The position numbers and the translations under genes were made by a program. This document shows positions 1 to 64,000 of a stretch of 64,000 nucleotides of DNA, piece after piece (position 1 is the stretch's first letter; each line of letters opens with the position of its first letter). The notes beneath the pieces are model-generated. The model saw only the letters and a list, made by a program, of their open reading frames with translations. It was not told where the DNA came from and did no database searches. The stretch comes from Blastocatellia bacterium. GTDB lineage: Bacteria; Acidobacteriota; Blastocatellia; UBA7656. The stretch is taken from positions 45,142 to 109,141 of the forward strand of contig DASQDI010000089.1 in the NCBI GenBank assembly GCA_035634255.1, given 5' to 3'.

Positions 1-820
1 TCACCCCGACCACGCCGCTCTGGCCGATCAGAGGGGCGCACATCACCGACTGCACGCCCTGCACGGCGAGGGACGCCGAGCTCTCGAAGCGCTGGTCGGC
101 CTGCGCGTCGATGGAGAGCAGGGAGACGCGCTCGGACAACACGCGGTCGAGCACGGTCCGGCTGATGGTGAACCTCTCGTCCCTGCGTCCCCCGTCGCGG
201 AACTCCGTCGCGAACGGCGAGAGCTGGTCGCCATCTTTCAGCAGCACGATGAAGCGGTCGGCGGCCGTCGTGCGGAATATCATCTCGCTCACTTTTTTGA
301 ATATGTCCCCGAGCGAGAATACGGAGCTGAGCATCCGGCTCAGTTCGTAAAGGCGCGACAGCACCTCGGCCTTCACCTGAAGGTCCGCGATCTCTTCGCG
401 CGACAGGGCGGACGGGGGGTGCTCGCCCATGCGCCGGCCGGTGTCGTAGGTGATGTGCGCGGGGCTGCGCAGCAGAACGTTCTCGCCGATCTGGCCGTCC
501 TCGAACCGCACGTCGAGGTGCTCGGGCCGGTCTTCGAACCGGAGGGAGTAAGAGCCTATCGCGATCAGGTCTCCGTTGCGCAGCAGGGCCTCGTCGACGC
601 GCTGCCCGTTCACGAAAGTCCCGTTGGCGCTCTTGAGATCGACCAGCCTGCACGCCTGCTCGGACCACTGCACGATGGCGTGCACGCGCGACACCTGGCT
701 GTCGCTCAGGGAGATGTCGTTGACCGACAGGGAGCGCCCGATGCGGGTCTCCGGCCCCGACAGCTCGAAAGTCGAAACGTCCCCCGAACCGGCCTTCTTT
801 ATAATCAGCTTCGGCGGCAT
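1..820 (-). CDS. FHA-domain plus GAF-domain signalling protein, C-terminus runs off the window start (partial)
   Basis: Manual minus-strand translation from ATG at 820 (RBS GGAGGTGAG upstream; stop of the upstream gene at 830) gives MPPKLIIKKAGSGDVSTFELSGPETRIGRSLSVNDISLSDSQVSRVHAIVQWSEQACRLVDLKSANGTFVNGQRVDEALLRNGDLI..., a classic FHA pattern (GR...D..L.D..VSR.HA....L.DL.S.NGT.VNG). It is followed by a GAF-like segment (...FIVLLKDGDQLSPFATEFRDGGRRDERFTISRTVLDRVLSERVSLLSIDAQADQRFESSASLAVQGVQSVMCAPLI...). No stop before position 1. Absent from the supplied ORF track because it is open-ended. Confidence 0.6.
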   Translation of the reverse strand, partial: MPPKLIIKKAGSGDVSTFELSGPETRIGRSLSVNDISLSDSQVSRVHAIVQWSEQACRLVDLKSANGTFVNGQRVDEALLRNGDLIAIGSYSLRFEDRPEHLDVRFEDGQIGENVLLRSPAHITYDTGRRMGEHPPSALSREEIADLQVKAEVLSRLYELSRMLSSVFSLGDIFKKVSEMIFRTTAADRFIVLLKDGDQLSPFATEFRDGGRRDERFTISRTVLDRVLSERVSLLSIDAQADQRFESSASLAVQGVQSVMCAPLIGQSGVVGV

Positions 821-829
821 ACTCACCTC

Positions 830-1600
830 CTACCACTCATACTCGCGCCCGATCTCGGCGACAAATACCGGGGGGGCCTCAAGCCGCGCGAGCTGCCGCA
901 CTACCTGCTCGCGGTTGCTGGGCTTGATGTGTACGGCAAAGACCTGCGCCTCTCTTTCGAGCTTTGTGAGGTCGCGGGCCAGCGTCCGCGGGGTGAAGTG
1001 CCTCGACGCGGCCGCGAGCTCCTCAAGCTCGTCCGGGTAAGAGACATCGACGAAGATCGCCTTCAGCCGCTCGCACCGGTTGGCCGCCCGCCATATCGCG
1101 TCGGTCGTGCAGGTGTCCGAGGTGAACAACACGGAGGCCGAGTCGTCCTCGACCAGCAGCCCCATCGTCTCGACGACGTGGTTGACCGGTATGGGGGTCA
1201 CCTTAAGGCCCGCGATCCGCGTGGCCAGCAGCGGCTCAAGGGGGTGGAATTCGAGCGCGGGGCCGGCCCCGTTGGCGAGCGGAATCTTCTCGAAGTCCGG
1301 CCACACCTGATCGTTGAAGACGAATTCGCGCAGGGCGGAGATGACCGCGCGCGTGCCGTAGACCGTGATCGGCTCCGTCAGGCCGGTGAATGCCTCGGCT
1401 ATGAAGATGGGCAGCGAAGCGGTGTGGTCGCTGTGAGAGTGCGTTATCACGATGTGGCGGAGAGAGGCCATCTCCTCCGGCGCGAGCGCCAGCCCGATGC
1501 TGCCGCCGTCGACGGCCAGACAGTCGTTAACCAGAAAAGAGGTCAACGCCTGATGCTGCGCGCCGGATGCGATGCTGCTCGGCAAGAGTTTGATTTTCAT
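830..1600 (-). CDS. metallo-beta-lactamase-fold hydrolase, class II 3',5'-cyclic-nucleotide phosphodiesterase-like (CpdP/PDE1-like)
   Basis: 256 aa; HSHSDH (HxHxDH metal motif) in IVITHSHSDHTASLPIFIAE; N-terminal LTSFLVND..LAVDGGS resembles the class-II cAMP phosphodiesterase N-terminal signature; stop at 830 sits 10 nt before the next gene's ATG. Confidence 0.6.
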   Translation of the reverse strand: MKIKLLPSSIASGAQHQALTSFLVNDCLAVDGGSIGLALAPEEMASLRHIVITHSHSDHTASLPIFIAEAFTGLTEPITVYGTRAVISALREFVFNDQVWPDFEKIPLANGAGPALEFHPLEPLLATRIAGLKVTPIPVNHVVETMGLLVEDDSASVLFTSDTCTTDAIWRAANRCERLKAIFVDVSYPDELEELAAASRHFTPRTLARDLTKLEREAQVFAVHIKPSNREQVVRQLARLEAPPVFVAEIGREYEW

Positions 1601-1738
1601 GAATCTCCGGTTCAGGGGCCGGTGGTCAGTGGTCAGGAGTCAGGGGCTAAGGAAGGAGCATCTCAGACTCTCTTTGTAGAATCCTTTTCGAGTATATCGA
1701 AATCTCAAGTTGCATCTCTGAATCCCGACCCCTGACCC

Positions 1739-4700
1739 CTAGCTAATCTTAACCCCGAGGCTTTCGAGAAACTTCGTCGGCTTCTCGCCGCCTATCAGGG
1801 CGAACACGTAATCGTTCGGGATCCGCGCCTTCTCCTCCCCCGTCTTCACGTCTTTCAGTACCACTTCGCCCTCTTTAATCTCTTTGATCTCGGCCCGAAA
1901 ATACACCTTGATCCTGCCCTTATCCATGCAGTCGTACACGTTCATCTTGTTGCCCAACTTCAGGTCGGCTTTGAAATCGCTGCGCACGACCAGAGTCACT
2001 TCGTTGTCGCGCGTGAAGGTCATGCCGTCCCCGTCGCGCCTGAGGCCGCACAGGTCGACCGCCGCCTCCACCGCCGAATTTCCCGCGCCCACGACGACGC
2101 ACTTCCGGCCGGAATAGTCGTCGGGGTCCGTGAGCCTGTACTTGACCTTGCTGTCCTGGTAGGAGGCGGTCAGGGTCTCCGGGAACTGGCTGCCGCACGC
2201 CGCACAGCGGACTTGCGCGCCCTGCCGCGCGGCCCCGCACTTCACGCAATGCTTCACAAGTCCCGGCTGAAGTTTGATCGTCAACTCTTCGCCCGGCACT
2301 CTGAGCTTCATGGGGGTCCCGCGGTTGCCTATCGCGAGGATCACCGCGCGCGCCTTGTAAGCGGAGGTATCTTTTAATTTGCCCTTCTCCGTGACGACTC
2401 GGAAGAAGCCCTGCTCGCGCTTGATGTCTTTGCAACTCTCCTGGTCGTGAATCGCGATGCCGTTTGACTTCATCGTCCGCATCCAGCTTTCGAGTATCTG
2501 CTCTTTCTTGTCGCCGGCGCCCGCCAGAGGCAGCCCGCCCCTCGCGTCCATCGTGTCGGGCTTGAAGTAGATATATTTGCCCGCCGGGTACGCCTCGATG
2601 GTGCTCACGACCCGGTCCTGCTCTACGAGAATGTATTTGAGGCCGCGCTGCCGCGCGATCACGGCGGCGGACAGCCCCGCGGGGCCCGCGCCGATCACGG
2701 CCACGTCGTAGTCGGCCTCGCCCGACGCCTCTCCGCGGAACGACTCGATTATGTGGTCCACGACCTGCGCGCCTTCGTTAACGGCGTTCTTGATCAGGGG
2801 CACTCCCGACACGTCCCCGATCAGGTAGATGCCATCGACGTTGGTCATGAATCTCTGGTCCCGCGCCGGGACCTTCCTCGGCTGGATAACCTTCGTGGTG
2901 TTGATGACGATGCAGGCTTTCGGGTTGGTGGGGCATTCGACCTGGCAGCTTGTGTCCTCCATGCATTGATCGATGGCGACCGAAGTGGCGATCCCGTTGA
3001 CGATGGCTAAGACATCGTGCGGGCACACTTCGACGCAGGCGTGGCAGCCTATGCAGAGCACGGGGTCTATGACCGGGTGAGGGTAGGCCGGGCCGACCTC
3101 TTTGAGCTTGTCGAGGTCAAGCGACCGGCTCCCGAGCATGCCGCTCGATTCGGCCTGCCCGTCATGTTCGGCCCGCGGCCTCACGGTTTTGAAGAGGCTC
3201 CTGCGGCGAACGGTCCCCGCGAAGACCGCCGCGAGCCCGAACAGAATGGGCGCGCCGACCAGCGCGAGCCATACCCTCCACGAGAGCGCGCCCATGCCCG
3301 AGATGAAGCCGCCCGCGGGCGCGTCGCGGTCCTGCCTTATCCGCCCGGCCTCTCCGACCCCCGCGAAGACGCGCGCGGTGGCGAGCCTGTCGGAGTCTTC
3401 ACCGGGGCCGCCCGCTCCCAGGGTGGTGAAGTAGGCTTTCAGCTTCCTCTCGTCGTCTTCGGCAGAGGCGAGGAATTTGGCGAGGTCTTCGCTCTGGCCG
3501 TGCTGCTGATGACAGCCGTTGCAATTCGCCTGCACGCGCTCGACGCGGCCCTCGGAGACCGAGGCGACCCCGTGGCACTTGGCGCACTCGTCGCGGGGCG
3601 AGTCACGATAGATGGCGCTGCCCCGCGTGCCGGAGTGGCAGTCTTTGCAGGTCATCCTGTCCTTCATCCTGCCCAGCTGGTGAACTCCGTGGAACTGGTC
3701 GTGGGGACTCAGAGTCGCCACGTATCCCGGCAGTCCCTTCCTCTTCACCTGCTCCGCCGAAAGCTTCCACTGCCACGTGCCGTTCGCTTTCGGGTAGCCG
3801 GTCACGCCCCCGTGCGGGATGGCGAGCGGGCTCCCGGCCCTCTCCCCGGTCTTTATCTCGTACGAGCCGTTGTGACAATTCGCGCACAGACCGTAGCTCA
3901 TCAACCCCATCTCGGAGTCGGTCCCCTCGTGCTCCGTGTGACAGGCCGTGCAGCCCATGCCTTCCCGCTCGTGCGCGTCGTAGATGGCGGGCCGGAATGC
4001 CTGCGTCGTGTGGCAGTCTCCGCACTTGTTCTGCATCAGAGAGGTGATGCCGTGGCAGCTCGAACACGACCCGCCATTCGGTTGCAGGGCGACGTTGCGC
4101 GCGGGCGGGGCCGCCCCGGACTGCGCGGACGCCGAGTGCGCGGCCGAGAGAGGCCCCGGCGAGTAGGCTTCGTCGAAGAGATAAAGCGCGCCCAGCGAAG
4201 CGGCGGCGACCGCTATCACGCCCCACGCGAAGTACGATTTGCGCCAGAGCCTTTTCAGGTCGAGTGTAGGCCGCCAGTTCCATTGCGCCTTGCCCACCCT
4301 CTGATTCTCCTTTGGGTGGAGCGGCGTGCGGGCGTTGATCTTGCCGGCCTCGCGCCTGCGCTTCTCCCAGAACACGTCGAGAGCCTGCTGATCGATTGAA
4401 GGCAGCGCGGTGTTGAGCAGGCCCCTGCCGGGGAGCCGTCCCGTGGGAGGAACCCCCGCCCGCTTCTTCGCGGAAGCCACGGGCATCCTGACCAGCACCG
4501 TCGCGCCCGAGCCGTCGTCGACCGGAAGGACCTTGCTCGGGGTGAGGCCGAGCGCGTGCAGTTCCAGCTCCCGCTCGACCGTTATGGCGAGCGCGTTCCC
4601 GAGACGACTCGCGGCCAGAACGTACGGCCCGATCTGAATTATGTCCCCTTCGGAGAGCGGGCTCTTCTCCACAAGCTCGCCATTGAGCACAGTGCCGTTC

Positions 4701-4915
4701 GAGTTCGAAAGGTTGAAGAGCCAGAACTCGCCGTTGATCTCTTTTATCCCGGCGTGCGTGCGGGAGACCGCGCGGTGGTTGAGGACGAGGTCGTTGCCTA
4801 TCAGGCGGCCGATGGTCAGCCCCTCGCTTTCGAGGGCCACGTCGTCGACGCCCCGGTCCTTGTCTTTCCTCTTAATGATGAAGTTACTCTTTGCGGACAT
4901 AGCATCCCACTTCAT
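1739..4915 (-). CDS. multidomain redox protein: N-terminal FHA domain, TM helix, heptaheme cytochrome c domain, TM helix, 2x[4Fe-4S] ferredoxin domain, FAD/NAD(P)-dependent pyridine-nucleotide-disulfide-type oxidoreductase domain
   Basis: ORF 1739..5002; start assigned to ATG at 4915, which forms an ATGA overlap with the TGA stop of the upstream gene (4912-4914). FHA: GRLIGNDLVLNHRAVSRTHAGIKEINGEFWLFNLSNSNGTVLNGELV...GDIIQIG. TM1 YFAWGVIAVAAASLGALYLF. Seven CxxCH motifs (CSSCH, CGDCH, CTACH, CANCH, CKDCH, CAKCH, CNGCH). TM2 WRVWLALVGAPILFGLAAVFAG. Fe-S: CIGCHACVEVCP and CQVECP. Rossmann folds DYDVAVIGAGPAGLSAA and KCVVVGAGNSAVEAAVDL, plus an inserted C4 zinc ribbon (CVKCGAARQGAQVRCAACG). Confidence 0.85.
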   Translation of the reverse strand: MKWDAMSAKSNFIIKRKDKDRGVDDVALESEGLTIGRLIGNDLVLNHRAVSRTHAGIKEINGEFWLFNLSNSNGTVLNGELVEKSPLSEGDIIQIGPYVLAASRLGNALAITVERELELHALGLTPSKVLPVDDGSGATVLVRMPVASAKKRAGVPPTGRLPGRGLLNTALPSIDQQALDVFWEKRRREAGKINARTPLHPKENQRVGKAQWNWRPTLDLKRLWRKSYFAWGVIAVAAASLGALYLFDEAYSPGPLSAAHSASAQSGAAPPARNVALQPNGGSCSSCHGITSLMQNKCGDCHTTQAFRPAIYDAHEREGMGCTACHTEHEGTDSEMGLMSYGLCANCHNGSYEIKTGERAGSPLAIPHGGVTGYPKANGTWQWKLSAEQVKRKGLPGYVATLSPHDQFHGVHQLGRMKDRMTCKDCHSGTRGSAIYRDSPRDECAKCHGVASVSEGRVERVQANCNGCHQQHGQSEDLAKFLASAEDDERKLKAYFTTLGAGGPGEDSDRLATARVFAGVGEAGRIRQDRDAPAGGFISGMGALSWRVWLALVGAPILFGLAAVFAGTVRRRSLFKTVRPRAEHDGQAESSGMLGSRSLDLDKLKEVGPAYPHPVIDPVLCIGCHACVEVCPHDVLAIVNGIATSVAIDQCMEDTSCQVECPTNPKACIVINTTKVIQPRKVPARDQRFMTNVDGIYLIGDVSGVPLIKNAVNEGAQVVDHIIESFRGEASGEADYDVAVIGAGPAGLSAAVIARQRGLKYILVEQDRVVSTIEAYPAGKYIYFKPDTMDARGGLPLAGAGDKKEQILESWMRTMKSNGIAIHDQESCKDIKREQGFFRVVTEKGKLKDTSAYKARAVILAIGNRGTPMKLRVPGEELTIKLQPGLVKHCVKCGAARQGAQVRCAACGSQFPETLTASYQDSKVKYRLTDPDDYSGRKCVVVGAGNSAVEAAVDLCGLRRDGDGMTFTRDNEVTLVVRSDFKADLKLGNKMNVYDCMDKGRIKVYFRAEIKEIKEGEVVLKDVKTGEEKARIPNDYVFALIGGEKPTKFLESLGVKIS

Positions 4916-7347
4916 TCGGCCGCGTAATAGATCACCTGAATTATGTGAACGATCATGAGGGCGAGCATAATGGAAGTGGTCGCCACATGCGGCGGCAGCC
5001 ACACCTTCAGCAGGCGGTGTACGTAGATCAGCGCGTCGACCCTCCTCAGGGCCGCCGCCGATTCGACCGCGCGCAGAAGCTTCCGCCTGTCCCTCTCGCT
5101 CTCCAACCTCCCGGCTTCACCCTCGAACTCTCCCTTCGCCAGGTCGAGCGCCCGGTCGGGGTCCTCGCGCTTCGTGTACTGTTTGAGCAGGTACCCGAAA
5201 GAGATGAACCGCGGAATCACTCGCCTCTTTATCAGGTGCGAAACCTGCTCCGACGTATCCGAGGCAAGCTCCATCAACTCTTTCTGCAACTCCTGCCGGC
5301 GCACGAGCAGGTCGTCGAGCAGGAGCGGAGCGCCTTCGATCTTCGTGAGCAGTCGCGGGCCGAGGTAATAACAGGCGATCCCGAACAGGCCGGTGAGTAT
5401 CACGAGATCGAAGCTGATCATGAGGGCCGTCGTGAGCATCCCCCCGGAGTCCGTGCCGCCGTGGAGGAAGATCATCACCGCGCCCAGTACCCCCAGGTAA
5501 GAATGCGCGAGCATCCAGTACCTCAGAGCGCCCGCGCGCTTCTTGTATATCTGCCGCCTCACCGGGTAGAGCATCGCGAAGAAGATCGCCGCGAGCCCCG
5601 CGAGGCCCGTGACCCACCGCATGTTGAGAAAGCCCCAGAGCCGCTCTCCGAACCCGTAACGGTCGAGGCCGAAGACCGCCGCCGCCGACAGCAGCAGGAG
5701 GCCGAGGATTCCCACGGCATGCGTGAGGCGGCGGGGCGGGTCCGACCTGTGAATGTTGCGGCCATAGGCGTGCCTCGGGTCGAGAACGAGCAGCCCCTCG
5801 ATCTCCCCGATCTCCGTGAAGTACTCGCGCGGGTTGATGCGCGCCAGAGCGCCGGTTGGGCAGTTCTCTTCGCAGCTGTAGGCGCGCCGCCTCGCGGTCG
5901 GAGGGTTGAGCGAGGCGCGGTCGCTGCACAGGTTGCACTTGACCGCGAGCAGGTCGTCGGTCGCTTCGACCGGCGGCGGGAGCGGGTCGAGCCTGATCCG
6001 CAGCAGGTCTTTCAAGCGCGCGGCTAAGCCCATCTTCGACGAAGCCGGGGGCCTGCGCGAGGTCATCGAGATCGCGTCGTAAGGGCACTGGGCCGCGCAG
6101 TCCCCGCAGCCGATGCAGGTCGATGTGTTTATGTCGATCTGCCCCCCGGTGAAACGCCCGATGGCCCCGGTCGGGCACCCGGTCAGGCACTCCGGGTCCT
6201 TGCAATGCATGCAGACTTCGGGCGAAAGGAGGCTCTGACGCGCGCCCGCCTTCGGGGCCTTCAGCCGCGTTATGTGGATGCCTCGTCGCGTGAGCCGCGA
6301 CTGCCCGTGAATCTTATGGCAGGCCAGGGAGCAGTTGCCGCACCTGACGCAGAGGTCCATGTCCATCACGAGCAGGTTGGTCGCGTCCACCAGCCCCGTG
6401 TCTATCAGGTCTTCGCGCGCCGACATCACCGCGGAACGCACTCCCGGAGCCTGTTTCGTGTCTTCGAGCGGGAACGGCGGCGGGGTAAATCGCGCGAGCT
6501 CCGAGGAGAGAGACTCCCTGACCGCGGGCGTTTGCCGGAGCGGGTCAATGGGTATTTCAATGACTTCGGCGCGGGCCATGATCGTGACTGTGTAAGGCCA
6601 CAGGGAGTTTTTCATCACCTCTTCCAGCCCGAAGCAGAAGCCGCTCCCAAGGAAGTCCCGGACCTCGGAGCCCCCGGCCTGTCTGCTCCTGCGAATCCAC
6701 CCTTCCTTGATTATGTACACCCGATCCGCCGGCAGGCCCTCGTGAAAGAGGACGTGGTTCTTGGAGTAGATTTTGAATGACGAGAGATTCTGAAGCTCGG
6801 GCGTCAGTTCCGGCCTGAGGCCCGTAACGAGCTTCAGGTCCTCGATGGCCGCATTCCTGCCGTGGAGCCGGTAAGTCTTGTCGAGCGTCTCCCCGAATTG
6901 CGGGAGCTTGCGAAGGAGCCTGAGGGCCGGGCGCTGCACCTCCAATATATCGGCAGGCGCGAGCCGCGAAGATTTGACCGTGGCGTTGCGAGGCACGCCC
7001 GCCAGCACCGACATCTCGCCGAACTGCGCCCCCGGCCTCAGCTCCGCGACCTTAAGCTCCCCGTCGCCGGGCGTGTTGACCAGCACGTCGGCCGAGCCCC
7101 TGACCAGCAGGTAGAAGGTATTGCCGCCCCAGTCGCCTTCCCTGACCACGACCTCGCCCGGCTCGTAAGTCAGCAGGCGCACGTAAGGGCCGACCTTCTT
7201 CCCCCCGTAGTTGCGCCCGTAAACGATCACTTCGAGGTCCAGCTCGTAATTGAAATGGCCGTCGTTCATCGAGAGCAGCTCGGACACGGAAGGGAGGTCC
7301 CTGATCGCGTCGAGCACCTCGCGGCGACTCTTATGTTCAAGCGGCAT
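4912..7347 (-). CDS. tandem cyclic-nucleotide-binding domain protein fused to a 4x[4Fe-4S] ferredoxin-like module and a C-terminal polytopic membrane domain with conserved His
   Basis: 811 aa. Two CAP-family cNMP-binding domains (FGEMSVL...RNATV; FGLEEV). Cys clusters CVRCGNCSLAC, CMHCKDPECLTGCP, CIGCGDCAAQCP, CNLCS...CEENCP. About five hydrophobic helices at the C-terminus with His (MLAHSYLG, IFLHGG, MIVHIIQ). Confidence 0.85.
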   Translation of the reverse strand: MPLEHKSRREVLDAIRDLPSVSELLSMNDGHFNYELDLEVIVYGRNYGGKKVGPYVRLLTYEPGEVVVREGDWGGNTFYLLVRGSADVLVNTPGDGELKVAELRPGAQFGEMSVLAGVPRNATVKSSRLAPADILEVQRPALRLLRKLPQFGETLDKTYRLHGRNAAIEDLKLVTGLRPELTPELQNLSSFKIYSKNHVLFHEGLPADRVYIIKEGWIRRSRQAGGSEVRDFLGSGFCFGLEEVMKNSLWPYTVTIMARAEVIEIPIDPLRQTPAVRESLSSELARFTPPPFPLEDTKQAPGVRSAVMSAREDLIDTGLVDATNLLVMDMDLCVRCGNCSLACHKIHGQSRLTRRGIHITRLKAPKAGARQSLLSPEVCMHCKDPECLTGCPTGAIGRFTGGQIDINTSTCIGCGDCAAQCPYDAISMTSRRPPASSKMGLAARLKDLLRIRLDPLPPPVEATDDLLAVKCNLCSDRASLNPPTARRRAYSCEENCPTGALARINPREYFTEIGEIEGLLVLDPRHAYGRNIHRSDPPRRLTHAVGILGLLLLSAAAVFGLDRYGFGERLWGFLNMRWVTGLAGLAAIFFAMLYPVRRQIYKKRAGALRYWMLAHSYLGVLGAVMIFLHGGTDSGGMLTTALMISFDLVILTGLFGIACYYLGPRLLTKIEGAPLLLDDLLVRRQELQKELMELASDTSEQVSHLIKRRVIPRFISFGYLLKQYTKREDPDRALDLAKGEFEGEAGRLESERDRRKLLRAVESAAALRRVDALIYVHRLLKVWLPPHVATTSIMLALMIVHIIQVIYYAAE

Positions 7348-7438
7348 AAATGATGACCCTTAACACCCGTCTGATCGCTCCCTTCATCGCGACCGCTCTT
7401 CTTTCAGGCAATGAATGATTCTCCATCGCGAACCGTCA

Positions 7439-8317
7439 TCAGAAAGGGAGCGCCCCCGTGTGGCACTTCGTGCACACGGCTTCGCGCGCGCGGACGTGAC
7501 AACTCCAGCAGGCCGAGCTGTGCCTCTGCCCGCTCGCGGTGCTGATCTCCATAATGTCCGGGCGCGTCGCGTTCCCGCCCGCGTCGGAAGTCTTGTGGCA
7601 CCTCGCGCAGTCGACCTTTCCGGTGTGCGAAGCGTGCCTGAAATTATAGAGCCTGAACGCGGACCCGAGGCCGCGACTGCCTTTCGACGCGGTCGCGGCC
7701 TCCGAGTGGCAGACTCTGCACTCGCTCAACTGCTGGCCCGCCTGATGCGCGTGGCAACTGTAACACTGCTCGTGCGCGGGGAAGCTGGCGTTCACGCCCG
7801 CCGGGTCGAACCGATGGCAGCGGTCGCACTTGCCCGCGTCCGCGTCCGAAGGCATCTTCGACGGGTCGAGGTGGGTCTTATGCGAAAACCCTTTCAGCCC
7901 GAACTCGCCGAGTTTTTCCGGGAAGCTTATCAACTTCCCGTCCACCGGGACCACGTGACAGATCACGCAAAGCTCGCTCGTGGACGAGCTCATGTCCTGC
8001 ACGTGACACTCGATGCATGCCCTGTGGCCCGGAAATTTCGGGACCACATCGTTGTCGGCCCGCTCGTGGCAGGCGTTGCAGTCCTGCGCCCTGGTCCTGT
8101 GCTCGGGCCGGTTGTGATCGAAGGGCGACCTCTTCTCAATCGTCTTCGAGACGACGACGTTGAAGGGCGATTCTACAGACGCCCGCTCGGGCTGCGGCGA
8201 TTCCGAAGGCGCGGGCTGCGTGCGCTTCGCCTCCCTGCACGCGAGCAGGCCGAGCATCAGCGACACGGCCGCGACCGCGACCACGCGCTTGATTTTTATG
8301 GCCCTGTGATTCCGCAT
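7439..8317 (-). CDS. multiheme cytochrome c (about 9 CxxCH), probable lipoprotein
   Basis: 292 aa; signal/lipobox-like LLACREA; CNACH, CIECH, CVICH, CDRCH, CYSCH, CRVCH, CARCH, CWSCH, CTKCH. Confidence 0.85.
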   Translation of the reverse strand: MRNHRAIKIKRVVAVAAVSLMLGLLACREAKRTQPAPSESPQPERASVESPFNVVVSKTIEKRSPFDHNRPEHRTRAQDCNACHERADNDVVPKFPGHRACIECHVQDMSSSTSELCVICHVVPVDGKLISFPEKLGEFGLKGFSHKTHLDPSKMPSDADAGKCDRCHRFDPAGVNASFPAHEQCYSCHAHQAGQQLSECRVCHSEAATASKGSRGLGSAFRLYNFRHASHTGKVDCARCHKTSDAGGNATRPDIMEISTASGQRHSSACWSCHVRAREAVCTKCHTGALPF

Positions 8318-8332
8318 CTCCGCCGCCCCCTC

Positions 8333-9250
8333 TCACCGCTTCGCGAGGCTGTCCAGAATGCTCGCAGGCAGAACGTCGGGGAGCCCGACTTTGCCGTTGT
8401 GACACTGCCGGCAATGCTCCGGCTCCGGCAGCCTTATCTCGTCGAGCCGCGCGGCCCGTGTGACGGCTCGGTGACACTCCGAGCACAACGCGTCCGCGGC
8501 CTTAACGGCTCGGAACTCGCTCTTCTTTTTCGGCCTTATGTCGTAATCGTGGTCCGCGTGCCTGAACTCGCGCACGACCCCGAACAGGCGCGGGGCCTGC
8601 GGATAGCCGAGCCTGTGACAGCCGGCGCAGTCGAACATAGCGGGCCTGACGAGGGGCTTTTCATCATGGCACCTGAAGCAGGCCGCGTGGCCCGTCTCGA
8701 TGGTCATGTCTTCCGCCCGCGCCGCCGCTGGCTCGACCCTCCTGTGGCACTCGGCGCACTTGTTGCTCTCGTTCGCATTCAGGCCGACGGGCGACGGTTT
8801 GAGGTGCGACGGGTGCGAGAAGTCCATGCCGAAGTCGGTCCTGAGGTTCCTCTTCGGGAACTCGAAGAGCGCCGACTGGCTCCTCGACACCGCGCGCCCC
8901 TCGTGGCAGATGCCGCAGAAAGCCACCGGCTTGATGAAGAACTCGGCCGCGAAGTTGTGACACGGGGTGCAGGCGAGGTGCCCCGGAAATCCCTTCACGT
9001 CTATCTGAGCCGGGGAGACGGAGTGGCACTTCGCGCAGTCGAGCGCCCTGTGGCCCTTCGTCTCGTGAGGGAAGCTCGCCGCCGCTCGCGAGGCGGGCGA
9101 CTGCGCCCGAGCCTCGGACGACGCGGGGTTGAAATAGAGCAGAATCCCGCACAGACAGGCCAGAGCCAGCGTCCCTGTCTTTACCGATGTCTTTATCGAT
9201 CTGACGCCCACCTCTCCCTCCGGGTGCCGCGGTCCACCTCCCGAAATCAT
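8333..9250 (-). CDS. multiheme cytochrome c (about 8 CxxCH), secreted
   Basis: 305 aa; hydrophobic N-terminus; CAKCH, CTPCH, CGICH, CAECH, CFRCH, CAGCH, CSECH, CRQCH; its ATG (9248-9250) overlaps the TGA of the upstream gene (9247-9249). Confidence 0.85.
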   Translation of the reverse strand: MISGGGPRHPEGEVGVRSIKTSVKTGTLALACLCGILLYFNPASSEARAQSPASRAAASFPHETKGHRALDCAKCHSVSPAQIDVKGFPGHLACTPCHNFAAEFFIKPVAFCGICHEGRAVSRSQSALFEFPKRNLRTDFGMDFSHPSHLKPSPVGLNANESNKCAECHRRVEPAAARAEDMTIETGHAACFRCHDEKPLVRPAMFDCAGCHRLGYPQAPRLFGVVREFRHADHDYDIRPKKKSEFRAVKAADALCSECHRAVTRAARLDEIRLPEPEHCRQCHNGKVGLPDVLPASILDSLAKR

Positions 9251-9705
9251 CGGGCCGCCGAGACCGTCTGGTGACAGCCGTTGCAGGTCGTCGGCCCTTT
9301 ACTCGAAGCCCGATGGCACGCGATGCAGCTATCGTGAAAAGCCCTCTCCGCGAATACTTCGTCAAAGTCCCTGTTCTTAGGGTTGCCCTTACTGCCCTCG
9401 GCCCTGTGGCACGCGCCGCACTTCGACAACTGCGGCACCCCGAAAGGGTCGCGCGCGTGATGGCATCCGACGCATGCGGCCCCGGCCTTCGATTGATAAG
9501 GGGCCCGAGGGTCGGGGTTCATACGGGCCTCGTGCGCTTTGTGGTTGAACAGCACGACGCCCCGCCTGCCATTCATGTCGAGCCTGAACACCTTCGCGCC
9601 GCCCTGCCCGAACGATTCCGTCCGCGCGACCGGGACGGACGGGGAGATGGAACTGAGGGCGAGCCCGAGGGCGTAGACGACGATGACGGCCAGCTTCAAA
9701 CCCAT
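9247..9705 (-). CDS. small periplasmic tetraheme cytochrome c (c3/c7-like)
   Basis: Start placed at MGLKLAVIVVYALG (ATG 9703-9705, GGAG RBS upstream) inside ORF 9247..9825; CVGCHH, CGACH, CIACH, CNGCH; paralogous to the N-terminal domain of the 13842..16154 product (FNHKAHE...CVGCHH vs FDHKKHE...CVGCHH). Confidence 0.8.
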   Translation of the reverse strand: MGLKLAVIVVYALGLALSSISPSVPVARTESFGQGGAKVFRLDMNGRRGVVLFNHKAHEARMNPDPRAPYQSKAGAACVGCHHARDPFGVPQLSKCGACHRAEGSKGNPKNRDFDEVFAERAFHDSCIACHRASSKGPTTCNGCHQTVSAAR

Positions 9706-9724
9706 CCGAATTCTCCGAGGCGAT

Positions 9725-12700
9725 TCACCTCTTCGCCCTCTTCCTCTGCCTGCGCCATTGCATGACGCTGATCGCCGGGGGCACAAGGATGAAGAAGAGG
9801 TTGAAGAGGTCGGGTGATCGGTCATGCAATCTTTCGGGCGGCGCGGCCTGCTCGATCTCTTCCAGACGCTCCTCCCCCCCGCCCGGCTCCTTCGCCCGCG
9901 ACGAGTCGCCCGAGCCCGCGGGCGGGCCGTAGAAATCGCGAACGTCTCTGTTCTGCTTTCGATTCTGGTCCCGAATCTCCGGCACCGCGTAGGGTTCGGG
10001 CCTGCCCCCGACGGCCTTCAGGTACATTCGCCGCATCTCCGACAGGTTGAAGGGCCGGGACCCCCTGCGCCCGAACACCGCGAGCTGGTTGCCGCTCTCA
10101 TCCGCCGCCCGGTCGCGGTCCAGCCCCTCGGAGACGGCGAGCGCCGGGGCGTGCGTGTGGTGCGTCGCGATGAGTCGGGGCGACGGCTTCGGGCTGAAGC
10201 CGTAATGTCCGGGCGTGTCTTCGGGCGACGTGAGCTGCAGGACCCGCAGGCCGTTGCGCCCGTCGGCGACGTAGGCGAACAGGCTCACGTTCGTCATCCC
10301 GACTTTAACGTCGCGCGCGTCGTTGATCTTCCCGCCCGCGTCGTAAAGTTGCTCGACGCGAGGTCGCTCCGGCTGCTCTATGTTGATGACCGCGAGCCCC
10401 TGCCGGCCCGCCGCGACGTAGGCGTAGGTGCGGACCAGATAAATGCTGTTGGCTTCGGGGAGCGGGACGGTGGCCGAGGCGATGGGCCGCGCGTCGGCGG
10501 GCGCGGTCACGTCGATGACCTTCACCCCTTCCGAATCGCACACGAATGCGTAGCGGAACTGGACCTGCACCGCGCGCGGCCGGTTTAGGAAAGGCGCGCC
10601 GACCTCTTTCACCACCCGCGGCTTCAGCGGGTCGTCGAGGTCGATTATCACGAGCCCCCTGTCGCAGGTGACGTAGGCGTGCGTGCCCGCGATGGTGATG
10701 CTGCTCGCGCCGTTGAGCACCCCGCTCGGGTTCCACGTCAGCGCGCGCCTGAGAAAATTATTTCTCGGGTCGCCGTCGAGCAGGGTCGCCGCGCCCACGA
10801 GCACGAGCCCCTCGTGCCTGTCCGTGACGTAAATGTAGCCGTAGAGAGGATGGATCGGCTGCCCGTCGTCGCGGTTGATGGCCTCTTCGTTTTCCGGCAG
10901 GTGCCGCCTCGTCGGGTCCACGGCCATCGTAGAAGGCGAGGCCACCGAGGTCGCGTACTTCGTGTCCACGTAAAACCTCTGGCCGAGCGGAGAGAACGGG
11001 GCCGTGGTTATCCGTTCGGAAAAGCCCTTCTGGTCTATGTTGGCAACGTCGTAGACCTTGAGCCCTCCGCGGCCCGTCGCCGCGTAAAGGTACTCGCCCC
11101 GGAGTTGCAGGCTCAGCACTTCGGTCTTCCTGTCCCGCAGGGGCGTCAAGGCGTTCAGGATGTCGTTGCCCGGATGCTCGTAGAACTCCTTCAGCTCTTC
11201 GTGATTCTCTTTGTGCTTATTATATTGGTCGGGGAAGGCGAGGCCGTGCAGGTAGCTCCCTATGACCGCCTGCGGCTCGTCCCTTTCGGTGACCACCACG
11301 CCCGCGAACCCCGCGTCCCCCAGGGCGACGTAAGCGAACCGGCCTATGAAGTTGTAGAAGTTGGTCCCCTGCATCAGGGTCATCGCCATGAAAGCGTTGT
11401 TGTCGCCCGCGGCCGACACATGGCAATCGGTGCAGCCGCGCGTCTCGCGGGTGCGGACCGTGTGCGGGAAGTGGGGGCTGAACGCCGTGCCGCTGTAACC
11501 TTCCGCCGAGACCGTCTGCTGCTGCGAGTATATCCACTCGCGGTTCTGATTCTGCGAGCTGACGAGCACGGCGCAGGCGGAGCGGATGGGCGCGACCCTC
11601 CGACCCGTCACCGAGCCGTCGCGCCCGAGCAGGAACACGTCGTCGCGGAGGGTCTGGAAGTTATAAGAGGTGTAGTTGCGCAGGTCCTTCTCGCCCTCGT
11701 TGTGCAGCATCGGCATCTTCTCGTTGGCTTCCATCTTGAGGTGGCAGCCGAAGCAGCTGGGGGTCCACGAGGTGTGGCAACTGTAGCAGGTCATGTTCGA
11801 GTTCGCGTGCGCGAGCGAGCCCTCGCCTTCGGGCGCGCGGCCCCACGTCTTCCCGTCCTTGAGCAGGGTCTTCGCGAGCGCCGCGACCTCGTTGTAGTCG
11901 GGGTTCCCCTCCGAGACCGTGTCGGCCACCTGCTTAACTTCCCAGACCTTCGGGTTCCCCTTCTCGTCCGTCGCGACCGCCGCGCGCTGGAACAGCCTGC
12001 CCTCCCTCTTGAAGAACCGGTCCTTGCCCGAAGGGGTGTCGCGGTACTCGATCATCCGGTTGCCGCCCGCCGCGGCGGAGGTCCGCGCTTCGACCGAGGT
12101 GGGGTCGGCGCGCTTCGTTATCGTGCCGTGACAATCGACGCAGTCGATCTCGATGGCGTTGCGCACTTCGCCGTAGAGCTTCCCGTTCCCGTGATTGTCC
12201 TGCTTGAAGTGACAGTCGACGCAGTGCATGCCCTTTTCGAGGTGGATGTCTTTCAGGTGGACGGGCACGCCTTCGCGCGAGGCCGGGTCGTCGGTCGTCT
12301 CCCTGACGGCCCTCCGCAATTTCTCGTTCGTCACTTCGCCGACGACCTTGCCTCCGTGGTCGAGCAGGTTGCCGTGGCGGTCTTTCTTATAAGCCGACCT
12401 GAATACCCAGCCGTGGCCCGTGAAGTCCGCGAACTGGGTGTGTTTGAGCTTCGGGTTCACCTGCTCCGTGAGGCCCTTCAAAAACTCCACGTCCCCCCAC
12501 CTGCCGCGCAGGGCCGACTCTTCCGGGTTGCGCTTCAGAATCTGCTGCGCCTGCTCGGGGCTGAGGGGCTTGCGCTCGCCGGCCTTCGGGTACATCTTGT
12601 CGCCGTCGGTCTCAAGGTCCCACCACGTGTAGCCGAAGTATGAATTGACGACGAGGGTGCCGGGGTGCATGTGGCAGACCACGCACTGGCTCGAAGGGAT

Positions 12701-13828
12701 CGCGCGCGTGAACTGGTGCCTTATGGGGTGGCCCGGCTCGTCCTTCGGGATCGTCGGGTCTTTGCTGTGGCTGAGCCCCGTGTGGCCGTATTGCGAGTAA
12801 GGCCCCGAGTGGAACTGGTCGCGGTCGTTCGCGTAGACGACGTGGCAGGCCGTGCAGCCGCTCGAACGGTAATCGCCCGGCTGGTCGTTCGTGCCCATGA
12901 ACGAGAGCATCGGGTCGAGCAGCCTCGTCTTTTGAAGCCCGAGGAAAACGGGGTCGGTCCTGAGCAGGGTCCCGAGCCCGCGCGGGCTGAGCAAATTCTG
13001 AGTCGGGCGGCCCGGCGGCTCTTCCGTTATGGGGAGCCCGACCTCCGCCGCCTTGCGCCCCCCGCGCTCGAACGTGCGGAGTATGTTTCCCATCTGGGTG
13101 ATCTCCCACCGCGGGAGCGGGTCGAGGAACGGGAGCACGCCCTTTTGCTTAATATCCTGGGCGGACGGCTGCGGGACGGTCTGAAGGCGCTGGGGGCGGC
13201 CCTCGGAGTCGTAGCTCTCGCCGAACCTGTAATTCTTGAGCGGGTACGACCCGTTGTTATAAAGCGCCGCGCCCCAAAGCATCGAGCCCGTAGTCATCAT
13301 GCTCTTGCCGACGTTGTGCACGTCCTCGGTGTGGCACTCGCTCGTGCCGCAGCTCAGGCGCGCCACGCGCAGGTCGCCGGGGTTGATGAAGCGGATGAAC
13401 TCGGGGCTCTCTTTAGTCAAAAGGGTGTTGGACCGCTCGGGATTCGCGGAGCTCTTCCAGGCTTCGGGGAAGCGCGGCGGGACGTGGGCCTTCTGCTTCG
13501 CCTCGGCGTACGCCGAGGCGCCGGGGCCCGCGCCCTGGGCGAGTCGCGCGCCCGCGTCCCCCCCGTGGCAGTCGGTGCAGCCGATGTCGATGGCCCCGCC
13601 GTGCATGTCCTCGATGCCCGCGTGACAGTCTAGGCAGCCCGCGCTCCTCCGCATGGCCTCTTCGGCCGTCGTGTTCCAGAGCCGGGGCCCCTGCGTTTGG
13701 GGATTTTGTGAAGCGGTTCTCGAATCGGCGAGGACGGCGAACGAGTAGCCGCAGGCCAGCGCCAGTATGAGCGACAGCTTCAGGGTGCTTTTCCGCCAGA
13801 CCAGTTTCATTGGGCCGCCCATCTCCAT
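9725..13828 (-). CDS. giant secreted multiheme cytochrome c (about 9 CxxCH plus one CX4CH) with C-terminal LVIVD-repeat beta-propeller and hydrophobic/polybasic tail
   Basis: 1367-aa ORF (alternative start MKLVWRK at 13810); signal peptide [17 protein letters not shown]. Heme motifs CLDCH, CTDCH, CGTSECH, CTACH, CVVCH, CVDCH, CVDCH, CYSCH, CFGCH, CTDCH. Repeats [13 protein letters not shown] / [17 protein letters not shown] / [14 protein letters not shown] / [15 protein letters not shown] / [15 protein letters not shown] / [15 protein letters not shown]-terminus ...[27 protein letters not shown]. Confidence 0.85.
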
Positions 13829-13841
13829 CTCCCGCCGCGAA

Positions 13842-16154
13842 TCAATAGGTGAATTTCAGGCGGACGAATACCGAGTACAACGATTTCGGTTTAGCGCCGC
13901 ACCCCGAGCCCCCGCAGCTTGAGCTGTAAATCTCTTTGAAGCCCGCGTCGGGCACGAGCGACGAAAAGCCCGCCGACACGATGGCGTTCTCGTTTAAAAA
14001 GGGCCTGTAGATGAACCCGAGCCCGTAATCGAGCCCGATGCTCCTGTTTATCCCCGGCTGAAACAACAGCTCTTCGAGCGGCTCCGGGTGGTGGAAGTGA
14101 AGGTAATTCACGTTGAGTACGCCCTTCAGCTTCGGGGTGAGCTCCGCGTCGAGGCCCAGGTTGTAGAGGAACAATCCGGGGTTGACGAAATTGGACTGCC
14201 CTTCGGTCTTGCTACTGCGGAGGCTCGGTATGAGGCTCTCGGGCTGCACGAGCCCGACGCCCGTCTGCGTCAGCCTTATGGCCTGACTGTTCCAGAAGCT
14301 GAACTTCCCGCCCGCGAACTCGGGGAAATCGAAGATCGCGTCGAAGCCCCTCGCCTTGTCGTCGAATGGGTCTTTGTCGCCCGAGGCGAAGAAGAACGAG
14401 CCCTTGAACCTGAGCCAGTCTCTATCGAGCGACAGTTCGAGCGCGGCCATCTGCGCGTTGATGTCCGTGCGGCGGCCCGCTATCGGGTTGCGCGTGTCGT
14501 GGCCTATGACCTGATAGAGTGCGTGATTGATGTTAAGGCGGCCTATGTGCCCGTCCCCGGCCCAACCGAAATAGCTGGACTTGATCCCGTGCGGCGCAAC
14601 GTCCCCGACGGGCGCGGGCCGCACTAGAAAATCGTTCTCGTCGAAATGGCGGCTCGGGCGGTCATTATTGTAGTGATAGCTGAACTGAGTTGTGTAGCCC
14701 TTCCACCCCGTGTCCTGCCGGTAGAGGTTGGCGATGAAGACGGTCTGGTCCCGGAACTCGCCCAGGTTGACGCGCGTGTTCAACTCGCTGTTGGTGTCCT
14801 TCTCAAGCATGTAGAAGTACGCCGCGTTGAAGTTGTAGCGGTTGTTAGCGTGCTGCCCGAACAGCCTGACGCCGAGGTTGAAGTCATTAAATATGAAGCC
14901 CCGGAAATCCGAGACGAGCGGCTGAATGCCCGCGCGGATGAAGGTCGAGTCGAAGAACGGGCTGCCGCCTCCGACGCTCCCGCTCCCGCGCAGGAAAGGG
15001 AGCAGGCGGGTCGTGTCTCCGAGGCGCACTTCCCCGAAGGCTTCCTGAAAGCCGACGTAGCCGTCCGTGCGGTTCGCGCCCCTGCGCGGGTCGATGTTGA
15101 CTATGCCGTTCTCCTGAGTGTTGAGCAGGTTGATGTTGAAGTTGGGCGTGAACCTGAACCTGTAGTCCGCCGGCTTGAAGGCCGCGTCGCCATGGAACAG
15201 CTCGACGGAAAGCAGGAAGTTCTGCCTGAAGAACAACTGCCCCCCGCGCCCGAAAAACTCGGAGCTGTCGGGCCTCTGGCTGCTGATGTCGCTCGGCACG
15301 GGCACGCGCCGCGCGTTGAAGAACGTGTCGCTTTCCGCCGTGACGACGAGGAAGTTGTGCTGGCCGAACAGAGGGTAATCTCCCTTGAGCACGTTCTGGC
15401 GGTACGGGTTGTACCAGCGGCCTTCCTCGAATCTCGGGTCCGAGGGGAACCCGATGCGCCAGCGGTCGGTGACCGTCACCGCGTCCGAAGACTCCTGCTC
15501 GGGCGCGGGAATCCTCGACGGCCCCGCGTACCCGCGAGGCGGGTCAACCGGAGTCTTTATGATCGCCCCGGCCGACGGCTCCGTGCCGCTTTCCAGCGGC
15601 GCCTCGGCGGGTTCATCGAGCGGAGTCAAGGGCTCGTCCGGCACGGTTACGGGCGTGAGATTCGCCTCCCGGTCGTGGCATTCGGAACAGCGCGTGAAGC
15701 CGACGTTAGTAAATCGCTCGTTAGAGGCCTTCATGTCCGAAGCCTTGTGGCACCCTATGCAGAGGCGGTGGAAGGCGTCCCTCGAATTCAGGTCGAAGCC
15801 TTCCCTGTCGTCCGGGTTGCGCGGGTCGCCCAGGGCCCCGTGGCAGGAAGTGCACTTCTGAAACTGCCCCGCTTCGGTTATGTCTTTGACCGTGTGATGG
15901 CACCCGACGCACGCGAGACTTGCGGGGGCTTTGTGAGGGGAGGCCGGGTCGGGATTCAGGACCGCTTCATGTTTTTTATGGTCGAATAAGACGAGGCCCC
16001 TGCGGCCCTGAACGTCGAGCCTTATCGGGAAGGTCTTCTGCGCCGCCCGCTCCGCCTGCGCGGGCTCGGGGCGGGCGAACGCGCGCGATTCAAGCGTCAC
16101 GGGCACGAGCAGGGCCATCGCGTACAGGGCGACTATTGTGAGCTTGAGTGTCAT
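13842..16154 (-). CDS. porin-cytochrome fusion: N-terminal tetraheme c3-like domain joined to a large outer-membrane beta-barrel
   Basis: Start set at [19 protein letters not shown] (ATG 16152-16154, AGGAAGGA RBS) within ORF 13842..16223; CVGCHH, CTSCH, CIGCH, CSECH; then ~580 aa rich in Gly/aromatics with alternating hydrophobic pattern, ending ...[13 protein letters not shown] (beta-barrel-like terminal strand with aromatic end). Confidence 0.8.
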
Positions 16155-16406
16155 CCGGTCCTTCCTGCCCGCGGGACAGCCAAATAGTGACTGCCATACT
16201 GAATGAAGGGATCCAAAAATCAAAACGATCAGGAATAGTTGAGAAGATCGCTTCTTGAAATAGTTGCTTTACGTTCCCTAAGAGCCCGGCTTCTGCGAGT
16301 CCGCGCCAATATAGCACAACGATTCATCAAAGTTAAGCAGCGGGTTCGGCGCGCTCCGGCGCAGCGATACTTTTCGCTCTACAAAATGATCGCGGTTGCA
16401 TGTAAT

Positions 16407-18383
16407 ATGGCGGCGTCGAAAAACTCACCCAGGCGGGACCCGGAGGGCGTCGTGACTAAAACATGCGCGCGAGTGAAACGGGGCGGCGGGAGGGCCGCGC
16501 TTCTGCTGATGGCGGTCGCGGCTCTGGCGTTGAGCGGGAGCGCATTCGCCGCGCTCGTCCGGGCCGAGGGCGTCCCCGTCATCGACCCGCGAAAATCTTC
16601 TTACGACCCGAACACCGGCGCTCTGACGATCAAGGGCGAGAACTTTCAGGCCGGGGCGGCCATCTCCATCTCGAACGACTCGGGCGAGGTCGGCTTCTCA
16701 CGGGTGAAGGTGAAAGGGCCGGGCAAGATCGTCATCAACGGGGTCGCGGAGGCAGACATCCTCGGCGGCCTGACCGTGAAAGTCACCAACCCCGACGGCG
16801 CGTCGGCGGCCGTAGTACTGGAGTTGGAGGTCTCCGACGACAAGCGGCTCGGCGAAAGCGACGTGCGCAGGATCATCGCGCAGGCGGTGGCGCGGGCGGA
16901 GGCGAGCGACCTTAAAGCGACCGTCGCCGTGGTGGACAGGGAAGGAAACGTGCTTGGGGTCTTCAGGATGGCGGGCGCGCGGGCCGACACGGTGATCGGG
17001 ACTGACCGCCCCTGCCGGGACTGCGGCGCTGAAGGGTTGCGCGTGCCGGCGGAACTGGCCGCGATCTCGAAGGCCGGGACCGGCGCGTTCCTGAGCACTC
17101 AGGGCCACGCCTTCACGACGCGCACGGCCAGCTTCATCGTGCAGGAGCACTTCCCCCCCGGCGTGGACTTCACCCCCGGCGGCCCGCTCTTCGGGGTGCA
17201 GTTTTCGCAGCTGCCATGCAGTGACATAAATGCCAAGTTCCCGCTCGGCCTTTCGGCCGACCCCGGAGGCGTGCCTCTCTACAAGAACGGGCTGTTAGTC
17301 GGCGGAGTGGGGGTCGAAGGCGACGGCAGGTACTCGCTCGACCCGGACCCGACCGATTTCGACATGCCCGTGGAGGAGATTGCGGCGGTGGCGGCCACGC
17401 GCGGATTCGAATCGCCGCCCGACATCCGCGGGAATCAGATAATCGTGAACGGCATACGCCTCCCCTTCGTCAACACTCCCGCGCCGCCCGCGCTCCCTCC
17501 GCCGCCGTTCGACCAGCTTCGCGGGGAGCTGCTGGCGGAGGTGAGAAGCTCGCTCCCTTCCACCTTCCGCGCCATAACTCTGCAAGGTTTGAGGGGGAGG
17601 GTCGATGACCGCTTCTTCCCGTTCAGGGGCACGAGCTCGCTCTCGTCGTCGGAGGTGCAAAGGATAATCGTTCAGGGCGCGCGGCAGGCTTTTCTGACGA
17701 GGGCCGCGATACGGAGGCCGCTCGGGAGCGCGGCCGAAGTGAACATCGCCGTCGTAAGCTCGGAAGGGACGGTGCTCGGAATCTTCAGCACTTCGGACGC
17801 CCCGATGTTCGGCTTCGACGTGAGCGTCCAGAAGGCCCGCACGGCCGCGTTCTTCAGCAACGCGGAAGCCGCGTCGCTGCTGCGCTCGGCCGAAGGCGGG
17901 AAGTTCGCTAAGTACGTCTCGGCGGCGGCGCGCGACGGGGTCGCACTCGATGGCCGGATCGCTTTCAGCAACCGGGGGCAGGGATTTTTGAGTCGCCCCT
18001 TCTTCCCGGACGGGATCAACGACAGCGAGCACGGCCCATTCTCCGTGCCAATTGAGGAGTTCAGCCCGTTCAACGTCGGCCTGCAACTCGACCTGTTGCT
18101 CACGGCGATCTCGAAAGCTCTGATGGGAGAGCGCGCGCCCTGCACCGCGATACCGAATCTCGGGAACGGGATACAGATATTCGCGGGCAGCGTCCCCCTC
18201 TATAAAAGCGGGCGTCTGGTCGGGGCCATCGGGGTGAGCGGAGACGGCATCGATCAGGACGACATCATCGCCGCGATGGGTAGCGCGGGATTCGAAGCGC
18301 CCCCGGAGATGCGGTCCGACCGCGTCTTCGTGCGCGATGTCCGCCTGCCCTTCGTGAAATTTCCCCGCAACCCGAACCGGTGA
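16407..18383 (+). CDS. secreted protein with two tandem GlcG/DUF336 (HbpS-like heme-binding/heme-degrading) domains
   Basis: ORF 16239..18383; likely real start at ATG 16386/16407 or GTG 16476 (signal peptide VKRGGGRAALLLMAVAALALSGSAFA). Domain 1 ESDVRRIIAQAVARAEASDLKATVAVVDREGNVLGVFRMAGA...LVGGVGVEGDG; domain 2 SEVQRIIVQGARQAF...VNIAVVSSEGTVLGIFSTSDAP...KARTAAFF...LVGAIGVSGDGIDQDD. Confidence 0.75.
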   Translation: MAASKNSPRRDPEGVVTKTCARVKRGGGRAALLLMAVAALALSGSAFAALVRAEGVPVIDPRKSSYDPNTGALTIKGENFQAGAAISISNDSGEVGFSRVKVKGPGKIVINGVAEADILGGLTVKVTNPDGASAAVVLELEVSDDKRLGESDVRRIIAQAVARAEASDLKATVAVVDREGNVLGVFRMAGARADTVIGTDRPCRDCGAEGLRVPAELAAISKAGTGAFLSTQGHAFTTRTASFIVQEHFPPGVDFTPGGPLFGVQFSQLPCSDINAKFPLGLSADPGGVPLYKNGLLVGGVGVEGDGRYSLDPDPTDFDMPVEEIAAVAATRGFESPPDIRGNQIIVNGIRLPFVNTPAPPALPPPPFDQLRGELLAEVRSSLPSTFRAITLQGLRGRVDDRFFPFRGTSSLSSSEVQRIIVQGARQAFLTRAAIRRPLGSAAEVNIAVVSSEGTVLGIFSTSDAPMFGFDVSVQKARTAAFFSNAEAASLLRSAEGGKFAKYVSAAARDGVALDGRIAFSNRGQGFLSRPFFPDGINDSEHGPFSVPIEEFSPFNVGLQLDLLLTAISKALMGERAPCTAIPNLGNGIQIFAGSVPLYKSGRLVGAIGVSGDGIDQDDIIAAMGSAGFEAPPEMRSDRVFVRDVRLPFVKFPRNPNR

Positions 18384-18408
18384 CGAAAACGGTTCGGGCC
18401 TCTTCTTT
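18371..18408 (+). terminator. hairpin terminator between convergent genes
   Basis: CCCGAACCG-gtgacgaaaa-CGGTTCGGG then CCTCTTCTTT; spans the TGA of the GlcG-like gene. Confidence 0.5.
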
Positions 18409-19453
18409 AAGGCTTGATGAACGACATCACTGCTTCGTTGAAGACCTGCGGCGCTTCGAGGTGAGGGATGTGGCCGACGCTCTTCAACTCCACCAGCCTG
18501 CTCCCCGGTATGTCTCGCGCGGCAGACTTGCCCAGCTGCGGGTACTGGCCGAGTGTCCTGAGCACGTCTTCTGACACGAAATTCCGGCCGACGACCGTGC
18601 GGTCTTCCTGGCCGATGATGAGCAGGGTCGGCGTTCGTATGAGCCCGAACTCGTGGCGGACCGGCTGCTGGTAGATCATCTGATAAGTCAGGGCGGAGGC
18701 TTTCGCCCAGCGGGGGTACTCCCCGCTCAGAGCTATGCGCGCGCGCACCTCGACGAACCTCTCGTACGCTTCGGGCTTCCACTCGACCACGTACCGCTTG
18801 AGGAAGGCGCGAATCCTGGCCGGGTCGGTGTCGTTCAATTCATTCTCGTAGATTTTGCTAGTGGGCTGGGGCGGCACCGTGAAGCGATAATCTTCGAGCC
18901 CGATGGGGTTTTCGAGAACCAGATGCGCCGTGCGTTGCGGGTAATTGCGCGCGATGCGGACGGCCAGCATCCCTCCCATCGAGTGGCCGACGACTGAGGC
19001 TTTATCGACCCCGAGCGCGTCGAGTAGCTTCATGGTATTTTCCGCGAGCAGGTCGAAGGAGTAGGCGATGTCGGGCTTCGACGACTTGCCGAAGCCGACC
19101 TGATCCGGCACGACGACTCGGTAGCCGGCGGAGGTCAACGCTTTTATCGGCCCTTCCCAGTAACTCCCATAAAAGTTCTTCCCGTGCAGGAGCACCACGG
19201 TCCGCTCGTTAGACCGGGCGGGCGGGGCGACATCCATGTAGGCCATGCGCACGGGCTGCCCTTCGATCTCAAGCGGCAGGTACTTTACCGGGTGCGGGTA
19301 CGGCCAGGACTCCATAGCGATGCCGAGAGGGGCGGAGTAAGCGCCGGGCTCCCGGTTCGGCGCTGAGACGGCGCCAGAGCAGGCGAGGGCTGAAAGTAGA
19401 ATGAGCCTGAGACATTGGAATGTAGCGGAGGCTTTGGCGCGAAGTGGGATCAT
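18407..19453 (-). CDS. secreted alpha/beta-fold hydrolase
   Basis: 348 aa; signal peptide; nucleophile elbow GHSMGG; HGKNFYGSYW oxyanion region. Confidence 0.85.
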   Translation of the reverse strand: MIPLRAKASATFQCLRLILLSALACSGAVSAPNREPGAYSAPLGIAMESWPYPHPVKYLPLEIEGQPVRMAYMDVAPPARSNERTVVLLHGKNFYGSYWEGPIKALTSAGYRVVVPDQVGFGKSSKPDIAYSFDLLAENTMKLLDALGVDKASVVGHSMGGMLAVRIARNYPQRTAHLVLENPIGLEDYRFTVPPQPTSKIYENELNDTDPARIRAFLKRYVVEWKPEAYERFVEVRARIALSGEYPRWAKASALTYQMIYQQPVRHEFGLIRTPTLLIIGQEDRTVVGRNFVSEDVLRTLGQYPQLGKSAARDIPGSRLVELKSVGHIPHLEAPQVFNEAVMSFIKP

Positions 19454-19534
19454 GCCGGCCTTTCATCACGATTGCGGAAAGTATCAGCCTGTCCACTAAT
19501 GTAGAATTCTGTGCGAACGGAAGGATTTTGGCAA

Positions 19535-19575
19535 CCGGAGGGCCTGACCGACGCCACGCCGGTCAGGCCCTCCGG
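19535..19575 (-). terminator. 16-bp perfect stem-loop downstream of the desaturase gene
   Basis: CCGGAGGGCCTGACCG / CGGTCAGGCCCTCCGG with 9-nt loop, directly after the desaturase stop (19584). Confidence 0.5.
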
Positions 19576-19583
19576 CCGCGAGT

Positions 19584-20450
19584 CTACGCGGCCTGCCGCG
19601 ACTGCTTCTTAATGAGGTCGCGCGTCGTCCTTACATCGGACGCGAGCTTCAACGCCTTGAGGGCCCCGATCACATACCACCCAACGTCAACCTGCCACCA
19701 GCGGCGGCCGAACCTCGCCGCGTTTGCGTCCGAGTGATGGTTTCTGTGCCAGTTCTCCCCCCAGGCCCCCAGTTGCAGGGGGCCGAGCCACCAGATGTTT
19801 CGGCTGGAATCCACCCCATCGGGCAGGCCGGGCGTCAGGTGCAGAAGGCTGTTGACGAACATCTGAAAGTGCAGGGCGTAGACCAGACGGATCGCCCCGA
19901 TCCAGAAGAACCCTTCCCAACCGAAGGCCAGTCCGGAGAATATCGACAGGGCGATGATCGGGATCTGAAGCCGCCTCCACAACCTATAGCCCGGCCTGTT
20001 CATGTCGGGGCACCAGCGGCCAACGTCCGAGCCTGACCATTGGTAGACCCACCTCAGGTGCGCCCACCAGAAGCCGCCGTGGCGCGGGCTCGATATGTCT
20101 TCGACGGAGTCGGACTTCGCGTGGTGGTGGCGATGATTCGCGACCCATCCCATCGGCTCCCCCGACGCGTTGAAGATGGCGAAGAATATGAGGACGTTCT
20201 CGACAACCGGGTTCAACCTCAGTGAGCGGTGGGCGAGGCTCCGGTGGTAGCACACGGAGGTCCCCACCCCGCCGATTGAGGCGAGCGCCAGAGCGACCAG
20301 GAGCACGGGCCAGCCGGGCAGGGGGAATAAGATTAAGCCCGCCACCGCCAGCACGTGAATGAGGACGAAATAAAATAAGACGGGGCCATTGCCTTCGGAC
20401 GGCTTCCACCAGGGTCGCATCCAGGGTCGTTTTTCTATTAGCTGCATCAA
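19584..20450 (-). CDS. acyl-CoA (stearoyl-CoA delta-9-type) fatty-acid desaturase, membrane
   Basis: 288 aa; three His boxes HRSLAH, HRHHH, HRNHH; hydrophobic helices. Confidence 0.85.
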   Translation of the reverse strand: MMQLIEKRPWMRPWWKPSEGNGPVLFYFVLIHVLAVAGLILFPLPGWPVLLVALALASIGGVGTSVCYHRSLAHRSLRLNPVVENVLIFFAIFNASGEPMGWVANHRHHHAKSDSVEDISSPRHGGFWWAHLRWVYQWSGSDVGRWCPDMNRPGYRLWRRLQIPIIALSIFSGLAFGWEGFFWIGAIRLVYALHFQMFVNSLLHLTPGLPDGVDSSRNIWWLGPLQLGAWGENWHRNHHSDANAARFGRRWWQVDVGWYVIGALKALKLASDVRTTRDLIKKQSRQAA

Positions 20451-20472
20451 TCTCCTTCTCGCCTCGGACGGG

Positions 20473-20838
20473 TTAGTTATTCGGGAGGGCTCTTTCCTGA
20501 CGAGGGATGAAGCTGGAGATTGCCGCCGCCTCGGAGTCGAACGTCTCGAAAACAGTTATCAACTTTGTGATCACCAACAGATCATTCAGGCGCTTATTGA
20601 GGTGGAGCAGCTTCATATCCCCGCTCACCTTTCGCATCTGTGTGAAAGTGGATATGAGCTCGCCAAGCCCGCTGCTGTCCATATAATTTACTTTCGCCAT
20701 GTTTATGATGAGCTTGCGGCCTCCGGCCTCGATGTTGGTGGTAACGAGCCCTCTGAACTGCCCTTCGCCCCCGAGGACGAACTGCCCTTCGAGATCGATG
20801 ACCGTTACATCATTTAGCGTACGCTCGTGAATTTTCAT
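20473..20838 (-). CDS. STAS-domain anti-sigma-factor antagonist (SpoIIAA/RsbV-like)
   Basis: 121 aa; STAS pattern incl. MDSSGLGELI. Confidence 0.8.
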   Translation of the reverse strand: MKIHERTLNDVTVIDLEGQFVLGGEGQFRGLVTTNIEAGGRKLIINMAKVNYMDSSGLGELISTFTQMRKVSGDMKLLHLNKRLNDLLVITKLITVFETFDSEAAAISSFIPRQERALPNN

Positions 20839-21100
20839 CTTTACTCCTCACCTTTCCTTACCGATTCGCATTCATAAATAACTATATAGACTTCGGCGGA
20901 GAACTTCTGTTCAATACAGGACATGGGTAGATAAAACCGGCATAAAAACATGTTCGGCCCGCGTAGGGAGCCCGAGCCCGCGATTTATCCGCGCCATCGT
21001 CTAATATGGCACAGCGTCGGTACCCCCGGGGGTGTATAATAATTCGGTCCGGGAAGCAACCGGACAGGACGCCACCTTAATCGCCCTGACCGGGAGCGTT

Positions 21101-21781
21101 ATGATCGAGAACAACCCTGAAATGAATTTATTCAAAGAGCGGATACGCGAGTCGCTCCAACGCGAGACCCAAAACTCCAGCGCCATCAGGGTCTCCAAGC
21201 ACAACAAGGTGTACGTGGTCGGGGATGAAGTCGACATGGTCTACTTCATCGAGAGCGGCGAGGTCAAACTGATTATGGTCTCGTCCGAAGGCAAAGAGTG
21301 CCTGCTTGCGATTCATGCCTCGGGAGATATTTTCGGCGAGCTGTGCCTGTCCGGGATGGCCGGCCGCATGGAGACGGCTGTCGCGATGGAGGACACGGTT
21401 CTGAAACAGGTCCATTGCACCAGATTCCTTGAGAGTTTGGCCAGAGACTCTCTGCTCGAAGGTTTCATCAAGTATCTGGCGGTGCGCGTGGCGGACCAAC
21501 AGGTGGTCATAGCGAATCTGGTGACGGTTGACAGCGAGCAGCGTCTGGGGAAGACCCTGCTGCAGCTGGCCAGAAAGCTCGGCAAGAAGGACCCTCGCAG
21601 CATACGCATCGAGCTCAAAATCTCGCACGAGGAGTTGTCCTCGATGGTCGGCACCACGAGGCCGCGCATCAGCATGTTCATGCAGAGATTTCGGAACCTC
21701 GGGCTCATCGAGACGAGCGCGGAGAACCACCTGATCATCAAGGAAGCGAAGCTCACCGCATACCTGTCATCCATCGCCTAG
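21101..21781 (+). CDS. Crp/Fnr-family transcriptional regulator (cNMP-binding + C-terminal HTH)
   Basis: ORF 21032..21781, start probably MIENNPE (21101) or MNLFKER (21122); cNMP-binding beta-roll (GDIFGELCL); HTH ISHEELSSMVGTTRPRISMFMQRFRNLGLI. Confidence 0.8.
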   Translation: MIENNPEMNLFKERIRESLQRETQNSSAIRVSKHNKVYVVGDEVDMVYFIESGEVKLIMVSSEGKECLLAIHASGDIFGELCLSGMAGRMETAVAMEDTVLKQVHCTRFLESLARDSLLEGFIKYLAVRVADQQVVIANLVTVDSEQRLGKTLLQLARKLGKKDPRSIRIELKISHEELSSMVGTTRPRISMFMQRFRNLGLIETSAENHLIIKEAKLTAYLSSIA

Positions 21782-21945
21782 CCCCTCGCCGCCATACGCC
21801 CGGCCATTTATATAAACACATGTCTAATAGTGAACCGCCCCGGATTCAGGCATTTGATATTATAGGTGCAACGAATAACGGCAATAAGAGTGGGCTTGGA
21901 GATATTAACTTAAAGGACTGAAGTCTGAATGAGAAAGGCAACACC

Positions 21946-22365
21946 ATGTCTGTCATGTTACGAGCGACAAAAAGAATTCTTTACGTAGATGATAATGAAG
22001 ATTCCTGCGAAATGATCACCGTACTGCTTGAGATAGGTGGTTACGAGGTGGCCACCGCGCATACCGTGGACGACGGTTTGAGCCGGGCCAAGCTTGAGCA
22101 GTTTGACCTGTACGTCATGGACAACAGATTCCCGGACGGCACGGGAGTTGACCTCTGCCGCCTGATCCGCGCATCCGACGAAGACACTCCGATCATCTTT
22201 TATTCGGGCGCCGCGTACCCCTATGACATCAAAGAGGGATTGGATGCGGGCGCACAATGCTACCTGACGAAACCGAGCGGCATTTACGACATTGAACGGA
22301 CCATAACAGGGTTGCTCGCCGGGACCGGGGAGGTTATGGCGAATCCCCGGCAAAGCCAGCCTTAA
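21946..22365 (+). CDS. single-domain response regulator receiver (CheY-like)
   Basis: 139 aa; ILYVDDNEDS...DLYVMDNRFPDGTG...YLTKP receiver signatures. Confidence 0.85.
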   Translation: MSVMLRATKRILYVDDNEDSCEMITVLLEIGGYEVATAHTVDDGLSRAKLEQFDLYVMDNRFPDGTGVDLCRLIRASDEDTPIIFYSGAAYPYDIKEGLDAGAQCYLTKPSGIYDIERTITGLLAGTGEVMANPRQSQP

Positions 22366-22447
22366 TGCAGGATCGCGGAAACGGCCCTCGCCGGTAAGCG
22401 CGCCGCACGGGGCGAGCGAACTCATTGCCGGGGATTCATCCGGGCTA

Positions 22448-22660
22448 TCAGGCTCCCGCCGCGCTGGCTCGACGCGACAGCGCCATCCTCGCCATATCGG
22501 CAAGGTCCTCTTCGTCGAAGTCAACCTTCTCCATGATCCCGCTCAGATACTCGACGCACTTGCGAAATTCCTTCGAAGGGAATCCCTTCCCGAGGTCGCC
22601 GTCATACTTCCCCTGCGCTCTTTGCTGAGTGTAAGACTCGTACTTTTCTTCCAAGCTCAT
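22448..22660 (-). CDS. small hypothetical protein (70 aa)
   Basis: ORF only; last gene of a four-gene minus-strand cluster in the lower-GC island. Confidence 0.4.
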   Translation of the reverse strand: MSLEEKYESYTQQRAQGKYDGDLGKGFPSKEFRKCVEYLSGIMEKVDFDEEDLADMARMALSRRASAAGA

Positions 22661-22686
22661 AACTGGTACGTCCTTTCTGATTCAGA

Positions 22687-23184
22687 CTATATTTCCGCGG
22701 GCCCGGCAAAGCCGGTCTGCCGTCCGGGGCTGCCGCCCTGTAATTTTTCGACCACCTCTCGGATGGACATTCTGACGTAGTCGGAGCCGAGGTGGCTGTA
22801 AGAGATAAGCCAGTGCGGGTAGAACATCTCCAGGACCTCTTTCGCGTCGCTGGTTTCGCCGAACGTGGCTTTGATCGTGGCATTATTTGCGGCAGTGATC
22901 CTATCTGAGGCCCCGTAACAGACGCTCCCCACGGCGGTATTCCCGCCCCTCGGCACGAGGTCGAACTTCAACTGCCGGTCTTTCTCGAAGGTGAACGGCA
23001 GCATCGCGACGTTGGCATCTTCGGCCCACTCCGCCAGGCCGGAAAAGTCACCTGACAGCCCGACGGACACCGCGTTAAACGCGGGCAGCCGGAACATCTC
23101 GCTCAGATTTTTGTGAATCAATCTGCAAGCCTGCTCGCCTTCGTTTCGTACGGTGCTCTTATTCGATTCGACCGTGTACCACAT
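22687..23184 (-). CDS. hypothetical protein (165 aa)
   Basis: ORF with neighbour-consistent spacing; no recognisable motif. Confidence 0.5.
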   Translation of the reverse strand: MWYTVESNKSTVRNEGEQACRLIHKNLSEMFRLPAFNAVSVGLSGDFSGLAEWAEDANVAMLPFTFEKDRQLKFDLVPRGGNTAVGSVCYGASDRITAANNATIKATFGETSDAKEVLEMFYPHWLISYSHLGSDYVRMSIREVVEKLQGGSPGRQTGFAGPAEI

Positions 23185-23244
23185 AATTAATCCTGACCGC
23201 TCGGGCGCGCCCGTTCCGACTCGGGCCGGCCGAGCGAATCGCGT

Positions 23245-23604
23245 TCAATTAACGAAGCCCGTCAACCACGTCTGGACTTTCGCGGCCTTGTCGCCGAAGT
23301 AAGTTTCCGCGCCGGAGAACGTGTCCGTGCGCAGCCAGAAGCCCCGCTCGTTCATGTCGAGGAATCGGTAGCGCCCCGTGGCCTTCTCGCGCAGGATGTA
23401 GCACTTCTTTGTGAAGACCTCGTAGCGCACGGCGTAGGACCCGCCTTCATAGATGAGCTGGCTCAGGAACCTCTCGCCCTTGTCGCTGTTCTCAATCCAC
23501 ACGTCGAGCTCGCCGAGCTGGTTGCGCCCGAACCGGTGGTTGGTGATGTGTACCTTGTCGGCGTCTACGAGGTCGTAAAGCTCGGGTTCAAATTCTTTGT
23601 TCAT
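23245..23604 (-). CDS. hypothetical protein (~120 aa)
   Basis: Start taken at MNKEFEPELYDL inside ORF 23245..23736; adjacent to the zf-HC2 gene stop. Confidence 0.5.
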   Translation of the reverse strand: MNKEFEPELYDLVDADKVHITNHRFGRNQLGELDVWIENSDKGERFLSQLIYEGGSYAVRYEVFTKKCYILREKATGRYRFLDMNERGFWLRTDTFSGAETYFGDKAAKVQTWLTGFVN

Positions 23605-23606
23605 AA

Positions 23607-23831
23607 TTATCCTTTGGCAGCAATCACGGACATGACATAACTTCGCATGTCCGGAGAAACATCCGGTCGCGCAGAGCCTTTGAGTATCAGCGACACCTGC
23701 TCCAACTCGGCCAGGTATGTGTGACAACCGGCGCATGTCTCAACGTGCGCCCGGTAGTTGACCACATCGCTCTGCCCGAGTTGTCGGTCCAAATGGGCAG
23801 AGGCAATCAATCCGGACTTGTCACACCTCAT
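23607..23831 (-). CDS. small zf-HC2-type (putative anti-sigma zinc-finger) protein
   Basis: 74 aa; HVETCAGCH = H-x3-C-x2-C motif; no TM segment. Confidence 0.5.
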   Translation of the reverse strand: MRCDKSGLIASAHLDRQLGQSDVVNYRAHVETCAGCHTYLAELEQVSLILKGSARPDVSPDMRSYVMSVIAAKG

Positions 23832-23890
23832 ATCAGATCAGCTCCGGTCAACCCCAGGCTCGTTACCAATCAGTACGCCTTCAGGGTAGG

Positions 23891-24142
23891 CTAATTCCTG
23901 GGTTTGGCGTCGGTCACTTTAAGCGCCCGCCCGTGCAGGTCCTGCCCGTTGAGTTTTTCCTTGGCTGACTCGGCATCCTCTTTCAGATTCATCTCGATGA
24001 AGCCGAAGCCCTTCGAGCGGCCCGAATCGCGGTCGGTTATCAGGTGGCAGGAATCCACGGCGCCTACTCCGCTGAAAAGGGTGTTGAGGTCATCACTGGA
24101 AGTATCATGGGAGAGGTTCCCAACGAACAATTTGACTGACAT
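23891..24142 (-). CDS. RRM-type RNA-binding protein
   Basis: Start at MSVKLFVGNL (RNP-2) inside ORF 23891..24187; RNP-1 KGFGFIEM. Confidence 0.85.
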   Translation of the reverse strand: MSVKLFVGNLSHDTSSDDLNTLFSGVGAVDSCHLITDRDSGRSKGFGFIEMNLKEDAESAKEKLNGQDLHGRALKVTDAKPRN

Positions 24143-24349
24143 AAAGGTGGTCCTTTCGGTAGAGGAAGCCTGCCCCTCGGGATACATGTTGCCAGGCTGC
24201 CGGATACTCTGAAGGTGAGCTGTGATTCAGATGGACTGGCGGATTCCAGAGAAGCTGAAGAAGAGAGCGAGCTATGCTCAGTTCTGCCTTAACCCTAACA
24301 CCTCATGGAGGCTTTGTCAAATAATGGCCTTTTTACGCAGGTTTAGGGC

Positions 24350-24392
24350 AAAAAATCGGCCGGCGCGGTCGCTTATTTCAACCGCGCCGGCC
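24350..24392 (-). terminator. rho-independent terminator of uvrB
   Basis: 12-bp perfect GC-rich stem (GGCCGGCGCGGT/ACCGCGCCGGCC) followed on the minus strand by a T6 tract, 14 nt after the uvrB stop. Confidence 0.7.
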
Positions 24393-24405
24393 AGACGGAA
24401 ATCAT

Positions 24406-26391
24406 TCACGTGAGTTCGATCTCGCGGCCGCGCAGGTATTTGATCTTATCGCGCAGTTCCGCCGCGCGCTCGAACTCGAAGCGCGAGGCCGCCCCGCGCA
24501 TCTCAAGCTCAAGGCGGGTGATCGTCTCGCGTATGTTCTCGGGCGTGTAGTCCTCGATCTGGTCGAGGTCGAGAGGCACTTTGAAGTAATCCGCCTCGCT
24601 TATCGAGACGAGAGTCGAGTCGATGGCCTTCACAATCGTCTGCGGGGTGATGCCGTGCTCGGCGTTGTAGGCGGCCTGCTTTTCGCGGCGGCGCTGGGTC
24701 TCGCCAATCGCGCGCCGCATGGAATCGGTCATGCGGTCGGCGTAGAGGATGGCTTTGCCGCGCACGTTGCGAGCGGCGCGGCCTATGGTCTGGATGAGCG
24801 ACATCTCGGACCGCAGGAAGCCTTCCTTATCGGCGTCGAGGATGGCGACGAGCGAGACTTCGGGCAGGTCCAGCCCCTCTCGCAGGAGATTGATGCCGAC
24901 GAGCACGTCGAACTCCCCGCGCCGCAGGTCGCGCAGTATCTTTATGCGTTCGAGCGTGACGACCTCGGAGTGCAGGTAGCGCACGCGGACCCCGAGCTCG
25001 GCGTAGTACTCGGTCAGGTTCTCGGCCATCTTCTTGGTGAGCGTGGTGACGAGCACGCGCTCGTTCCTCGCGACGCGCTCGCGGATCTCGTTCAGGAGGT
25101 CGTCGACCTGCCCGCGCACGGGCCGGACGTCGACTTCGGGGTCGATCAGGCCCGTGGGGCGGATCACCTGCTCGATCACCTCCCCGCCGGTCTTGCCGAG
25201 CTCGTAGGGGCCGGGGGTCGCGCTGACGAAGACGACCTGCCCCACGCGCCGCTCCCACTCGTCGAAGTTGAGCGGGCGGTTGTCCATCGCGGAAGGCAGG
25301 CGAAACCCGAAATCGACGAGGGTGCGCTTGCGCGACTGGTCGCCCGCGTACATCCCGCGCACCTGCGGCACGGTCTGGTGGCTCTCGTCGACGACCACCA
25401 TCGAGTCGCGCGGCAGGTAGTCGAGCAGGGTCGGGGGCGGCTCGCCCGGGAGCCTGCCCGTGAGGTGGCGCGAGTAGTTCTCGATGCCGTGACAGTAGCC
25501 GAGCTCCTTGAGCATCTCTATGTCGTACATCGTGCGCTGGTGGAGGCGCTGCGCTTCGAGCAGCTTGCCCTGGTCGACCAGCTGCGGCTCCCACTCGTCG
25601 AGCTCCTGCCTGATCGTCTTGATCGCCCGCTTGAGCGTATCCTGCGGCATCACGTAGTGAGACTTCGGGTATATCGGCAGGCGGTCGTGCTTTTCGATCA
25701 CCTCCCCGAGCAGGGGGTCGATGGTCGATATGGAGTCGACCTCGTCGCCCCAGAACTCGATGCGGATGGCCTTGTCCTGGTAGACCGGGTAGATCTCGAC
25801 GATGTCCCCGCGCACGCGGAACGAGCCGCGCTCGAAGGCCACGTCGTTGCGCTGGTACTGGATCTCGACCAGCTTGCGGAGCAGGGCCGTGCGCGAGAGC
25901 TGCTGGCCCCGCTCGATGAAGGCCACCATCCCGTAATAAGCGTCCGGGTCCCCGAGGCCGTAGATGCAGGAGACGCTCGCGACGATGATGCAGTCGCGCC
26001 GCTCAAATAAGCTGCGCGTGGCCGAGAGGCGGAGGCGGTCGATCTCTTCGTTGATCGTCGCCTCCTTCTCGATGAACGTGTCGGTCGATGGGATGTAGGC
26101 TTCGGGCTGGTAGTAGTCGTAATAGCTGACGAAATATTCTATCGCGTTGTGCGGGAAGAATGATTTGAACTCCTGGTACAGCTGGGCGGCGAGGGTCTTG
26201 TTGTGCGCCATGACGAGCACGGGGCGGTTGACGCGCTCGACCACGGAGGCCACGGTAAAAGTCTTGCCGCTGCCGGTCACCCCCAGCAGCACCTGATGGT
26301 CGAGGTTTTCGTTGAGGCCCCGGACCAGCTGCTCTATCGCCTGAGGCTGGTCCCCCTGCGGCGCGTAATCCGATACGAGCTTGAAATCCAT
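24406..26391 (-). CDS. uvrB: excinuclease ABC subunit B
   Basis: Start [19 protein letters not shown] (AGGGAG RBS) in ORF 24406..26514; Walker A GVTGSGKT; [10 protein letters not shown]; C-terminal UVR motif [15 protein letters not shown]. Confidence 0.95.
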
Positions 26392-26591
26392 TAGACTCCC
26401 TTTTCCGGCGGTAAGGTCGTTGAGAGGCGGAAAAATTCTCCTCCGCGACACAGGTGTCCGCAATCTTTTATCACCTGAAACGAAATTATACAGGCCAGTT
26501 AACGGGGCAGGCAACGCACGCGGAATGGCTCGAAAAAACAGGCGCGCCGAAAAAAAGAAGACCGAAAGTTTGATGCTTTATGAATAGGCGC

Positions 26592-26620
26592 TTGACATTA
26601 AATCTGCTCCTGTCGATAAT
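26592..26620 (+). promoter_or_regulatory. sigma70-like promoter upstream of purC
   Basis: TTGACA (26592-26597), 17-nt spacer, GATAAT (26615-26620), ~110 nt upstream of the purC ATG. Confidence 0.5.
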
Positions 26621-26728
26621 GCGGGTTGCCACCACAACCCTTTAGAAGGTCGCAACAGTTCCACCGAATTGACTCCAGGCGGAAGAGGTAAGCTGATTAA
26701 CGCAATCCCTCAAGTCAATATCGCCGGT

Positions 26729-27649
26729 ATGAAACTCTACCGGCGCGGCAAGGTCAGAGATGTTTTCGAGGTCGGGGACAAGCTGCTGATCGTCGCCACC
26801 GACCGCATCTCGGCTTTCGACGTCGTTATGCCGGACGCGATCCCGCATAAGGGCAGGGTGCTCACGGCGCTTTCGGAGTTCTGGTTCGGTTACCTGGCAG
26901 ACACGGTGGCGAATCACCTGATCACGACCGACGTCGATAAATTCCCCGCCCCTCTGGGGGAGCGCCGCGACCTGCTCGAAGGCAGGTCCATGCTCGTCGA
27001 GCGGGCGGAGGTCTTCCCCGTGGAGTGCGTCGCGCGCGGCTACCTCGCGGGCTCGGGGTGGAAAGAGTACTCGCGGACGCGGGAAGTGTGCGGGGTGAGG
27101 CTGCCCGAAGGCCTGGAGGAATCGAGCAGGCTGCCGGAGCCGATATTCACCCCGGCGACGAAGGCGGAGACGGGCCACGACATAAACATCTCCGAGCGCG
27201 AGATGGCGGACCGCGTGGGGGCCGAGGCGACGGGGCGGCTAAAGGAACTGACGCTCGCGCTTTACTCGAAGGCGAGCGCCTACGCTTCCGAGCGCGGCAT
27301 AATCATCGCCGACACGAAGTTCGAGTTCGGGGTGAGGGACGGCCGGATAATCCTGGTGGACGAGGCCCTGACGCCCGACTCCTCGCGGTTCTGGCCCCAG
27401 GCCCTCTACAGCCCCGGGCGGGGCCAGCAATCGTTTGACAAGCAGTACGTGAGAGATTATCTGGAATCGCTCGACTGGGACAAGCAACCGCCGGGGCCGA
27501 GCCTTCCCGAAGAGGTCATCGGGCGGACGAGTGAGAAGTACCTTGAAGCCTACAGGCTGCTGACAGGCCATCGGATTTCGGATTTCGGATTTCGGATTTC
27601 GGATTCGGGACGGGCGGGCGCGCCCTCCGATCCAAAATCCAAAATGTGA
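26729..27649 (+). CDS. purC: phosphoribosylaminoimidazole-succinocarboxamide (SAICAR) synthase
   Basis: Start MKLYRRGKVRDVF in ORF 26669..27649; motifs LLIVATDRISAFD, IIADTKFEFG. Confidence 0.9.
   Translation: MKLYRRGKVRDVFEVGDKLLIVATDRISAFDVVMPDAIPHKGRVLTALSEFWFGYLADTVANHLITTDVDKFPAPLGERRDLLEGRSMLVERAEVFPVECVARGYLAGSGWKEYSRTREVCGVRLPEGLEESSRLPEPIFTPATKAETGHDINISEREMADRVGAEATGRLKELTLALYSKASAYASERGIIIADTKFEFGVRDGRIILVDEALTPDSSRFWPQALYSPGRGQQSFDKQYVRDYLESLDWDKQPPGPSLPEEVIGRTSEKYLEAYRLLTGHRISDFGFRISDSGRAGAPSDPKSKM
27573..27607 (+). repeat. heptanucleotide tandem repeat (GGATTTC)x4 plus a degenerate unit at the purC 3' end
   Basis: cggatttcggatttcggatttcggatttcggattcggg read directly; encodes RISDFGFRISDSG C-terminal extension. 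Confidence 0.9.
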
Positions 27650-27662
27650 AATTGCGAACCCG

Positions 27663-28187
27663 ATGACATTTCTCGACTACTTCGTTCTCTTTGTAGTTGC
27701 AGCATCCATCATCCTGGGAGCCTCAAGGGGAATACTCAAGGGAATAATTTCGGTCTTCTCCACCATCGCGGGACTGGTCGCGGCGGCCCATCTTTACGAG
27801 TACGCCGCGGCCGCCTTCAGTGGAGTGACAACCACCTCGCGAGCCGCGAACCTGCTCGGCTTTGTAGCAGTCTTTTTGCTGTTTCTAATAGCCGGAGGCC
27901 TGCTGTCACGCTGGCTGCGCCGCAAGCTCAGGCGCGCGCGCCTTCGGTGGCTGGACCGCGTGTCCGGCGCGGCGTTCGGCCTCGTGCGGGGCTGGCTCGT
28001 CTGCTCCGTGATCTACCTCGCGCTCACGGCATTCCCCGTGAGGCCGGAGGCGGTAGAGCGCGCGGCCTTCGCGCCCGCCCTGCTCGAAGGGACGAGGGTG
28101 ATCTCTTACCTGACATCGAGCGAATTGAGAGAGCGTTTCTTTAACGGGTATTCCACGGTACAGAGTTTGTGGGGATCAAGGGACTAA
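27663..28187 (+). CDS. cvpA: CvpA-family membrane protein
   Basis: 174 aa, four hydrophobic helices, typical purC/purF-linked cvpA position. Confidence 0.7.
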   Translation: MTFLDYFVLFVVAASIILGASRGILKGIISVFSTIAGLVAAAHLYEYAAAAFSGVTTTSRAANLLGFVAVFLLFLIAGGLLSRWLRRKLRRARLRWLDRVSGAAFGLVRGWLVCSVIYLALTAFPVRPEAVERAAFAPALLEGTRVISYLTSSELRERFFNGYSTVQSLWGSRD

Positions 28188-28260
28188 GAATATTAAGAAA
28201 TCAATAGAGAAAAAGATACGCCCTGAGCGACCCCGCTCATTACGTTCTTAGAGGAGAAGC

Positions 28261-28560
28261 ATGCTGATAAAGAGTAAATTAGAGGACCTTGTAACCGAGA
28301 TGGTGGAGCGTGGGATATTATTCGAGGATGCCGTCGAGGAATTCGAGAAGCATTTTATACTCTCAGTATTGAAACGTACTAACGGGAACCTGTCGAAGGC
28401 GGCCGAAGAGCTCCGCATCCACCGCAACACCCTCTCGAAGCGCGTCGAGAAGTATTACCAGAACGGCCACATGGCGGGCGCGCGACTCCGCCGCCCGCGC
28501 GCGCAGAGCTCGAACGGCCCCGCGCGCTCGTCCAAAGCGGCCTCGCGCGCGCGGCGTTAA
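28261..28560 (+). CDS. Fis-type HTH DNA-binding protein
   Basis: 99 aa; KRTNGNLSKAAEELRIHRNTLSKRV (HTH_8-like). Confidence 0.65.
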   Translation: MLIKSKLEDLVTEMVERGILFEDAVEEFEKHFILSVLKRTNGNLSKAAEELRIHRNTLSKRVEKYYQNGHMAGARLRRPRAQSSNGPARSSKAASRARR

Positions 28561-28626
28561 GCCCCGGTCTGAAGTCGGAGAGCCGAAGAATCTGTGCCCG
28601 CCTCAGCAACGCCTCCCGGCCCGAGG

Positions 28627-29145
28627 CTATTTCTGCCCGAGCAGATTCCGGATGTCGGCCTCCAGCTGTTGCGTCTTCGCCGGGCCCCCGCCGATGTACT
28701 TTCGATAGACCTTCCAGTCCCTCGTGACGAGGTAAGTGGTCGGGAAGCTGTCCACCCTGAAATCGTACCCGAGGCTGTCTTCGCCCATGAGGATCGTGTA
28801 CTTCATGTTGTGGCGGGAGACGAAAGGCTTGACCTCTTTGGCCTCCCCCGAGGCGAGGGTCACGCCGACGATCTTGACGCCCTGGCTCGCGTACTTCTGC
28901 TGCAACTCGTTGTAGGCGGGTATCTCCTTTATGCACGGGCCGCACCAGGTCGCCCAGAAGTCGACGACCAGTATCGAGCCTTTCATCTCGTCGAGGTGGA
29001 CGGTTTTGCCGTCCAGGTCCGTGAGCTTCGCAGAGATCATGCTTTTCGAATCGTCGGCGGGCGCGCCGGCGAGCGCGGCGCTCTGCGCCGTCAGGGCGGG
29101 CGCGGAGAAGAGGAGCAGACCGGTAAGTAAGATAAATAATTTCAT
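28627..29145 (-). CDS. TlpA/ResA-like periplasmic thiol-disulfide oxidoreductase
   Basis: Start MKLFILLTG (GGAGG RBS) in ORF 28627..29229; signal peptide; WATWCGPC active site. Confidence 0.8.
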   Translation of the reverse strand: MKLFILLTGLLLFSAPALTAQSAALAGAPADDSKSMISAKLTDLDGKTVHLDEMKGSILVVDFWATWCGPCIKEIPAYNELQQKYASQGVKIVGVTLASGEAKEVKPFVSRHNMKYTILMGEDSLGYDFRVDSFPTTYLVTRDWKVYRKYIGGGPAKTQQLEADIRNLLGQK

Positions 29146-29342
29146 TTCGACCTCCGTGAAGTAATGCATCGGCCCCAGGGCCTTTTTATAAGGGATTGGG
29201 TGAGCCGTTCTCGCGAACCCCGCCGGCAATATTAACCCACGGCGGTTGATCCGGGCAATCCTGGTCCGCGCGGAGTCGGGGCCAGCTTGAGAATCTCGAA
29301 TCGATGTAGTAGACTCTCGATGAAATTTTATGGAGGATACCT

Positions 29343-30101
29343 GTGGGCCCTGAATTGAGTCAACTCATTGAGCTCCAGGAACTCGACCTTGAGATACAGC
29401 GTATCACCGACCGCTTATCGGCGATACCGGCGGAACGAGATCACGCAGAGAACGAGTTCAAGAAATACGCGGCCGAGTTCCTGGCACTTAAGAGCAGATA
29501 CGAGCAGACTCTAGAAGACCGGAAGAATCTGGAAACCAGTCTTACTTCCACCCAAGAGCATCACGAGAAATACAAGCAAGACCTGATGCGCGTCCGTAAC
29601 GAGAAGGAGTACAGCACCGCCCTGCGCGAGATCGACGCGACCAAGAAGCAGGCGAGCGCCCTCGAAGGCGAGATTCTCAAAACCATGGAAGAGATTGAGA
29701 AGCTCGAATCGGAGATGAGCGTCTCGACCCCGGACATCGAGCGCAAGCGGGCCGAGGCCGACCTCACTCTCGACGCTCTGGACAAGGAGCGCGAAGAGTC
29801 GAGCGCCAGGCTCGCGGACCTCGGCGGGAAACGGGAGCAGCTCGTCGGGCGGATCCCCCGCCAGAGGCTCGCCACCTACGAGAGGATGAACCGCACTCGG
29901 AGGGGGCAGGCGCTGGCCGAGATCGTGAACGGCATCTGCATCGCTTGCAGGATGAAAGTACGCCCGAAAGTGTTCAGCGACGTCCGCAAGGGCGATCAAC
30001 TGATCACCTGCGAGAGCTGCGGGCGGATACTGTATTATCGTCCCGAGACCCCGCAATCGACCGAGGCGGCGGTGAGCCAGCAAGGTTCGTCCGACCAGTA
30101 G
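29343..30101 (+). CDS. coiled-coil protein with C-terminal C4 zinc ribbon (COG1579-like)
   Basis: GTG start with GGAGG 8 nt upstream; long coiled-coil; CIACRMKV...CESCGRILY zinc ribbon. Confidence 0.7.
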   Translation: MGPELSQLIELQELDLEIQRITDRLSAIPAERDHAENEFKKYAAEFLALKSRYEQTLEDRKNLETSLTSTQEHHEKYKQDLMRVRNEKEYSTALREIDATKKQASALEGEILKTMEEIEKLESEMSVSTPDIERKRAEADLTLDALDKEREESSARLADLGGKREQLVGRIPRQRLATYERMNRTRRGQALAEIVNGICIACRMKVRPKVFSDVRKGDQLITCESCGRILYYRPETPQSTEAAVSQQGSSDQ

Positions 30102-30161
30102 CATCATCAGGTCTCAAGGGTTCGAAATCCCCTCGGGCAGGCCCCGTCGGCAGGTGATTTT

Positions 30162-31052
30162 ATGATTGGATACGCCCCCCAGAAATTGCACATAGACGGA
30201 GTCTCCGAGCTGTGGCTCCGCCCCCCCCAGCCCGAGGCGGACGCGGCAGGCGCGGCCTACCGACCCGCCATGCTCATCGAATGCGGCGTGAACTTCCGCA
30301 GCCTCCGCGCCGGGCTCAACCATTCCGAGGAGCGCACCTACACGGCGTGGCTGCCGGAAGGCGACCTCGCCATCGACTGGGACTCGGCCGCCGTGGAAGA
30401 CCCGAGGCCGCGGATGTCGGCCCAGCCCGATCCTGCCATCGCGTACGCGCCGGGCAACTACGTCACGACCGCCTCCGACTTCGAGCAGTACGAGGCGGAG
30501 CTGATCAACATGCTCGTCCGCACCGAGCGGATAAAGATATTCTTCAACCCCGTCTTCGGCCTCTTCTCCTCGCCCAACGACCGGCTCGAAGACTTCCTCC
30601 CCGGCATCGCCGAGGCCGCGCTCGGCCGCGTCGAGCCGGAGCTGCGGCAGCTCAGGAACCGGTTCGAGTTGCAGCTTGAGCAGATACGCGAAGCCCACCC
30701 GCAGAGGACTTCGCCTCAAAAGAACCTGAGCTTCGAAAGCATAATCTCCCACAAGCTCCACCTGTTCGAAAGCGAGCACCGCCTCGCGGCCATGTTCTCC
30801 ACGCTCGCCGGGGCCGTCTTCGGGACCACGGAGCCGCGCGCCCACACGGAGGTCTACGAGCCGGACGAGGCCGAGCTGCGCGAGGACCTCTTTCACGTGG
30901 AGCAGGAAGCGAGCTCGGCCCTGCGCACGCTCTACGGCGAATACCTGACCCTCGCGAACGAGTACGACACGTTCGAGATAGGGCTCCAGCCGGACAACAT
31001 TCAGGTGATCCGCCGCGCCCTGTTGTGGGTGCCCGTGGAGACTGAGAATTAA
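30162..31052 (+). CDS. hypothetical protein (296 aa)
   Basis: Long ORF with consistent codon usage; no motif recognised. Confidence 0.55.
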   Translation: MIGYAPQKLHIDGVSELWLRPPQPEADAAGAAYRPAMLIECGVNFRSLRAGLNHSEERTYTAWLPEGDLAIDWDSAAVEDPRPRMSAQPDPAIAYAPGNYVTTASDFEQYEAELINMLVRTERIKIFFNPVFGLFSSPNDRLEDFLPGIAEAALGRVEPELRQLRNRFELQLEQIREAHPQRTSPQKNLSFESIISHKLHLFESEHRLAAMFSTLAGAVFGTTEPRAHTEVYEPDEAELREDLFHVEQEASSALRTLYGEYLTLANEYDTFEIGLQPDNIQVIRRALLWVPVETEN

Positions 31053-31168
31053 TCCGCCCGACCGGCTCCGACCTTTTCGCCAGGCCGCGGTTGATCTATC
31101 CGAACCATCTCCGTTTGATTATACTGTCTAGCGACGGCTGATTTCAGATTTCTTCGGAGGCTTAGTTT

Positions 31169-32038
31169 GTGGGGCAGAGACCACCCGCGCGAATCGGCAT
31201 CATCACCAAGCCCAACGAGCCCCGCGCAGCCCTCCTGGCCGCCCGCATCGCGGACTGGGCCACCGACCACGAGATAAACCTCTTCGTAAGCGACAGGGTC
31301 CCGGACCTCCCGCCCGGCACCTTCTCCGCGACCGACCCGGAGATAGCGGAGAGCTGCGACCTGCTGGTCGTCCTCGGGGGCGACGGGACGATGATCGCCA
31401 CCGCGAGGCTCGTCGCGGGGCGGGGCACGCCCGTCCTGGGGGTCAACCTCGGCACTCTGGGGTACCTGACGGAGTTCGCGCCCGAAGACGTGATCCCGGC
31501 CCTCGAATACGTGACGCACGGCGATTACGAGGTGGAGCGCCGGACGATGCTCGACTGGGCCGTGCTCCGCAGCCAGTCGCCCCTCGTGGAGGGGACGGTG
31601 CTCAACGACGTGGTCGTCAACAAGTCGGCGATCTCCCGGATAATCGAGATCGACTTCACGGTTGGCATACACTACGTCACGACCTACCGCGCGGACGGCC
31701 TCATCGTCGCCACGCAGACCGGCTCGACCGCCTACAACGTCTCGGCCGGCGGGCCGATCATCGCCCCCGGCACCGAGGCGATCTCCATCTGCCCCATCTG
31801 CCCGCACACCCTGACCAACCGGCCCCTCGTCCTGCCGCACGACGCGCTGATCAAGCTCCACATAAAGACGCGCGAGCAGGAGGTCATGCTCACGGCCGAC
31901 GGGCAGACGGGCGTGCCCCTGGAGCCGGGCGACACGGTGTTGATAAAGAAGAGCGCGCGGACTCTGAACACGGTCGTTGCGAAGGACAGGAACTACTTCG
32001 ACATTCTGAGGAGCAAACTGAAGTGGGGCGGACGCTGA
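31169..32038 (+). CDS. nadK: NAD kinase
   Basis: 289 aa; GGDGT motif (LLVVLGGDGTMI), NLGTLGYL, DGLIVATQTGSTAY. Confidence 0.85.
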   Translation: MGQRPPARIGIITKPNEPRAALLAARIADWATDHEINLFVSDRVPDLPPGTFSATDPEIAESCDLLVVLGGDGTMIATARLVAGRGTPVLGVNLGTLGYLTEFAPEDVIPALEYVTHGDYEVERRTMLDWAVLRSQSPLVEGTVLNDVVVNKSAISRIIEIDFTVGIHYVTTYRADGLIVATQTGSTAYNVSAGGPIIAPGTEAISICPICPHTLTNRPLVLPHDALIKLHIKTREQEVMLTADGQTGVPLEPGDTVLIKKSARTLNTVVAKDRNYFDILRSKLKWGGR

Positions 32039-32098
32039 ACCATGAAAGGCACGGGCTGAGCGGGGTCTGCCTCCGGTGTCTTTAATAACGGGGCAAAC

Positions 32099-32836
32099 AT
32101 GCTGATACCTATCTCCGACGACAACGTGGGCAGGCACAGGACGCCTTATGTCGTCTACACCATCATCGCCATAAACGTTCTGGTCTTCTTCATGCAGCTC
32201 ACGGGGGGCGACGCCTTCACGTCGGCCTACGCCGCGATCCCCTACGAGATCACGACGGGCGTGGACCTCACGCGGCCCGTGCGGGTGCCGGGCGTGGGAG
32301 ACATCCCCCAGGCCCCCGGCCCGTCCCCCATCTACCTGACCCTACTCATGTCGATGTTCATGCACGGCGGCTGGATGCACATAATAGGGAACATGCTCTA
32401 CCTCTGGGTGTTCGGGGACAACATCGAAGACAACTTCGGCCACGGGAAGTTCGCGTTCTTCTACATCGTGTGCGGCATCGCGGCCTCCCTCGCGCACATC
32501 GCCGTCGACCCGGAATCGGTCATACCGACCGTCGGCGCGTCGGGCGCTATCGCCGGGGTGCTCGGCTCGTACCTCGTCATGTTCCCGCGCAACCGCGTCA
32601 GGTCGATCCTGCCTCTGGGCATCATCTGGACGACCGTGGAGCTGCCGGCCGTGGCCGTCCTCGGCTTCTGGATAGTGCTACAGATCATCAGCCAGTACAC
32701 GGCCTTCACCAACACCAACATGTCGCAGGGGGGCGGCGTCGCTTACATGGCCCACATCGGGGGCTTCGTCGTCGGGGTGGTCCTCACTTTTCTTTTCCGC
32801 CGCAGGGTCGCGCCCCGGAATTACCGGGAGCAGTGA
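32099..32836 (+). CDS. rhomboid-family intramembrane serine protease
   Basis: 245 aa; six TM segments; GASGAIAGVLG (GxSG) and conserved His in MHIGGFVVG. Confidence 0.85.
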   Translation: MLIPISDDNVGRHRTPYVVYTIIAINVLVFFMQLTGGDAFTSAYAAIPYEITTGVDLTRPVRVPGVGDIPQAPGPSPIYLTLLMSMFMHGGWMHIIGNMLYLWVFGDNIEDNFGHGKFAFFYIVCGIAASLAHIAVDPESVIPTVGASGAIAGVLGSYLVMFPRNRVRSILPLGIIWTTVELPAVAVLGFWIVLQIISQYTAFTNTNMSQGGGVAYMAHIGGFVVGVVLTFLFRRRVAPRNYREQ

Positions 32837-32867
32837 CCGCGGGCCGCGAGAGAGTCTGGAAGTATTT

Positions 32868-33638
32868 ATGATAGTGCTCGACAACCTGACGAAGATGTAC
32901 GGCGACAAAGCCGCGGTGGATCACGTCAGCATGACGATACCTTCGGGGCAGCTGGTCGGCTACCTGGGGCCGAACGGCGCGGGCAAATCGACCACCGTGA
33001 AGATGCTCACGGGGATGATCGCGCAGACCTCGGGGAGCGCGGAAATCTACGGGCTCGACATCAGGAAAGACAGCCTCGAAATAAAGCGCATGATCGGGTA
33101 CGTGCCCGACTCGGGCGCGGTCTACGAGACGCTCTCCGCGCGCGAGTACCTCGAAATGGTGGGGCGGCTCTACGGCCTGGACGACAGGCTCATCCACGAC
33201 CGGATAGCGAAATTCGGGGACTTTTTCGAGATCGACCGGGACACCCTCGACCGCAAGCTGCTCTCCGCCTACTCGAAGGGCATGCGGCAGAAGGTCGTCA
33301 TCTCCGCCGCGCTGATACACAACCCGCGCGTGATCTTTTTCGACGAGCCGCTAAACGGGCTCGACGCCAGCACGCAGCTGATGTTCAAGACCCTGATCAA
33401 GAACCTCGCGGCCGAGGGGAAGACGATCTTTTACTGCTCGCACATACTCGACGTGGTCGAGCGAACGTGCGACCGCATAGTGATAATAGATCACGGCCGC
33501 GTCGTCGCCGACGGCACGCTGACCGAGCTCCAGGCCGCGAGCGGGGAGGGGTCTCTGGAACGCATATTCAACAAGCTCACGTCGCATACCAACCTGGAAG
33601 AGCGCGCCGAGGAGTTCTCGAAGACCTTCACCTTCTGA
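32868..33638 (+). CDS. ABC transporter ATP-binding protein
   Basis: Walker A GPNGAGKST, signature LSAYSKGMRQK, Walker B IFFDEP. Confidence 0.9.
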   Translation: MIVLDNLTKMYGDKAAVDHVSMTIPSGQLVGYLGPNGAGKSTTVKMLTGMIAQTSGSAEIYGLDIRKDSLEIKRMIGYVPDSGAVYETLSAREYLEMVGRLYGLDDRLIHDRIAKFGDFFEIDRDTLDRKLLSAYSKGMRQKVVISAALIHNPRVIFFDEPLNGLDASTQLMFKTLIKNLAAEGKTIFYCSHILDVVERTCDRIVIIDHGRVVADGTLTELQAASGEGSLERIFNKLTSHTNLEERAEEFSKTFTF

Positions 33639-35344
33639 TGCAGATCGGCAGAGACATGAACCGTTGGCTTTTGAAGCGGGGCCTGAACTCCTCGCAGCTG
33701 AAGGCCCTGCTGATCGTCTACCTGAAGCAGGACCTCCGCGGGGGCAAGAGCCTCGTCAACTCGAACAAGGGCGATTACATAAAATCGAACTGGTCCCTGC
33801 TGATGATCGCGGTCCTCTACGCGGTATTCGGGCTGACCGTGGCGGTGGTCGCCCTGACGGACGCGGACGTCTTCGCCTACTCGATGTTAGCCCTGAGCTT
33901 CACTTTCTTCATAGCCCTGCTCGGGATCCTCGCCGAATCCGGCAACGTGATCTTCGACGAGACGGAGGCGGACGTGATAGGGCACCTGCCCATCAGCTCG
34001 GTCACCTACTTCGCGGCGAAGGTGCTGAACCTTTTCCTCTTCACCCTGCTGATCGCGCTCCCGGCGAGCTTCTTCCCCGCGGTCTTCGGCATGTGGGCCA
34101 TGCGCTCGAACCCGAGCTTCGTCCTCGCCCACGCGGTCTCCGCCACCCTGATGGCCCTGATGGCCACGGCCCTGATCGTCATAAGCTACGGGCTACTGAT
34201 GCGCTTCGTCAGCAAAGAGCGGTTCGACAATATAATCGCGTACAGCCAGGGCGCGCTCGCGCTCTTCTTCATGCTCGGGTACCAGATCGTGCCGCGGATC
34301 GCGGGGAGCCATGAAATACTCACGTCCTCCACCGTCTCGTGGTATCACTTCCTCTACCCGCCCGCCTGGTTCGCGGGCCTCACCATGCTGATGATGGGGC
34401 GCGGCGACCCGAAGGCGGCCCTGCTCGCCCTGACGGGCCTGGGCGCGCTCGCGATCCTGGGCACGCTCGCTTTCCGCAAGATCGCCGGCGGCTACAGCTC
34501 TTTCCTCTCCCGGATTTCACCCGGAGTCAGGAAGGCCGGGGCGCGTCAGGAAGAGAGGGCGTCGAAAAGATCGAGAGCGCGGAGGCGCGGGCTGCTCTAT
34601 GGCCTGAAGGCCGCGGCCCTGCGGCGGCCCGCCGAGCGCGCGGTCTTCGATCTGGTCTCGCTCTACCTGAGGCGGGACCGCGAGATCAAGGTCCGCCTCT
34701 ACCCTTCCCTCACCTACGCCGTGGTCTTCCCGATCCTCGCGCTCATCAGCGAAGGGTTGCCCGACCCCTTCGCGACCGCCGAGGTCAGCTTTTACGGACT
34801 GCTCGGGGCCGCGATGGTCTGCTTCAGCGGCCTCTCCGCCGTCGAAGTGCTCGTCTTTTCCGCCCACTACCGCTCGGCCTACATCTTCAAGGTCACCCCC
34901 ATCGGCAGGCGCGGAGACATCCACGGGGGTATCAGGAAGGCCATCTTCATCAACATCGCCCTGCCGAGCTTTCTGGCCCTGCTCATTTTATTCGGGTTCA
35001 TCTGGCGCAACCCGCTCCATGCTCTTTTAGTGCTGATCCCGTGGGTCATCATAACGCCGGTGGTTCTGCTCGTGCCGTTCACCCGGCGGGTGGTGCTCCC
35101 GCTCTCGCGCAAATACCAGAAGGGCCAGCAGTCCGCGCGCAACCTCCTGGTCTTCCTCTCGTCGTTCGTGGGGCTCTCCGTCGTCACCGTGTTCCAGATC
35201 GCGAGCCTGAAGGGGCACATGCCTTACTGGAGTTTCCTGCTGATCGTGGCCCTCGCCGCGCCCCTCGCCCATTTCATCCTGACCAGGGTCAACGGGGAGG
35301 CCGAGCCCCTGCGACAGGAAGACGGCTCGAACGAGGGCGGTTGA
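33638..35344 (+). CDS. ABC transporter permease (large polytopic membrane protein)
   Basis: Start ATG 33638 overlaps the ATPase TGA stop (TGATG); about 12 hydrophobic helices. Confidence 0.75.
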   Translation: MQIGRDMNRWLLKRGLNSSQLKALLIVYLKQDLRGGKSLVNSNKGDYIKSNWSLLMIAVLYAVFGLTVAVVALTDADVFAYSMLALSFTFFIALLGILAESGNVIFDETEADVIGHLPISSVTYFAAKVLNLFLFTLLIALPASFFPAVFGMWAMRSNPSFVLAHAVSATLMALMATALIVISYGLLMRFVSKERFDNIIAYSQGALALFFMLGYQIVPRIAGSHEILTSSTVSWYHFLYPPAWFAGLTMLMMGRGDPKAALLALTGLGALAILGTLAFRKIAGGYSSFLSRISPGVRKAGARQEERASKRSRARRRGLLYGLKAAALRRPAERAVFDLVSLYLRRDREIKVRLYPSLTYAVVFPILALISEGLPDPFATAEVSFYGLLGAAMVCFSGLSAVEVLVFSAHYRSAYIFKVTPIGRRGDIHGGIRKAIFINIALPSFLALLILFGFIWRNPLHALLVLIPWVIITPVVLLVPFTRRVVLPLSRKYQKGQQSARNLLVFLSSFVGLSVVTVFQIASLKGHMPYWSFLLIVALAAPLAHFILTRVNGEAEPLRQEDGSNEGG

Positions 35345-35496
35345 AGCCGCCGCGGCCGGGCTGCTAAACTTTCGCTTTGTCCGCGCGGGCCGACCCAGAT
35401 CCTTGCGCACGCATCCGGCCCCGCATCCCTGAAACCTGGCCGCGAGCGGCCAGTTAAAACCTCTCTGATATACCGGAGGGGAAAAAGGAGAGCAGT

Positions 35497-35922
35497 ATGA
35501 AGACTGAAGTTTTGGAATACTCCGGGCTCGTGATCGAAGAGACCCCGCCCGAAGAGATGAACCTCCACCCGCTCGACACCTTCGAGTACAAGTACAAGGG
35601 GAAGGATACGGTCGTCTCTTTCACCTGCCCGGAATTCACGGCCATATGCCCGTTCTCTGACTTCCCGGATTTCGCCACCATAAAGATCGAGTACGTGCCC
35701 GACGAGCTGTGCGTCGAGCTTAAATCGCTCAAGCTCTACATAAACTCCTTCAGGAACGTGAAGATATTTCACGAGCACGTGGTCAACCGCATCATCGACG
35801 ACTTCGTCCGCGCATGCGACCCCGTCTCGGTCAGTCTGGAAGGCGACTTCAACGTCCGCGGCAACATCAAGACCGTGATCCGGGCGAGCTATAAAAGGGG
35901 GCGGCAGGATTCTGTGAAGTGA
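35497..35922 (+). CDS. queF: NADPH-dependent 7-cyano-7-deazaguanine (preQ0) reductase
   Basis: 141 aa; [16 protein letters not shown] and ELKSLKLY motifs of unimodular QueF. Confidence 0.85.
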
Positions 35923-35951
35923 ATCTCGAATGACTCACGGGGGCTCACGCC

Positions 35952-36260
35952 ATGGAGATGGAGAAGTCTTATTACGTCGTCACCTACAAGCCCGCGTACC
36001 TTGAGCTCGTGCGCGAGCGGGCGGAGCGCGCCGACTCGCCCGACTTCGACGAGCCCGCTTTCGAGCGCGTCGTGGTCGCGATCACGCAGGGCGGGTTCGG
36101 GCAGGACGTGGTCGACGACGAGCGGCAGGTGAAGGAGAGGTTCATCGAGTACCTCTTCCATTCGGGCGACATCGACCTGCCGCGCTCGCCGGAAAGCTTT
36201 GACCAGTATTTCGGGCTTGAGCCGGTCGACGAGTTCGTAGACCTCGACGAAGAGGCGTGA
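35952..36260 (+). CDS. small acidic hypothetical protein
   Basis: 102-aa ORF between queF and the glycosylase gene. Confidence 0.45.
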   Translation: MEMEKSYYVVTYKPAYLELVRERAERADSPDFDEPAFERVVVAITQGGFGQDVVDDERQVKERFIEYLFHSGDIDLPRSPESFDQYFGLEPVDEFVDLDEEA

Positions 36261-36276
36261 CCGCGGAATTGACCTG

Positions 36277-37158
36277 ATGAAGATCACTATCGAGACCCCG
36301 CGCAATTTCAGCTTCAGGCGGACGGCCCTGAGCCACGGCTGGTACGACCTCCCCCCGTTCGGGTTCGATCAAAGCAGCTGGACCCTGACGAGGGTGATAG
36401 CGCTCGGCGAAGACCGGGCCGTCTCGGTAGAGATCACGGGCGCGAAGGGCGCGGTCGTCGCGAGCGTTCCGGGCAGGCCGGGCAAGCGCGACGCGGGGAA
36501 GATCACGCGCGACGTGCGGCACATGCTAAGGCTCGACGACGACATGTCACCGTTTTATTCGGCCGTGCGCCGCGAGCCGGATTTCAAGTGGATCGCGCAG
36601 GCGGGCGCGGGCCGCCTGCTCCGCTCCCCCACAGTCTTCGAAGACCTGGTGAAGACCATCTGCACGACGAACTGCTCATGGGCTTTGACGAAGAAGATGG
36701 TCGAGGGGCTGGTGAGCGCCCTCGGCCCGCGGTCGAGCGACGGGCGGCGCGCCTTCCCGACGCCCGAGGCGATGGCGGGCGCGCCGGACGAGTTTTACCG
36801 CGATGTCGTGCGGGCCGGTTACCGCGCGCCTTATCTTAAGGAACTGGCACAGCGCGCGGCGTCGGGGGAGCTGGACGTTGAAGGGTGGCTCGCGAGCGGC
36901 CTGGATTCCGACTCGCTCAAACGCGAGATGAAGAAGGTCAAGGGCGCGGGCGATTACGCGGCGGAAAATCTCCTGAGGCTCGTCGGGCGGTACGAAGGGC
37001 TCGCCCTGGATTCGTGGGTTCGGGCGAAGTTCGCGCGGACGCACAACGGCGGGGAGGCGGCGGCCGACCATCAGATCGAGGGTTACTACTCGCGCTTCGG
37101 GCCGTGGCGCGGGCTCGCGCTCTGGTGCGACATGACTCGCGACTGGCTCGAAGAATAA
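36277..37158 (+). CDS. HhH-GPD DNA glycosylase (AlkA/Ogg-like)
   Basis: 293 aa; HhH-GPD region VKGAGDYAAENLLRL with catalytic Asp. Confidence 0.7.
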   Translation: MKITIETPRNFSFRRTALSHGWYDLPPFGFDQSSWTLTRVIALGEDRAVSVEITGAKGAVVASVPGRPGKRDAGKITRDVRHMLRLDDDMSPFYSAVRREPDFKWIAQAGAGRLLRSPTVFEDLVKTICTTNCSWALTKKMVEGLVSALGPRSSDGRRAFPTPEAMAGAPDEFYRDVVRAGYRAPYLKELAQRAASGELDVEGWLASGLDSDSLKREMKKVKGAGDYAAENLLRLVGRYEGLALDSWVRAKFARTHNGGEAAADHQIEGYYSRFGPWRGLALWCDMTRDWLEE

Positions 37159-37187
37159 GTCAAAGTGGAATAGTTTGAAGCCGAATA

Positions 37188-37226
37188 GGCCAAAGCCGAA
37201 CGGTTTGCAGCCGTTCGGCTTTGGCC
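37188..37226. terminator. bidirectional hairpin between convergent glycosylase and nth genes
   Basis: GGCCAAAGCCGAACGG-tttgcag-CCGTTCGGCTTTGGCC, 16-bp perfect stem. Confidence 0.55.
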
Positions 37227-37234
37227 TACGACCT

Positions 37235-37930
37235 TCAGGCCGCCGGGGTCTTGAGCAGGGACGAAGGGCAGAGGCTTTCGAGCACGCATTCCGAGCACTG
37301 CGGCAGGCGGGCCTTGCAGACGTTTCGCCCGTGATATATCAGCAGGTGCGAGAAATCCACCCAGTCCTTTTTCGGCACAAGCTCGGCCAGGTCGCGCTCG
37401 ATCTTTTCAGGGTTATCGTGCTCCGTGAGCCCGAGGCGCTGGCTCAGGCGAGAGACGTGCGTGTCCACGACCACCCCCGAAGCGACTCCGAAGGCGTTAC
37501 CCATGACCACGTTCGCGGTCTTTCGCGCGACCCCCGGCAATTCGAGCAGGTCCTCGAACCGATCGGGCACGCGGCCCCCGAACCGCTCGATTATCATGCG
37601 GCACGTTCCCTGAATCGACTTCGCCTTGTTGTGGAAGAAGCCCGTCGAGCGAATGTCCTGCTCAAGCTCTTCCAGGGGGACATTCAGGTAGTCCTGGGCC
37701 GAGCGGTATTTCCTGAACAGGTCCGCGGTCACCATGTTCACGCGCTCGTCCGTGCACTGCGCGGAGAGTATCGTCGCCAGCAGCAGTTCGAGAGGGGTGG
37801 AATGATTGAGGCTGCAATGCGCGTCCGGGTACTGCCTCCTGAGCAGGCGGATTATCTTGCGCGTCCTTTGCTTCTCGTCAGAGTCCTGGTCTGTCTGTCG
37901 CATAATCCTCGGCGTCGGCGTTCGTATCAT
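37235..37930 (-). CDS. nth: endonuclease III
   Basis: ORF 37235..37948, start ambiguous (37948/37930/37903); LPGVARKTANVV HhH-GPD; C-terminal [4Fe-4S] CKARLPQCSECVLESLC. Confidence 0.85.
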   Translation of the reverse strand: MIRTPTPRIMRQTDQDSDEKQRTRKIIRLLRRQYPDAHCSLNHSTPLELLLATILSAQCTDERVNMVTADLFRKYRSAQDYLNVPLEELEQDIRSTGFFHNKAKSIQGTCRMIIERFGGRVPDRFEDLLELPGVARKTANVVMGNAFGVASGVVVDTHVSRLSQRLGLTEHDNPEKIERDLAELVPKKDWVDFSHLLIYHGRNVCKARLPQCSECVLESLCPSSLLKTPAA

Positions 37931-37934
37931 CAAC

Positions 37935-38330
37935 TCACCCAAGCTCAAGCTTGAGCCCGAGCTCGTCGCAGAACTTCTTCAGCTTTCGGACCCTCTTGCC
38001 CGACGGGTGCTCAAGCCTGATCGAGTCATTAATCGAATTCTTATCTACCATCGGATGGGCCCCGTTAAGCCACAGCACCACGGTCCCTTTTGGGAGTTTG
38101 CGAAGCTCGGCCCTGATCGCGTCCATGCCCTTATGGACCACCTGGCCGGAAGTGATCTCCTGGTACGTTTTAGAGCGGTTGGTCCCCGGCACGAGCACGA
38201 AGCTCCAGCCCCCATCGCCCTTCCAGCTGTACATCTCGTAGCCCTTCATCGGGGCTTTTGGAGCCTGACCGAAGGCCGCCATCGCGACCATAAGCATGAA
38301 GGCAGCGGCCATCATCTGTTTGCGGAACAT
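37935..38330 (-). CDS. secreted hypothetical protein
   Basis: 131 aa; signal peptide AAFMLMVAMAAFGQA. Confidence 0.55.
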   Translation of the reverse strand: MFRKQMMAAAFMLMVAMAAFGQAPKAPMKGYEMYSWKGDGGWSFVLVPGTNRSKTYQEITSGQVVHKGMDAIRAELRKLPKGTVVLWLNGAHPMVDKNSINDSIRLEHPSGKRVRKLKKFCDELGLKLELG

Positions 38331-38371
38331 CTAATCCCTCCCTGCGGGCCCGTCACTCGCGAGCATTCGTG

Positions 38372-39715
38372 CTACTCCCCGAGGTGGGCCCCGATCATCA
38401 ACCCTTCGATCTCTTCAATAGTCTTCGGTACGCGGGCCGAAAGCACCGTGTTCCCCTCCGGCGTTACCAGCACGTCGTCTTCGATGCGGACCCCTATTCC
38501 TCTGTAGCGCGGCTCGACATCCGAGAAGTCTTCCGCTATGTAAAGTCCGGGCTCGACGGTCAGCACCATCCCCGGTTCGAGCTTTCGGCCTTCGTCCGGC
38601 GAAACTTTATAAGAGCCGGCGTCGTGCACGTCCATGCCGAGCCAGTGGCTGGTGCCGTGCATATAAAATTTTCTGTACTCGCGCTCTTCGATGAGCTTAT
38701 CGACCTCGCCTTCCAGAAGCCCGAGCCGCACCATCCCCTCGGTGAGGACCCGAACGGCCCGGTCGTGAGCCGCGTAAAAATCGGCCCCGGGCCGGACCTC
38801 TCCTATGGCCGCAAGCTGCGCGTCGAGCACGACCTGATAGACCTGCGCCTGCTCGGGCGTAAAGCTGCCGCTCGCCGGAAAAGTTCGGGTGATGTCTCCG
38901 GTGTAGTAACCGAATTCCGCGCCCGCGTCGATCAGCAACAGGTCGCCGTCCTCGATCCGGCGGTTGTTCGTGGTGTAGTGGAGCACGGTGGCGTTGGGGC
39001 CCGAGGCGACGATAGGAGAATAGCCGGGCCGAGGGCTCCCGTTCCTGCGGAAGACGTACCGCAGGACGGCCTCGATCTCGTACTCGTAGACTCCGGGCCT
39101 GAGCGAGCGGATGGCGGCCATGTGGCCTTCGCTCGAAATATCCACCGCGCGGCGGAGCAGTTCCAGGTCGCTCTCGGTCTTGATCAGGCGCATGTCGTCG
39201 ATGACCTCCGAGAGGTCGATGATCGTCGACGGCCCCTTCCCGTTGCGTTGCCGCTCGCGCTGAAAGCGCGGCATGAGTTTTACCAATCGGACATCGAATT
39301 CGGGATCGACGCCCCAGCGGTGGTAAATCCTGTCGCCCTTGCCGAGCAGGCGCGGCAGTTCCTCGTCGAGCTTTTCGACGGAGTAAGCGGCGTCGGCTCG
39401 GTAATCGGTCACGGCCCCCTCCACGCCGGACCGCCAGCCGTTCCACACTTCGCGCTCGCGGTCTTTAGGCTGCACGAAGAGGACAAACGGGTGCTCGGGA
39501 TCGTCAGGAGTAAGCACGGCGACCGCGCCCGGCTCTTCAAAACCCGTGAGGTAATAAATATCCGAGCTCTGGCGGTATTCGTGCTCAACGTCGTTGTTGC
39601 GCGTGGCAACGGGCGCGCCCACCAGGACGGCTACGCCCCCTCGTACGCGACTCATAAACTCTTCGCGTCTCTGCTTTGCCAGTTCGGTCGCCGAATTTTC
39701 CGTTGTGCTCGTCAT
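38372..39715 (-). CDS. pepP: Xaa-Pro aminopeptidase (M24B)
   Basis: Start MTSTTEN (GGAGGA RBS) inside ORF 38372..39751; HGTSHWLGMDVHD metal site. Confidence 0.9.
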   Translation of the reverse strand: MTSTTENSATELAKQRREEFMSRVRGGVAVLVGAPVATRNNDVEHEYRQSSDIYYLTGFEEPGAVAVLTPDDPEHPFVLFVQPKDREREVWNGWRSGVEGAVTDYRADAAYSVEKLDEELPRLLGKGDRIYHRWGVDPEFDVRLVKLMPRFQRERQRNGKGPSTIIDLSEVIDDMRLIKTESDLELLRRAVDISSEGHMAAIRSLRPGVYEYEIEAVLRYVFRRNGSPRPGYSPIVASGPNATVLHYTTNNRRIEDGDLLLIDAGAEFGYYTGDITRTFPASGSFTPEQAQVYQVVLDAQLAAIGEVRPGADFYAAHDRAVRVLTEGMVRLGLLEGEVDKLIEEREYRKFYMHGTSHWLGMDVHDAGSYKVSPDEGRKLEPGMVLTVEPGLYIAEDFSDVEPRYRGIGVRIEDDVLVTPEGNTVLSARVPKTIEEIEGLMIGAHLGE

Positions 39716-40000
39716 CCGTCCTCCGGGTCGCCCCCGCAGATGGCTGGTCACCTGATCGTCTGCAAGTATTCTTCCATCCCTACAGAGCTCGTAAACAAAT
39801 GAGCCGTTTTATTATAGCGTTTTCCGGGCGTCCTCAACAGTGGCCAATCAGTACCACTTGTGGTTGGGAGATGGCGTCAGTAGATGGCGGGGAACCGGGC
39901 GAGGGTCAGCTCTATGGTGGGCTACCCGGCTTAAGCGTGGCGAGCGATCTGCGCGGCGAACACGATAGAATCGAGGGAAAGATTCGTACAAGCCATGAAA

Positions 40001-40447
40001 TTATCCTGATGATTTAATCATCTCCTTTGCTTTAATCACCATGTTTTTCTCGCTCTTGAATGTGAGCATACTCAGGCCCGTATCTATATCCACCCAACGC
40101 GCCTCATTCACCTCCCTATCGTGATCTTTTGTGTCTCCCGATCTGTATTTGAGCAGATAGAAGTAGACGGACTTATGAAACCGTATCCGCTTAACGCCCC
40201 TCTTTGCGTAGTACCAGTACTCAACCTTGTCTATGAGATCAATCATCTCGGTCTCTATGCCCGCTTCTTCGCGGACTTCACGTAGAGCGGCCTCCGCGCT
40301 CGTCTCATTCTTATCAATCAATCCTTTCGGTAATTGCCACCGGTTATGCTCGCCTACCGAGATGATAGCAATCTCTATCGCCTCGCCTTTCCTGCGATAG
40401 GCTACTCCTCCCGCGGAGGTTTGATCTTCGGTTATGACTTTACTCAT
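40001..40447 (-). CDS. NUDIX hydrolase
   Basis: Start MSKVITEDQ in ORF 40001..40537; Nudix box LPKGLIDKNETSAEAALREVREEAGIE. Confidence 0.8.
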   Translation of the reverse strand: MSKVITEDQTSAGGVAYRRKGEAIEIAIISVGEHNRWQLPKGLIDKNETSAEAALREVREEAGIETEMIDLIDKVEYWYYAKRGVKRIRFHKSVYFYLLKYRSGDTKDHDREVNEARWVDIDTGLSMLTFKSEKNMVIKAKEMIKSSG

Positions 40448-40543
40448 AGAGGGTATTATAGTGCCTGCTTTAGCAGGGGGAAGAATAGCACCCGCCGGCC
40501 ATCTTCCCCTCAAGCCATATACCCACCCACGGCACATCCCGAC

Positions 40544-40930
40544 TCAGGATGGGACTACCCGCACCGGAAAAGCCTGCGTGAGAGAGCAGCCGGCGTTGTC
40601 CGTCAACCTGACAAAGACCGTCGTATCGGCCTCTTCTCTTGGTTTCCCCGTTATCTTCCCATTTTGATTTAAGTGCAGGCCCTCGGGCAGGGTGCCCTGT
40701 ACGACCTCAAAACGGTAGGGCGGCGTGCCGCAGCAGACCTCTAATGTTAAATTCGCGGGCACGCCGATAGGAAAGTCCGGCAGGCTTTCGGTGATAAACG
40801 TCATGGTGCATTGAGAGACGCTCTCAGCCCCTCTCGTGGCAGTTAGCGCGCTACCGTAGTAGCTGGTTTGGCCGAGAGAGACGTAGGTAGCGGCGAGCGC
40901 TACTGCGGCGATGATAGGAATCTTTTTCAT
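40544..40930 (-). CDS. secreted hypothetical protein
   Basis: 128 aa; signal peptide MKKIPIIAAVALAATYVSLG. Confidence 0.55.
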   Translation of the reverse strand: MKKIPIIAAVALAATYVSLGQTSYYGSALTATRGAESVSQCTMTFITESLPDFPIGVPANLTLEVCCGTPPYRFEVVQGTLPEGLHLNQNGKITGKPREEADTTVFVRLTDNAGCSLTQAFPVRVVPS

Positions 40931-41264
40931 AGGCAGCTCCTTTCGATAAGCCAGTAAGAATTAACACGAAGCCCGTAAAGTGATTCGGTTATATTCCAAT
41001 TGCAACAGTCAGTCAATCACTAAGGACGCTGCCAGGTGTCGTTCCATGCTGCTCCATGCGGTTCGATTGGCCACAGTCCATCGCGAAATGTAGTTCCGTG
41101 TAGTCATCGTCGCCCGGTTCACCGACCGAGTTATGAAGGGAGGTTGATTGTCCACAGGCTTGGTGCGAGAATGGTCAACTACATCGGGCGCGCGAGACTT
41201 TCTCAAGTCAGGGGGCCTCGGCGACCGTCACGATCAATTAGCCAGCTAAGGCAAAGCGGATAAA

Positions 41265-43022
41265 GTGAGCAAGACGACCTACACACTCATCACAACCGGG
41301 GCCGGTCTCGACGAAGCGATTGAGCGGATCTCTCGCCACGACCGGATAGGCGTGGACACGGAGACGACGGGGCTCGACCCCCGCCGCAGCCGCGTGCGCC
41401 TGCTTCAGATCGCGACGCCCGAAGAGAGTTTCGTGATAGACCTCTTTCAAGTCAGGGCGCTCGACAACCCGCGCCTGCGACAGGTCTTCACGTCCGACAA
41501 GCCGGAGAAGGTATTTCACAACGCGAAATTCGACCTGAAGATGCTGCTGCACCACTTCGGGCTTGAGGTGCGCGGGGTCTTCGACTCCATGCTGGCGAGC
41601 CAGTTGATCGGCGCGGGGAGCAGGGTGGAAGGCGGGCACGGGCTCGCCTCGGTCGCGGAGCGGCACCTCGGCAATGCGGTCGATAAGTCCATGCAGATGA
41701 GCAACTGGGGAGGCCCCCTCACGGACTCGCAGTACGAGTACGCCGCGAACGACGCCGCGCTTATGCTCCCGCTCAAGGAGAAGCTCTCGTCGAAGCTCGA
41801 AGAGCTGCGCCTGACGGACGCGGCGAAAGTCGAGTTCGATTGCGTGCTGCCGATAGCGGCGATGGAGCTCGCGGGGGTGGCAATCGACGCGGAATGCTGG
41901 CGCAGGCTGGTCGTCGATGTCGAGCGCGCGCACGACATTTTGTCGAAAGAGCTGAAGCAGGAATTGTCGGCGGGTATCCCCCAGCTCACGCTCTTCGACG
42001 AGCCTCCGAACATCAACCTCGACAGCCCGACGCAGATAACCGAGGCGCTCGCCCGGATGGGAATCAAGGTGGAAGGGACGCGAAGCTGGCAGCTACAGCC
42101 CCTCGCGAAGGAGCACACGGCGGTCGCCAAGCTGCTCGAATACCGGAGCGCGCAGAAGGCCCTCTCCAGCTACGGCAACTCACTGCTCGACCACATCCAC
42201 CCGGTGACGGGCCGCATACACGCGGACTTCCGGCAGATCGGGGCGACCGGCGGCCGGATGAGCTGCTCGGACCCGAATCTTCAACAGGTGCCGAACACCC
42301 CCGAATACCGCGTCTGCTTCCATGCGCCGGAGGGGCGCAAGCTCGTCATCGCCGACTATTCGCAGATCGAGATTCGCATACTGGCCGACTGGTCGCAGGA
42401 CACCGCGCTAGTCAAAGCCCTGCTCTCGGGAGAAGACCTTCACTGCGTCACGGCGAGCCAGATGTTCGGCATCCCGCTCGATCAGGTATCCAAAGACCAG
42501 AGGTCGGCGGCCAAGCAGCTCAACTACGGCATCATGTATGGCCTGGGCGCGCCGGGCCTGTCGGCGAGGATAGATTGCTCGGTGGAGGAGGCCGAAAGCC
42601 TCATTCGCAAATACTTCGCGGCTTATAGCGGCGTCGCCTCGTGGCTGCGCGAGGCCGGGGACCGCGCCGTGCGCGAGAAAGAGAGCCGCACGCGCTCGGG
42701 CCGCCTGATCTACTTCACCTTCGACGGGAATGACCGCTCGCAGGTGGCCGCGACCCAGAGGCTCGGCAAGAACGCGCCCATTCAAGGGAGCTCGGCCGAC
42801 ATAATCAAGCGGGCGCTGACCCTGCTCTACGACGCCCTGAAGCCGCTCGACGCGATGATCGTCAACTGCATACACGACGAGATCGTGGTCGAAAGCTCGG
42901 AGGCCGACGCCCAGTCCTGCGCCGAGATACTCGAACACAAGATGGTGGACGCGGCCCGCGAGTTTATAAGCAGCGTGCCGGTCACGGTCGACACGGTGAT
43001 CAATCAGGCATGGATCAAGTGA
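41265..43022 (+). CDS. family-A DNA polymerase with 3'-5' exonuclease domain but no 5' nuclease domain (short PolA-like)
   Basis: 585 aa; Exo I DTETTGLD; pol motif A DYSQIEIRILA, motif B RSAAKQLNYGIMYG, motif C HDEIVVE. Confidence 0.85.
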   Translation: MSKTTYTLITTGAGLDEAIERISRHDRIGVDTETTGLDPRRSRVRLLQIATPEESFVIDLFQVRALDNPRLRQVFTSDKPEKVFHNAKFDLKMLLHHFGLEVRGVFDSMLASQLIGAGSRVEGGHGLASVAERHLGNAVDKSMQMSNWGGPLTDSQYEYAANDAALMLPLKEKLSSKLEELRLTDAAKVEFDCVLPIAAMELAGVAIDAECWRRLVVDVERAHDILSKELKQELSAGIPQLTLFDEPPNINLDSPTQITEALARMGIKVEGTRSWQLQPLAKEHTAVAKLLEYRSAQKALSSYGNSLLDHIHPVTGRIHADFRQIGATGGRMSCSDPNLQQVPNTPEYRVCFHAPEGRKLVIADYSQIEIRILADWSQDTALVKALLSGEDLHCVTASQMFGIPLDQVSKDQRSAAKQLNYGIMYGLGAPGLSARIDCSVEEAESLIRKYFAAYSGVASWLREAGDRAVREKESRTRSGRLIYFTFDGNDRSQVAATQRLGKNAPIQGSSADIIKRALTLLYDALKPLDAMIVNCIHDEIVVESSEADAQSCAEILEHKMVDAAREFISSVPVTVDTVINQAWIK

Positions 43023-43080
43023 GGGGGAAGGCTTTCGTGGGTCGAACCCGAGCGTACCGCAGAGCCGCCGATCTTATACT

Positions 43081-44100
43081 TTACTGAGGCAGCTTACTAA
43101 GGCGTTCCATCGCTTCCTGCTTCCACCTTTCATCGGACGTTACGTCGATGAACTGCTGCAAGTCCCTGCGCGCGGCGTTGTAGAACCAGGCGCGCACGTT
43201 TGCCAGCCCCCGGTTGAACAGAGCCTCTTGAAAATCGGGCTTCTTTTCGAGCGCCTCGCTGAAAGCCGTGATAGCTTCCGGGAACTGTTCGAGCTGGTAC
43301 AGGGCGACCCCCGTGTCGTTCAGGAGTTCCGGCGTGGCCCCCGCGCGGGCCGAAATCTCCCGCAATATCGAGAGGGCCCTTTGCGCGTCTCCGGGCTTGT
43401 CACGCGAAAGGTAAATCCTCGCCAGAGCCAGCCGCGCCTCGGCCGGCGCGGATTCATCTTCAGCAAATTCCAACTTGTTTAACGCGATATCGAACTGCAA
43501 TTCGTCGTTTGTGCGATCCCCGCGAGTCACCGGGTTGGGCGCGTAATCGAACCCGCCCGAGATGCGCAGATTGATGCGCCTGTCGTTTTTGATGGCCGAC
43601 GCAAGGGCCTGCATTCCCTCGTCCTGGGCGTTTCGCGTGTCCGTCACCATGTAGCCGATGGCTACCGCGGCGATGATGACCAGGGTGGCCGCGAAGCCGA
43701 GTTGGGCGTAAGAGACGAAAAACCCCGACCGCGCCGGCTTGGCAGGCTCCGGCTCGGGCCGCGAGGTGAACTGTTTCGCCTCGTCGTCCGCGATGAGCGC
43801 GAGGACTTTGTCCGTCTGCCGCCTGATAAGGTCGTCGGACATCGACCGGGTGACCGCCTCACCGTTTTCGACCTCTTCGCCCGAGATGCGCGCGAATAAT
43901 ACGAGAGTCTCGCGGCAATCGCCGCAGTCAGCCATGTGCGCCTCCAGCCTCGCGCGCCGCTTCGGGGAGACCCTCTTTTCGGCGTACGACAGCAGCTCGG
44001 CTTCGTCGGGACATTGCGATATTTTATTTGCGCCCGGCGCGGAATAATTGCCGAATTTTAATTTATCAGCCAGTAGGCTGGCGACTTCTTGTAATTTCAT
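43081..44100 (-). CDS. zf-HC2 anti-sigma-factor-like membrane protein with TPR repeats
   Basis: 339 aa; HMADCGDC zinc-finger; one TM (FAATLVIIAAVAIGYMV); C-terminal TPR-like repeats. Confidence 0.7.
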   Translation of the reverse strand: MKLQEVASLLADKLKFGNYSAPGANKISQCPDEAELLSYAEKRVSPKRRARLEAHMADCGDCRETLVLFARISGEEVENGEAVTRSMSDDLIRRQTDKVLALIADDEAKQFTSRPEPEPAKPARSGFFVSYAQLGFAATLVIIAAVAIGYMVTDTRNAQDEGMQALASAIKNDRRINLRISGGFDYAPNPVTRGDRTNDELQFDIALNKLEFAEDESAPAEARLALARIYLSRDKPGDAQRALSILREISARAGATPELLNDTGVALYQLEQFPEAITAFSEALEKKPDFQEALFNRGLANVRAWFYNAARRDLQQFIDVTSDERWKQEAMERLSKLPQ

Positions 44101-44320
44101 GGATTCGTTTAACTTCCTTTAGAAAATTGACGCGCCACGCCAGCTGGGAATCGGCTTCAACTGCACATTTCCGCAGCTTGTACTGCCTTTCCTGTTGGGA
44201 GCGGCTGTCTATATAACTGAAGGAGTCGCGTGGCTTGTAATCCCCTTCACTTTTATAGACGGAAAGATTTTCTCTTATAATGCATAGGGTTGCGAATTTA
44301 ACGAAAGACGGTTCCCGCTA

Positions 44321-44605
44321 TCAACTCTTATGAACGCCGGAATCCACGCAAGCTTTTGAGCAAAAGCCTTTATCCCCTATCAATAGCGCGCTTTTCTCGG
44401 TAACAAAAACTCCACAGTTATCACACCTGACAGTCTGGGAAGATGAGACGCGGGGCTCGGAGGGGGCGGGGCGGGGCCTCCCGGCATCAGGGCGCGATGG
44501 GGCGGAAGAGGTAAAGCCTCCGATCATCCGCCGGGCGAAGCGCACGACCATGTAGGCGATTATGAAATATAGGATGAGCTTTATGAGCGTCATCGCTGTC
44601 GTCAC
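44321..44605 (-). CDS. small membrane protein with C-terminal zinc ribbon
   Basis: 94 aa; TM LIKLILYFIIAYMVV; CDNCGV...CSKAC. Confidence 0.5.
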   Translation of the reverse strand: MTTAMTLIKLILYFIIAYMVVRFARRMIGGFTSSAPSRPDAGRPRPAPSEPRVSSSQTVRCDNCGVFVTEKSALLIGDKGFCSKACVDSGVHKS

Positions 44606-45310
44606 CTACTCTTTCGGGATGCTGACGGGCTTGCCTGCCTTCAGGTCAGCGATCAAGCTCTGATAAGTGGCGAGTTTGGGGCTGGACGGCTCGGCCTCTC
44701 TTAAACGGCCCAGGGCTTCCTCCGCCGCGCGGGCGTCTTTCCTCAGGATTTGCGCGTCGATCAGGTGCCCGAGGGCGTGAGAGTTTTTCGGGCTGAGCCT
44801 GAGCGCGCTCTGAAGTTCCTGAAGGGCCTTGGCAGGCTCCGGGCTCTGCTTATAGATCATGCTCGCGCCGATCTGGACGTACAGTTCTGGCTCGTTAGGC
44901 CGGAGCGCCGCCGCCCTGCGGTACCAGGCTTCAGCGTCCTCGTACTTTTTCTGCTCGAAATAATATTGCGCGATTAAGGGAGGGATATGGTACCTGTCGG
45001 ATTCCGCGGGGTTGATCTCGTAAGCTTTCGCCATGTAACTGATAGTCTCCGGGACCATCCCTATCTGGTCATACAATCTGGCGGCTTCTATCTGCGCCAT
45101 GAAGTCACTGGGATTGTTCCTGGCTTTCGCTATGGTCTCCTGCACGGCGGCCATCGAGGGCGGGCCGCCCTGAGCCCCCGGCATGCCCGAAGCCTGCGAC
45201 GCCGGGACCGTGACGGCCTGGGTCCTGTTGTAGTACTGAGTCCAGAAGAAACTGACGACGAAGCCGAGCGCCAGACCTGCCAGCCCGAACAGGTACTTGT
45301 TTTTGCTCAC
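44606..45310 (-). CDS. TPR-repeat membrane-anchored protein
   Basis: GTG start (VSKNKYLFGLAGLALGFVV; GGAGAG RBS) inside ORF 44606..45478; the longer ORF would overlap the RNase P RNA, so it was shortened. Confidence 0.65.
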   Translation of the reverse strand: MSKNKYLFGLAGLALGFVVSFFWTQYYNRTQAVTVPASQASGMPGAQGGPPSMAAVQETIAKARNNPSDFMAQIEAARLYDQIGMVPETISYMAKAYEINPAESDRYHIPPLIAQYYFEQKKYEDAEAWYRRAAALRPNEPELYVQIGASMIYKQSPEPAKALQELQSALRLSPKNSHALGHLIDAQILRKDARAAEEALGRLREAEPSSPKLATYQSLIADLKAGKPVSIPKE

Positions 45311-45368
45311 AATAGCTCTCCAAAGCACGCGAGAAGATGCGCAGGTTTTATCGTAAAAGGCCCCTAAG

Positions 45369-45936
45369 GCCGGTTTCCGGAGCGGGTCTGTAAGCCGAAT
45401 TCTGTGCTCGCTCCCGGCCGCGCGGCCCGCGGCATTGCCGCGAATCGCGAGCCGGTCGCAAAAGCGATGATCATTCATCTAGGCGGCGGATTGCTCCGCT
45501 CGCTCAAGCGACCTACCCGGAGGTCGTTTCAGCCTTGCGCGCTATAGACCGAGTAGAAAAGCGAAACGAACATAGCGCTCTTTTGCTCGATCTGCGCGCG
45601 CAAGGCTGAATCGGACGGGCCGTCCTGATGACGCCTCCCTATTTGGTCTTGCACCGCGGAGAGTTTGCCTAGCCACGGAGTGTCACCACCCGTGCTGGTG
45701 GGCTCTTACATTAAGCCCTTTCGGGCCCCACCGTTTCACCCATCACCTGTGCCCGAAGGCCATCGGCTGGTCTCTTCTCTGTTGCACTTGTCGTCGGGTC
45801 GCCCCGCCTGGCCGTTAGCCAGCCCGCTGCCCTGCGGTGTTCGGACTTTCCTCTCGCCCTCTATCAATCTCGAACCCGAATCATCAGATTTGAAATATCC
45901 TGAAAGCCAGCGACCATCCGACCCACTCCAAAAACC
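45369..45936 (-). ncRNA. rnpB: RNase P RNA (bacterial type A) with expansion segments
   Basis: Minus-strand sequence contains GAGGAAAGTCCGAACACCGCAGGGC, AGTGCAACAGAGAAGAGACCAGCCGATGGCC, GGGTGAAACGGTGGGG...TAAGAGCCCACC, CAAATAGGGAGG, CCTAGATGAATGA and ACAGAATTCGGCTTACAGACC, which align block-for-block with E. coli M1 RNA; TGGTATACT extended -10 just upstream (45943-45951). The ends are approximate. Confidence 0.85.
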
Positions 45937-46077
45937 ACAGAAAGTATACCACGAGCGGGATTGTTCAGGCTAATGAGGCTGAAGCCGGTAGGATTTCGCG
46001 GAGGGACCCTCAAATGATTCCGGGGGCGCGGGCCCGGACCCGCGCCCCCTGCTCTCCTCTTTGGCTTAATCGCCGGC

Positions 46078-48804
46078 TTAATCACCGCCCGGCGTATCGT
46101 CTACCTGCGGGGCCACGCTGTTGGACAGGACATCGCCCGGATTCGTGACGCGCAACTGGAAGCGCGTCGGCCCTCCCAGGGCGACGATCTTGTTCGCGGG
46201 CAGCGTGATGATCAGCTTTTCGGGGGTCATCCTGACGGGGACCTGCTGTCGGACCACCAGGCCGTCCTTGATGAATTCGACTACCGCGCCATCCCTAAAG
46301 TTTTTGCCCTCCATAACGATGCGCCTGCGGTCCTCGTCCCCCGGCGCGGGCTTGATGAGCGCCCCGGTCACTTCCGGGCCTTCGACCTTCAGGAGGTGAT
46401 CCTCCGAGGGAATGCCCTCGCTGTTATTCGGGTTGATGACCTGAAACTTAAGGTCTCCGGGCTGCGCCAGCAGCGAGTTCAATTTGCCCCCGAGCTTCAC
46501 GACTATGCGCGTGTTGGAGATGAAGCGGATGCGCCTCGGGCTGACCTGAAACTCATCGCCGCCGGGGCCTTTGATCTTAACGCGCGCGCCCGGCCTGAAG
46601 TTGGCCCCGTGGATGCCGACCTTCATTTCCTTCTGACCCGCCAGCACCGCCCCCGGACCGACGCTCTCGATGGAAGGGCCGACGGCGCTCAGTTCTTTTA
46701 GATTGGACTCGATATCTCCGGGGTTCAGGACGCTCACTTTCAGGGTGCCGACGACCTGCGACAGCCGGCCCGGCACTCTCAGCTTTATCAGGCTTCCGCC
46801 GAAAAACAGGACATTGCCGGGCGCGACCATCTGATCATTTATCTTCACGCGCGCGCCCGGCCTGAAGTTCTCGCCGAGGATCTTCAGAGTGAAGCTCCCC
46901 GCCCCGGCGACCACATCCTTCTGGTTCGTCCTGAGTTCATCTATGGTCGGCCCGAAGACCGTCAGGTCCATCTCGTTCGACTCAAGCGAGGGCACGGCCA
47001 TGTCCCTGACCCGGACCTTGAGCACCCTCACGGAGTCCGCGAGACTCTTCGGCACCACGGCTTGCAGCTCGACCCCCGCGTACTTCGTATTCAGTTGCTG
47101 GCCGGCGACGTGGATGGCCGAGCTGGGCCGGAAGTTCTTCCCGAGCACTCTGAGCGTGAAGGCGCTGCTGGGGCCGGGGATGCGGCCCGGCTTCAGCTTA
47201 TCTATCACCGGCTTAAGCGGGTCCACCCGCAGGGGTAACGAATTCGAAAGAGCGCCGCCCGGCGTTTTCACCTGCACGGAGAGGTCGCGCGGCTGGGTCA
47301 GCAGAGCTTTGCGAATCGTGCCTTCCAGGACCGCCCCCCCGCGCATGAGCTTCGCCCTGATCTCCTCACCTTCCACGACGAGCGCGGACCCTTGCACGAA
47401 GTTCGTGCCTTCGACTATCAGCCTGAGATTCTGAGGGCGAGACTGTTGGACCACGGAGGGCGAAAGGGCCATGATCGCCGGGGCCCCGGAGCCGGGCTCG
47501 TCGGCCCCATCCGAAGCGGCCTGATCGAAAGATACGATGACGACTTCGTCCCCGCTCGGGGCGGACCTGATCGCCATCACGGTGCGCGATTTTTCGTTCA
47601 CCGCGATGCGCCTCAACTCGCTCCCGATCACCTGATGCGACTCGAGCTCTCCCGTCACGGTGTCGAATGCGAACAGGACACCCGTGGCCGACGCGACGAA
47701 GGCCACGGAAGCGTCGCCGCCGAACACGACGTTGTTAGAGCGAGAGAACTCTATGCCATCAGGAGGGGTGAATTGAGACCTGACCGCAAGCTGACCGCCC
47801 AGATTGACGAGGACCGTGACGCCGCCCGCATTCTCGCCCTTCTTTTCGCCCGCGCGCGTTACCCCGATCAGTTCCTCGGCGCCGGCCGAGGCCACCGTAA
47901 TTTTACGAGGCGAAGAGACCGGGGCGCTTCCCAGTAAAGCTCCGCTTGTCGAATCGACGGCCATGAGCTTATCACCCGCCGAGGCCGCGATGTACACGGT
48001 CCTTCCGTCCGAACTGAAGGCCGGATTGTTCGAATCCTCGAAGCGCGCGTCGCCGGGGCTGAAGCTCTCTGTCAGGGTCAGGTGCCCCTGCCCATCGACA
48101 TTGATGAGAGATAGCGTGTTCGATACGGAACTGGCGACGGCCAGACGGCGCACGCCGCCTTTATCGTAAAGCGTCGCCTCCGACGGCCTCGCGAGCAACG
48201 GCAGGCGCGAGACGAGCGCCCCCGACTCCACGTCGAACGACAGGAGCGAAGGCTCGTTGAAACTCGCGGCGATAAAACAGAGCTTGCCGTCTTCCGAGAG
48301 CAGGGCGTGCGTGGAAGGGGTCAGCAGAGCGTCCTGAGGCAGGACCAGCAGCGAGCGCAGCTCAAGGTCGCGCGGCCTGCCGGCGTCGATAATGCTAACG
48401 GTCGCGGGGTTGCCGTTCGCCGGGTCGTTGAGAGCGGGGACCGCGATGAGGCGCTGCCCGCCCGACTCCAACATCGTGATCGGCCCGATTGTCTCGCCCA
48501 CGACCATCGAGGAGAGCAGCTTGCCCGATGTCGCGCTGAAGGAGATCAGCGAGCCGCCCGTGATTGAAGATACGAATCCCGTCTTGCCGCTCGCCGTGAT
48601 CACAGGCTGCGCGCTCTCGTCAAGTATCGCGTGCGACGGCAGGGAGATGCTCCGCGATTCGCCGAGCTGCGCGCGGTTGCCGCTCCCGTGAGCCACCGCA
48701 AGGCTCAAGGCCACAAGACACGATATTATCGTCGCCTGTCTTTTATTAAGGCTCACTGTATTGACTCCTACTTGCGAAACATGGCGCCGGGGAGGCCGGG
48801 GCAT
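46078..48804 (-). CDS. large secreted protein: N-terminal beta-propeller followed by multiple IPT/TIG-like Ig-fold repeats
   Basis: 908 aa; signal-like N-terminus; repeated L.G.NFRPG..V.I...G modules (at least 5). Confidence 0.8.
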   Translation of the reverse strand: MPRPPRRHVSQVGVNTVSLNKRQATIISCLVALSLAVAHGSGNRAQLGESRSISLPSHAILDESAQPVITASGKTGFVSSITGGSLISFSATSGKLLSSMVVGETIGPITMLESGGQRLIAVPALNDPANGNPATVSIIDAGRPRDLELRSLLVLPQDALLTPSTHALLSEDGKLCFIAASFNEPSLLSFDVESGALVSRLPLLARPSEATLYDKGGVRRLAVASSVSNTLSLINVDGQGHLTLTESFSPGDARFEDSNNPAFSSDGRTVYIAASAGDKLMAVDSTSGALLGSAPVSSPRKITVASAGAEELIGVTRAGEKKGENAGGVTVLVNLGGQLAVRSQFTPPDGIEFSRSNNVVFGGDASVAFVASATGVLFAFDTVTGELESHQVIGSELRRIAVNEKSRTVMAIRSAPSGDEVVIVSFDQAASDGADEPGSGAPAIMALSPSVVQQSRPQNLRLIVEGTNFVQGSALVVEGEEIRAKLMRGGAVLEGTIRKALLTQPRDLSVQVKTPGGALSNSLPLRVDPLKPVIDKLKPGRIPGPSSAFTLRVLGKNFRPSSAIHVAGQQLNTKYAGVELQAVVPKSLADSVRVLKVRVRDMAVPSLESNEMDLTVFGPTIDELRTNQKDVVAGAGSFTLKILGENFRPGARVKINDQMVAPGNVLFFGGSLIKLRVPGRLSQVVGTLKVSVLNPGDIESNLKELSAVGPSIESVGPGAVLAGQKEMKVGIHGANFRPGARVKIKGPGGDEFQVSPRRIRFISNTRIVVKLGGKLNSLLAQPGDLKFQVINPNNSEGIPSEDHLLKVEGPEVTGALIKPAPGDEDRRRIVMEGKNFRDGAVVEFIKDGLVVRQQVPVRMTPEKLIITLPANKIVALGGPTRFQLRVTNPGDVLSNSVAPQVDDTPGGD

Positions 48805-48831
48805 CGGCGGCAGCTATCTTATTATCTTTAA

Positions 48832-48847
48832 CCTTGATATATCAAGG
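48832..48847. promoter_or_regulatory. perfect 16-bp palindrome CCTTGATATATCAAGG (candidate operator)
   Basis: Read directly; lies in the divergent intergenic region between 46078..48804 (-) and the rhodanese gene (+). Confidence 0.4.
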
Positions 48848-48977
48848 GAAATGGCTCTTACGGGTGCCTCAACATCACGACAGATCGGAGGCCGAATGAG
48901 GAAGCATTTTATCCGCCTGGCATACGTCTCAACGCGCATGGCAAAATATTGTTCCGAATAGTCAATGGGAGGGTGTC

Positions 48978-49472
48978 ATGAAATTCAAGCAGGTAATCGC
49001 TCTTTTGCCATTAGTGCTAATGCTGGTGCTGGCCGCCGCCCCGCCTTCGCGGGCGGCCCAACAGAAGCCGGAGACGAAGCAGAAGGCGGACCGACAGGCG
49101 TCCGCGAAACACGAGGCTCCCGACGCGGCGGAAGCCGACAGAATCACCGTCGAAGAGCTCAAAGCTAAGATCGAAAAGAATGAGCCCGTCACGGTCATCG
49201 ACGTGCGCAGCGAGGGCTCGTACGAATCGTCGGACAAGAAGATCAAAGGGTCCATTCGCATGCTCACGGACGACATCGAGTCCCGCGTAAAGGAGATCCC
49301 GCGCGACACTCTGGTCGTCACCTACTGTACCTGACCGAGCGAAGCCACAAGCGCCCGTGCGGCGCAGGTACTCATCGGTAAAGGTTACAAGAACGTGCGC
49401 GCGCTCAAAGGCGGGTGGGACGCCTGGGTCAAGGCGGGAGGGCAGGTCGAGCCTAAAGACCCTTCGAAGTGA
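48978..49472 (+). CDS. secreted single-domain rhodanese read through an in-frame TGA at 49332-49334 (candidate selenoprotein, otherwise pseudogene)
   Basis: Track ORF stops after ...LVVTYCT; the same frame continues PSEATSARAAQVLIGKGYKNVRALKGGWDAWVKAGGQVEPKDPSK to TGA 49470-49472, giving the conserved rhodanese C-terminal half (GGWDAW). The catalytic Cys is at VVTYC, two residues before the TGA. Confidence 0.6.
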
Positions 49473-49517
49473 AATAATCGGGGGTCGAAAGCGCCTTCTG
49501 AGGGAGCCCGAAAACAG

Positions 49518-49889
49518 ATGAAGATAATGAACCGCGACGACTCGCGCGTGCTCGACACGCGGCACGGCTCGCAGATTCGCCCGCTCATGGATCGCACGAC
49601 TTCCGACATAACTCAGTGCAGCCTGGCCGAAGAGATCCTCCCGCCGGGCTGCTCCGTCACGCCTCATCATCACGACCGGCTCGAAGAGGTCTACTATATT
49701 CTCTCGGGCAGGGGCGTGATGTCGGTCGGCGACGAGCAGCGCGAGGTCGGGCCCGGCGACGCCATATACATCCCGCGCGGGACCCGCCACACACTCGCGA
49801 ACACCGGCACGGAGCCCGTGAAGTTGCTGCTGGTTTGCGGCCCCGCCTTCTTCTTCGAAGACGAGATACTCGAGACTTCGGGCGCGTAG
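49518..49889 (+). CDS. cupin-domain protein
   Basis: 123 aa; PHHHDRLEEVYYILSG...GDAIYIPRGTRH cupin motifs. Confidence 0.75.
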   Translation: MKIMNRDDSRVLDTRHGSQIRPLMDRTTSDITQCSLAEEILPPGCSVTPHHHDRLEEVYYILSGRGVMSVGDEQREVGPGDAIYIPRGTRHTLANTGTEPVKLLLVCGPAFFFEDEILETSGA

Positions 49890-49916
49890 ACTCGCCCGAA
49901 GGTCACCCCGCGGGAG

Positions 49917-50375
49917 CTATGACGCGCCGCGCGCGAAGTCGGGCGGGACGTAATGAATGTAGGTGTTGAGCATGCGAATCTCGTCGGCCTTCTCGTCCGC
50001 GTCCACTTCGAGCAGGTCGCGCAGTGACACCAGCCCCAGAAACTTATTCTCTTCGAGCACGGGGATGTGGCGGCATTTGGCCTGCCGCATCTTGCTTATC
50101 CCCTCCTCGCAACTGTCTTCCGGGCCCGCTATCGTCAGCTCGGTAGTCATCACGTCGCGCACGAGCACGTTATTCGGGTCGCGCCCTTCCGCGACCACGC
50201 GCTTCATCAGGTCGCGCTCGGAGAAGAGGCCGACGACCCTCTCGCCATCCACCACCGTGACCGCGCCTATGTTCCGCTCCGTCATGTAAAGCGCGGCCTG
50301 CTGAACCGTCCTGTCCGCGGAGACGGTGTACAGGTCCCTGTTCGATCCTTTTACTATTGAGCCGAGATTTTTCAT
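49917..50375 (-). CDS. CBS-domain pair protein
   Basis: Start MKNLGSIVKG in ORF 49917..50426; two CBS motifs. Confidence 0.8.
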   Translation of the reverse strand: MKNLGSIVKGSNRDLYTVSADRTVQQAALYMTERNIGAVTVVDGERVVGLFSERDLMKRVVAEGRDPNNVLVRDVMTTELTIAGPEDSCEEGISKMRQAKCRHIPVLEENKFLGLVSLRDLLEVDADEKADEIRMLNTYIHYVPPDFARGAS

Positions 50376-50648
50376 GATTACCGCACCCCCTTCATGTCCG
50401 AAGCAGTGAGGAGTTGAAGCCAGCAAACAGCGAGCGCCAGGCCGGAGGGTTGATTATTATTTTCGCGGAAGCCGCCCTCGACGGTTGCCGCCCTGACGCG
50501 CTCTATGTAGCCGATGATCAGATGCGCCCTAGCGAACCGGTTACAAAAGTATAAGTGCGATTGGCCTGAGTCTACATTCCGGCCTCGCGCGTTGTCAAGA
50601 ATCGCCCCCGGAGCCATCCTCCGCGGCCCCGTGTGCTAAAATCCTCGC

Positions 50649-51410
50649 GTGAACAGGGAGGACATAAAGAAGCTGATCGAGGAAGTGCGCGCGGGCCGCA
50701 TGGGCGCGGACCAGGCCGCGGATAAATTGTCGCACCTCCCTTACGAGGACATCTCCTTCGCGCGCGTGGACCACCACCGCGAAATGCGCGTCGGGTTCCC
50801 GGAAGTGATCCTCGGCGAGGGCAAGACCGTCGAGCAGATATTCAAAATATCCGAGCGCATCCTGCTCAACAGCTCGAACCTTCTCATCTCGCGCACGTCA
50901 AAGGAGGTGTTCGAAGCGGTCTCGAAGATCGCCCCCGACGCCGAATTCAGCAGGGACGCGCGCATGGTCTCGGTCATCCGCGACCGCGCGGAGCGAGGGG
51001 AGGGGACGATAGCCGTCATCTCCGCGGGCACGTCGGACATACCCGTGGCGGAGGAGGCGGCCATCACCGCGACCGCCATGGGCAACCGCGTCGCGCGCGT
51101 CTACGACGTGGGGGTCGCCGGCATTCACAGGCTGTTCGGCGCGCGGGCGGAGTTCGAATCGGCGCGGGTGATCATAGTCGTGGCGGGGATGGAAGGCGCG
51201 CTCCCGTCGGTCGTGGGCGGCCTCGTGCCCGTGCCCGTCATCGCCGTGCCGACGAGCATAGGCTACGGGGCGTCTTTCGGCGGGCTGGCGGCCCTGCTCG
51301 GCATGCTGAATTCGTGCGCTTCAAACGTGACCGTGGTCAACATCGACAACGGCTTCGGCGCGGGCTTCGTGGCAAGCCTCATTAATCGGAAGCGGCCCGG
51401 AGGCGGGTAA
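50649..51410 (+). CDS. larB: LarB-like (PurE-related, COG1691) nickel-pincer cofactor biosynthesis carboxylase/hydrolase
   Basis: 253 aa, GTG start; PurE-like core [17 protein letters not shown]...[18 protein letters not shown]...[13 protein letters not shown]. Confidence 0.7.
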
Positions 51411-51640
51411 ATCCCGACCCGCCGGCCGGGGTTTAATTCTCGTCCTAACTTTCAGCGAAAGAGCACACAAACAACTACCCGATATGAGCAGGCATTAAGC
51501 CGAGTATGGCCATTCGAAGAGTCGGGGCCCGCTTAGCAGAGAAGCGGTGAATCAAAGCAAAGCCCGATGCTCCCTTCGATCCGACCCTGCCGACAGTCGG
51601 TACTAAATCAGCAGGCGGGTTGCGGCGAGGGCGGAGGCTC

Positions 51641-52096
51641 TTACTTTGACAGCCGGGCCTTTACGAGGTCGCTCAGGGCCTTGCCGTCCACGGTCTTTCC
51701 TTCGAGCTTGGGGCGCACGGCCTTCATCACGGAGCCCATGTCTTTGGGGGACGACGCGCCCGTTTCTTTCACGGCTTCTTCGACGGCGCGCGCCATGTCC
51801 TCTTCGCTCGCCGAGGCGGGCAGGTAGCTCTGGATGATGCGGGCTTCGTTCTCTTCCTTATCCGCGAGGTCGGCCCGCCCGCCCGCGCGGTAGGCTTCGG
51901 CCGCGTCGCGCCTCTGCTTCAGCAGGGTCGAGAGGACGCGCATGGCTTCCGCGTCGTCCACGCCCGCGGGGAGCTCGGTCTGCCGCAGCTTGAGCGCGGT
52001 CTTCACCATCCGCAGGGCGCTCAAACGCTCCGGCTCCTTGGCCTTCATCGCTTCGGTTATGTCGCGGTCGATCTGGTCGGTAATCGGCATGTGCAC
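51641..52096 (-). CDS. GatB/YqeY-domain protein
   Basis: 151 aa; ITEAMKAKEPERLSALRMVKTALK and GKALSDLVKARL typical of YqeY. Confidence 0.8.
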   Translation of the reverse strand: MHMPITDQIDRDITEAMKAKEPERLSALRMVKTALKLRQTELPAGVDDAEAMRVLSTLLKQRRDAAEAYRAGGRADLADKEENEARIIQSYLPASASEEDMARAVEEAVKETGASSPKDMGSVMKAVRPKLEGKTVDGKALSDLVKARLSK

Positions 52097-52121
52097 ACCT
52101 CGGTTTTAACAATGAATTGCC

Positions 52122-54419
52122 TCACCTGCGCTTGTCCCCGTTGCCCTTCCCGCGCTCCCTGTCGCTCTCTTCGTGCTCTATCTTATAAAAGTCGAGCATC
52201 ACGTCCGACTGCCCGCGCAGGTCGCGCTCAAGCCTGTTCAGGGCCACGCGCACTACGTCGCGGTGGTGCACGCGGCGGCGGCTCGGGACGTTGCTCACCT
52301 GAATCCATATCTTGTGAATCAGGCTTATGTCTTCCTCCGTGAGGTTCGGCGCGTGGGCCCCCAGGTACACGACCTGCTCCTCCCTGTTCGGGGCGATTAC
52401 TCTGAAGGCGACCTGCCGGCGCGGCTTCTCGCGCACGGCTTCCCACGCTCGGCCCAGCTCGCGCGCCTGCTCCTGCGCCGTCATCTTCGAAGATAGGCCC
52501 GCGACGATCTCGTTGGAGTCGAGCCGTATGGCGGTCTGCGCGACGGCGTCGAATATGTTGGTGGCCGGCACGACGACCAGGTCTACCGGCTTGCCGTGCT
52601 TTTCCGCCAGGGAGACGACCCGCGTGAACAGCCTCTGCTCGTACTCCGTGAATATGTTTTCGTCGTACATCTCGCGCTCGCCGCTGTCGGGCCCCGCGAC
52701 CAGCCGCGTGGTCAGGACCACGATGTCCTGCTCCTCGGTGTTGGTCCGCTCAAGCGCGTATTCGAGGTGCGAGAGCGTGTTGTAATCGCGCACGGCAACC
52801 AGCACGTTGCCCGGCCTCGCGCCGACCGCGTCCTGGTCCACCGTCTCGTTCTGCTGCAACTGGAAGCGGTCGAGCTTGGCGACCGTCATGTCGAGCTTCC
52901 GCCGGTTGATCCGCTCGGAGATCGTGAATAAAATCAGGAAGACCGTCGTGAAAGAGATGCCCGAGATCGTGGCGATTGGCTTGGTCAGCAGGTTGGTCAA
53001 CGCGACCGAGACCAGGACCATAGCCACCAGCATCACGCCCAGCGGGACCTCGACCCCCCTGACTCGGATGTTAAGAGGCACCTTCCACTCGCGGGCCCCC
53101 GGCCGCTTGAACCTCAGGACCAGCGTCGCTATGGCGTTGAACGTGAAGCTCCAGATGACCCCGAATGCGTACGCTTCGCCGAGGATGAATATGTCCCCGC
53201 CGGAGCCGATGATCGTGACGAACTGGAGGGTGACGATCATGTTGATGAGGCGGTAGGTGGTGCCGTACTTCTTATGCGGGGCGCGGAACCAGTCGGTCAG
53301 CACCCCATCTTCCGACACGCGATTGAGCACGCCGTTCGACCCGATGATCGCCGTGTTGACCGCGCCCGAAAGCATCAGAAAGCCGACTATGACGACGAAC
53401 CCCTGGAACAGGAGCTTCAGGTAGTCGGGCCCCACGAAGCTCATCGCCAGGCCGGAGATCAGGTTGTCCAGGTATCTGCCCCGCGTCTCGTCGGGGATGA
53501 TCGCGACCGCGAAAATGGACACGAGGGACGTGAACAGGAGCGAGAACACGAATATGACTATGGCCGCGCGCTTGAGGTTCTTCAGCTTCGGGTACTCAAG
53601 CTCCCTGTTGACCTGCGCGAGCGTCTCTTCGCCGCTCATCGCGAGCATGGAGTGGCCGAACGCTATGAGCAGGCCGATGACGCCTATGATGCTCGGGGCG
53701 GTGGGGTCGATTATGGCATGGCCGTCGGAATGGGCGAACCAGTGCCAGGATTTGAGCCAGCCCAGCGAATTGTCCGAAAAGACCAGGTTGCCCGGCGCGG
53801 GCGCGGGAGGCATCTGCCCCCCGCGCTCGATCAGCGTCAGGGCCCCCCATAAGATCAGGATCACGACCATCGCGGTCGTGACGTACATTATGCGCAGGGC
53901 GTCCCTGCTCGACTCGTGTATGCCCTTGATGTTCCGCCGCCAGAAGTAGAGCGTGATGCCGCAGGCCAGAACCATCGCCGTCAGGTGCGTCGGCAGCAGG
54001 TAACCGACGAACCCGGAGCGGGTCATGATCTCGTTGACCAGCCCGGCGATGTAGATGCCCGCCGTGACCGACGAGATGGGGCCGGTCAGCATGTAGTCGA
54101 AGACCAGGGTCGAGACGCTGAGCTTGGCCATCCTCCCGCCCAGGGCCTCTTTCACCACGCGGTAGACGCCGCCGCGCGTGAACATAGTCGACGACTCGAT
54201 GTAGAGCATGCGGACGGCGGCGCTGAACAGCATCACCCCGAGGATGAACCACGGGGCCGACTTGCCCACGGCCTTCTCGGCTATCCCGCCGACGTAGAAG
54301 GCGGAAGAGCCCAGGTCGTTCAGAACGATGGCCGCGGCCCTCCAGAAAGAAATGAACGAGAGCATCACCGACGTGGCGACGACTACCCGGACTCGTGTTG
54401 GTGGTTTCGGAGTATCCAT
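52122..54419 (-). CDS. APC-family amino-acid/polyamine permease with C-terminal universal-stress-protein (UspA-like) domain
   Basis: 765 aa; about 12 TM helices; C-terminal ~250 aa alpha/beta Usp-like fold. Confidence 0.85.
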   Translation of the reverse strand: MDTPKPPTRVRVVVATSVMLSFISFWRAAAIVLNDLGSSAFYVGGIAEKAVGKSAPWFILGVMLFSAAVRMLYIESSTMFTRGGVYRVVKEALGGRMAKLSVSTLVFDYMLTGPISSVTAGIYIAGLVNEIMTRSGFVGYLLPTHLTAMVLACGITLYFWRRNIKGIHESSRDALRIMYVTTAMVVILILWGALTLIERGGQMPPAPAPGNLVFSDNSLGWLKSWHWFAHSDGHAIIDPTAPSIIGVIGLLIAFGHSMLAMSGEETLAQVNRELEYPKLKNLKRAAIVIFVFSLLFTSLVSIFAVAIIPDETRGRYLDNLISGLAMSFVGPDYLKLLFQGFVVIVGFLMLSGAVNTAIIGSNGVLNRVSEDGVLTDWFRAPHKKYGTTYRLINMIVTLQFVTIIGSGGDIFILGEAYAFGVIWSFTFNAIATLVLRFKRPGAREWKVPLNIRVRGVEVPLGVMLVAMVLVSVALTNLLTKPIATISGISFTTVFLILFTISERINRRKLDMTVAKLDRFQLQQNETVDQDAVGARPGNVLVAVRDYNTLSHLEYALERTNTEEQDIVVLTTRLVAGPDSGEREMYDENIFTEYEQRLFTRVVSLAEKHGKPVDLVVVPATNIFDAVAQTAIRLDSNEIVAGLSSKMTAQEQARELGRAWEAVREKPRRQVAFRVIAPNREEQVVYLGAHAPNLTEEDISLIHKIWIQVSNVPSRRRVHHRDVVRVALNRLERDLRGQSDVMLDFYKIEHEESDRERGKGNGDKRR

Positions 54420-54675
54420 CTGATTTGGTTAGTGTCCTCGAAGGTCTTCGAGCTGTGATGGTACGGGTGAGAGAACCATAAGAAATCCGATCTTCACGCC
54501 TCTAACTGGATAGCATACGCGCGCCTTTGAAGATGTCAAGCTCCCGGCCCGGTCGCGACGTGGCGGACAAGGATACACAATGTCAAAACCTAACACAACA
54601 GGAAATGATCGACCCGTTCTTATCGTGAGAGGTTGATAAACTGACCTTTAAGGTGATCTGCTGTATACTCACTCG

Positions 54676-55551
54676 ATGCTGGTCGAAAAGATTACAAGCA
54701 GGCAGAATCCGCTGATCAAACGTTTCCGCCGCGTGCGCTCGGGCAGCGAGCACCACCACGTCTTCCTCGAAGGCGTGCGCCTGATCGAAGACGCCATCGA
54801 AGCGGGCGCGCGCTTTGAGACGGTGGCCTTCACGTCCTCGCTCGAATCGTCGGACAGGGGGCTGGCCCTGCTCGACGCCCTTCAGTCGATCCCCTGCCGG
54901 GGCGCGCACGTCAGCAAGCAGGTGATGGACGCAATCGCGGAGACGGAGAGCCCGCAGGGCATAGCCGCCATAATCAGCCGCCCGCACTACGACCTGTCCG
55001 ACGTGATAACGGAGGACTCGTCTCTCATAATCATCGTGGACCAGCTTCAGGACCCCGGCAACATCGGCACCCTCATCCGCACCGCCGAAGCCGGGGGGGC
55101 CACGGGGCTCGTCACGACGCGCTACACGGTAGACCCGTTCAATCACAAGTCCCTGCGCGCGTCCATGGGCGCGGCCTTCAGGCTGCCCATAGCCACCGAC
55201 GCCGCGCCCGACTCGATAGCCGAGAGGTGCAAAGAGATGGGCATAACCGTCGTCGCCTCCCGCCCGCCCGCCCCGAAAGGGAAGCCCGTGATCGAGGACG
55301 CGGCCCTCGCGGACCCCGTGAGGGTTTACTCGGAAGTCGATTTCACAAAGCCCCTCGCCATCACCCTGGGCAGCGAGGCGGCGGGCGTCTCCAAGGAGAT
55401 CGCTTCCGTGGCCGAGGTCTTCATAAACATCCCGATGGCGGACGGGGTCGAGTCGCTCAACGTCGCGGCGGCCGGGGCCATCCTGATCTACGAGACGGCG
55501 CGTCAGCGCGGCTTCCACTTCACCAACTCGAAACCTAAAGAGCAGCTTTGA
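54676..55551 (+). CDS. TrmH/SpoU-family RNA 2'-O-methyltransferase
   Basis: 291 aa; SpoU motifs LDQLQDPGNIGTLIRTAEAGG, ITLGSEAAGVS, ESLNVAAAGAILIYE. Confidence 0.85.
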   Translation: MLVEKITSRQNPLIKRFRRVRSGSEHHHVFLEGVRLIEDAIEAGARFETVAFTSSLESSDRGLALLDALQSIPCRGAHVSKQVMDAIAETESPQGIAAIISRPHYDLSDVITEDSSLIIIVDQLQDPGNIGTLIRTAEAGGATGLVTTRYTVDPFNHKSLRASMGAAFRLPIATDAAPDSIAERCKEMGITVVASRPPAPKGKPVIEDAALADPVRVYSEVDFTKPLAITLGSEAAGVSKEIASVAEVFINIPMADGVESLNVAAAGAILIYETARQRGFHFTNSKPKEQL

Positions 55552-55642
55552 CTCGCCCCGCGCACGCCGGCCACTGTATAATTTCCCGTGCGCGACACGG
55601 CCCCGAATCGGCGAGCGAAGTTTAAGGAAGTAAGTTGAAGCT

Positions 55643-56629
55643 GTGCTCAATACGTTAAACAGGTACATAGAAGGTCGGCCTGACGGCGATCTCGCGCTCG
55701 CGGGCGCGGGCCTCCGGCGCGACGGCCGGTTCTACCGAATACTGGGGTTTTCGGTCCTCGGTCACCTCGCTTTTTACGTCCTCCTCGTCAACGTCGACAT
55801 CCTCTCGATACACCGCGATGTCGAGCCCGAGGCCCGAAAGGTGGAACTCGTCAGGCTCACGGAAATCGCCCCCCCGCGCAACGTCTCGCCCCTGCGTTCC
55901 GCGCCGGAGACGTTGGAGCGCGCCGACCTGGACCGGATGGAGTTAAACCCTGACAACCCCGACGACCTGCACCTGATCCCGCGCTCGCCGCGACCCGCCG
56001 AGGCGCGGGGCGCGAGCCCGGAGCTCCCGTCGTCGGCTGAGGTAGAGAGACAGCTTAAAGCCGCGCGCGAGTCCGCGGGCCGCACCCAGAGCGAGCCTTC
56101 GCGCACGCAGTCGCAGCCGCCCGTAACCGCTCAGGTGCTTCCGGGCCGCGTCCCTTCGTCGAACGTGCCCGAGGCCATCCCGAACCCTTCGGGGCAGAGC
56201 GCGCCCGCGCCTCCCGCGCCCGCGCAAAATCAGGGCCCGGTCATCTCGCGGACCCCGTCGAATGACGCGGCGAATGCGGGCGCGCGCCGGGGCGAAGGGA
56301 CCGAGCCGCGAGCCCTCGGGCTGCAATCTATCCAGACCCAGTATTACGCCTACATCCGCGCCAAGATCAGCAAGGTGAACGAAAGAAGCATGCCGAAGGG
56401 CTGGATCGAGGAGACCCTGACCAAAAAAGTCTCGGTCGATTTCGAGCTCGTGCTGAGGCGCGGGGGGAAGATAGTTTCGGTCAATCAGCTCACCCGCAGC
56501 GGCTACTCCAACCTTGACGCCACGGCCAGACAAGCGATATACATGGCTAGCCCTTTCGAGGGTTGGCCCTCAAGCGCAGGCGAAACGATCACCATGACGG
56601 TGACCGTCTATTACACACCGACGCGGTAA
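55643..56629 (+). CDS. TonB-like energy transducer (TM anchor, Pro-rich linker, TonB C-terminal domain)
   Basis: 328 aa; N-terminal TM; Pro/Ser-rich middle; C-terminal TonB_C-like. Confidence 0.7.
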   Translation: MLNTLNRYIEGRPDGDLALAGAGLRRDGRFYRILGFSVLGHLAFYVLLVNVDILSIHRDVEPEARKVELVRLTEIAPPRNVSPLRSAPETLERADLDRMELNPDNPDDLHLIPRSPRPAEARGASPELPSSAEVERQLKAARESAGRTQSEPSRTQSQPPVTAQVLPGRVPSSNVPEAIPNPSGQSAPAPPAPAQNQGPVISRTPSNDAANAGARRGEGTEPRALGLQSIQTQYYAYIRAKISKVNERSMPKGWIEETLTKKVSVDFELVLRRGGKIVSVNQLTRSGYSNLDATARQAIYMASPFEGWPSSAGETITMTVTVYYTPTR

Positions 56630-56635
56630 TCTCTT

Positions 56636-59071
56636 ATGAAAAGACTGATGGCACCGGCGCGCTCCGTAGTTGCGCTCGCGGTGGCCGCTGTGTTGTCGAG
56701 TTGTCTCCAGTTTTTCGCGCTCGGCGGCTCGACGCCCGTCCGGGCCGCGGCTTTACCCCGCGCGGCGGGCTCGCACGACCACGAGAACGAGGAACCGCGG
56801 CAGGCCGGATTCACGCGGCCCCGCAGAGTTGACGAGGCGAGGCAAGGCTACTCCGAAGCCGGGCCCGTCATCCGCATCGGGCTCGCGACGGACGTGACCG
56901 CCATCTCGCTCAGCTCGCCTTCCGGCCTCGCCGTGCGCCTGCCGGCCATCGACATCCGCGACAGCCAGAGGATTTCGAGCGGCCGCCTGCGCGCGGAGAT
57001 TCGCCGCCTGCGCGCCGCGCCTCAGGACTCCTCGGCCCGCGAGAAATCGGGCCGGGCCGAGCCTTCTCAAATGAAGCCTTCCCGCCGCGCGCAGCCCGCG
57101 ATTTCAAAGGCGGGCAGGCAATCGCCCCGCAAGGCCGAGGCCGAAGAAGATAAGAGAGTCTCGCGCGTCGTAGCTTTCGACTCGGACAGGATGGTCGCCT
57201 CAAGCGAGACGGTCCTGATCGTCGCGCCCGGCCCCGAAGACAGGGCGCGCGACGATTACGAAGAGCGCTCTGACGACTCCGTTAAAAACAGGGCGGACAG
57301 GCCCGCGCTCGTGCGCGTGGGCGAAAAGGATTACCGGGGGGAGATACACTTGCTGCTCAACGAGCGCGGGCGCATCAACGTGGTCAACGTGCTGCCGCTC
57401 GAAGAGTACCTGCGCGGGGTCGTGCCTCTGGAACTGTCGCCGCTGGCCTACCCGCAGATCGAAGCCCTGAAGGCGCAGGCCATCGCCGCGCGCACATACG
57501 CCCTGTCGCACAGGAACCGATTTCAGCGCGAAGGCTTCGACCTCACGAGCGACGCGCGCTCGCAGGTCTACGGGGGCATGTCGGCGGAGCAGGCCATGAC
57601 CAACCGCGCAGTCGACGAGACCCGCGGGATAGTGGCCGTTTACAGGGCCGAAGACGGCCGCGAATCGCCCATCGAGGCGCTTTACACTTCTAACTGCGGC
57701 GGGAGGACCGAGAACAACGAATCGATATTCCTCACCCGCCCCGTGCCCTACCTCCGCTCGGTCGAATGCGCGCCCGACAGGGAGATGGCGGGAATGAAGC
57801 GCGAGCTTGTTTCGGCAATATCGTCGGAGCCGCTCGTGAGCCCCGACGGCCGGGCCATCGGGCGCGAAGTCGCTCTCGTCCAAGTCCTCGGGTTCAACCT
57901 GCCCCGCCAGTTGACCAATCAATACCTGCGCGGATCAATCGAGCAGGACGAAGCACAAAGCTGGATCGAATACATCGCGCGGATGGCGCGGCCCGAGAGG
58001 CCCGCCCCTCCGCGCGCGAGCATCACCAGACTCCCCGGCTTTGCCTCGTTCCTCGCGACGGCGCTTTACGGAGAAGGCCGCGCGAGACTGCTCCTCACGT
58101 CGTCGGACGTTGACTACATCCTCGCGGGCCTCGACGAGCAACAACTGCCGCCCGAGACTCGCGCGGGCGTGGCGATGCTCCTGAGGAACGGGATAATCAG
58201 GCTGCCCGCCGATGGCCGCCTGAACGCGCGCGCGCCGGTCACGCGCGCTTACGCGATTGAGACCATAGCCCGCGCGCTTTTAAACGGGCTCGACGGGTCG
58301 AAGCTGAAGGTCAGGAAGGCCATCGCGCGGCCCGCGGAGAATAACCGCCTGCTCGTAGCTTCAGTCGGGCAGGCGAAGCCGGAAGCGCGGCCTCAGAATT
58401 CTCATCTCAGCAGAATCTCTTCGGCGAAAGAATCCGAGAGGGAGGCGTCGACCGTGAGCCAGAGGTCCGCCGCGTCGAAGGATATGCTCGAAGAGTTCGA
58501 GATAGAGAAGGGCGCCTGGCTGTTCCGCAGGCTCGGGGGCGAGAGTTATAGGATGGACCGCCTTCAGATCATCGGGGGCGAGCGCATAATCTATCACGTG
58601 AATGGGGCGGGGCGCGTCGACTTTCTCGAAGCGGAGACTTCCGAAAGCGGCGCGGCGAGCGATCGCTTCAGCAGCACGAGCCGGTGGCGGGAGCGCGTCA
58701 CCCTCCCGGAGTTGAAGGGGAGGCTCGCGCGCTCTCGCGTTAGCGTCGGCGACATCGAGGACCTCGCGCCGGTCGTGTACGGCCCATCAAACAGGGTCCT
58801 TGAGCTTGAGGTCGTGGGCTCAAAGGCCCAGACGCGCCTCCGCGGGCACCAGGTCCGGAACGCGCTCGGGCTGAAGGAAAATCTCTTCGTGATCGACAAA
58901 GAGCGCGACGAGCAGGGCCGGGTGATCGCATTCGTCTTCACCGGAAAAGGCTGGGGGCACGGCGTCGGCATGTGTCAGAACGGGGCTTTCGGCCTCGCGA
59001 AAGAAGGCTATTCGTATTCGGCGATCCTGCAAAAATATTACACGGGTGTTAAGCTGCAAAAGGCTTATTAG
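56636..59071 (+). CDS. SpoIID/LytB-domain protein (amidase activator-like), secreted
   Basis: 811 aa; signal peptide; SpoIID signature YRGEIHLL...LEEYLRGVVPLE...AQAIAARTYAL...YTSNCGGRTE. Confidence 0.8.
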   Translation: MKRLMAPARSVVALAVAAVLSSCLQFFALGGSTPVRAAALPRAAGSHDHENEEPRQAGFTRPRRVDEARQGYSEAGPVIRIGLATDVTAISLSSPSGLAVRLPAIDIRDSQRISSGRLRAEIRRLRAAPQDSSAREKSGRAEPSQMKPSRRAQPAISKAGRQSPRKAEAEEDKRVSRVVAFDSDRMVASSETVLIVAPGPEDRARDDYEERSDDSVKNRADRPALVRVGEKDYRGEIHLLLNERGRINVVNVLPLEEYLRGVVPLELSPLAYPQIEALKAQAIAARTYALSHRNRFQREGFDLTSDARSQVYGGMSAEQAMTNRAVDETRGIVAVYRAEDGRESPIEALYTSNCGGRTENNESIFLTRPVPYLRSVECAPDREMAGMKRELVSAISSEPLVSPDGRAIGREVALVQVLGFNLPRQLTNQYLRGSIEQDEAQSWIEYIARMARPERPAPPRASITRLPGFASFLATALYGEGRARLLLTSSDVDYILAGLDEQQLPPETRAGVAMLLRNGIIRLPADGRLNARAPVTRAYAIETIARALLNGLDGSKLKVRKAIARPAENNRLLVASVGQAKPEARPQNSHLSRISSAKESEREASTVSQRSAASKDMLEEFEIEKGAWLFRRLGGESYRMDRLQIIGGERIIYHVNGAGRVDFLEAETSESGAASDRFSSTSRWRERVTLPELKGRLARSRVSVGDIEDLAPVVYGPSNRVLELEVVGSKAQTRLRGHQVRNALGLKENLFVIDKERDEQGRVIAFVFTGKGWGHGVGMCQNGAFGLAKEGYSYSAILQKYYTGVKLQKAY

Positions 59072-59133
59072 GGCGCTCGGAGCGCTCCGCCCAAACCCTC
59101 TTTGCGCACTCGAAATGGCCTCGGGCGTAATGC

Positions 59134-59162
59134 TTGACATCGAGTAACGATAATTATATAAA
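59134..59162 (+). promoter_or_regulatory. sigma70-like promoter ~290 nt upstream of the ECF sigma gene
   Basis: TTGACA (59134-59139), 17-nt spacer, TATAAA (59157-59162). Confidence 0.4.
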
Positions 59163-59450
59163 CAGGGCGGCGAAGGGTTCTCCCGAAGGTTGCCAGCTTC
59201 ATCATCATCGAAAATCAGGCCTGTTGTAGTGTTGAAAATTTTTCAGAAGCCAGCGGTTTAACAGCCCCTTCTGTCGTGTCAAAACGCCGGCCGAATGCTT
59301 TCCGAGAATGATCCCGCGCATGTCCGAACTACCGGAGAAACCTCAGAGAGTCTTCGAACCGAAGGAAGAAAAGACGGGCGTCTTCAGGCATCAACGACGC
59401 TTTCCAACTCATAATCAACTCTGAAAACGGCTCTTTCCAGTAAATTAATA

Positions 59451-60212
59451 ATGAATATGGGAAAACAAGCAGCCCGGCCCGCGGGTCCGATTCCTCACCC
59501 CGCCGCCGACCTGACGGGGACCTTATCGCAGCCGAAGCAGGAGAGCGCCTCACAGGAGCGAATCCTGCGGCTCTATCTTCAGGGCGATCCCGACGCCTTC
59601 TGGAACCTCTGGGAGTTGAACCGCAGCTATCTGTACGGGGTCTGCCTCAGGCAGATGGGGGGCGTCAGGGAAGACGCCGAAGACGCTTTGAGCCTCGCGA
59701 TGCTGAAGGCATGGGAGAGGCTCCCCGATCACGCCCCGAAGATCATCAATGTCAAAGCCTGGCTCACGCGCATGACGTGCAACCTCTGCATAGACATGCA
59801 CAGGGAGCGGCGGCGGGTGAAGAACGTCGGGAGGATCGAAGACATGACTTTAGATGACCACATGTCCGCGGCCTGCTCGGTGGAGTCTCCCGAGCAGGCG
59901 ATCCTCTTCCGCGAGATGAACCTCCACGTGCAGCGCGCGTTCAACGACCTGCCCCCTCGATTGCGAGCGCCCATGATCCTGCATTCGTTTCAGGCGATGC
60001 CTTACAGAGACATAGCCGGGCAGTTGATGCTGACGAACGAGAACGTTCGCAAGCGCATACAGCACGCGCGGGTCTTCCTGCACGAGAGGCTCAGGAGTTA
60101 TCACTCCGGCGTCACAGCTTCGGATTCCAGCGCCTTGAGATCGCGAAAGCCGCGAGAGCTTCGGCGCGCTCCCGGCCGCCTGGCGTCACTTTCGGCGGCA
60201 ACGACCTCGTAA
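59451..60212 (+). CDS. ECF-type RNA polymerase sigma-70 factor with short C-terminal extension
   Basis: 253 aa; sigma-2 and sigma-4 regions (YRDIAGQLMLTNENVRKRIQHARVFLHERL). Confidence 0.8.
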   Translation: MNMGKQAARPAGPIPHPAADLTGTLSQPKQESASQERILRLYLQGDPDAFWNLWELNRSYLYGVCLRQMGGVREDAEDALSLAMLKAWERLPDHAPKIINVKAWLTRMTCNLCIDMHRERRRVKNVGRIEDMTLDDHMSAACSVESPEQAILFREMNLHVQRAFNDLPPRLRAPMILHSFQAMPYRDIAGQLMLTNENVRKRIQHARVFLHERLRSYHSGVTASDSSALRSRKPRELRRAPGRLASLSAATTS

Positions 60213-60238
60213 ACCTTTCTGCGCTTCGGACGAAAGAA

Positions 60239-63040
60239 ATGGCAGACCATTTAAAGAGCTTACTACTCACCTTCTTCATGCTCGCGGCCGGGTTCGGGGG
60301 CGCGAGCGCGCAAGCGGGCCTCACTGTGCGCGGCACGGTCTACGACCAGAATGGCGCGGTCATCAATGGCGCGACCGTCAGGGCGCTGAACATCTCAAGC
60401 GGGAGAGAGAGAGAGACCCGGACCGATTCCGAGGGCAGGTACGAGCTGCCGGGGCTCCAGCCGGGGCTCTATCGGGTCGCGGCCCTGAGCGAGGGCTTCG
60501 CCACCTCGGCCCGGAGCATAACCCTGCGCGAGCCGGGGCCCTTCACTCAGAATTTTTCGCTGGTGCCGGGACAGATCGAGGACGCCATAACGGTCACGGC
60601 CGGCAAGGGGAGCGCCCGCGTGGCCGCAGACACCCCCCAGCCGGTGGTCATAGTCGATTCGCTCGACGTCGAAAAGAGACGGCCTTTATCCACGCTCCAG
60701 GCCATCGAAGCGACGCCCAACCTGAGTCAGGTGGGGGTGAACCCCGCGTTGGAGCGCCCGAGGCTTCGCGGGTTGACATCGAACAGGCTGCTGCTCGTGG
60801 TCGATGGCGAGCGGCTCAACAACGTCCGCAGCGACCCCCTGTCGGGCGTATCTCCGAGCATAATCGACGTGACGGGACTGCAATCGGTGGAGGTGGTCAG
60901 CGGAGGGGGGTCGAGCCTCTACGGGTCCGACGCTCTGGCGGGCACGATCAACCTGATCACACGGCAGCCCGTGCAGGTTTACGAGGGCCGTTATCTCGGG
61001 CTCCGCTTCGACGGGGACCTGCACACTAACGGGACGTTCCGGCGCGGCGCGACGACCCTCAACCTGAGCACGTCGCGAATCGCCCTGCGGCTGAGCGGCT
61101 CGCTCTTTCGCCAGGACGATTACACGGCGGGCGACGGGGCAATCCCGCTCGAAGAGGTCGTGAGGCTGGGCCGGTTCGCGAACGACCTTGGGAACGCGGC
61201 GGGCAATAACGTCGCCCGCACCTACTCGGTCTGGGACCTGCCTAGAGGGGCGGAGATCCCGAACGGGCGGGCGCGCGGGTTCAACGATCAGATCGACGTG
61301 TGGTTCTTCCCTTCCCCGGCCCACAGCCTGCGCTACCGGCAGCTCAACAGCCAGCACAAAGACATAGGCTTTCCCTTCATCGCGCTTCCATTCGAGCCGA
61401 GAGAGCAGTCCAACGGCTTCCGCAGGCTCGACCGTACGGGGGCGAGGTACGAAGGGCGAGAGATAAGCCCGTGGCTGCAAAGGCTGGCGGGCGGCTTCTA
61501 CAGGCAGAAGTACTCCTTCCCCGATAATAATATCGTCTCCACCATCGACGCGGGCAGCAGTTGGGAGATTTCTGGCGGCGGGGGACCGGGGGAAGGGGCC
61601 GTCCCCATACTGACGGGCAACCCTTCGACCTTCTCTCCCGGCAGCTTCACCGAAGGCAAAAGCTCGGTCACTTCTTACGGGCTCGACTTTCAGGCGACGC
61701 TCGCCCGGAGGACCGGGGCGGCCCTCACCACGGGGCTCGTTTACCTGCGCGACTCTTCGAGGGATGAATTCTCTCGCTTCGACCTCTCGTCGCCGACGCC
61801 GGTCGCCCTGGGGGGCCGGGCGAGCAATCCCGATTCGATTTACGAGAACGTCGGGTGGTTCAACCTGGTCGAGTACGAGCCCGCGCGCTGGCTCAGGCTG
61901 AGCGGGGGCTTCCGCCTCGACAACTGGAAGAGCGAGGCAAAGGTAACGAGCGGCTTTCCGCTCGGCGCGGAGTCCGCGATTCTCTCGGCGTCGCTCGAAG
62001 GGCTCGCGGCGAGCCCCGGCTCCATCGACCTTGAGGGGCTCGAAGGCATCGACGAGCTGGTCTCCGGGCAGTCCGGAATCAGCACGAACAACACGATAGC
62101 CACGGGGAATTTCGGCGCGGTCTTCCGACTTCGCGGGGGCATCAACCCCTACTTTCGCGTCGGGAACAGCTACCGCGAGCCGGGCATCACGGAGCGGTAC
62201 ATCCTCAGGAATTTCGGCGACCCGACATTCAGCGTGCTGCTCGTATCGAACACCGCCCTGAAGCCGGAGCGCGGCCTGAACTACGACGCGGGCGTCAAGG
62301 TGCGGCGCGATAACTGGAGCGCCTCCGTCGGGTACTTCCGAAATAACCTGAAGGACTTCTTAAGGCCCGCCTTCTCCGACGCGATCTTCGTGCCCGCCGA
62401 CCCGGCGCGCGGGCTTGAGCCGATCTCGCCGTTCTTCCCTTTTCATGGGGTGCTCTACGTGCAGCGCACGAACACGGCGCGCGCCCGCATTCAGGGGGTG
62501 GAAGCCGCGTATGATTTCAACATCTCTCTGGGGAGCAGGGGCGACATCATGCCGTTCGGGAGCCTGGGGTGGCTGAAGGGCTCGGACCTGACGCCCGACC
62601 CGAATGCGTTGAGGCTGATCGATCAGTTCTATAACTCTGACGAGACTCCGGTGCGGCTCGAAGGGTCGGCGGACGACGTGCCGCTCATCGGCATCACGCC
62701 GTTCCGCGGCGTCTTCGGAGTGAGGTACGGCAGCCGCGAGGGCGCATGGTTCGGCGAGTACCAGGTGCGCTATCAGGCCCGCGTGAGGCGCGCGGACCCG
62801 CTCGACCTGTCGGCCACGATCTCGACGCAGTACGGCACGCTCGCGAGCCTGGACTCGTTCGCGAAGCGATCCCTGCGCGTCGGGTACACTCTTCGCAAAG
62901 AAGACCGCCGGACCGTCTTCACTTTCGGGGTCGAGAACCTGACGGACCGGCTCTACTTCGAGCACTTTCAGACCGCGCCCGCGCCCGGCCGCTCTTTCGT
63001 GTTCGGCGTCACGTTCGATATTTCTAAGGTGAGATTTTAG
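60239..63040 (+). CDS. TonB-dependent receptor with N-terminal carboxypeptidase-regulatory-like domain
   Basis: 933 aa; signal peptide; CarboxypepD_reg-like GTVYDQNGAVINGATVRAL...TDSEGRYEL; plug; barrel ending ...FGVTFDISKVRF. Confidence 0.9.
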   Translation: MADHLKSLLLTFFMLAAGFGGASAQAGLTVRGTVYDQNGAVINGATVRALNISSGRERETRTDSEGRYELPGLQPGLYRVAALSEGFATSARSITLREPGPFTQNFSLVPGQIEDAITVTAGKGSARVAADTPQPVVIVDSLDVEKRRPLSTLQAIEATPNLSQVGVNPALERPRLRGLTSNRLLLVVDGERLNNVRSDPLSGVSPSIIDVTGLQSVEVVSGGGSSLYGSDALAGTINLITRQPVQVYEGRYLGLRFDGDLHTNGTFRRGATTLNLSTSRIALRLSGSLFRQDDYTAGDGAIPLEEVVRLGRFANDLGNAAGNNVARTYSVWDLPRGAEIPNGRARGFNDQIDVWFFPSPAHSLRYRQLNSQHKDIGFPFIALPFEPREQSNGFRRLDRTGARYEGREISPWLQRLAGGFYRQKYSFPDNNIVSTIDAGSSWEISGGGGPGEGAVPILTGNPSTFSPGSFTEGKSSVTSYGLDFQATLARRTGAALTTGLVYLRDSSRDEFSRFDLSSPTPVALGGRASNPDSIYENVGWFNLVEYEPARWLRLSGGFRLDNWKSEAKVTSGFPLGAESAILSASLEGLAASPGSIDLEGLEGIDELVSGQSGISTNNTIATGNFGAVFRLRGGINPYFRVGNSYREPGITERYILRNFGDPTFSVLLVSNTALKPERGLNYDAGVKVRRDNWSASVGYFRNNLKDFLRPAFSDAIFVPADPARGLEPISPFFPFHGVLYVQRTNTARARIQGVEAAYDFNISLGSRGDIMPFGSLGWLKGSDLTPDPNALRLIDQFYNSDETPVRLEGSADDVPLIGITPFRGVFGVRYGSREGAWFGEYQVRYQARVRRADPLDLSATISTQYGTLASLDSFAKRSLRVGYTLRKEDRRTVFTFGVENLTDRLYFEHFQTAPAPGRSFVFGVTFDISKVRF

Positions 63041-63052
63041 AGTCCCCTGAAG

Positions 63053-63700
63053 ATGAAGAGATACCTGACAGTGATGGGGGGCATGGCGGCGCTCTTCCTC
63101 GTCCTGTTCCTGCTCGTCGGGGCGTTACGAATCCCTCTGCTCTCGGACCCGTCGCTCTGGATGGAGCGCGGAGGGGTGGCGGCGGCCCTGGTCGGGGTCG
63201 GGCTGCTGGTGGCGGACGTGGTGCTGCCGGTGCCATCCAGCCTGATTATGATCGCCCACGGGGCGCTGTTCGGAGTGATAGCGGGAAGCTCTCTTTCACT
63301 TTTGGGAAGCGCGGGCGCGGCCATCGTGGCCTTCACGCTCGGCAGGCGCGGCGGCGCGCTCCTCGACCGGCTCGTGCCTCGGGACGAGAGAGAGCGTGCG
63401 GACCGCCTGCTTAAAAAGTACGGCGCGCTCGCGATCATCATAACCCGCCCGGTGCCGATACTCGCGGAGACGGTGGCGATCATGGCCGGGGCGTCGCCGC
63501 TCGGATGGGGGAGGATGCTCGCGGCCTCCCTCGCCGGCTCCCTGCCCGCTTCGGCGCTCTACGCCCTGACGGGGGCCGTGGCCGCGAGCTTTCAAAACGG
63601 CGCTTTGATGTTCGGGCTGGTGCTGATCATCGCGGGCGTCTTCTGGCTCGTCGGGCGCTACGTAGAACCGCTGCTCGGGAGCGAAAGCAGGGCGCGCTAG
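63053..63700 (+). CDS. DedA/SNARE-associated (VTT) family membrane protein
   Basis: 215 aa; DedA-like helices. Confidence 0.8.
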   Translation: MKRYLTVMGGMAALFLVLFLLVGALRIPLLSDPSLWMERGGVAAALVGVGLLVADVVLPVPSSLIMIAHGALFGVIAGSSLSLLGSAGAAIVAFTLGRRGGALLDRLVPRDERERADRLLKKYGALAIIITRPVPILAETVAIMAGASPLGWGRMLAASLAGSLPASALYALTGAVAASFQNGALMFGLVLIIAGVFWLVGRYVEPLLGSESRAR

Positions 63701-63730
63701 GATTTCGAGAAAATCACCAAGGAGATAATC

Positions 63731-64000
63731 ATGTCAACTACACAAGGTGCGAATGCAACAGGGATAGACGTTTCTCATTACCAGGGCACGGTGGACTGGG
63801 CCAAGGTCAGGGGCGCGGGGAGCTCCTTCGCGTTCGCCAAAGCGACGGAAAGCGTCGGGGTCGTGGACGCGATGTTCGCGACGAACTGGCCCGCCATGAA
63901 AGACGCGGGGCTCCTGCGCGGGGCTTATCACTTCTATCACGCCGCGGAGAATGCGACGGATCAGGCCAACCACTTTCTTCAGGTCGTGCAGCTCGCGCCC
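63731..64000 (+). CDS. GH25-family lysozyme/muramidase (partial, runs off window end)
   Basis: ATG 63731 after AAGGAG RBS; GIDVSHYQGTVDWAKV...FAFAKATE GH25 N-terminal signature; no stop before 64000. Confidence 0.75.
   Translation, partial: MSTTQGANATGIDVSHYQGTVDWAKVRGAGSSFAFAKATESVGVVDAMFATNWPAMKDAGLLRGAYHFYHAAENATDQANHFLQVVQLAP

Follow-up and report, generated by a model that had tools for sequence, protein, structure and literature searches.

A regulator-rich, low-GC stretch beside uvrB in a Blastocatellia genome: probable part of a lineage-typical stress cluster around a CRP/FNR-family factor

In cyanobacteria, the classic cold set combines desaturases and a chaperonin with an RNA-binding protein of the RRM type. 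Bacterial RRM proteins have been connected with cold adaptation and self-feedback (PMC13370968, PMC9333190), and they are cold factors both in Bacteroides (PMC13370968) and in Synechocystis (PMC9333190). Here, we describe a locus in a Blastocatellia MAG that brings several such genes together with regulators and with protein families confined to the same class. It lies in a window of 64,000 nucleotides (the whole stretch of DNA analysed). The reading that we favour, and consider reasonably probable, is that its low-GC stretch forms the regulator-rich portion of a stress cluster of 6.0 kb, typical of Blastocatellia and built around a positively autoregulated CRP/FNR factor. The features are as follows (PWM, the operator weight matrix).

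18384-24415, no strand: the whole block, an indel relative to the closest relatives at the site (blastn against L054 and L055)
18407-19453, minus: α/β hydrolase, 348 aa, N-terminal signal-peptide-like segment, GC3 0.80 (PF00561, 91.8 bits)
19490-19505, no strand: weak operator-like site TGTCCACTAATGTAGA upstream of the hydrolase gene, not class II (PWM 11.9-12.4)
19535-19575, minus: terminator-like hairpin right past the desaturase stop (inverted repeat I3; 19-nt arms, 95% complementary, 3-nt loop)
19584-20450, minus: membrane fatty-acid-desaturase-like protein, 288 aa, three His boxes in the translation, GC3 0.83 (NCBIfam DesA family, 95.5 bits, below cut-off)
20473-20838, minus: STAS-domain anti-sigma-factor antagonist, 121 aa, DSSG phospho-serine motif in the translation (PF01740, 55.5 bits; TIGR00377, 62 bits)
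20881-20923, minus: predicted Crp-dependent promoter of STAS-desaturase; operator 20908-20923, 21-nt spacer, -10 TATAGT 20886-20881 (PWM 16.8-17.2)
20998-21040, plus: predicted autoregulatory crp promoter; operator CGTCTAATATGGCACA 20998-21013, 21-nt spacer, -10 TATAAT 21035-21040 (conservation, PWM)
21101-21781, plus: CRP/FNR-family transcription factor, 226 aa (PF00027, PF13545)
21821-21863, plus: predicted Crp-dependent receiver promoter; operator TGTCTAATAGTGAACC 21821-21836, 21-nt spacer, -10 TATTAT 21858-21863 (PWM 15.6)
21946-22365, plus: stand-alone response-regulator receiver, 139 aa (PF00072, 79.3 bits)
22448-22660, minus: u70, conserved 70-aa protein (homologues 50-54% identical)
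22687-23184, minus: u140, 165 aa here, about 140 aa in relatives
23245-23604, minus: u119, all-β protein, 119 aa
23607-23831, minus: zf74, small soluble protein like a zinc-binding anti-sigma factor, 74 aa, H-x3-C-x2-C (zf-HC2 19.9 bits, RsrA-type 23.8 bits, both below cut-off)
23891-24142, minus: single-domain RRM-type RNA-binding protein, 83 aa (PF00076, 78.6 bits; NF058537, 92.4 bits)
24143-24320, minus: predicted sigma-70-type promoter (TTGACA 24320-24315, 17 nt, TAGGGT 24297-24292) and 5' leader of about 143 nt
24357-24393, minus: intrinsic terminator of uvrB (15-bp stem, 12 G-C pairs, T run)

An earlier note on this DNA had marked a low-GC island at 20450-24200, between the desaturase gene and uvrB. 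The dip is real: GC content is 55.7% there against 62.4% for the whole window. No 3.75-kb segment of the window is lower (segment mean 62.3%, sd 2.2%), and inside the dip 400-bp segments fall to 48.5-51%. The gene content given for it (STAS, Crp/Fnr, stand-alone receiver and RRM genes and a minus-strand cluster of four) was also confirmed. The block is discrete as well, but the true unit is larger. In blastn comparisons, window positions 32388-24416 align with 3-8077 of L054 and positions 18383-16371 with 8241-10291, and the 6,032 bp at 18384-24415 take the place of a spacer of 163 bp that separates uvrB from an HbpS-like gene in L054 and L055. These are the two closest relatives (n=2; UvrB 95% identical, flanks 82-85% identical in nucleotide sequence). 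The block joins the low-GC part to native-GC desaturase and α/β hydrolase genes, and the terminator at 24357-24393 sets uvrB apart from the cluster. A search of the borders for an integrase and repeats, which the note had reported missing, and for a tRNA gene likewise found none. The block would either have arrived at this site or have disappeared from it in sister lineages, through rearrangement or exchange among close relatives and with no recognisable mobility genes.

The regulator at the centre of the block is encoded by an ORF at 21032-21781 (plus strand), but its 226 aa from position 21101 match the orthologues (72-80% identical), and 21101 is probably the true start. Its nearest solved structures are GlxR, CooA, Mycobacterium tuberculosis Crp and NtcA (E about 1e-20). 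With R-M-E in place of the cAMP phosphate-contact motif R-[ST], cAMP is probably not its signal.

A palindrome of 16 bp, TGT-N10-ACA (consensus TGTYCAATATTGRACA), precedes the crp gene, the receiver gene and the STAS-desaturase pair, which is probably a single operon since the desaturase gene starts 22 bp past the STAS stop. At all three promoters the palindrome ends exactly 21 nt ahead of a -10-like hexamer, which places its centre near -41.5, as in class II promoters activated by CRP/FNR. When -10-like hexamers within 14-29 nt of a box are collected, 23 of 36 lie at exactly 21 nt, all three window sites among them. The crp operator keeps its position and spacing ahead of Crp orthologues in the loci of 13 relatives, and scores 16.5 with a PWM built without that site. 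With a PWM built from relatives only, the four best matches in the 64-kb window all fall at 19490-21836, in intergenic DNA, while shuffled sequence gives 1.85 ± 0.9 matches at ≥9 bits. The fourth of these, at 19490-19505, has no -10-like hexamer at 21 nt. Sites of ≥14 bits number 70 in 364 kb of cluster loci, none of them inside mapped gene families, and there are none in 69 kb of the relatives' housekeeping loci. No boxes in the set are more degenerate than the three in the window, which score 15.6-18 bits compared with 19-29 in relatives. We infer from these patterns that the neighbouring Crp protein binds the box, and that it activates rather than represses.

In relatives the box stands in the same register before u140 and before u119/u70 operons with CarD-like paralogues and two kinds of desaturase, and it also precedes genes for a GroEL paralogue and phospholipase C. 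Orthologues of u140 have a Crp box of their own 172-321 bp upstream, and receiver orthologues have one at 133-165 bp. No good Crp box lies ahead of the minus-strand unit RRM-zf74-u119-u140-u70 in this genome, and it is on the basis of the relatives that this unit is assigned to the regulon. It would be driven by the sigma-70-type promoter, first the RRM gene and then the other four. The RRM ORF reaches 24187, but by comparison with the orthologues translation probably begins at 24142, for a protein of 83 aa. The first 90 nt or so of its leader are almost identical in six relatives' loci. This conserved leader has no match in Rfam, and feedback by the RRM protein may act on it.

The same gene set is found across many Blastocatellia loci with its order shuffled. 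In L002-L004 and L007 the RRM protein, a small protein, u119, u140, the receiver and Crp occur together, and STAS and CarD may or may not accompany them. In the 16 non-redundant u119 loci that span 5 kb or more, the genes within a 3-kb radius of u119 include a CarD-like gene in 11, a 385-aa desaturase in eight, the 288-aa desaturase in seven, u70 in seven and Crp in six. Orthologues of the 288-aa desaturase (73-76% identical) adjoin u119 in at least nine loci. The cluster in the window is without the CarD paralogue and the 385-aa desaturase, u119's commonest partners.

What might such a regulon do? On receiving a signal, the CRP/FNR factor (21101-21781) would activate its own gene and the local regulon, which, judging from gene content, likely serves stress acclimation. 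The likeliest form would be a response to cold or to membrane fluidity, which we put forward as possible: desaturases, an RNA chaperone, CarD stabilising open complexes and a chaperonin would all fit. A signal of oxygen, redox or desiccation fits the gene content equally, because desaturases need oxygen. That the same Crp-centred regulon answers to oxygen or redox, desiccation or light, and not to cold or membrane fluidity, is a tentative alternative, to which we give noticeably less than even weight. CRP/FNR regulators are frequent sensors of oxygen, nitric oxide, carbon monoxide and redox state, CarD-type proteins in Myxococcus have roles in light and oxidative responses, and the Blastocatellia are typical of dry soils. 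Moreover, AurF/CylC-like di-iron enzymes, which like the desaturases need oxygen, are present in relatives' loci, and a peroxiredoxin gene lies close by in some of them. However, neither an FNR-type iron-sulfur Cys cluster nor an evident haem ligand pattern was found in the Crp sequence and alignment, and the RRM-desaturase-chaperonin combination is that of the cyanobacterial cold set; there are precedents in Bacteroides (PMC13370968) and Synechocystis (PMC9333190) for RRM proteins as cold factors.

The earlier note had taken the composition as a sign of horizontal acquisition. A recent transfer of the block from a lower-GC donor, whose composition is still visible, would account for the indel, for the lowest-GC 3.75 kb of the window lying inside it and for the break in synteny that recurs at the 3' end of uvrB in other relatives; GC content is 51-58% in the relatives with the cluster. 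We nevertheless consider it unlikely. The genes are typical of the class to which the host itself belongs, and in four of five relatives the cluster again lies 2-6.5 points of GC below its flanks. GC1 and GC2 are nearly equal among orthologues, whereas GC3 follows the host (0.65-0.85 here compared with 0.48-0.69 in genomes of 52-54% GC); gene by gene it is about 0.1-0.3 higher than in those orthologues, a shift about the same as that of the flanks, with the rank order of the genes preserved. About 60% of the coding GC deficit comes from GC1 and GC2, the non-synonymous positions. The block also contains native-GC genes (desaturase, hydrolase, u119 with GC3 0.85, and Crp), its proteins are 55-78% identical to those of one relative genome, a divergence comparable to that of housekeeping proteins (63-92%), and the borders are bare of integrase, tRNA and flanking repeats. 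Since the gene set is low in GC in relatives too and its synonymous sites follow host GC, the composition is a property of the gene set and no sign of recent foreign origin.

The earlier note had proposed to compute the evenness of GC3. Six of the eight low-GC genes have GC3 below the window mean, in the lowest 2-18% of window genes, which would suit a transfer. When only short genes are compared, the GC3 deficit is marginal (p=0.067). Three sources make up the low GC, namely the amino-acid composition of small proteins, a large share of AT-rich regulatory DNA and a modest GC3 deficit of short genes. Because of those six genes, there may also have been exchange with a relative of slightly lower GC.

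It is quite improbable, in our judgement, that the core function is control by partner switching, in which zf74 as zinc-binding anti-sigma factor and STAS as anti-anti-sigma factor would act on an ECF or general-stress sigma factor, and that Crp is a mere neighbour. The zinc-finger gene had been named as a zf-HC2 gene leading the cluster of four; the H-x3-C-x2-C motif is present, but the family score of 19.9 bits falls below the 22.2-bit cut-off. This motif, the weak anti-sigma family matches and the DSSG motif of STAS would suit such a module, as would L007, where the zf-HC2 region runs on into a 2-TM segment, like membrane anti-sigma factors. However, neither a sigma factor nor an RsbW-type kinase or PP2C phosphatase is encoded in the block, the nearest gene for an ECF sigma factor (59451-60212) is 35 kb away, and the operators point to STAS and the receiver as Crp targets. 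In addition, zf74 stays under all family cut-offs and is the patchiest and least conserved member of the cluster, with the lowest GC3 (0.63); homologues occur only in L007, L012/L020 and L056/57, and in L002-L004 a 2-TM protein of about 90 aa takes its place.

The note had also suggested a toxin-like or anti-phage system led by the zinc finger, and small, closely packed genes of no assigned function in a variable region, with u140 and the receiver gene dispensable (both are deleted in the near relative L056), might invite that view, but it is very improbable indeed: no defence, toxin or mobility signal was found in the block, PADLOC and PHROGs gave no match, u119 has no viral structural counterpart, the genes around them are not defence genes but encode regulators, CarD paralogues and desaturases and stand under Crp-type operators, the four genes do not keep together (in most cases zf74 is missing, and elsewhere u70 lies upstream of u119), and the families are limited to one bacterial class, while defence genes are usually spread patchily across phyla. 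Of the functions guessed for the unassigned genes, 'stress' does fit the preferred reading of a Crp-centred stress cluster, in which u70, u119 and u140 would be small lineage-specific cytoplasmic effectors or adaptors.

That these three have no annotated homologues held good: none has a match in Pfam or NCBIfam. From their sequences they are nonetheless real genes, of lineage-restricted families without a known domain. The ORFs of zf74, u119, u140 and u70 are separated by 2-60 bp (u119 starts 2 nt past the zf74 stop), and each has a Shine-Dalgarno-like AGGA or GGAG. The predicted model of u119 is confidently all-β and has no counterpart among solved structures; the AF2 model of u140 is unusable (pLDDT 49.8). 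The u140 family comprises 28 protein clusters in 5.8 billion sequences, and a profile search of 1.84 billion representatives gave only 10 matches; the copy here is longer by an insertion of 8 aa and an extension of 17 aa at the C terminus. Homologues of u70 lie directly upstream of u119 in eight other loci and are conserved from end to end.

The earlier note described a drop in GC content between 20450 and 24200, and the drop is there: the zone has 55.7% GC versus 62.4% over the 64 kb, no other 3.75-kb window is as low (mean 62.3%, sd 2.2%), and minima in 400-bp windows lie at 48.5-51% GC. Every gene that the note listed was also found in the zone:

20473-20838, minus strand: STAS-domain protein (PF01740, TIGR00377)
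21032-21781, plus strand: open reading frame of a Crp/Fnr regulator (Crp), with the start placed at 21101 by 226-aa orthologues
21946-22365, plus strand: stand-alone receiver
22448-22660, minus strand: 70-aa protein (u70)
22687-23184, minus strand: 165-aa protein (u140)
23245-23604, minus strand: 119-aa protein (u119)
23607-23831, minus strand: 74-aa zinc-finger protein (zf74)
start at 24142, minus strand: RRM protein, with the start placed by orthologue comparison

The gaps between the minus-strand genes are 2-60 bp, and AGGA or GGAG precedes each gene. The three proteins presented as unknowns (u70, u140 and u119) indeed have no match in Pfam, NCBIfam, PADLOC or PHROGs. The borders are likewise unmarked in the region searched, with no integrase, tRNA or border repeat; the repeat search returned short chance matches only, and Rfam gave nothing at E ≤ 1 over 19500-25000. 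Two structural elements lie near the edges:

24393-24357, minus strand: strong intrinsic terminator closing uvrB
19535-19575: 19-bp hairpin after the desaturase gene

The bounds of the low-GC zone do not coincide with those of an indel that emerges from comparison with relatives, and the alignments indicate that the true unit is this 6.0-kb indel, larger than the 3.8-kb zone. The UvrB of the window is identical to a protein labelled as coming from a Blastocatellia MAG. The closest relatives found, contigs L054 (GCA_035537555.1, 61.5% GC) and L055, both encode a UvrB 95% identical to that of the window, and both are collinear with the window on either side of the block. L054 3-8077 aligns with window 32388-24416, and L054 8241-10291 with window 18383-16371, each at 82-85% nucleotide identity. 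The distance from uvrB to the convergent HbpS-like gene is 163 bp in L054 and L055 versus 6,032 bp (18384-24415) in the window, so that the block comprises the low-GC genes together with two others:

18407-19453: secreted α/β hydrolase (GC3 0.80)
19584-20450: 288-aa desaturase (GC3 0.83)

Two further relatives, L052 and L053 (UvrB 91-92% identical), have the purC side of uvrB in common with the window and carry aroC and def on the opposite side. Taken with the HbpS-like gene at that position in L054 and L055, this arrangement implies that synteny breaks recurrently at the 3' end of uvrB. The block could have come to lie beside uvrB by relocation, by loss in the sister lineage, or by exchange among close relatives.

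Judged by the contigs that carry it, this set of genes is characteristic of Blastocatellia as a class. Contigs bearing u119 and u140 repeat the order RRM, small protein, u119, u140, with the receiver and Crp on the opposite strand and with STAS and CarD variably present, and the outer flanks of these clusters are mutually unrelated. A metagenome scan with a u119 profile yielded 39 further loci. Neighbourhoods were counted at 16 non-redundant u119 loci of ≥5 kb, scoring families that lie ≤3 kb from u119. The most frequent neighbour was a CarD-like paralogue (11/16 loci), followed by a 385-aa desaturase (PF00487; 8/16), the 288-aa desaturase (73-76% identical to the window copy; 7/16), u70 (7/16), Crp (6/16), the RRM protein (5/16), the receiver (5/16) and u140 (4/16). 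Neither the CarD paralogue nor the second desaturase was found by tblastn over the window. The cluster also appears to be eroding in some populations. One copy, in L056, has 91% nucleotide identity to that of the window and carries a 305-bp internal deletion in u140 (1181-1402; window 22840-23146) that leaves a 73-aa remnant, and its receiver gene is deleted outright (1723-1756; window 21848-22344), which makes u140 and the receiver dispensable.

Central to the gene set is the regulator. By its domains, Crp is a standard two-domain member of the CRP/FNR family, combining an N-terminal β-roll domain of the cNMP-binding type (PF00027, 50.3 bits versus a 27.5 cut-off) with a C-terminal helix-turn-helix (PF13545, HTH_Crp_2, 51.7 bits versus 27), just as E. 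coli CRP, C. glutamicum GlxR, M. tuberculosis Crp and cyanobacterial NtcA do. Residues 23-215 align with GlxR, and the nearest solved structures are those of GlxR, CooA, M. tuberculosis Crp and NtcA (E ~1e-20). Upstream of Crp orthologues at 13 relatives' loci is a 16-bp palindrome (TGT-N10-ACA; consensus TGTYCAATATTGRACA), which is followed 21 nt further on by TATACT or TATAAT in the relatives' crp promoters. A weight matrix for this box was built from the relatives alone, and its four top matches in the 64-kb window are all within the block and all intergenic:

20908-20923: 17.2 bits, STAS-desaturase promoter, -10 TATAGT, minus strand
20998-21013: 16.5 bits, crp promoter, -10 TATAAT
21821-21836: 15.6 bits, receiver promoter, -10 TATTAT
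19490-19505: 12.4 bits, upstream of the hydrolase

A shuffled control gave 1.85 ± 0.9 matches at ≥9 bits. The cluster loci, window included, hold 70 sites of ≥14 bits in 364 kb, none of them inside the mapped gene families, and 69 kb of housekeeping loci from relatives hold none.

The placement of the box is as regular as its sequence. Of the 36 hexamers resembling a -10 element that were located 14-29 nt from a box, 23 have a spacing of exactly 21 nt, as do all three of the good boxes in the window. This spacing puts the centre of the box at -41.5, the position of the operator in class II promoters activated by CRP/FNR proteins such as E. coli CRP. A class II role for the 19490 box in hydrolase expression was rejected, since a -10-like hexamer is missing at 21 nt and the start codon is a mere 37 bp away. 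In relatives, the box lies 83-88 bp from the Crp start codon, 133-165 bp from that of the receiver and, at five loci, 172-321 bp from that of u140. It also precedes STAS, both CarD paralogues and both desaturases, as well as u119 itself in L019, the Cpn60 gene in L010, the phospholipase C gene in L009 and the RRM gene in L005. Many loci share the recurrent order box, CarD, u70, u119, 288-aa desaturase.

In several relatives, small called open reading frames (49-61 aa) separate the Crp box from the CarD paralogue genes (L003 12226-12375, L004 10259-10408 and L009 7233-7418), and these could be leader peptides or additional small proteins of the regulon. The L010 cluster has two Crp paralogues, at 2946-3626 and 7819-8499, 78% and 62% identical to the window Crp; the second directly follows u119 and has no box upstream.

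We infer that Crp binds the box, because the operator is typical of the family, because the box occurs at the regulator's own promoter, and because regulator and targets are located together. A TGT-N10-ACA box at -41.5 of the regulator's own promoter is the arrangement of autoregulated class II CRP/FNR systems. The details differ, however. The half-site is TGTYCA rather than the TGTGA of CRP, the TTGAT of FNR or the GTA of NtcA, and R-P-R stands in place of the R-E-T of CRP and GlxR in the recognition helix, which fits the altered half-site. Cyclic phosphate is contacted by R82-S83 in E. coli CRP; at this position Crp reads G-R-M-E-T versus P-R-T-S-S in GlxR, so that the Arg-Ser/Thr pair is absent. 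The cysteine cluster of FNR is missing too, as the N-terminal ~60 residues of the 226-aa protein contain no cysteine. The ligand is therefore probably something other than cAMP. Unlike known CRP regulons, the predicted one brings together three orphan small proteins, a receiver and STAS with desaturases and CarD paralogues. The regulator and its predicted promoter architecture are of the CRP/FNR kind. New are the half-site, the content of the regulon and a ligand that is probably not cAMP. Literature searches for the operator sequence, for TGTTCA/TGAACA palindromes and for a Crp regulon in Blastocatellia found nothing relevant.

What might such a regulon do? Its predicted members include membrane desaturases of two kinds as well as a phospholipase, CarD paralogues, the RRM protein and a chaperonin. 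The CarD family stabilises RNA polymerase open complexes. In the 288-aa desaturase, the translation shows the His boxes HRSLAH, HRHHH and HRNHH; Pfam is blank at E < 0.1, and the NCBIfam DesA model gives E = 3.7e-27 and 95.5 bits versus a cut-off of 400. The RRM_1 domain spans almost the entire RRM protein (PF00076, 78.6 bits; NF058537, 92.4 versus a 100 cut-off). Single-domain RRM proteins are required for growth in the cold in Synechocystis (PMC9333190), and RRM proteins of Bacteroides are likewise required for cold growth and feed back on their own expression (PMC13370968). The protein considered here resembles those of the cyanobacterial rbp/des and Bacteroides RRM-1 sets in being a single-domain RRM of ~83 aa, although, unlike them, it has no glycine-rich tail. 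As in cold-acclimation sets, the RRM gene recurs near membrane desaturases, and in one relative near a chaperonin as well. From gene content, the best match is thus a set for acclimation to cold or to changes in membrane fluidity. A serious alternative is that the signal is instead oxygen, redox, desiccation or light. In the literature searched, we found no description of gene clustering together with control by a Crp-type box for cold-acclimation systems.

Upstream of the RRM gene lie a promoter and a leader:

24143-24320, minus strand: sigma-70-type promoter (TTGACA, 17 nt, TAGGGT) and 5' leader of ~143 nt

The first ~90 nt of this leader are almost identical across loci, while the RRM proteins themselves are merely 60-77% identical. 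Counterparts are found in the following places:

L003 8212-8372
L004 6205-6365
L005 12779-12939
L020 6208-6368
L007 1006-1166
L038 1-116
L056 1-230

Within the leader, TTCAG/CTGAA encloses a CTGG/CCAG hairpin; a GAGC/GCTC hairpin and a CU-rich tract are also present. Its consensus fold consists of hairpins in which all pairs are invariant, so that covariation is uninformative either way, and it has no Rfam match. The leader is a candidate element for feedback or thermosensing, and its conservation fits the self-feedback reported for the Bacteroides RRM proteins (PMC13370968). Other RRM paralogues in relatives have two more classes of conserved leader, mutually unrelated:

first further class: L029 1217-1477, L007 4972-5232, L002 6513-6773
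second further class: L010 12213-12473, L008 12754-13014

The three small-protein families are confined to a narrow range. The u140 family, ~140 aa long, forms 28 clusters among 5.8 billion proteins, and its profile run against 1.84 billion representatives found its own members and fragments alone. The u119 family forms 59 clusters, every one unnamed or labelled hypothetical; all named u119 members and the four genome matches of the 140-aa family are from Blastocatellia. The third, u70, was overlooked in first comparisons and is conserved end to end. Against the sequences of solved structures, the u119 profile had no match and the u140 profile had one, at chance level (E = 0.34). An all-β fold is confidently predicted for u119, and neither solved nor viral structures yield a match to it; the u140 prediction is unusable (pLDDT 49.8). 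Gene neighbourhood suggests that u70 and u119 work with a CarD paralogue, with desaturases or with both. A bolder proposal, which we consider improbable, would make u70, u119 and u140 new small-protein effectors that couple the CarD paralogue and the desaturases to a signal of temperature or membrane state, with Crp as its reader. The dedicated CarD paralogue would then provide control over RNA polymerase open complexes, Crp would act as a non-cAMP regulator, and the 6-kb unit of regulator plus regulon would shift between chromosomal sites as a cassette without a mobility gene.

Blastocatellia are abundant soil Acidobacteria, and to our knowledge almost no regulation has been described in them. 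The locus is no new type of system. What it offers is an entry point into the regulation of a poorly studied class: a testable circuit in which a Crp-family factor comes with its operator sequence, the promoters predicted for it and an initial set of targets. To this it adds a conserved mRNA leader and three families of small proteins restricted to the class. If the reading as cold or membrane-fluidity acclimation is true, it would show how such a response is organised in a phylum beyond the model organisms.

Was the block acquired from a foreign source? The earlier note took the composition and content of the low-GC zone as a sign of horizontal acquisition, and the block does resemble classical genomic islands in being present or absent between close relatives and in having a GC content below its surroundings. 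The composition argument does not hold up, since GC3 follows the host and relatives show the same dip. Their loci are 51-56% GC overall, and in four of five the cluster lies 2-6.5 points under its own flanks. Among orthologues, GC1 and GC2 are nearly constant across all genomes; GC3 goes with the host (0.65-0.85 in the window versus 0.48-0.69 in relatives) and ranks the genes alike in every genome: u119 is at or near the top, and the receiver and RRM genes are at the bottom. In the coding sequence of the zone, GC1 and GC2 each fall short by 6.6 points and GC3 by 9.3, and the GC3 deficit is marginal when set against other short genes of the window (p = 0.067). Two genes in the zone have native-looking GC3 (u119, 0.85; crp, 0.80). 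Non-coding DNA makes up 23% of the zone, at 53% GC, versus 15% elsewhere in the window. Between the window and GCA_964615905.1, a single genome pair, pairwise identities are 55-78% for cluster proteins and 63-92% for housekeeping proteins. We conclude that the low GC probably stems from amino-acid make-up, AT-rich control DNA and a short-gene effect, and that the composition has apparently long been in step with the high-GC host and bears no donor signature. Unlike classical islands, moreover, the block lacks an integrase, a tRNA target and flanking direct repeats, and it holds genes that are usual for the class. Its presence in one relative and absence in another aside, it is probably not a classical genomic island. 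The case calls for caution: a GC dip combined with an indel relative to sister genomes need not signal foreign origin, as the amino-acid make-up of small regulators and AT-rich control DNA can yield such a dip. The lowest composition in the window is that of a NUDIX hydrolase gene at 40001-40537 (minus strand; 49% GC, GC3 0.55), lower in GC than any gene of the reported island and adjoined by a small He_PIG Ig-domain open reading frame (40544-40930; GC3 0.67). This region may be the better candidate for foreign DNA.

Another alternative is a sigma/anti-sigma module. The STAS domain (PF01740, 55.5 bits; TIGR00377, 62 bits versus a 53.45 cut-off) has the phosphorylatable-serine motif DSSG, within YMDSSGLG, as in SpoIIAA and RsbV, and zf74 resembles RsrA-type anti-sigma factors as a small soluble protein with an H-x3-C-x2-C motif near its N-terminus (HVETCAGCH, kept in the L007 homologue). 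The zf-HC2 assignment in the earlier note stood as to the motif and fell short as to the Pfam score: PF13490 gives 19.9 bits versus 22.2, and NF052368 (25.4/50) and TIGR03988 (23.8/62.5) are also below their curated cut-offs. Unlike partner-switching or anti-sigma modules, the block contains no kinase, phosphatase or sigma factor. No cognate kinase or PP2C phosphatase is present among the genes of 18384-24415 and the tested flanks, a relative's PP2C used as tblastn query had no match in the window, and zf74 has no co-transcribed sigma factor, the nearest ECF sigma gene (59451-60212, plus strand) being 35 kb off. Unlike zinc-binding anti-sigma factors, zf74 is sub-threshold and dispensable across relatives, where it is the patchiest member of the cluster. 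What lies between the RRM gene and u119 varies in mosaic fashion, with the zinc-finger part alone in the window and a ~90-aa two-helix membrane protein alone in L002 (7212-7496), L003 (8789-9058) and L004 (6834-7100). Both parts share one open frame in L007 (1480-2082), with the look of a membrane anti-sigma factor still intact there and split or trimmed elsewhere. The block is thus unlikely to be a sigma/anti-sigma module. A defence system is also unlikely: an anti-phage role had been suggested, and PADLOC is blank for all five small proteins.

Several features of the window outside the block were recorded in passing. A protein with zf-HC2 and TPR domains (43081-44100, minus strand; 24.2 bits, over the zf-HC2 threshold) and the ECF sigma factor are both non-adjacent to the cluster. 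Just beyond the HbpS-side border, 9725-18383 encodes a 1367-aa protein with LVIVD repeats and a cytochrome c3-like part, a 793-aa multihaem cytochrome and the 714-aa HbpS-like protein, all of which the sister genome L054 also has. At the opposite border, the listed uvrB reading frame (24406-26514; 702 aa, TTG start) is ~41 codons overlong, since its homologues have 661 aa, which places the start at 26391.

Follow-up and report, generated by a model that had tools for sequence, protein, structure and literature searches.

The internal UGA of a rhodanese gene from a Blastocatellia bacterium is almost certainly read as selenocysteine

The rhodanese gene at positions 48978-49472 of the window (the whole stretch of Blastocatellia bacterium DNA analysed here, 64,000 nucleotides, GCA_035634255.1 DASQDI010000089.1:45142-109141) contains an internal 'stop' that is almost certainly read as selenocysteine. 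Very probably, the locus is an intact gene whose product is a secreted rhodanese selenoprotein with one domain, of the CxU ('LYCAU') form, the UGA being decoded as selenocysteine 119 (Sec119). Feature coordinates are collected in Table 1.

Translation of the window shows that the TGA at 49332-49334 is the sole interruption of the frame running from ATG 48978 to 49470, and the coordinates and sequence originally given for the gene and its TGA prove exact when re-read. The N-terminal half ends ...RDTLVVTYCT just before this TGA, with the TGT codon of Cys117 at 49326-49328, and the frame then runs PSEATSARAAQVLIGKGYKNVRALKGGWDAW... to the second TGA at 49470-49472, the complete post-TGA translation being PSEATSARAAQVLIGKGYKNVRALKGGWDAWVKAGGQVEPKDPSK. 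The loop motif of the window, V-T-Y-C-T-U, corresponds to [hydrophobic]-Y-C-x-U following the central β-strand. When the TGA is read as a residue, Pfam PF00581 covers profile positions 1-101 of 102, and this near-complete match across the TGA indicates that the stop sits inside one intact domain. At the opposite end of the protein, the N-terminus MKFKQVIALLPLVLMLVLAAAPPSRA resembles a signal peptide, with a maximum 10-residue Kyte-Doolittle value of 3.1, and is followed by a charged, low-complexity linker that extends to about 49140. The same crude hydropathy test is passed by 64 of 85 family members, most failures apparently arising from the use of the first in-frame start, which may lie too far upstream.

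Table 1. Positions of the rhodanese gene, its elements and neighbouring features in the window
Feature	Position	Strand	Basis or detail
Shine-Dalgarno-like GGGAGGG	48967..48973	+	4 nt 5' of ATG; read from sequence
ATG start codon of rhodanese gene	48978-48980	+	read from sequence
Full selenoprotein gene (very probable)	48978..49472	+	164 codons including Sec119; translation, Pfam, NCBIfam
Predicted Sec-type signal peptide	48978..49055	+	MKFKQVIALLPLVLMLVLAAAPPSRA then AQQ; putative cleavage site
Rhodanese domain, residues 57-152	49146..49433	+	Pfam PF00581, E 4.3e-16
C-x-U triplet, active-site loop	49326..49334	+	TGT Cys117, ACC Thr118, TGA Sec119
Possible lower SECIS stems CCGA/UCGG, GCC/GGU	49335..49378	+	MFE; predicted for window sequence only
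Bacterial SECIS core hairpin	49351..49365	+	5-bp GCGCC/GGCGC, 5-nt loop CGUGC
Terminal stop TGA of rhodanese gene	49470-49472	+	translation
Downstream cupin gene, 123 aa	49518..49889	+	NCBIfam and Pfam cupin matches
Divergent 908-aa gene, choice-of-anchor Z repeats	46078..48804	-	NF058597 CoaZ_rpt_PGGG, E 6e-46
Bacterial RNase P RNA class A	45375-45929	-	Rfam RF00010, 234.8 bits, full length
585-aa 3'-5' exonuclease/DNA polymerase, PRK14975 type	41265-43022	+	629 bits, just under cut-off 640
LarB (nickel-pincer cofactor biosynthesis)	50649-51410	+	294 bits

The TGA is a conserved feature of the family, well in excess of what chance would produce. The homologue set comprises 86 genes, drawn from 80 loci of a one-genome-per-species scan, loci fetched earlier and the window itself, and the orthologue alignment proposed in the original prediction reveals TGA at the Sec119 column in 57 genes, TGT or TGC in 29, and TAA or TAG in none of the 86. 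Carriers of the TGA form include MAGs labelled Blastocatellia/Pyrinomonadaceae, Acidobacteriota, Thermodesulfobacteriota/Deltaproteobacteria, Nitrospirota, Chloroflexota and others, as well as the isolate Pyrinomonas methylaliphatogenes K22. Protein searches return full-length homologues reading ...Y-C-x-C-P-x-[ED]..., together with about two dozen gene calls, down to ~50% identity, that end exactly at ...Y-C-[T/A/S]; in the DNA of several of these shortened calls, the stop is in each case an in-frame TGA, beyond which the conserved second half of the domain is still encoded. In the Cys-type homologues, Cys is invariant at both loop positions (the equivalents of 117 and 119). Downstream of the TGA, comparison of the 53 distinct TGA forms that lack a one-codon deletion yields no in-frame stop in the next 28 codons and entropies of 0.60 bits at the first codon position, 0.61 at the second and 1.37 at the third. 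Since variation falls mostly at third positions and stops are absent, the post-TGA codons are translated and maintained by purifying selection.

These data bear on two options listed in the original prediction, a pseudogene and a sequencing error, both of which are rejected on the recurrence of TGA in 57 of 86 genes, the coding-like downstream sequence and a hairpin specific to the TGA forms. A nonsense-mutated pseudogene, in which the TGT or TGC codon of the second loop Cys has become TGA and the gene is now decaying, would require a single substitution and would agree with public gene calls that hold a 118-aa fragment only and with database records for the cultured relative that hold the short product only. 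It is nevertheless extremely improbable, because the same TGA occurs in 57 genes from several phyla whose downstream halves are intact, selected and stop-free, because a structured element is conserved in the TGA forms only, and because the curated selenoprotein family model NF041203 matches the protein. The likelihood of a sequencing or assembly error at the Cys codon is close to negligible: a single-base difference in an apparently metagenome-derived window would suffice to produce it, but dozens of unrelated assemblies carry TGA at the homologous codon, and the window possesses the SECIS hairpin that the Cys forms lack. The Logan assembly of SRR9290673 is likewise identical over 661 bases, TGA included, although it may stem from the same reads as the window and is not an independent confirmation. 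TGA in 57 genes, combined with selected, stop-free downstream halves, effectively excludes both explanations.

Individual loci display further arrangements of the gene. In the Thermodesulfobacteriota MAG contig DATIGG010000312.1 (L073:3367-3375), the loop is encoded as TGA-GCx-TGA, the codon of the first loop Cys also being TGA. Two TGA-form paralogues occur on a single deltaproteobacterial contig, separated by 7.3 kb (L072:10205 and L072:17526), and the Blastocatellia MAG DATBMY01 (L011, L028) contains a Sec form alongside a Cys-type paralogue with the loop C-A-C-S-T-D-G-G. A distinct group of Pyrinomonadaceae Cys-type orthologues (L029-L050) is marked by the insertion RLxFPPLKD and lies in a different, likewise conserved operon with genes of ~444 and ~252 aa upstream and of ~196, 227, 248 and 152 aa downstream, seen at 11-18 loci.

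Immediately 3' of the UGA, the core hairpin begins 16 nt past the last UGA base, with a UGA-to-loop spacing of 21 nt and an invariant loop G at 49357 that occupies loop position 2 within the loop consensus N-G-[U/G]-N-N. The published bSECIS model specifies an apical loop of 3-9 nt, a stem of 4-16 bp and a G in the first two loop positions (PMC13188914), together with a distance of 16-37 nt from the UGA and an MFE <= -7.5 kcal/mol (PMC13188914). The window hairpin, whose core has an MFE of -7.9 kcal/mol (-15.7 kcal/mol with the lower stems), agrees with all four published criteria (loop/stem, G, spacing and MFE).

Comparison across the family ties this element to the TGA forms. All five stem pairs are present in 53 of 57 TGA forms versus 1 of 29 Cys forms, and when 56 distinct TGA-form sequences are aligned without gaps, with the stem in columns 20-24 and 30-34, 97.9% of stem cells are paired. 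Specifically, pair 21-33 is C-G in 33 sequences, U-A in 21 and mismatched in 2, and neither change alters the encoded residue (AGC/AGU, Ser; GCG/GCA, Ala), which indicates that the covariation reflects selection on RNA structure and not on protein; the C-G/U-A exchange may derive from few evolutionary events. Within the hairpin, third codon positions have an entropy of 0.58 bits, compared with 1.54 bits outside it. The mean MFE of the region +10..+48 is -11.3 kcal/mol in TGA forms versus -8.0 in Cys forms (Mann-Whitney p 5e-6), and that of the 19-nt core is -8.8 versus -2.5 kcal/mol. With the bSECIS criteria, the 53/57 versus 1/29 distribution and the covariation in agreement, the hairpin singled out at 49351-49365 in the original prediction was the right one.

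The conserved element is confined to this core. Family-wide conservation does not extend to the lower stems, as RNAalifold retains the core alone and pairing between flanking columns 17-18 and 35-36 is seen in 49% of cells, and a conserved bulged U is not demonstrated in the 56-sequence alignment. The window fragment folded by itself gives an unremarkable z-score of -1.07; lone-sequence folding is uninformative, so the support for the SECIS is comparative. An Rfam scan of the window reports RNase P RNA only and no bacterial SECIS, which is uninformative either way.

The machinery for selenocysteine was sought in the window and in all fetched loci. ARAGORN detects no tRNA or tmRNA gene in the 64-kb window, and hence no tRNA-Sec, while NCBIfam models identify no selA, selB or selD among 19 window ORFs, a set that takes in all those of a size fitting these proteins; the 339-aa window ORF at 43081-44100, considered as a candidate, is a TPR protein. 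A tblastn search with E. coli SelA, SelB and SelD against all fetched loci locates selA in P. methylaliphatogenes K22 (L018:16136-17536, minus strand, NZ_CBXV010000008.1), where TIGR00474 scores 563 bits with a cut-off of 268. This selA lies 5.6 kb beyond the 3' end of the K22 TGA-form rhodanese gene, whose product is 48% identical to the window protein. Across the 1.29 Mb of fetched flanks, tblastn finds selA in L018 only and neither selB nor selD, the weak 'SelD' matches being ThiL; a 339-aa AIRS-domain protein beside the L003 orthologue, considered as SelD, is also ThiL. No selB, selD or tRNA-Sec is seen in the 20-kb K22 locus, and ARAGORN reports no tRNA-Sec in the 1.29 Mb, where it finds 3 tRNAs in total and some may be missed. 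Acidobacteria are already on record as selenoprotein users (PMC1794560), and a literature search on Pyrinomonas and selenocysteine returned nothing relevant. Selenocysteine machinery is shown for the lineage through the relative K22 only.

A C directly after UGA makes for weak termination, and 50 of 57 family members have this context. It is one of the points in favour of a third alternative, in which the UGA is decoded other than as Sec (as near-cognate Cys or Trp, or under an alternative code) or mainly terminates translation, leaving a functional 118-aa product; the machinery has been seen only in a relative, and termination is expected to compete with Sec insertion at such a codon under selenium limitation. 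This alternative is very unlikely. The gene's own terminator at 49470-49472 is also TGA, so that UGA is a normal stop here; a 118-aa fragment would lack half of the rhodanese fold; the conserved hairpin fits a SelB-dependent model; the relative carries selA; and homologues with Cys at the same column form the hallmark Sec/Cys pair. Selenocysteine recoding of C-x-U, which the original prediction had placed among its options, is upheld by the conserved TGA, the Cys homologues, the TGA-specific covarying hairpin and the curated-family match.

The curated family in question is NCBIfam NF041203, an equivalog model named 'rhodanese_LYCAU, rhodanese-related (seleno)protein'. With U entered as C, the read-through protein reaches 120.8 bits, a narrow margin over the cut-off of 115, and spans model positions 14-126 of 126. 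Blastocatellia-labelled relatives score 112-133 bits, and the two core members scored, one from Nitrospirota and one from a deltaproteobacterial MAG, reach 170-191 bits. By these profile scores, the window gene is assigned to a peripheral branch of the NF041203 family composed mostly of Blastocatellia-labelled MAGs. CxU is one of five catalogued forms of rhodanese selenoprotein and is listed as predicted in reviews (PMC13188914, PMC9312934); a review attributes it to Zhang & Gladyshev 2005 (Bioinformatics 21:2580), and a UxU variant of the family is known from Olavius algarvensis symbionts (Zhang & Gladyshev 2007, PMC1976440). The literature searched contains no experimental demonstration of Sec insertion in the CxU rhodanese family. 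The view that the position of the TGA is unusual therefore does not hold, since CxU is already catalogued (NF041203; PMC13188914, PMC9312934); it is true only relative to UxxS and UxxG. The window gene is almost certainly a real selenoprotein gene, of a known family, and its novelty is low.

The placement of the catalytic residue was assessed by alignment and by structural modelling of a Cys homologue, P0003, that is 63% identical to the window protein. Its AlphaFold model has a pLDDT of 92-98 over the domain, and its best Foldseek matches in the PDB are all rhodanese domains, with E down to 1.7e-9. In this model, at a local pLDDT of ~97, the strand ends at Tyr and is followed by a six-residue coil, C-T-C-P-T-E, while the helix begins two residues earlier than in GlpE; a coil of six residues is the length of a canonical cradle, and the first Cys heads it. 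Cys117 aligns with GlpE Cys65 at an hhalign probability of 97%, and both the 6pfz alignment and the RDxxVVxYC motif shared with the canonical rhodanese P0120 place Cys117 on the catalytic column. Alignments anchored on the upstream strand imply two extra residues. Ungapped HMMER alignments to 6mxv (CGGGFRS) and 1yt8 (CAGRTRS), which are anchored on the downstream helix, instead put the TGA on the catalytic Cys column; this assignment was dropped after hhalign, the upstream motif and the AlphaFold secondary structure were considered. On the model and these alignments, Cys117 is rather probably the canonical catalytic residue, with Sec119 at loop position +2. The original placement of the TGA two residues past the catalytic Cys is thus probably correct on 6pfz, GlpE, P0120 and the P0003 model, with the 6mxv and 1yt8 alignments in conflict. 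As both positions are invariant in the Cys-type homologues, Cys117 and Sec119 most likely act as a working pair. The active-site loop, C-T-U-P-S-E, lacks basic residues and has an invariant Glu, features that speak against an anionic substrate of the classical thiosulfate type.

In the proposed mechanism, the hairpin at 49351-49365 would recruit SelB-GTP-Sec-tRNA(Sec) during translation, as expected of such an RNA element under the bacterial mechanism, and the UGA at 49332-49334 would specify selenocysteine 119 instead of terminating translation. Judging from the N-terminus, the signal peptide would direct a mature protein of ~14.5 kDa across the cytoplasmic membrane by the Sec pathway. Cys117 and Sec119 would most likely work as a thiol/selenol pair, either cycling via a selenenylsulfide or carrying sulfane sulfur or selenium.

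Conservation of the genomic surroundings is seen mostly in Blastocatellia-labelled loci. The cupin gene begins 45 nt past the rhodanese stop and may be co-transcribed with the rhodanese gene, and a cupin gene likewise sits next to the rhodanese gene at no fewer than 11 loci, mostly in Blastocatellia-labelled MAGs. The 908-aa protein encoded divergently contains four choice-of-anchor Z repeats and is syntenic in 19 loci, nearly all Blastocatellia-labelled. In a cross-phylum comparison of neighbourhoods, no neighbour is kept beyond the Blastocatellia-type loci, so the context offers no family-wide functional clue.

Other arrangements occur in particular genomes. In two Pyrinomonas genomes (L018:10817-14256, plus strand; L016:7244-8674), a mer-like operon of merR, a merT/P-like gene, a 130-aa ORF and merA (TIGR02053, 502.6 bits; cut-off 454) directly follows the CxU rhodanese gene, in the position occupied by the cupin gene in the window. 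In an Anaerolineales locus (L077), a MerA-like flavoprotein disulfide reductase, 33% identical, lies ~80 nt after the rhodanese gene. A DedA/SNARE-associated domain (PF09335) is fused to the rhodanese in P0080, P0084, P0085, P0088, P0090 and others; these fusions are Cys forms only, with the loop L-Y-C-T-C-P-S-E-A-T-S-A-K. The rhodanese domain of P0091, which is of the DedA-fusion type and itself without DedA, scores 77 bits on NF041203, below the cut-off.

The mer operon directly downstream in the two Pyrinomonas genomes, the DedA-fused loop of the Cys-type relatives and the acidic loop suggest a further reading, in which the Blastocatellia-type branch is not a sulfurtransferase and is instead a secreted selenenylsulfide (C-x-U) redox or metal(loid)-handling protein of aerobic soil Acidobacteriota. 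This reading is speculative and rather unlikely. If true, it would provide the first physiological role for a widespread, never-characterised selenoprotein family, in organisms whose gene callers cut the gene at the UGA.

Such truncation is routine. Gene callers end the protein at codon 118, with about two dozen such TGA-form calls in metagenome and genome collections, and the metagenome calls P0001, P0002, P0005, P0011 and others are likewise cut at the TGA. The K22 orthologue (L018:10001-10351) is represented in GenBank, RefSeq and UniRef by a 116-aa fragment only (CDM66542.1, WP_041977860.1, UniRef100_A0A0B6X0M6), named 'rhodanese-like domain-containing protein'. The value of the present analysis lies mainly in correcting the annotation of a routinely mis-annotated member of a catalogued selenoprotein family, and it holds nothing surprising for a selenoprotein specialist. 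Recognition of the full-length selenoprotein marks this Blastocatellia organism as a probable selenocysteine user and adds a peripheral soil-acidobacterial branch to a family catalogued since 2005. Moreover, the cultured carrier P. methylaliphatogenes makes the function of the family and the roles of Cys117 and Sec119 experimentally testable.

Compared with known systems, the window protein shares the rhodanese fold of GlpE and PspE, whose canonical loop is C-x-x-G-x-[RST], but its Cys stands two residues further from the AAQ helix motif, and its loop, devoid of Arg and Lys, has Sec, Pro and an invariant Glu at +2, +3 and +5, respectively. Assignment as a GlpE/PspE-type thiosulfate:cyanide sulfurtransferase was rejected on scores of 40.1 bits versus 102 for GlpE and 20.1 versus 102 for PspE, and on a loop, C-T-U-P-S-E, without a basic residue. 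The predicted signal peptide indicates that the protein is probably exported, like PspE and unlike the cytoplasmic GlpE. At the RNA level, the hairpin resembles the E. coli fdhF-type SECIS and the bSECISearch consensus in being a coding-region stem-loop just 3' of the UGA, with a small apical loop bearing G then U/G and with spacing and MFE in range, whereas the window family conserves only a 5-bp upper stem and not the lower stems.

Among selenoproteins, the closest counterparts are the other members of NF041203, with which the window protein shares a single rhodanese domain of ~125 residues behind a signal peptide, the [LVIT]-[YF]-C-[AST]-U loop followed by P-x-E-x-T-S-A, the ALKGGWxxW motif and a SECIS hairpin at the same codons. 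It differs from them in reading T-Y-C-T-U instead of L-Y-C-A-U, in its C-terminal tail, GGQVEPK, and in the greater length of the charged linker that follows its signal peptide. Rhodanese forms 1, 2 and 4 (UxxS, UxxG) and TsoB (NF045694, a rhodanese/DsbD fusion with UxxxxU) also carry Sec in the rhodanese active-site loop, all as predictions; the window protein scores 28.7 bits on TsoB against a cut-off of 805 and is not a member. Judging from their motifs, taken unaligned, Sec in those forms would replace the catalytic Cys at the first loop position, whereas the window protein retains the Cys and adds Sec at +2. The Olavius UxU variant, which the Thermodesulfobacteriota locus L073 matches, belongs to the same family and uses the same two loop positions, the window differing from it in having Cys (TGT) at the first.
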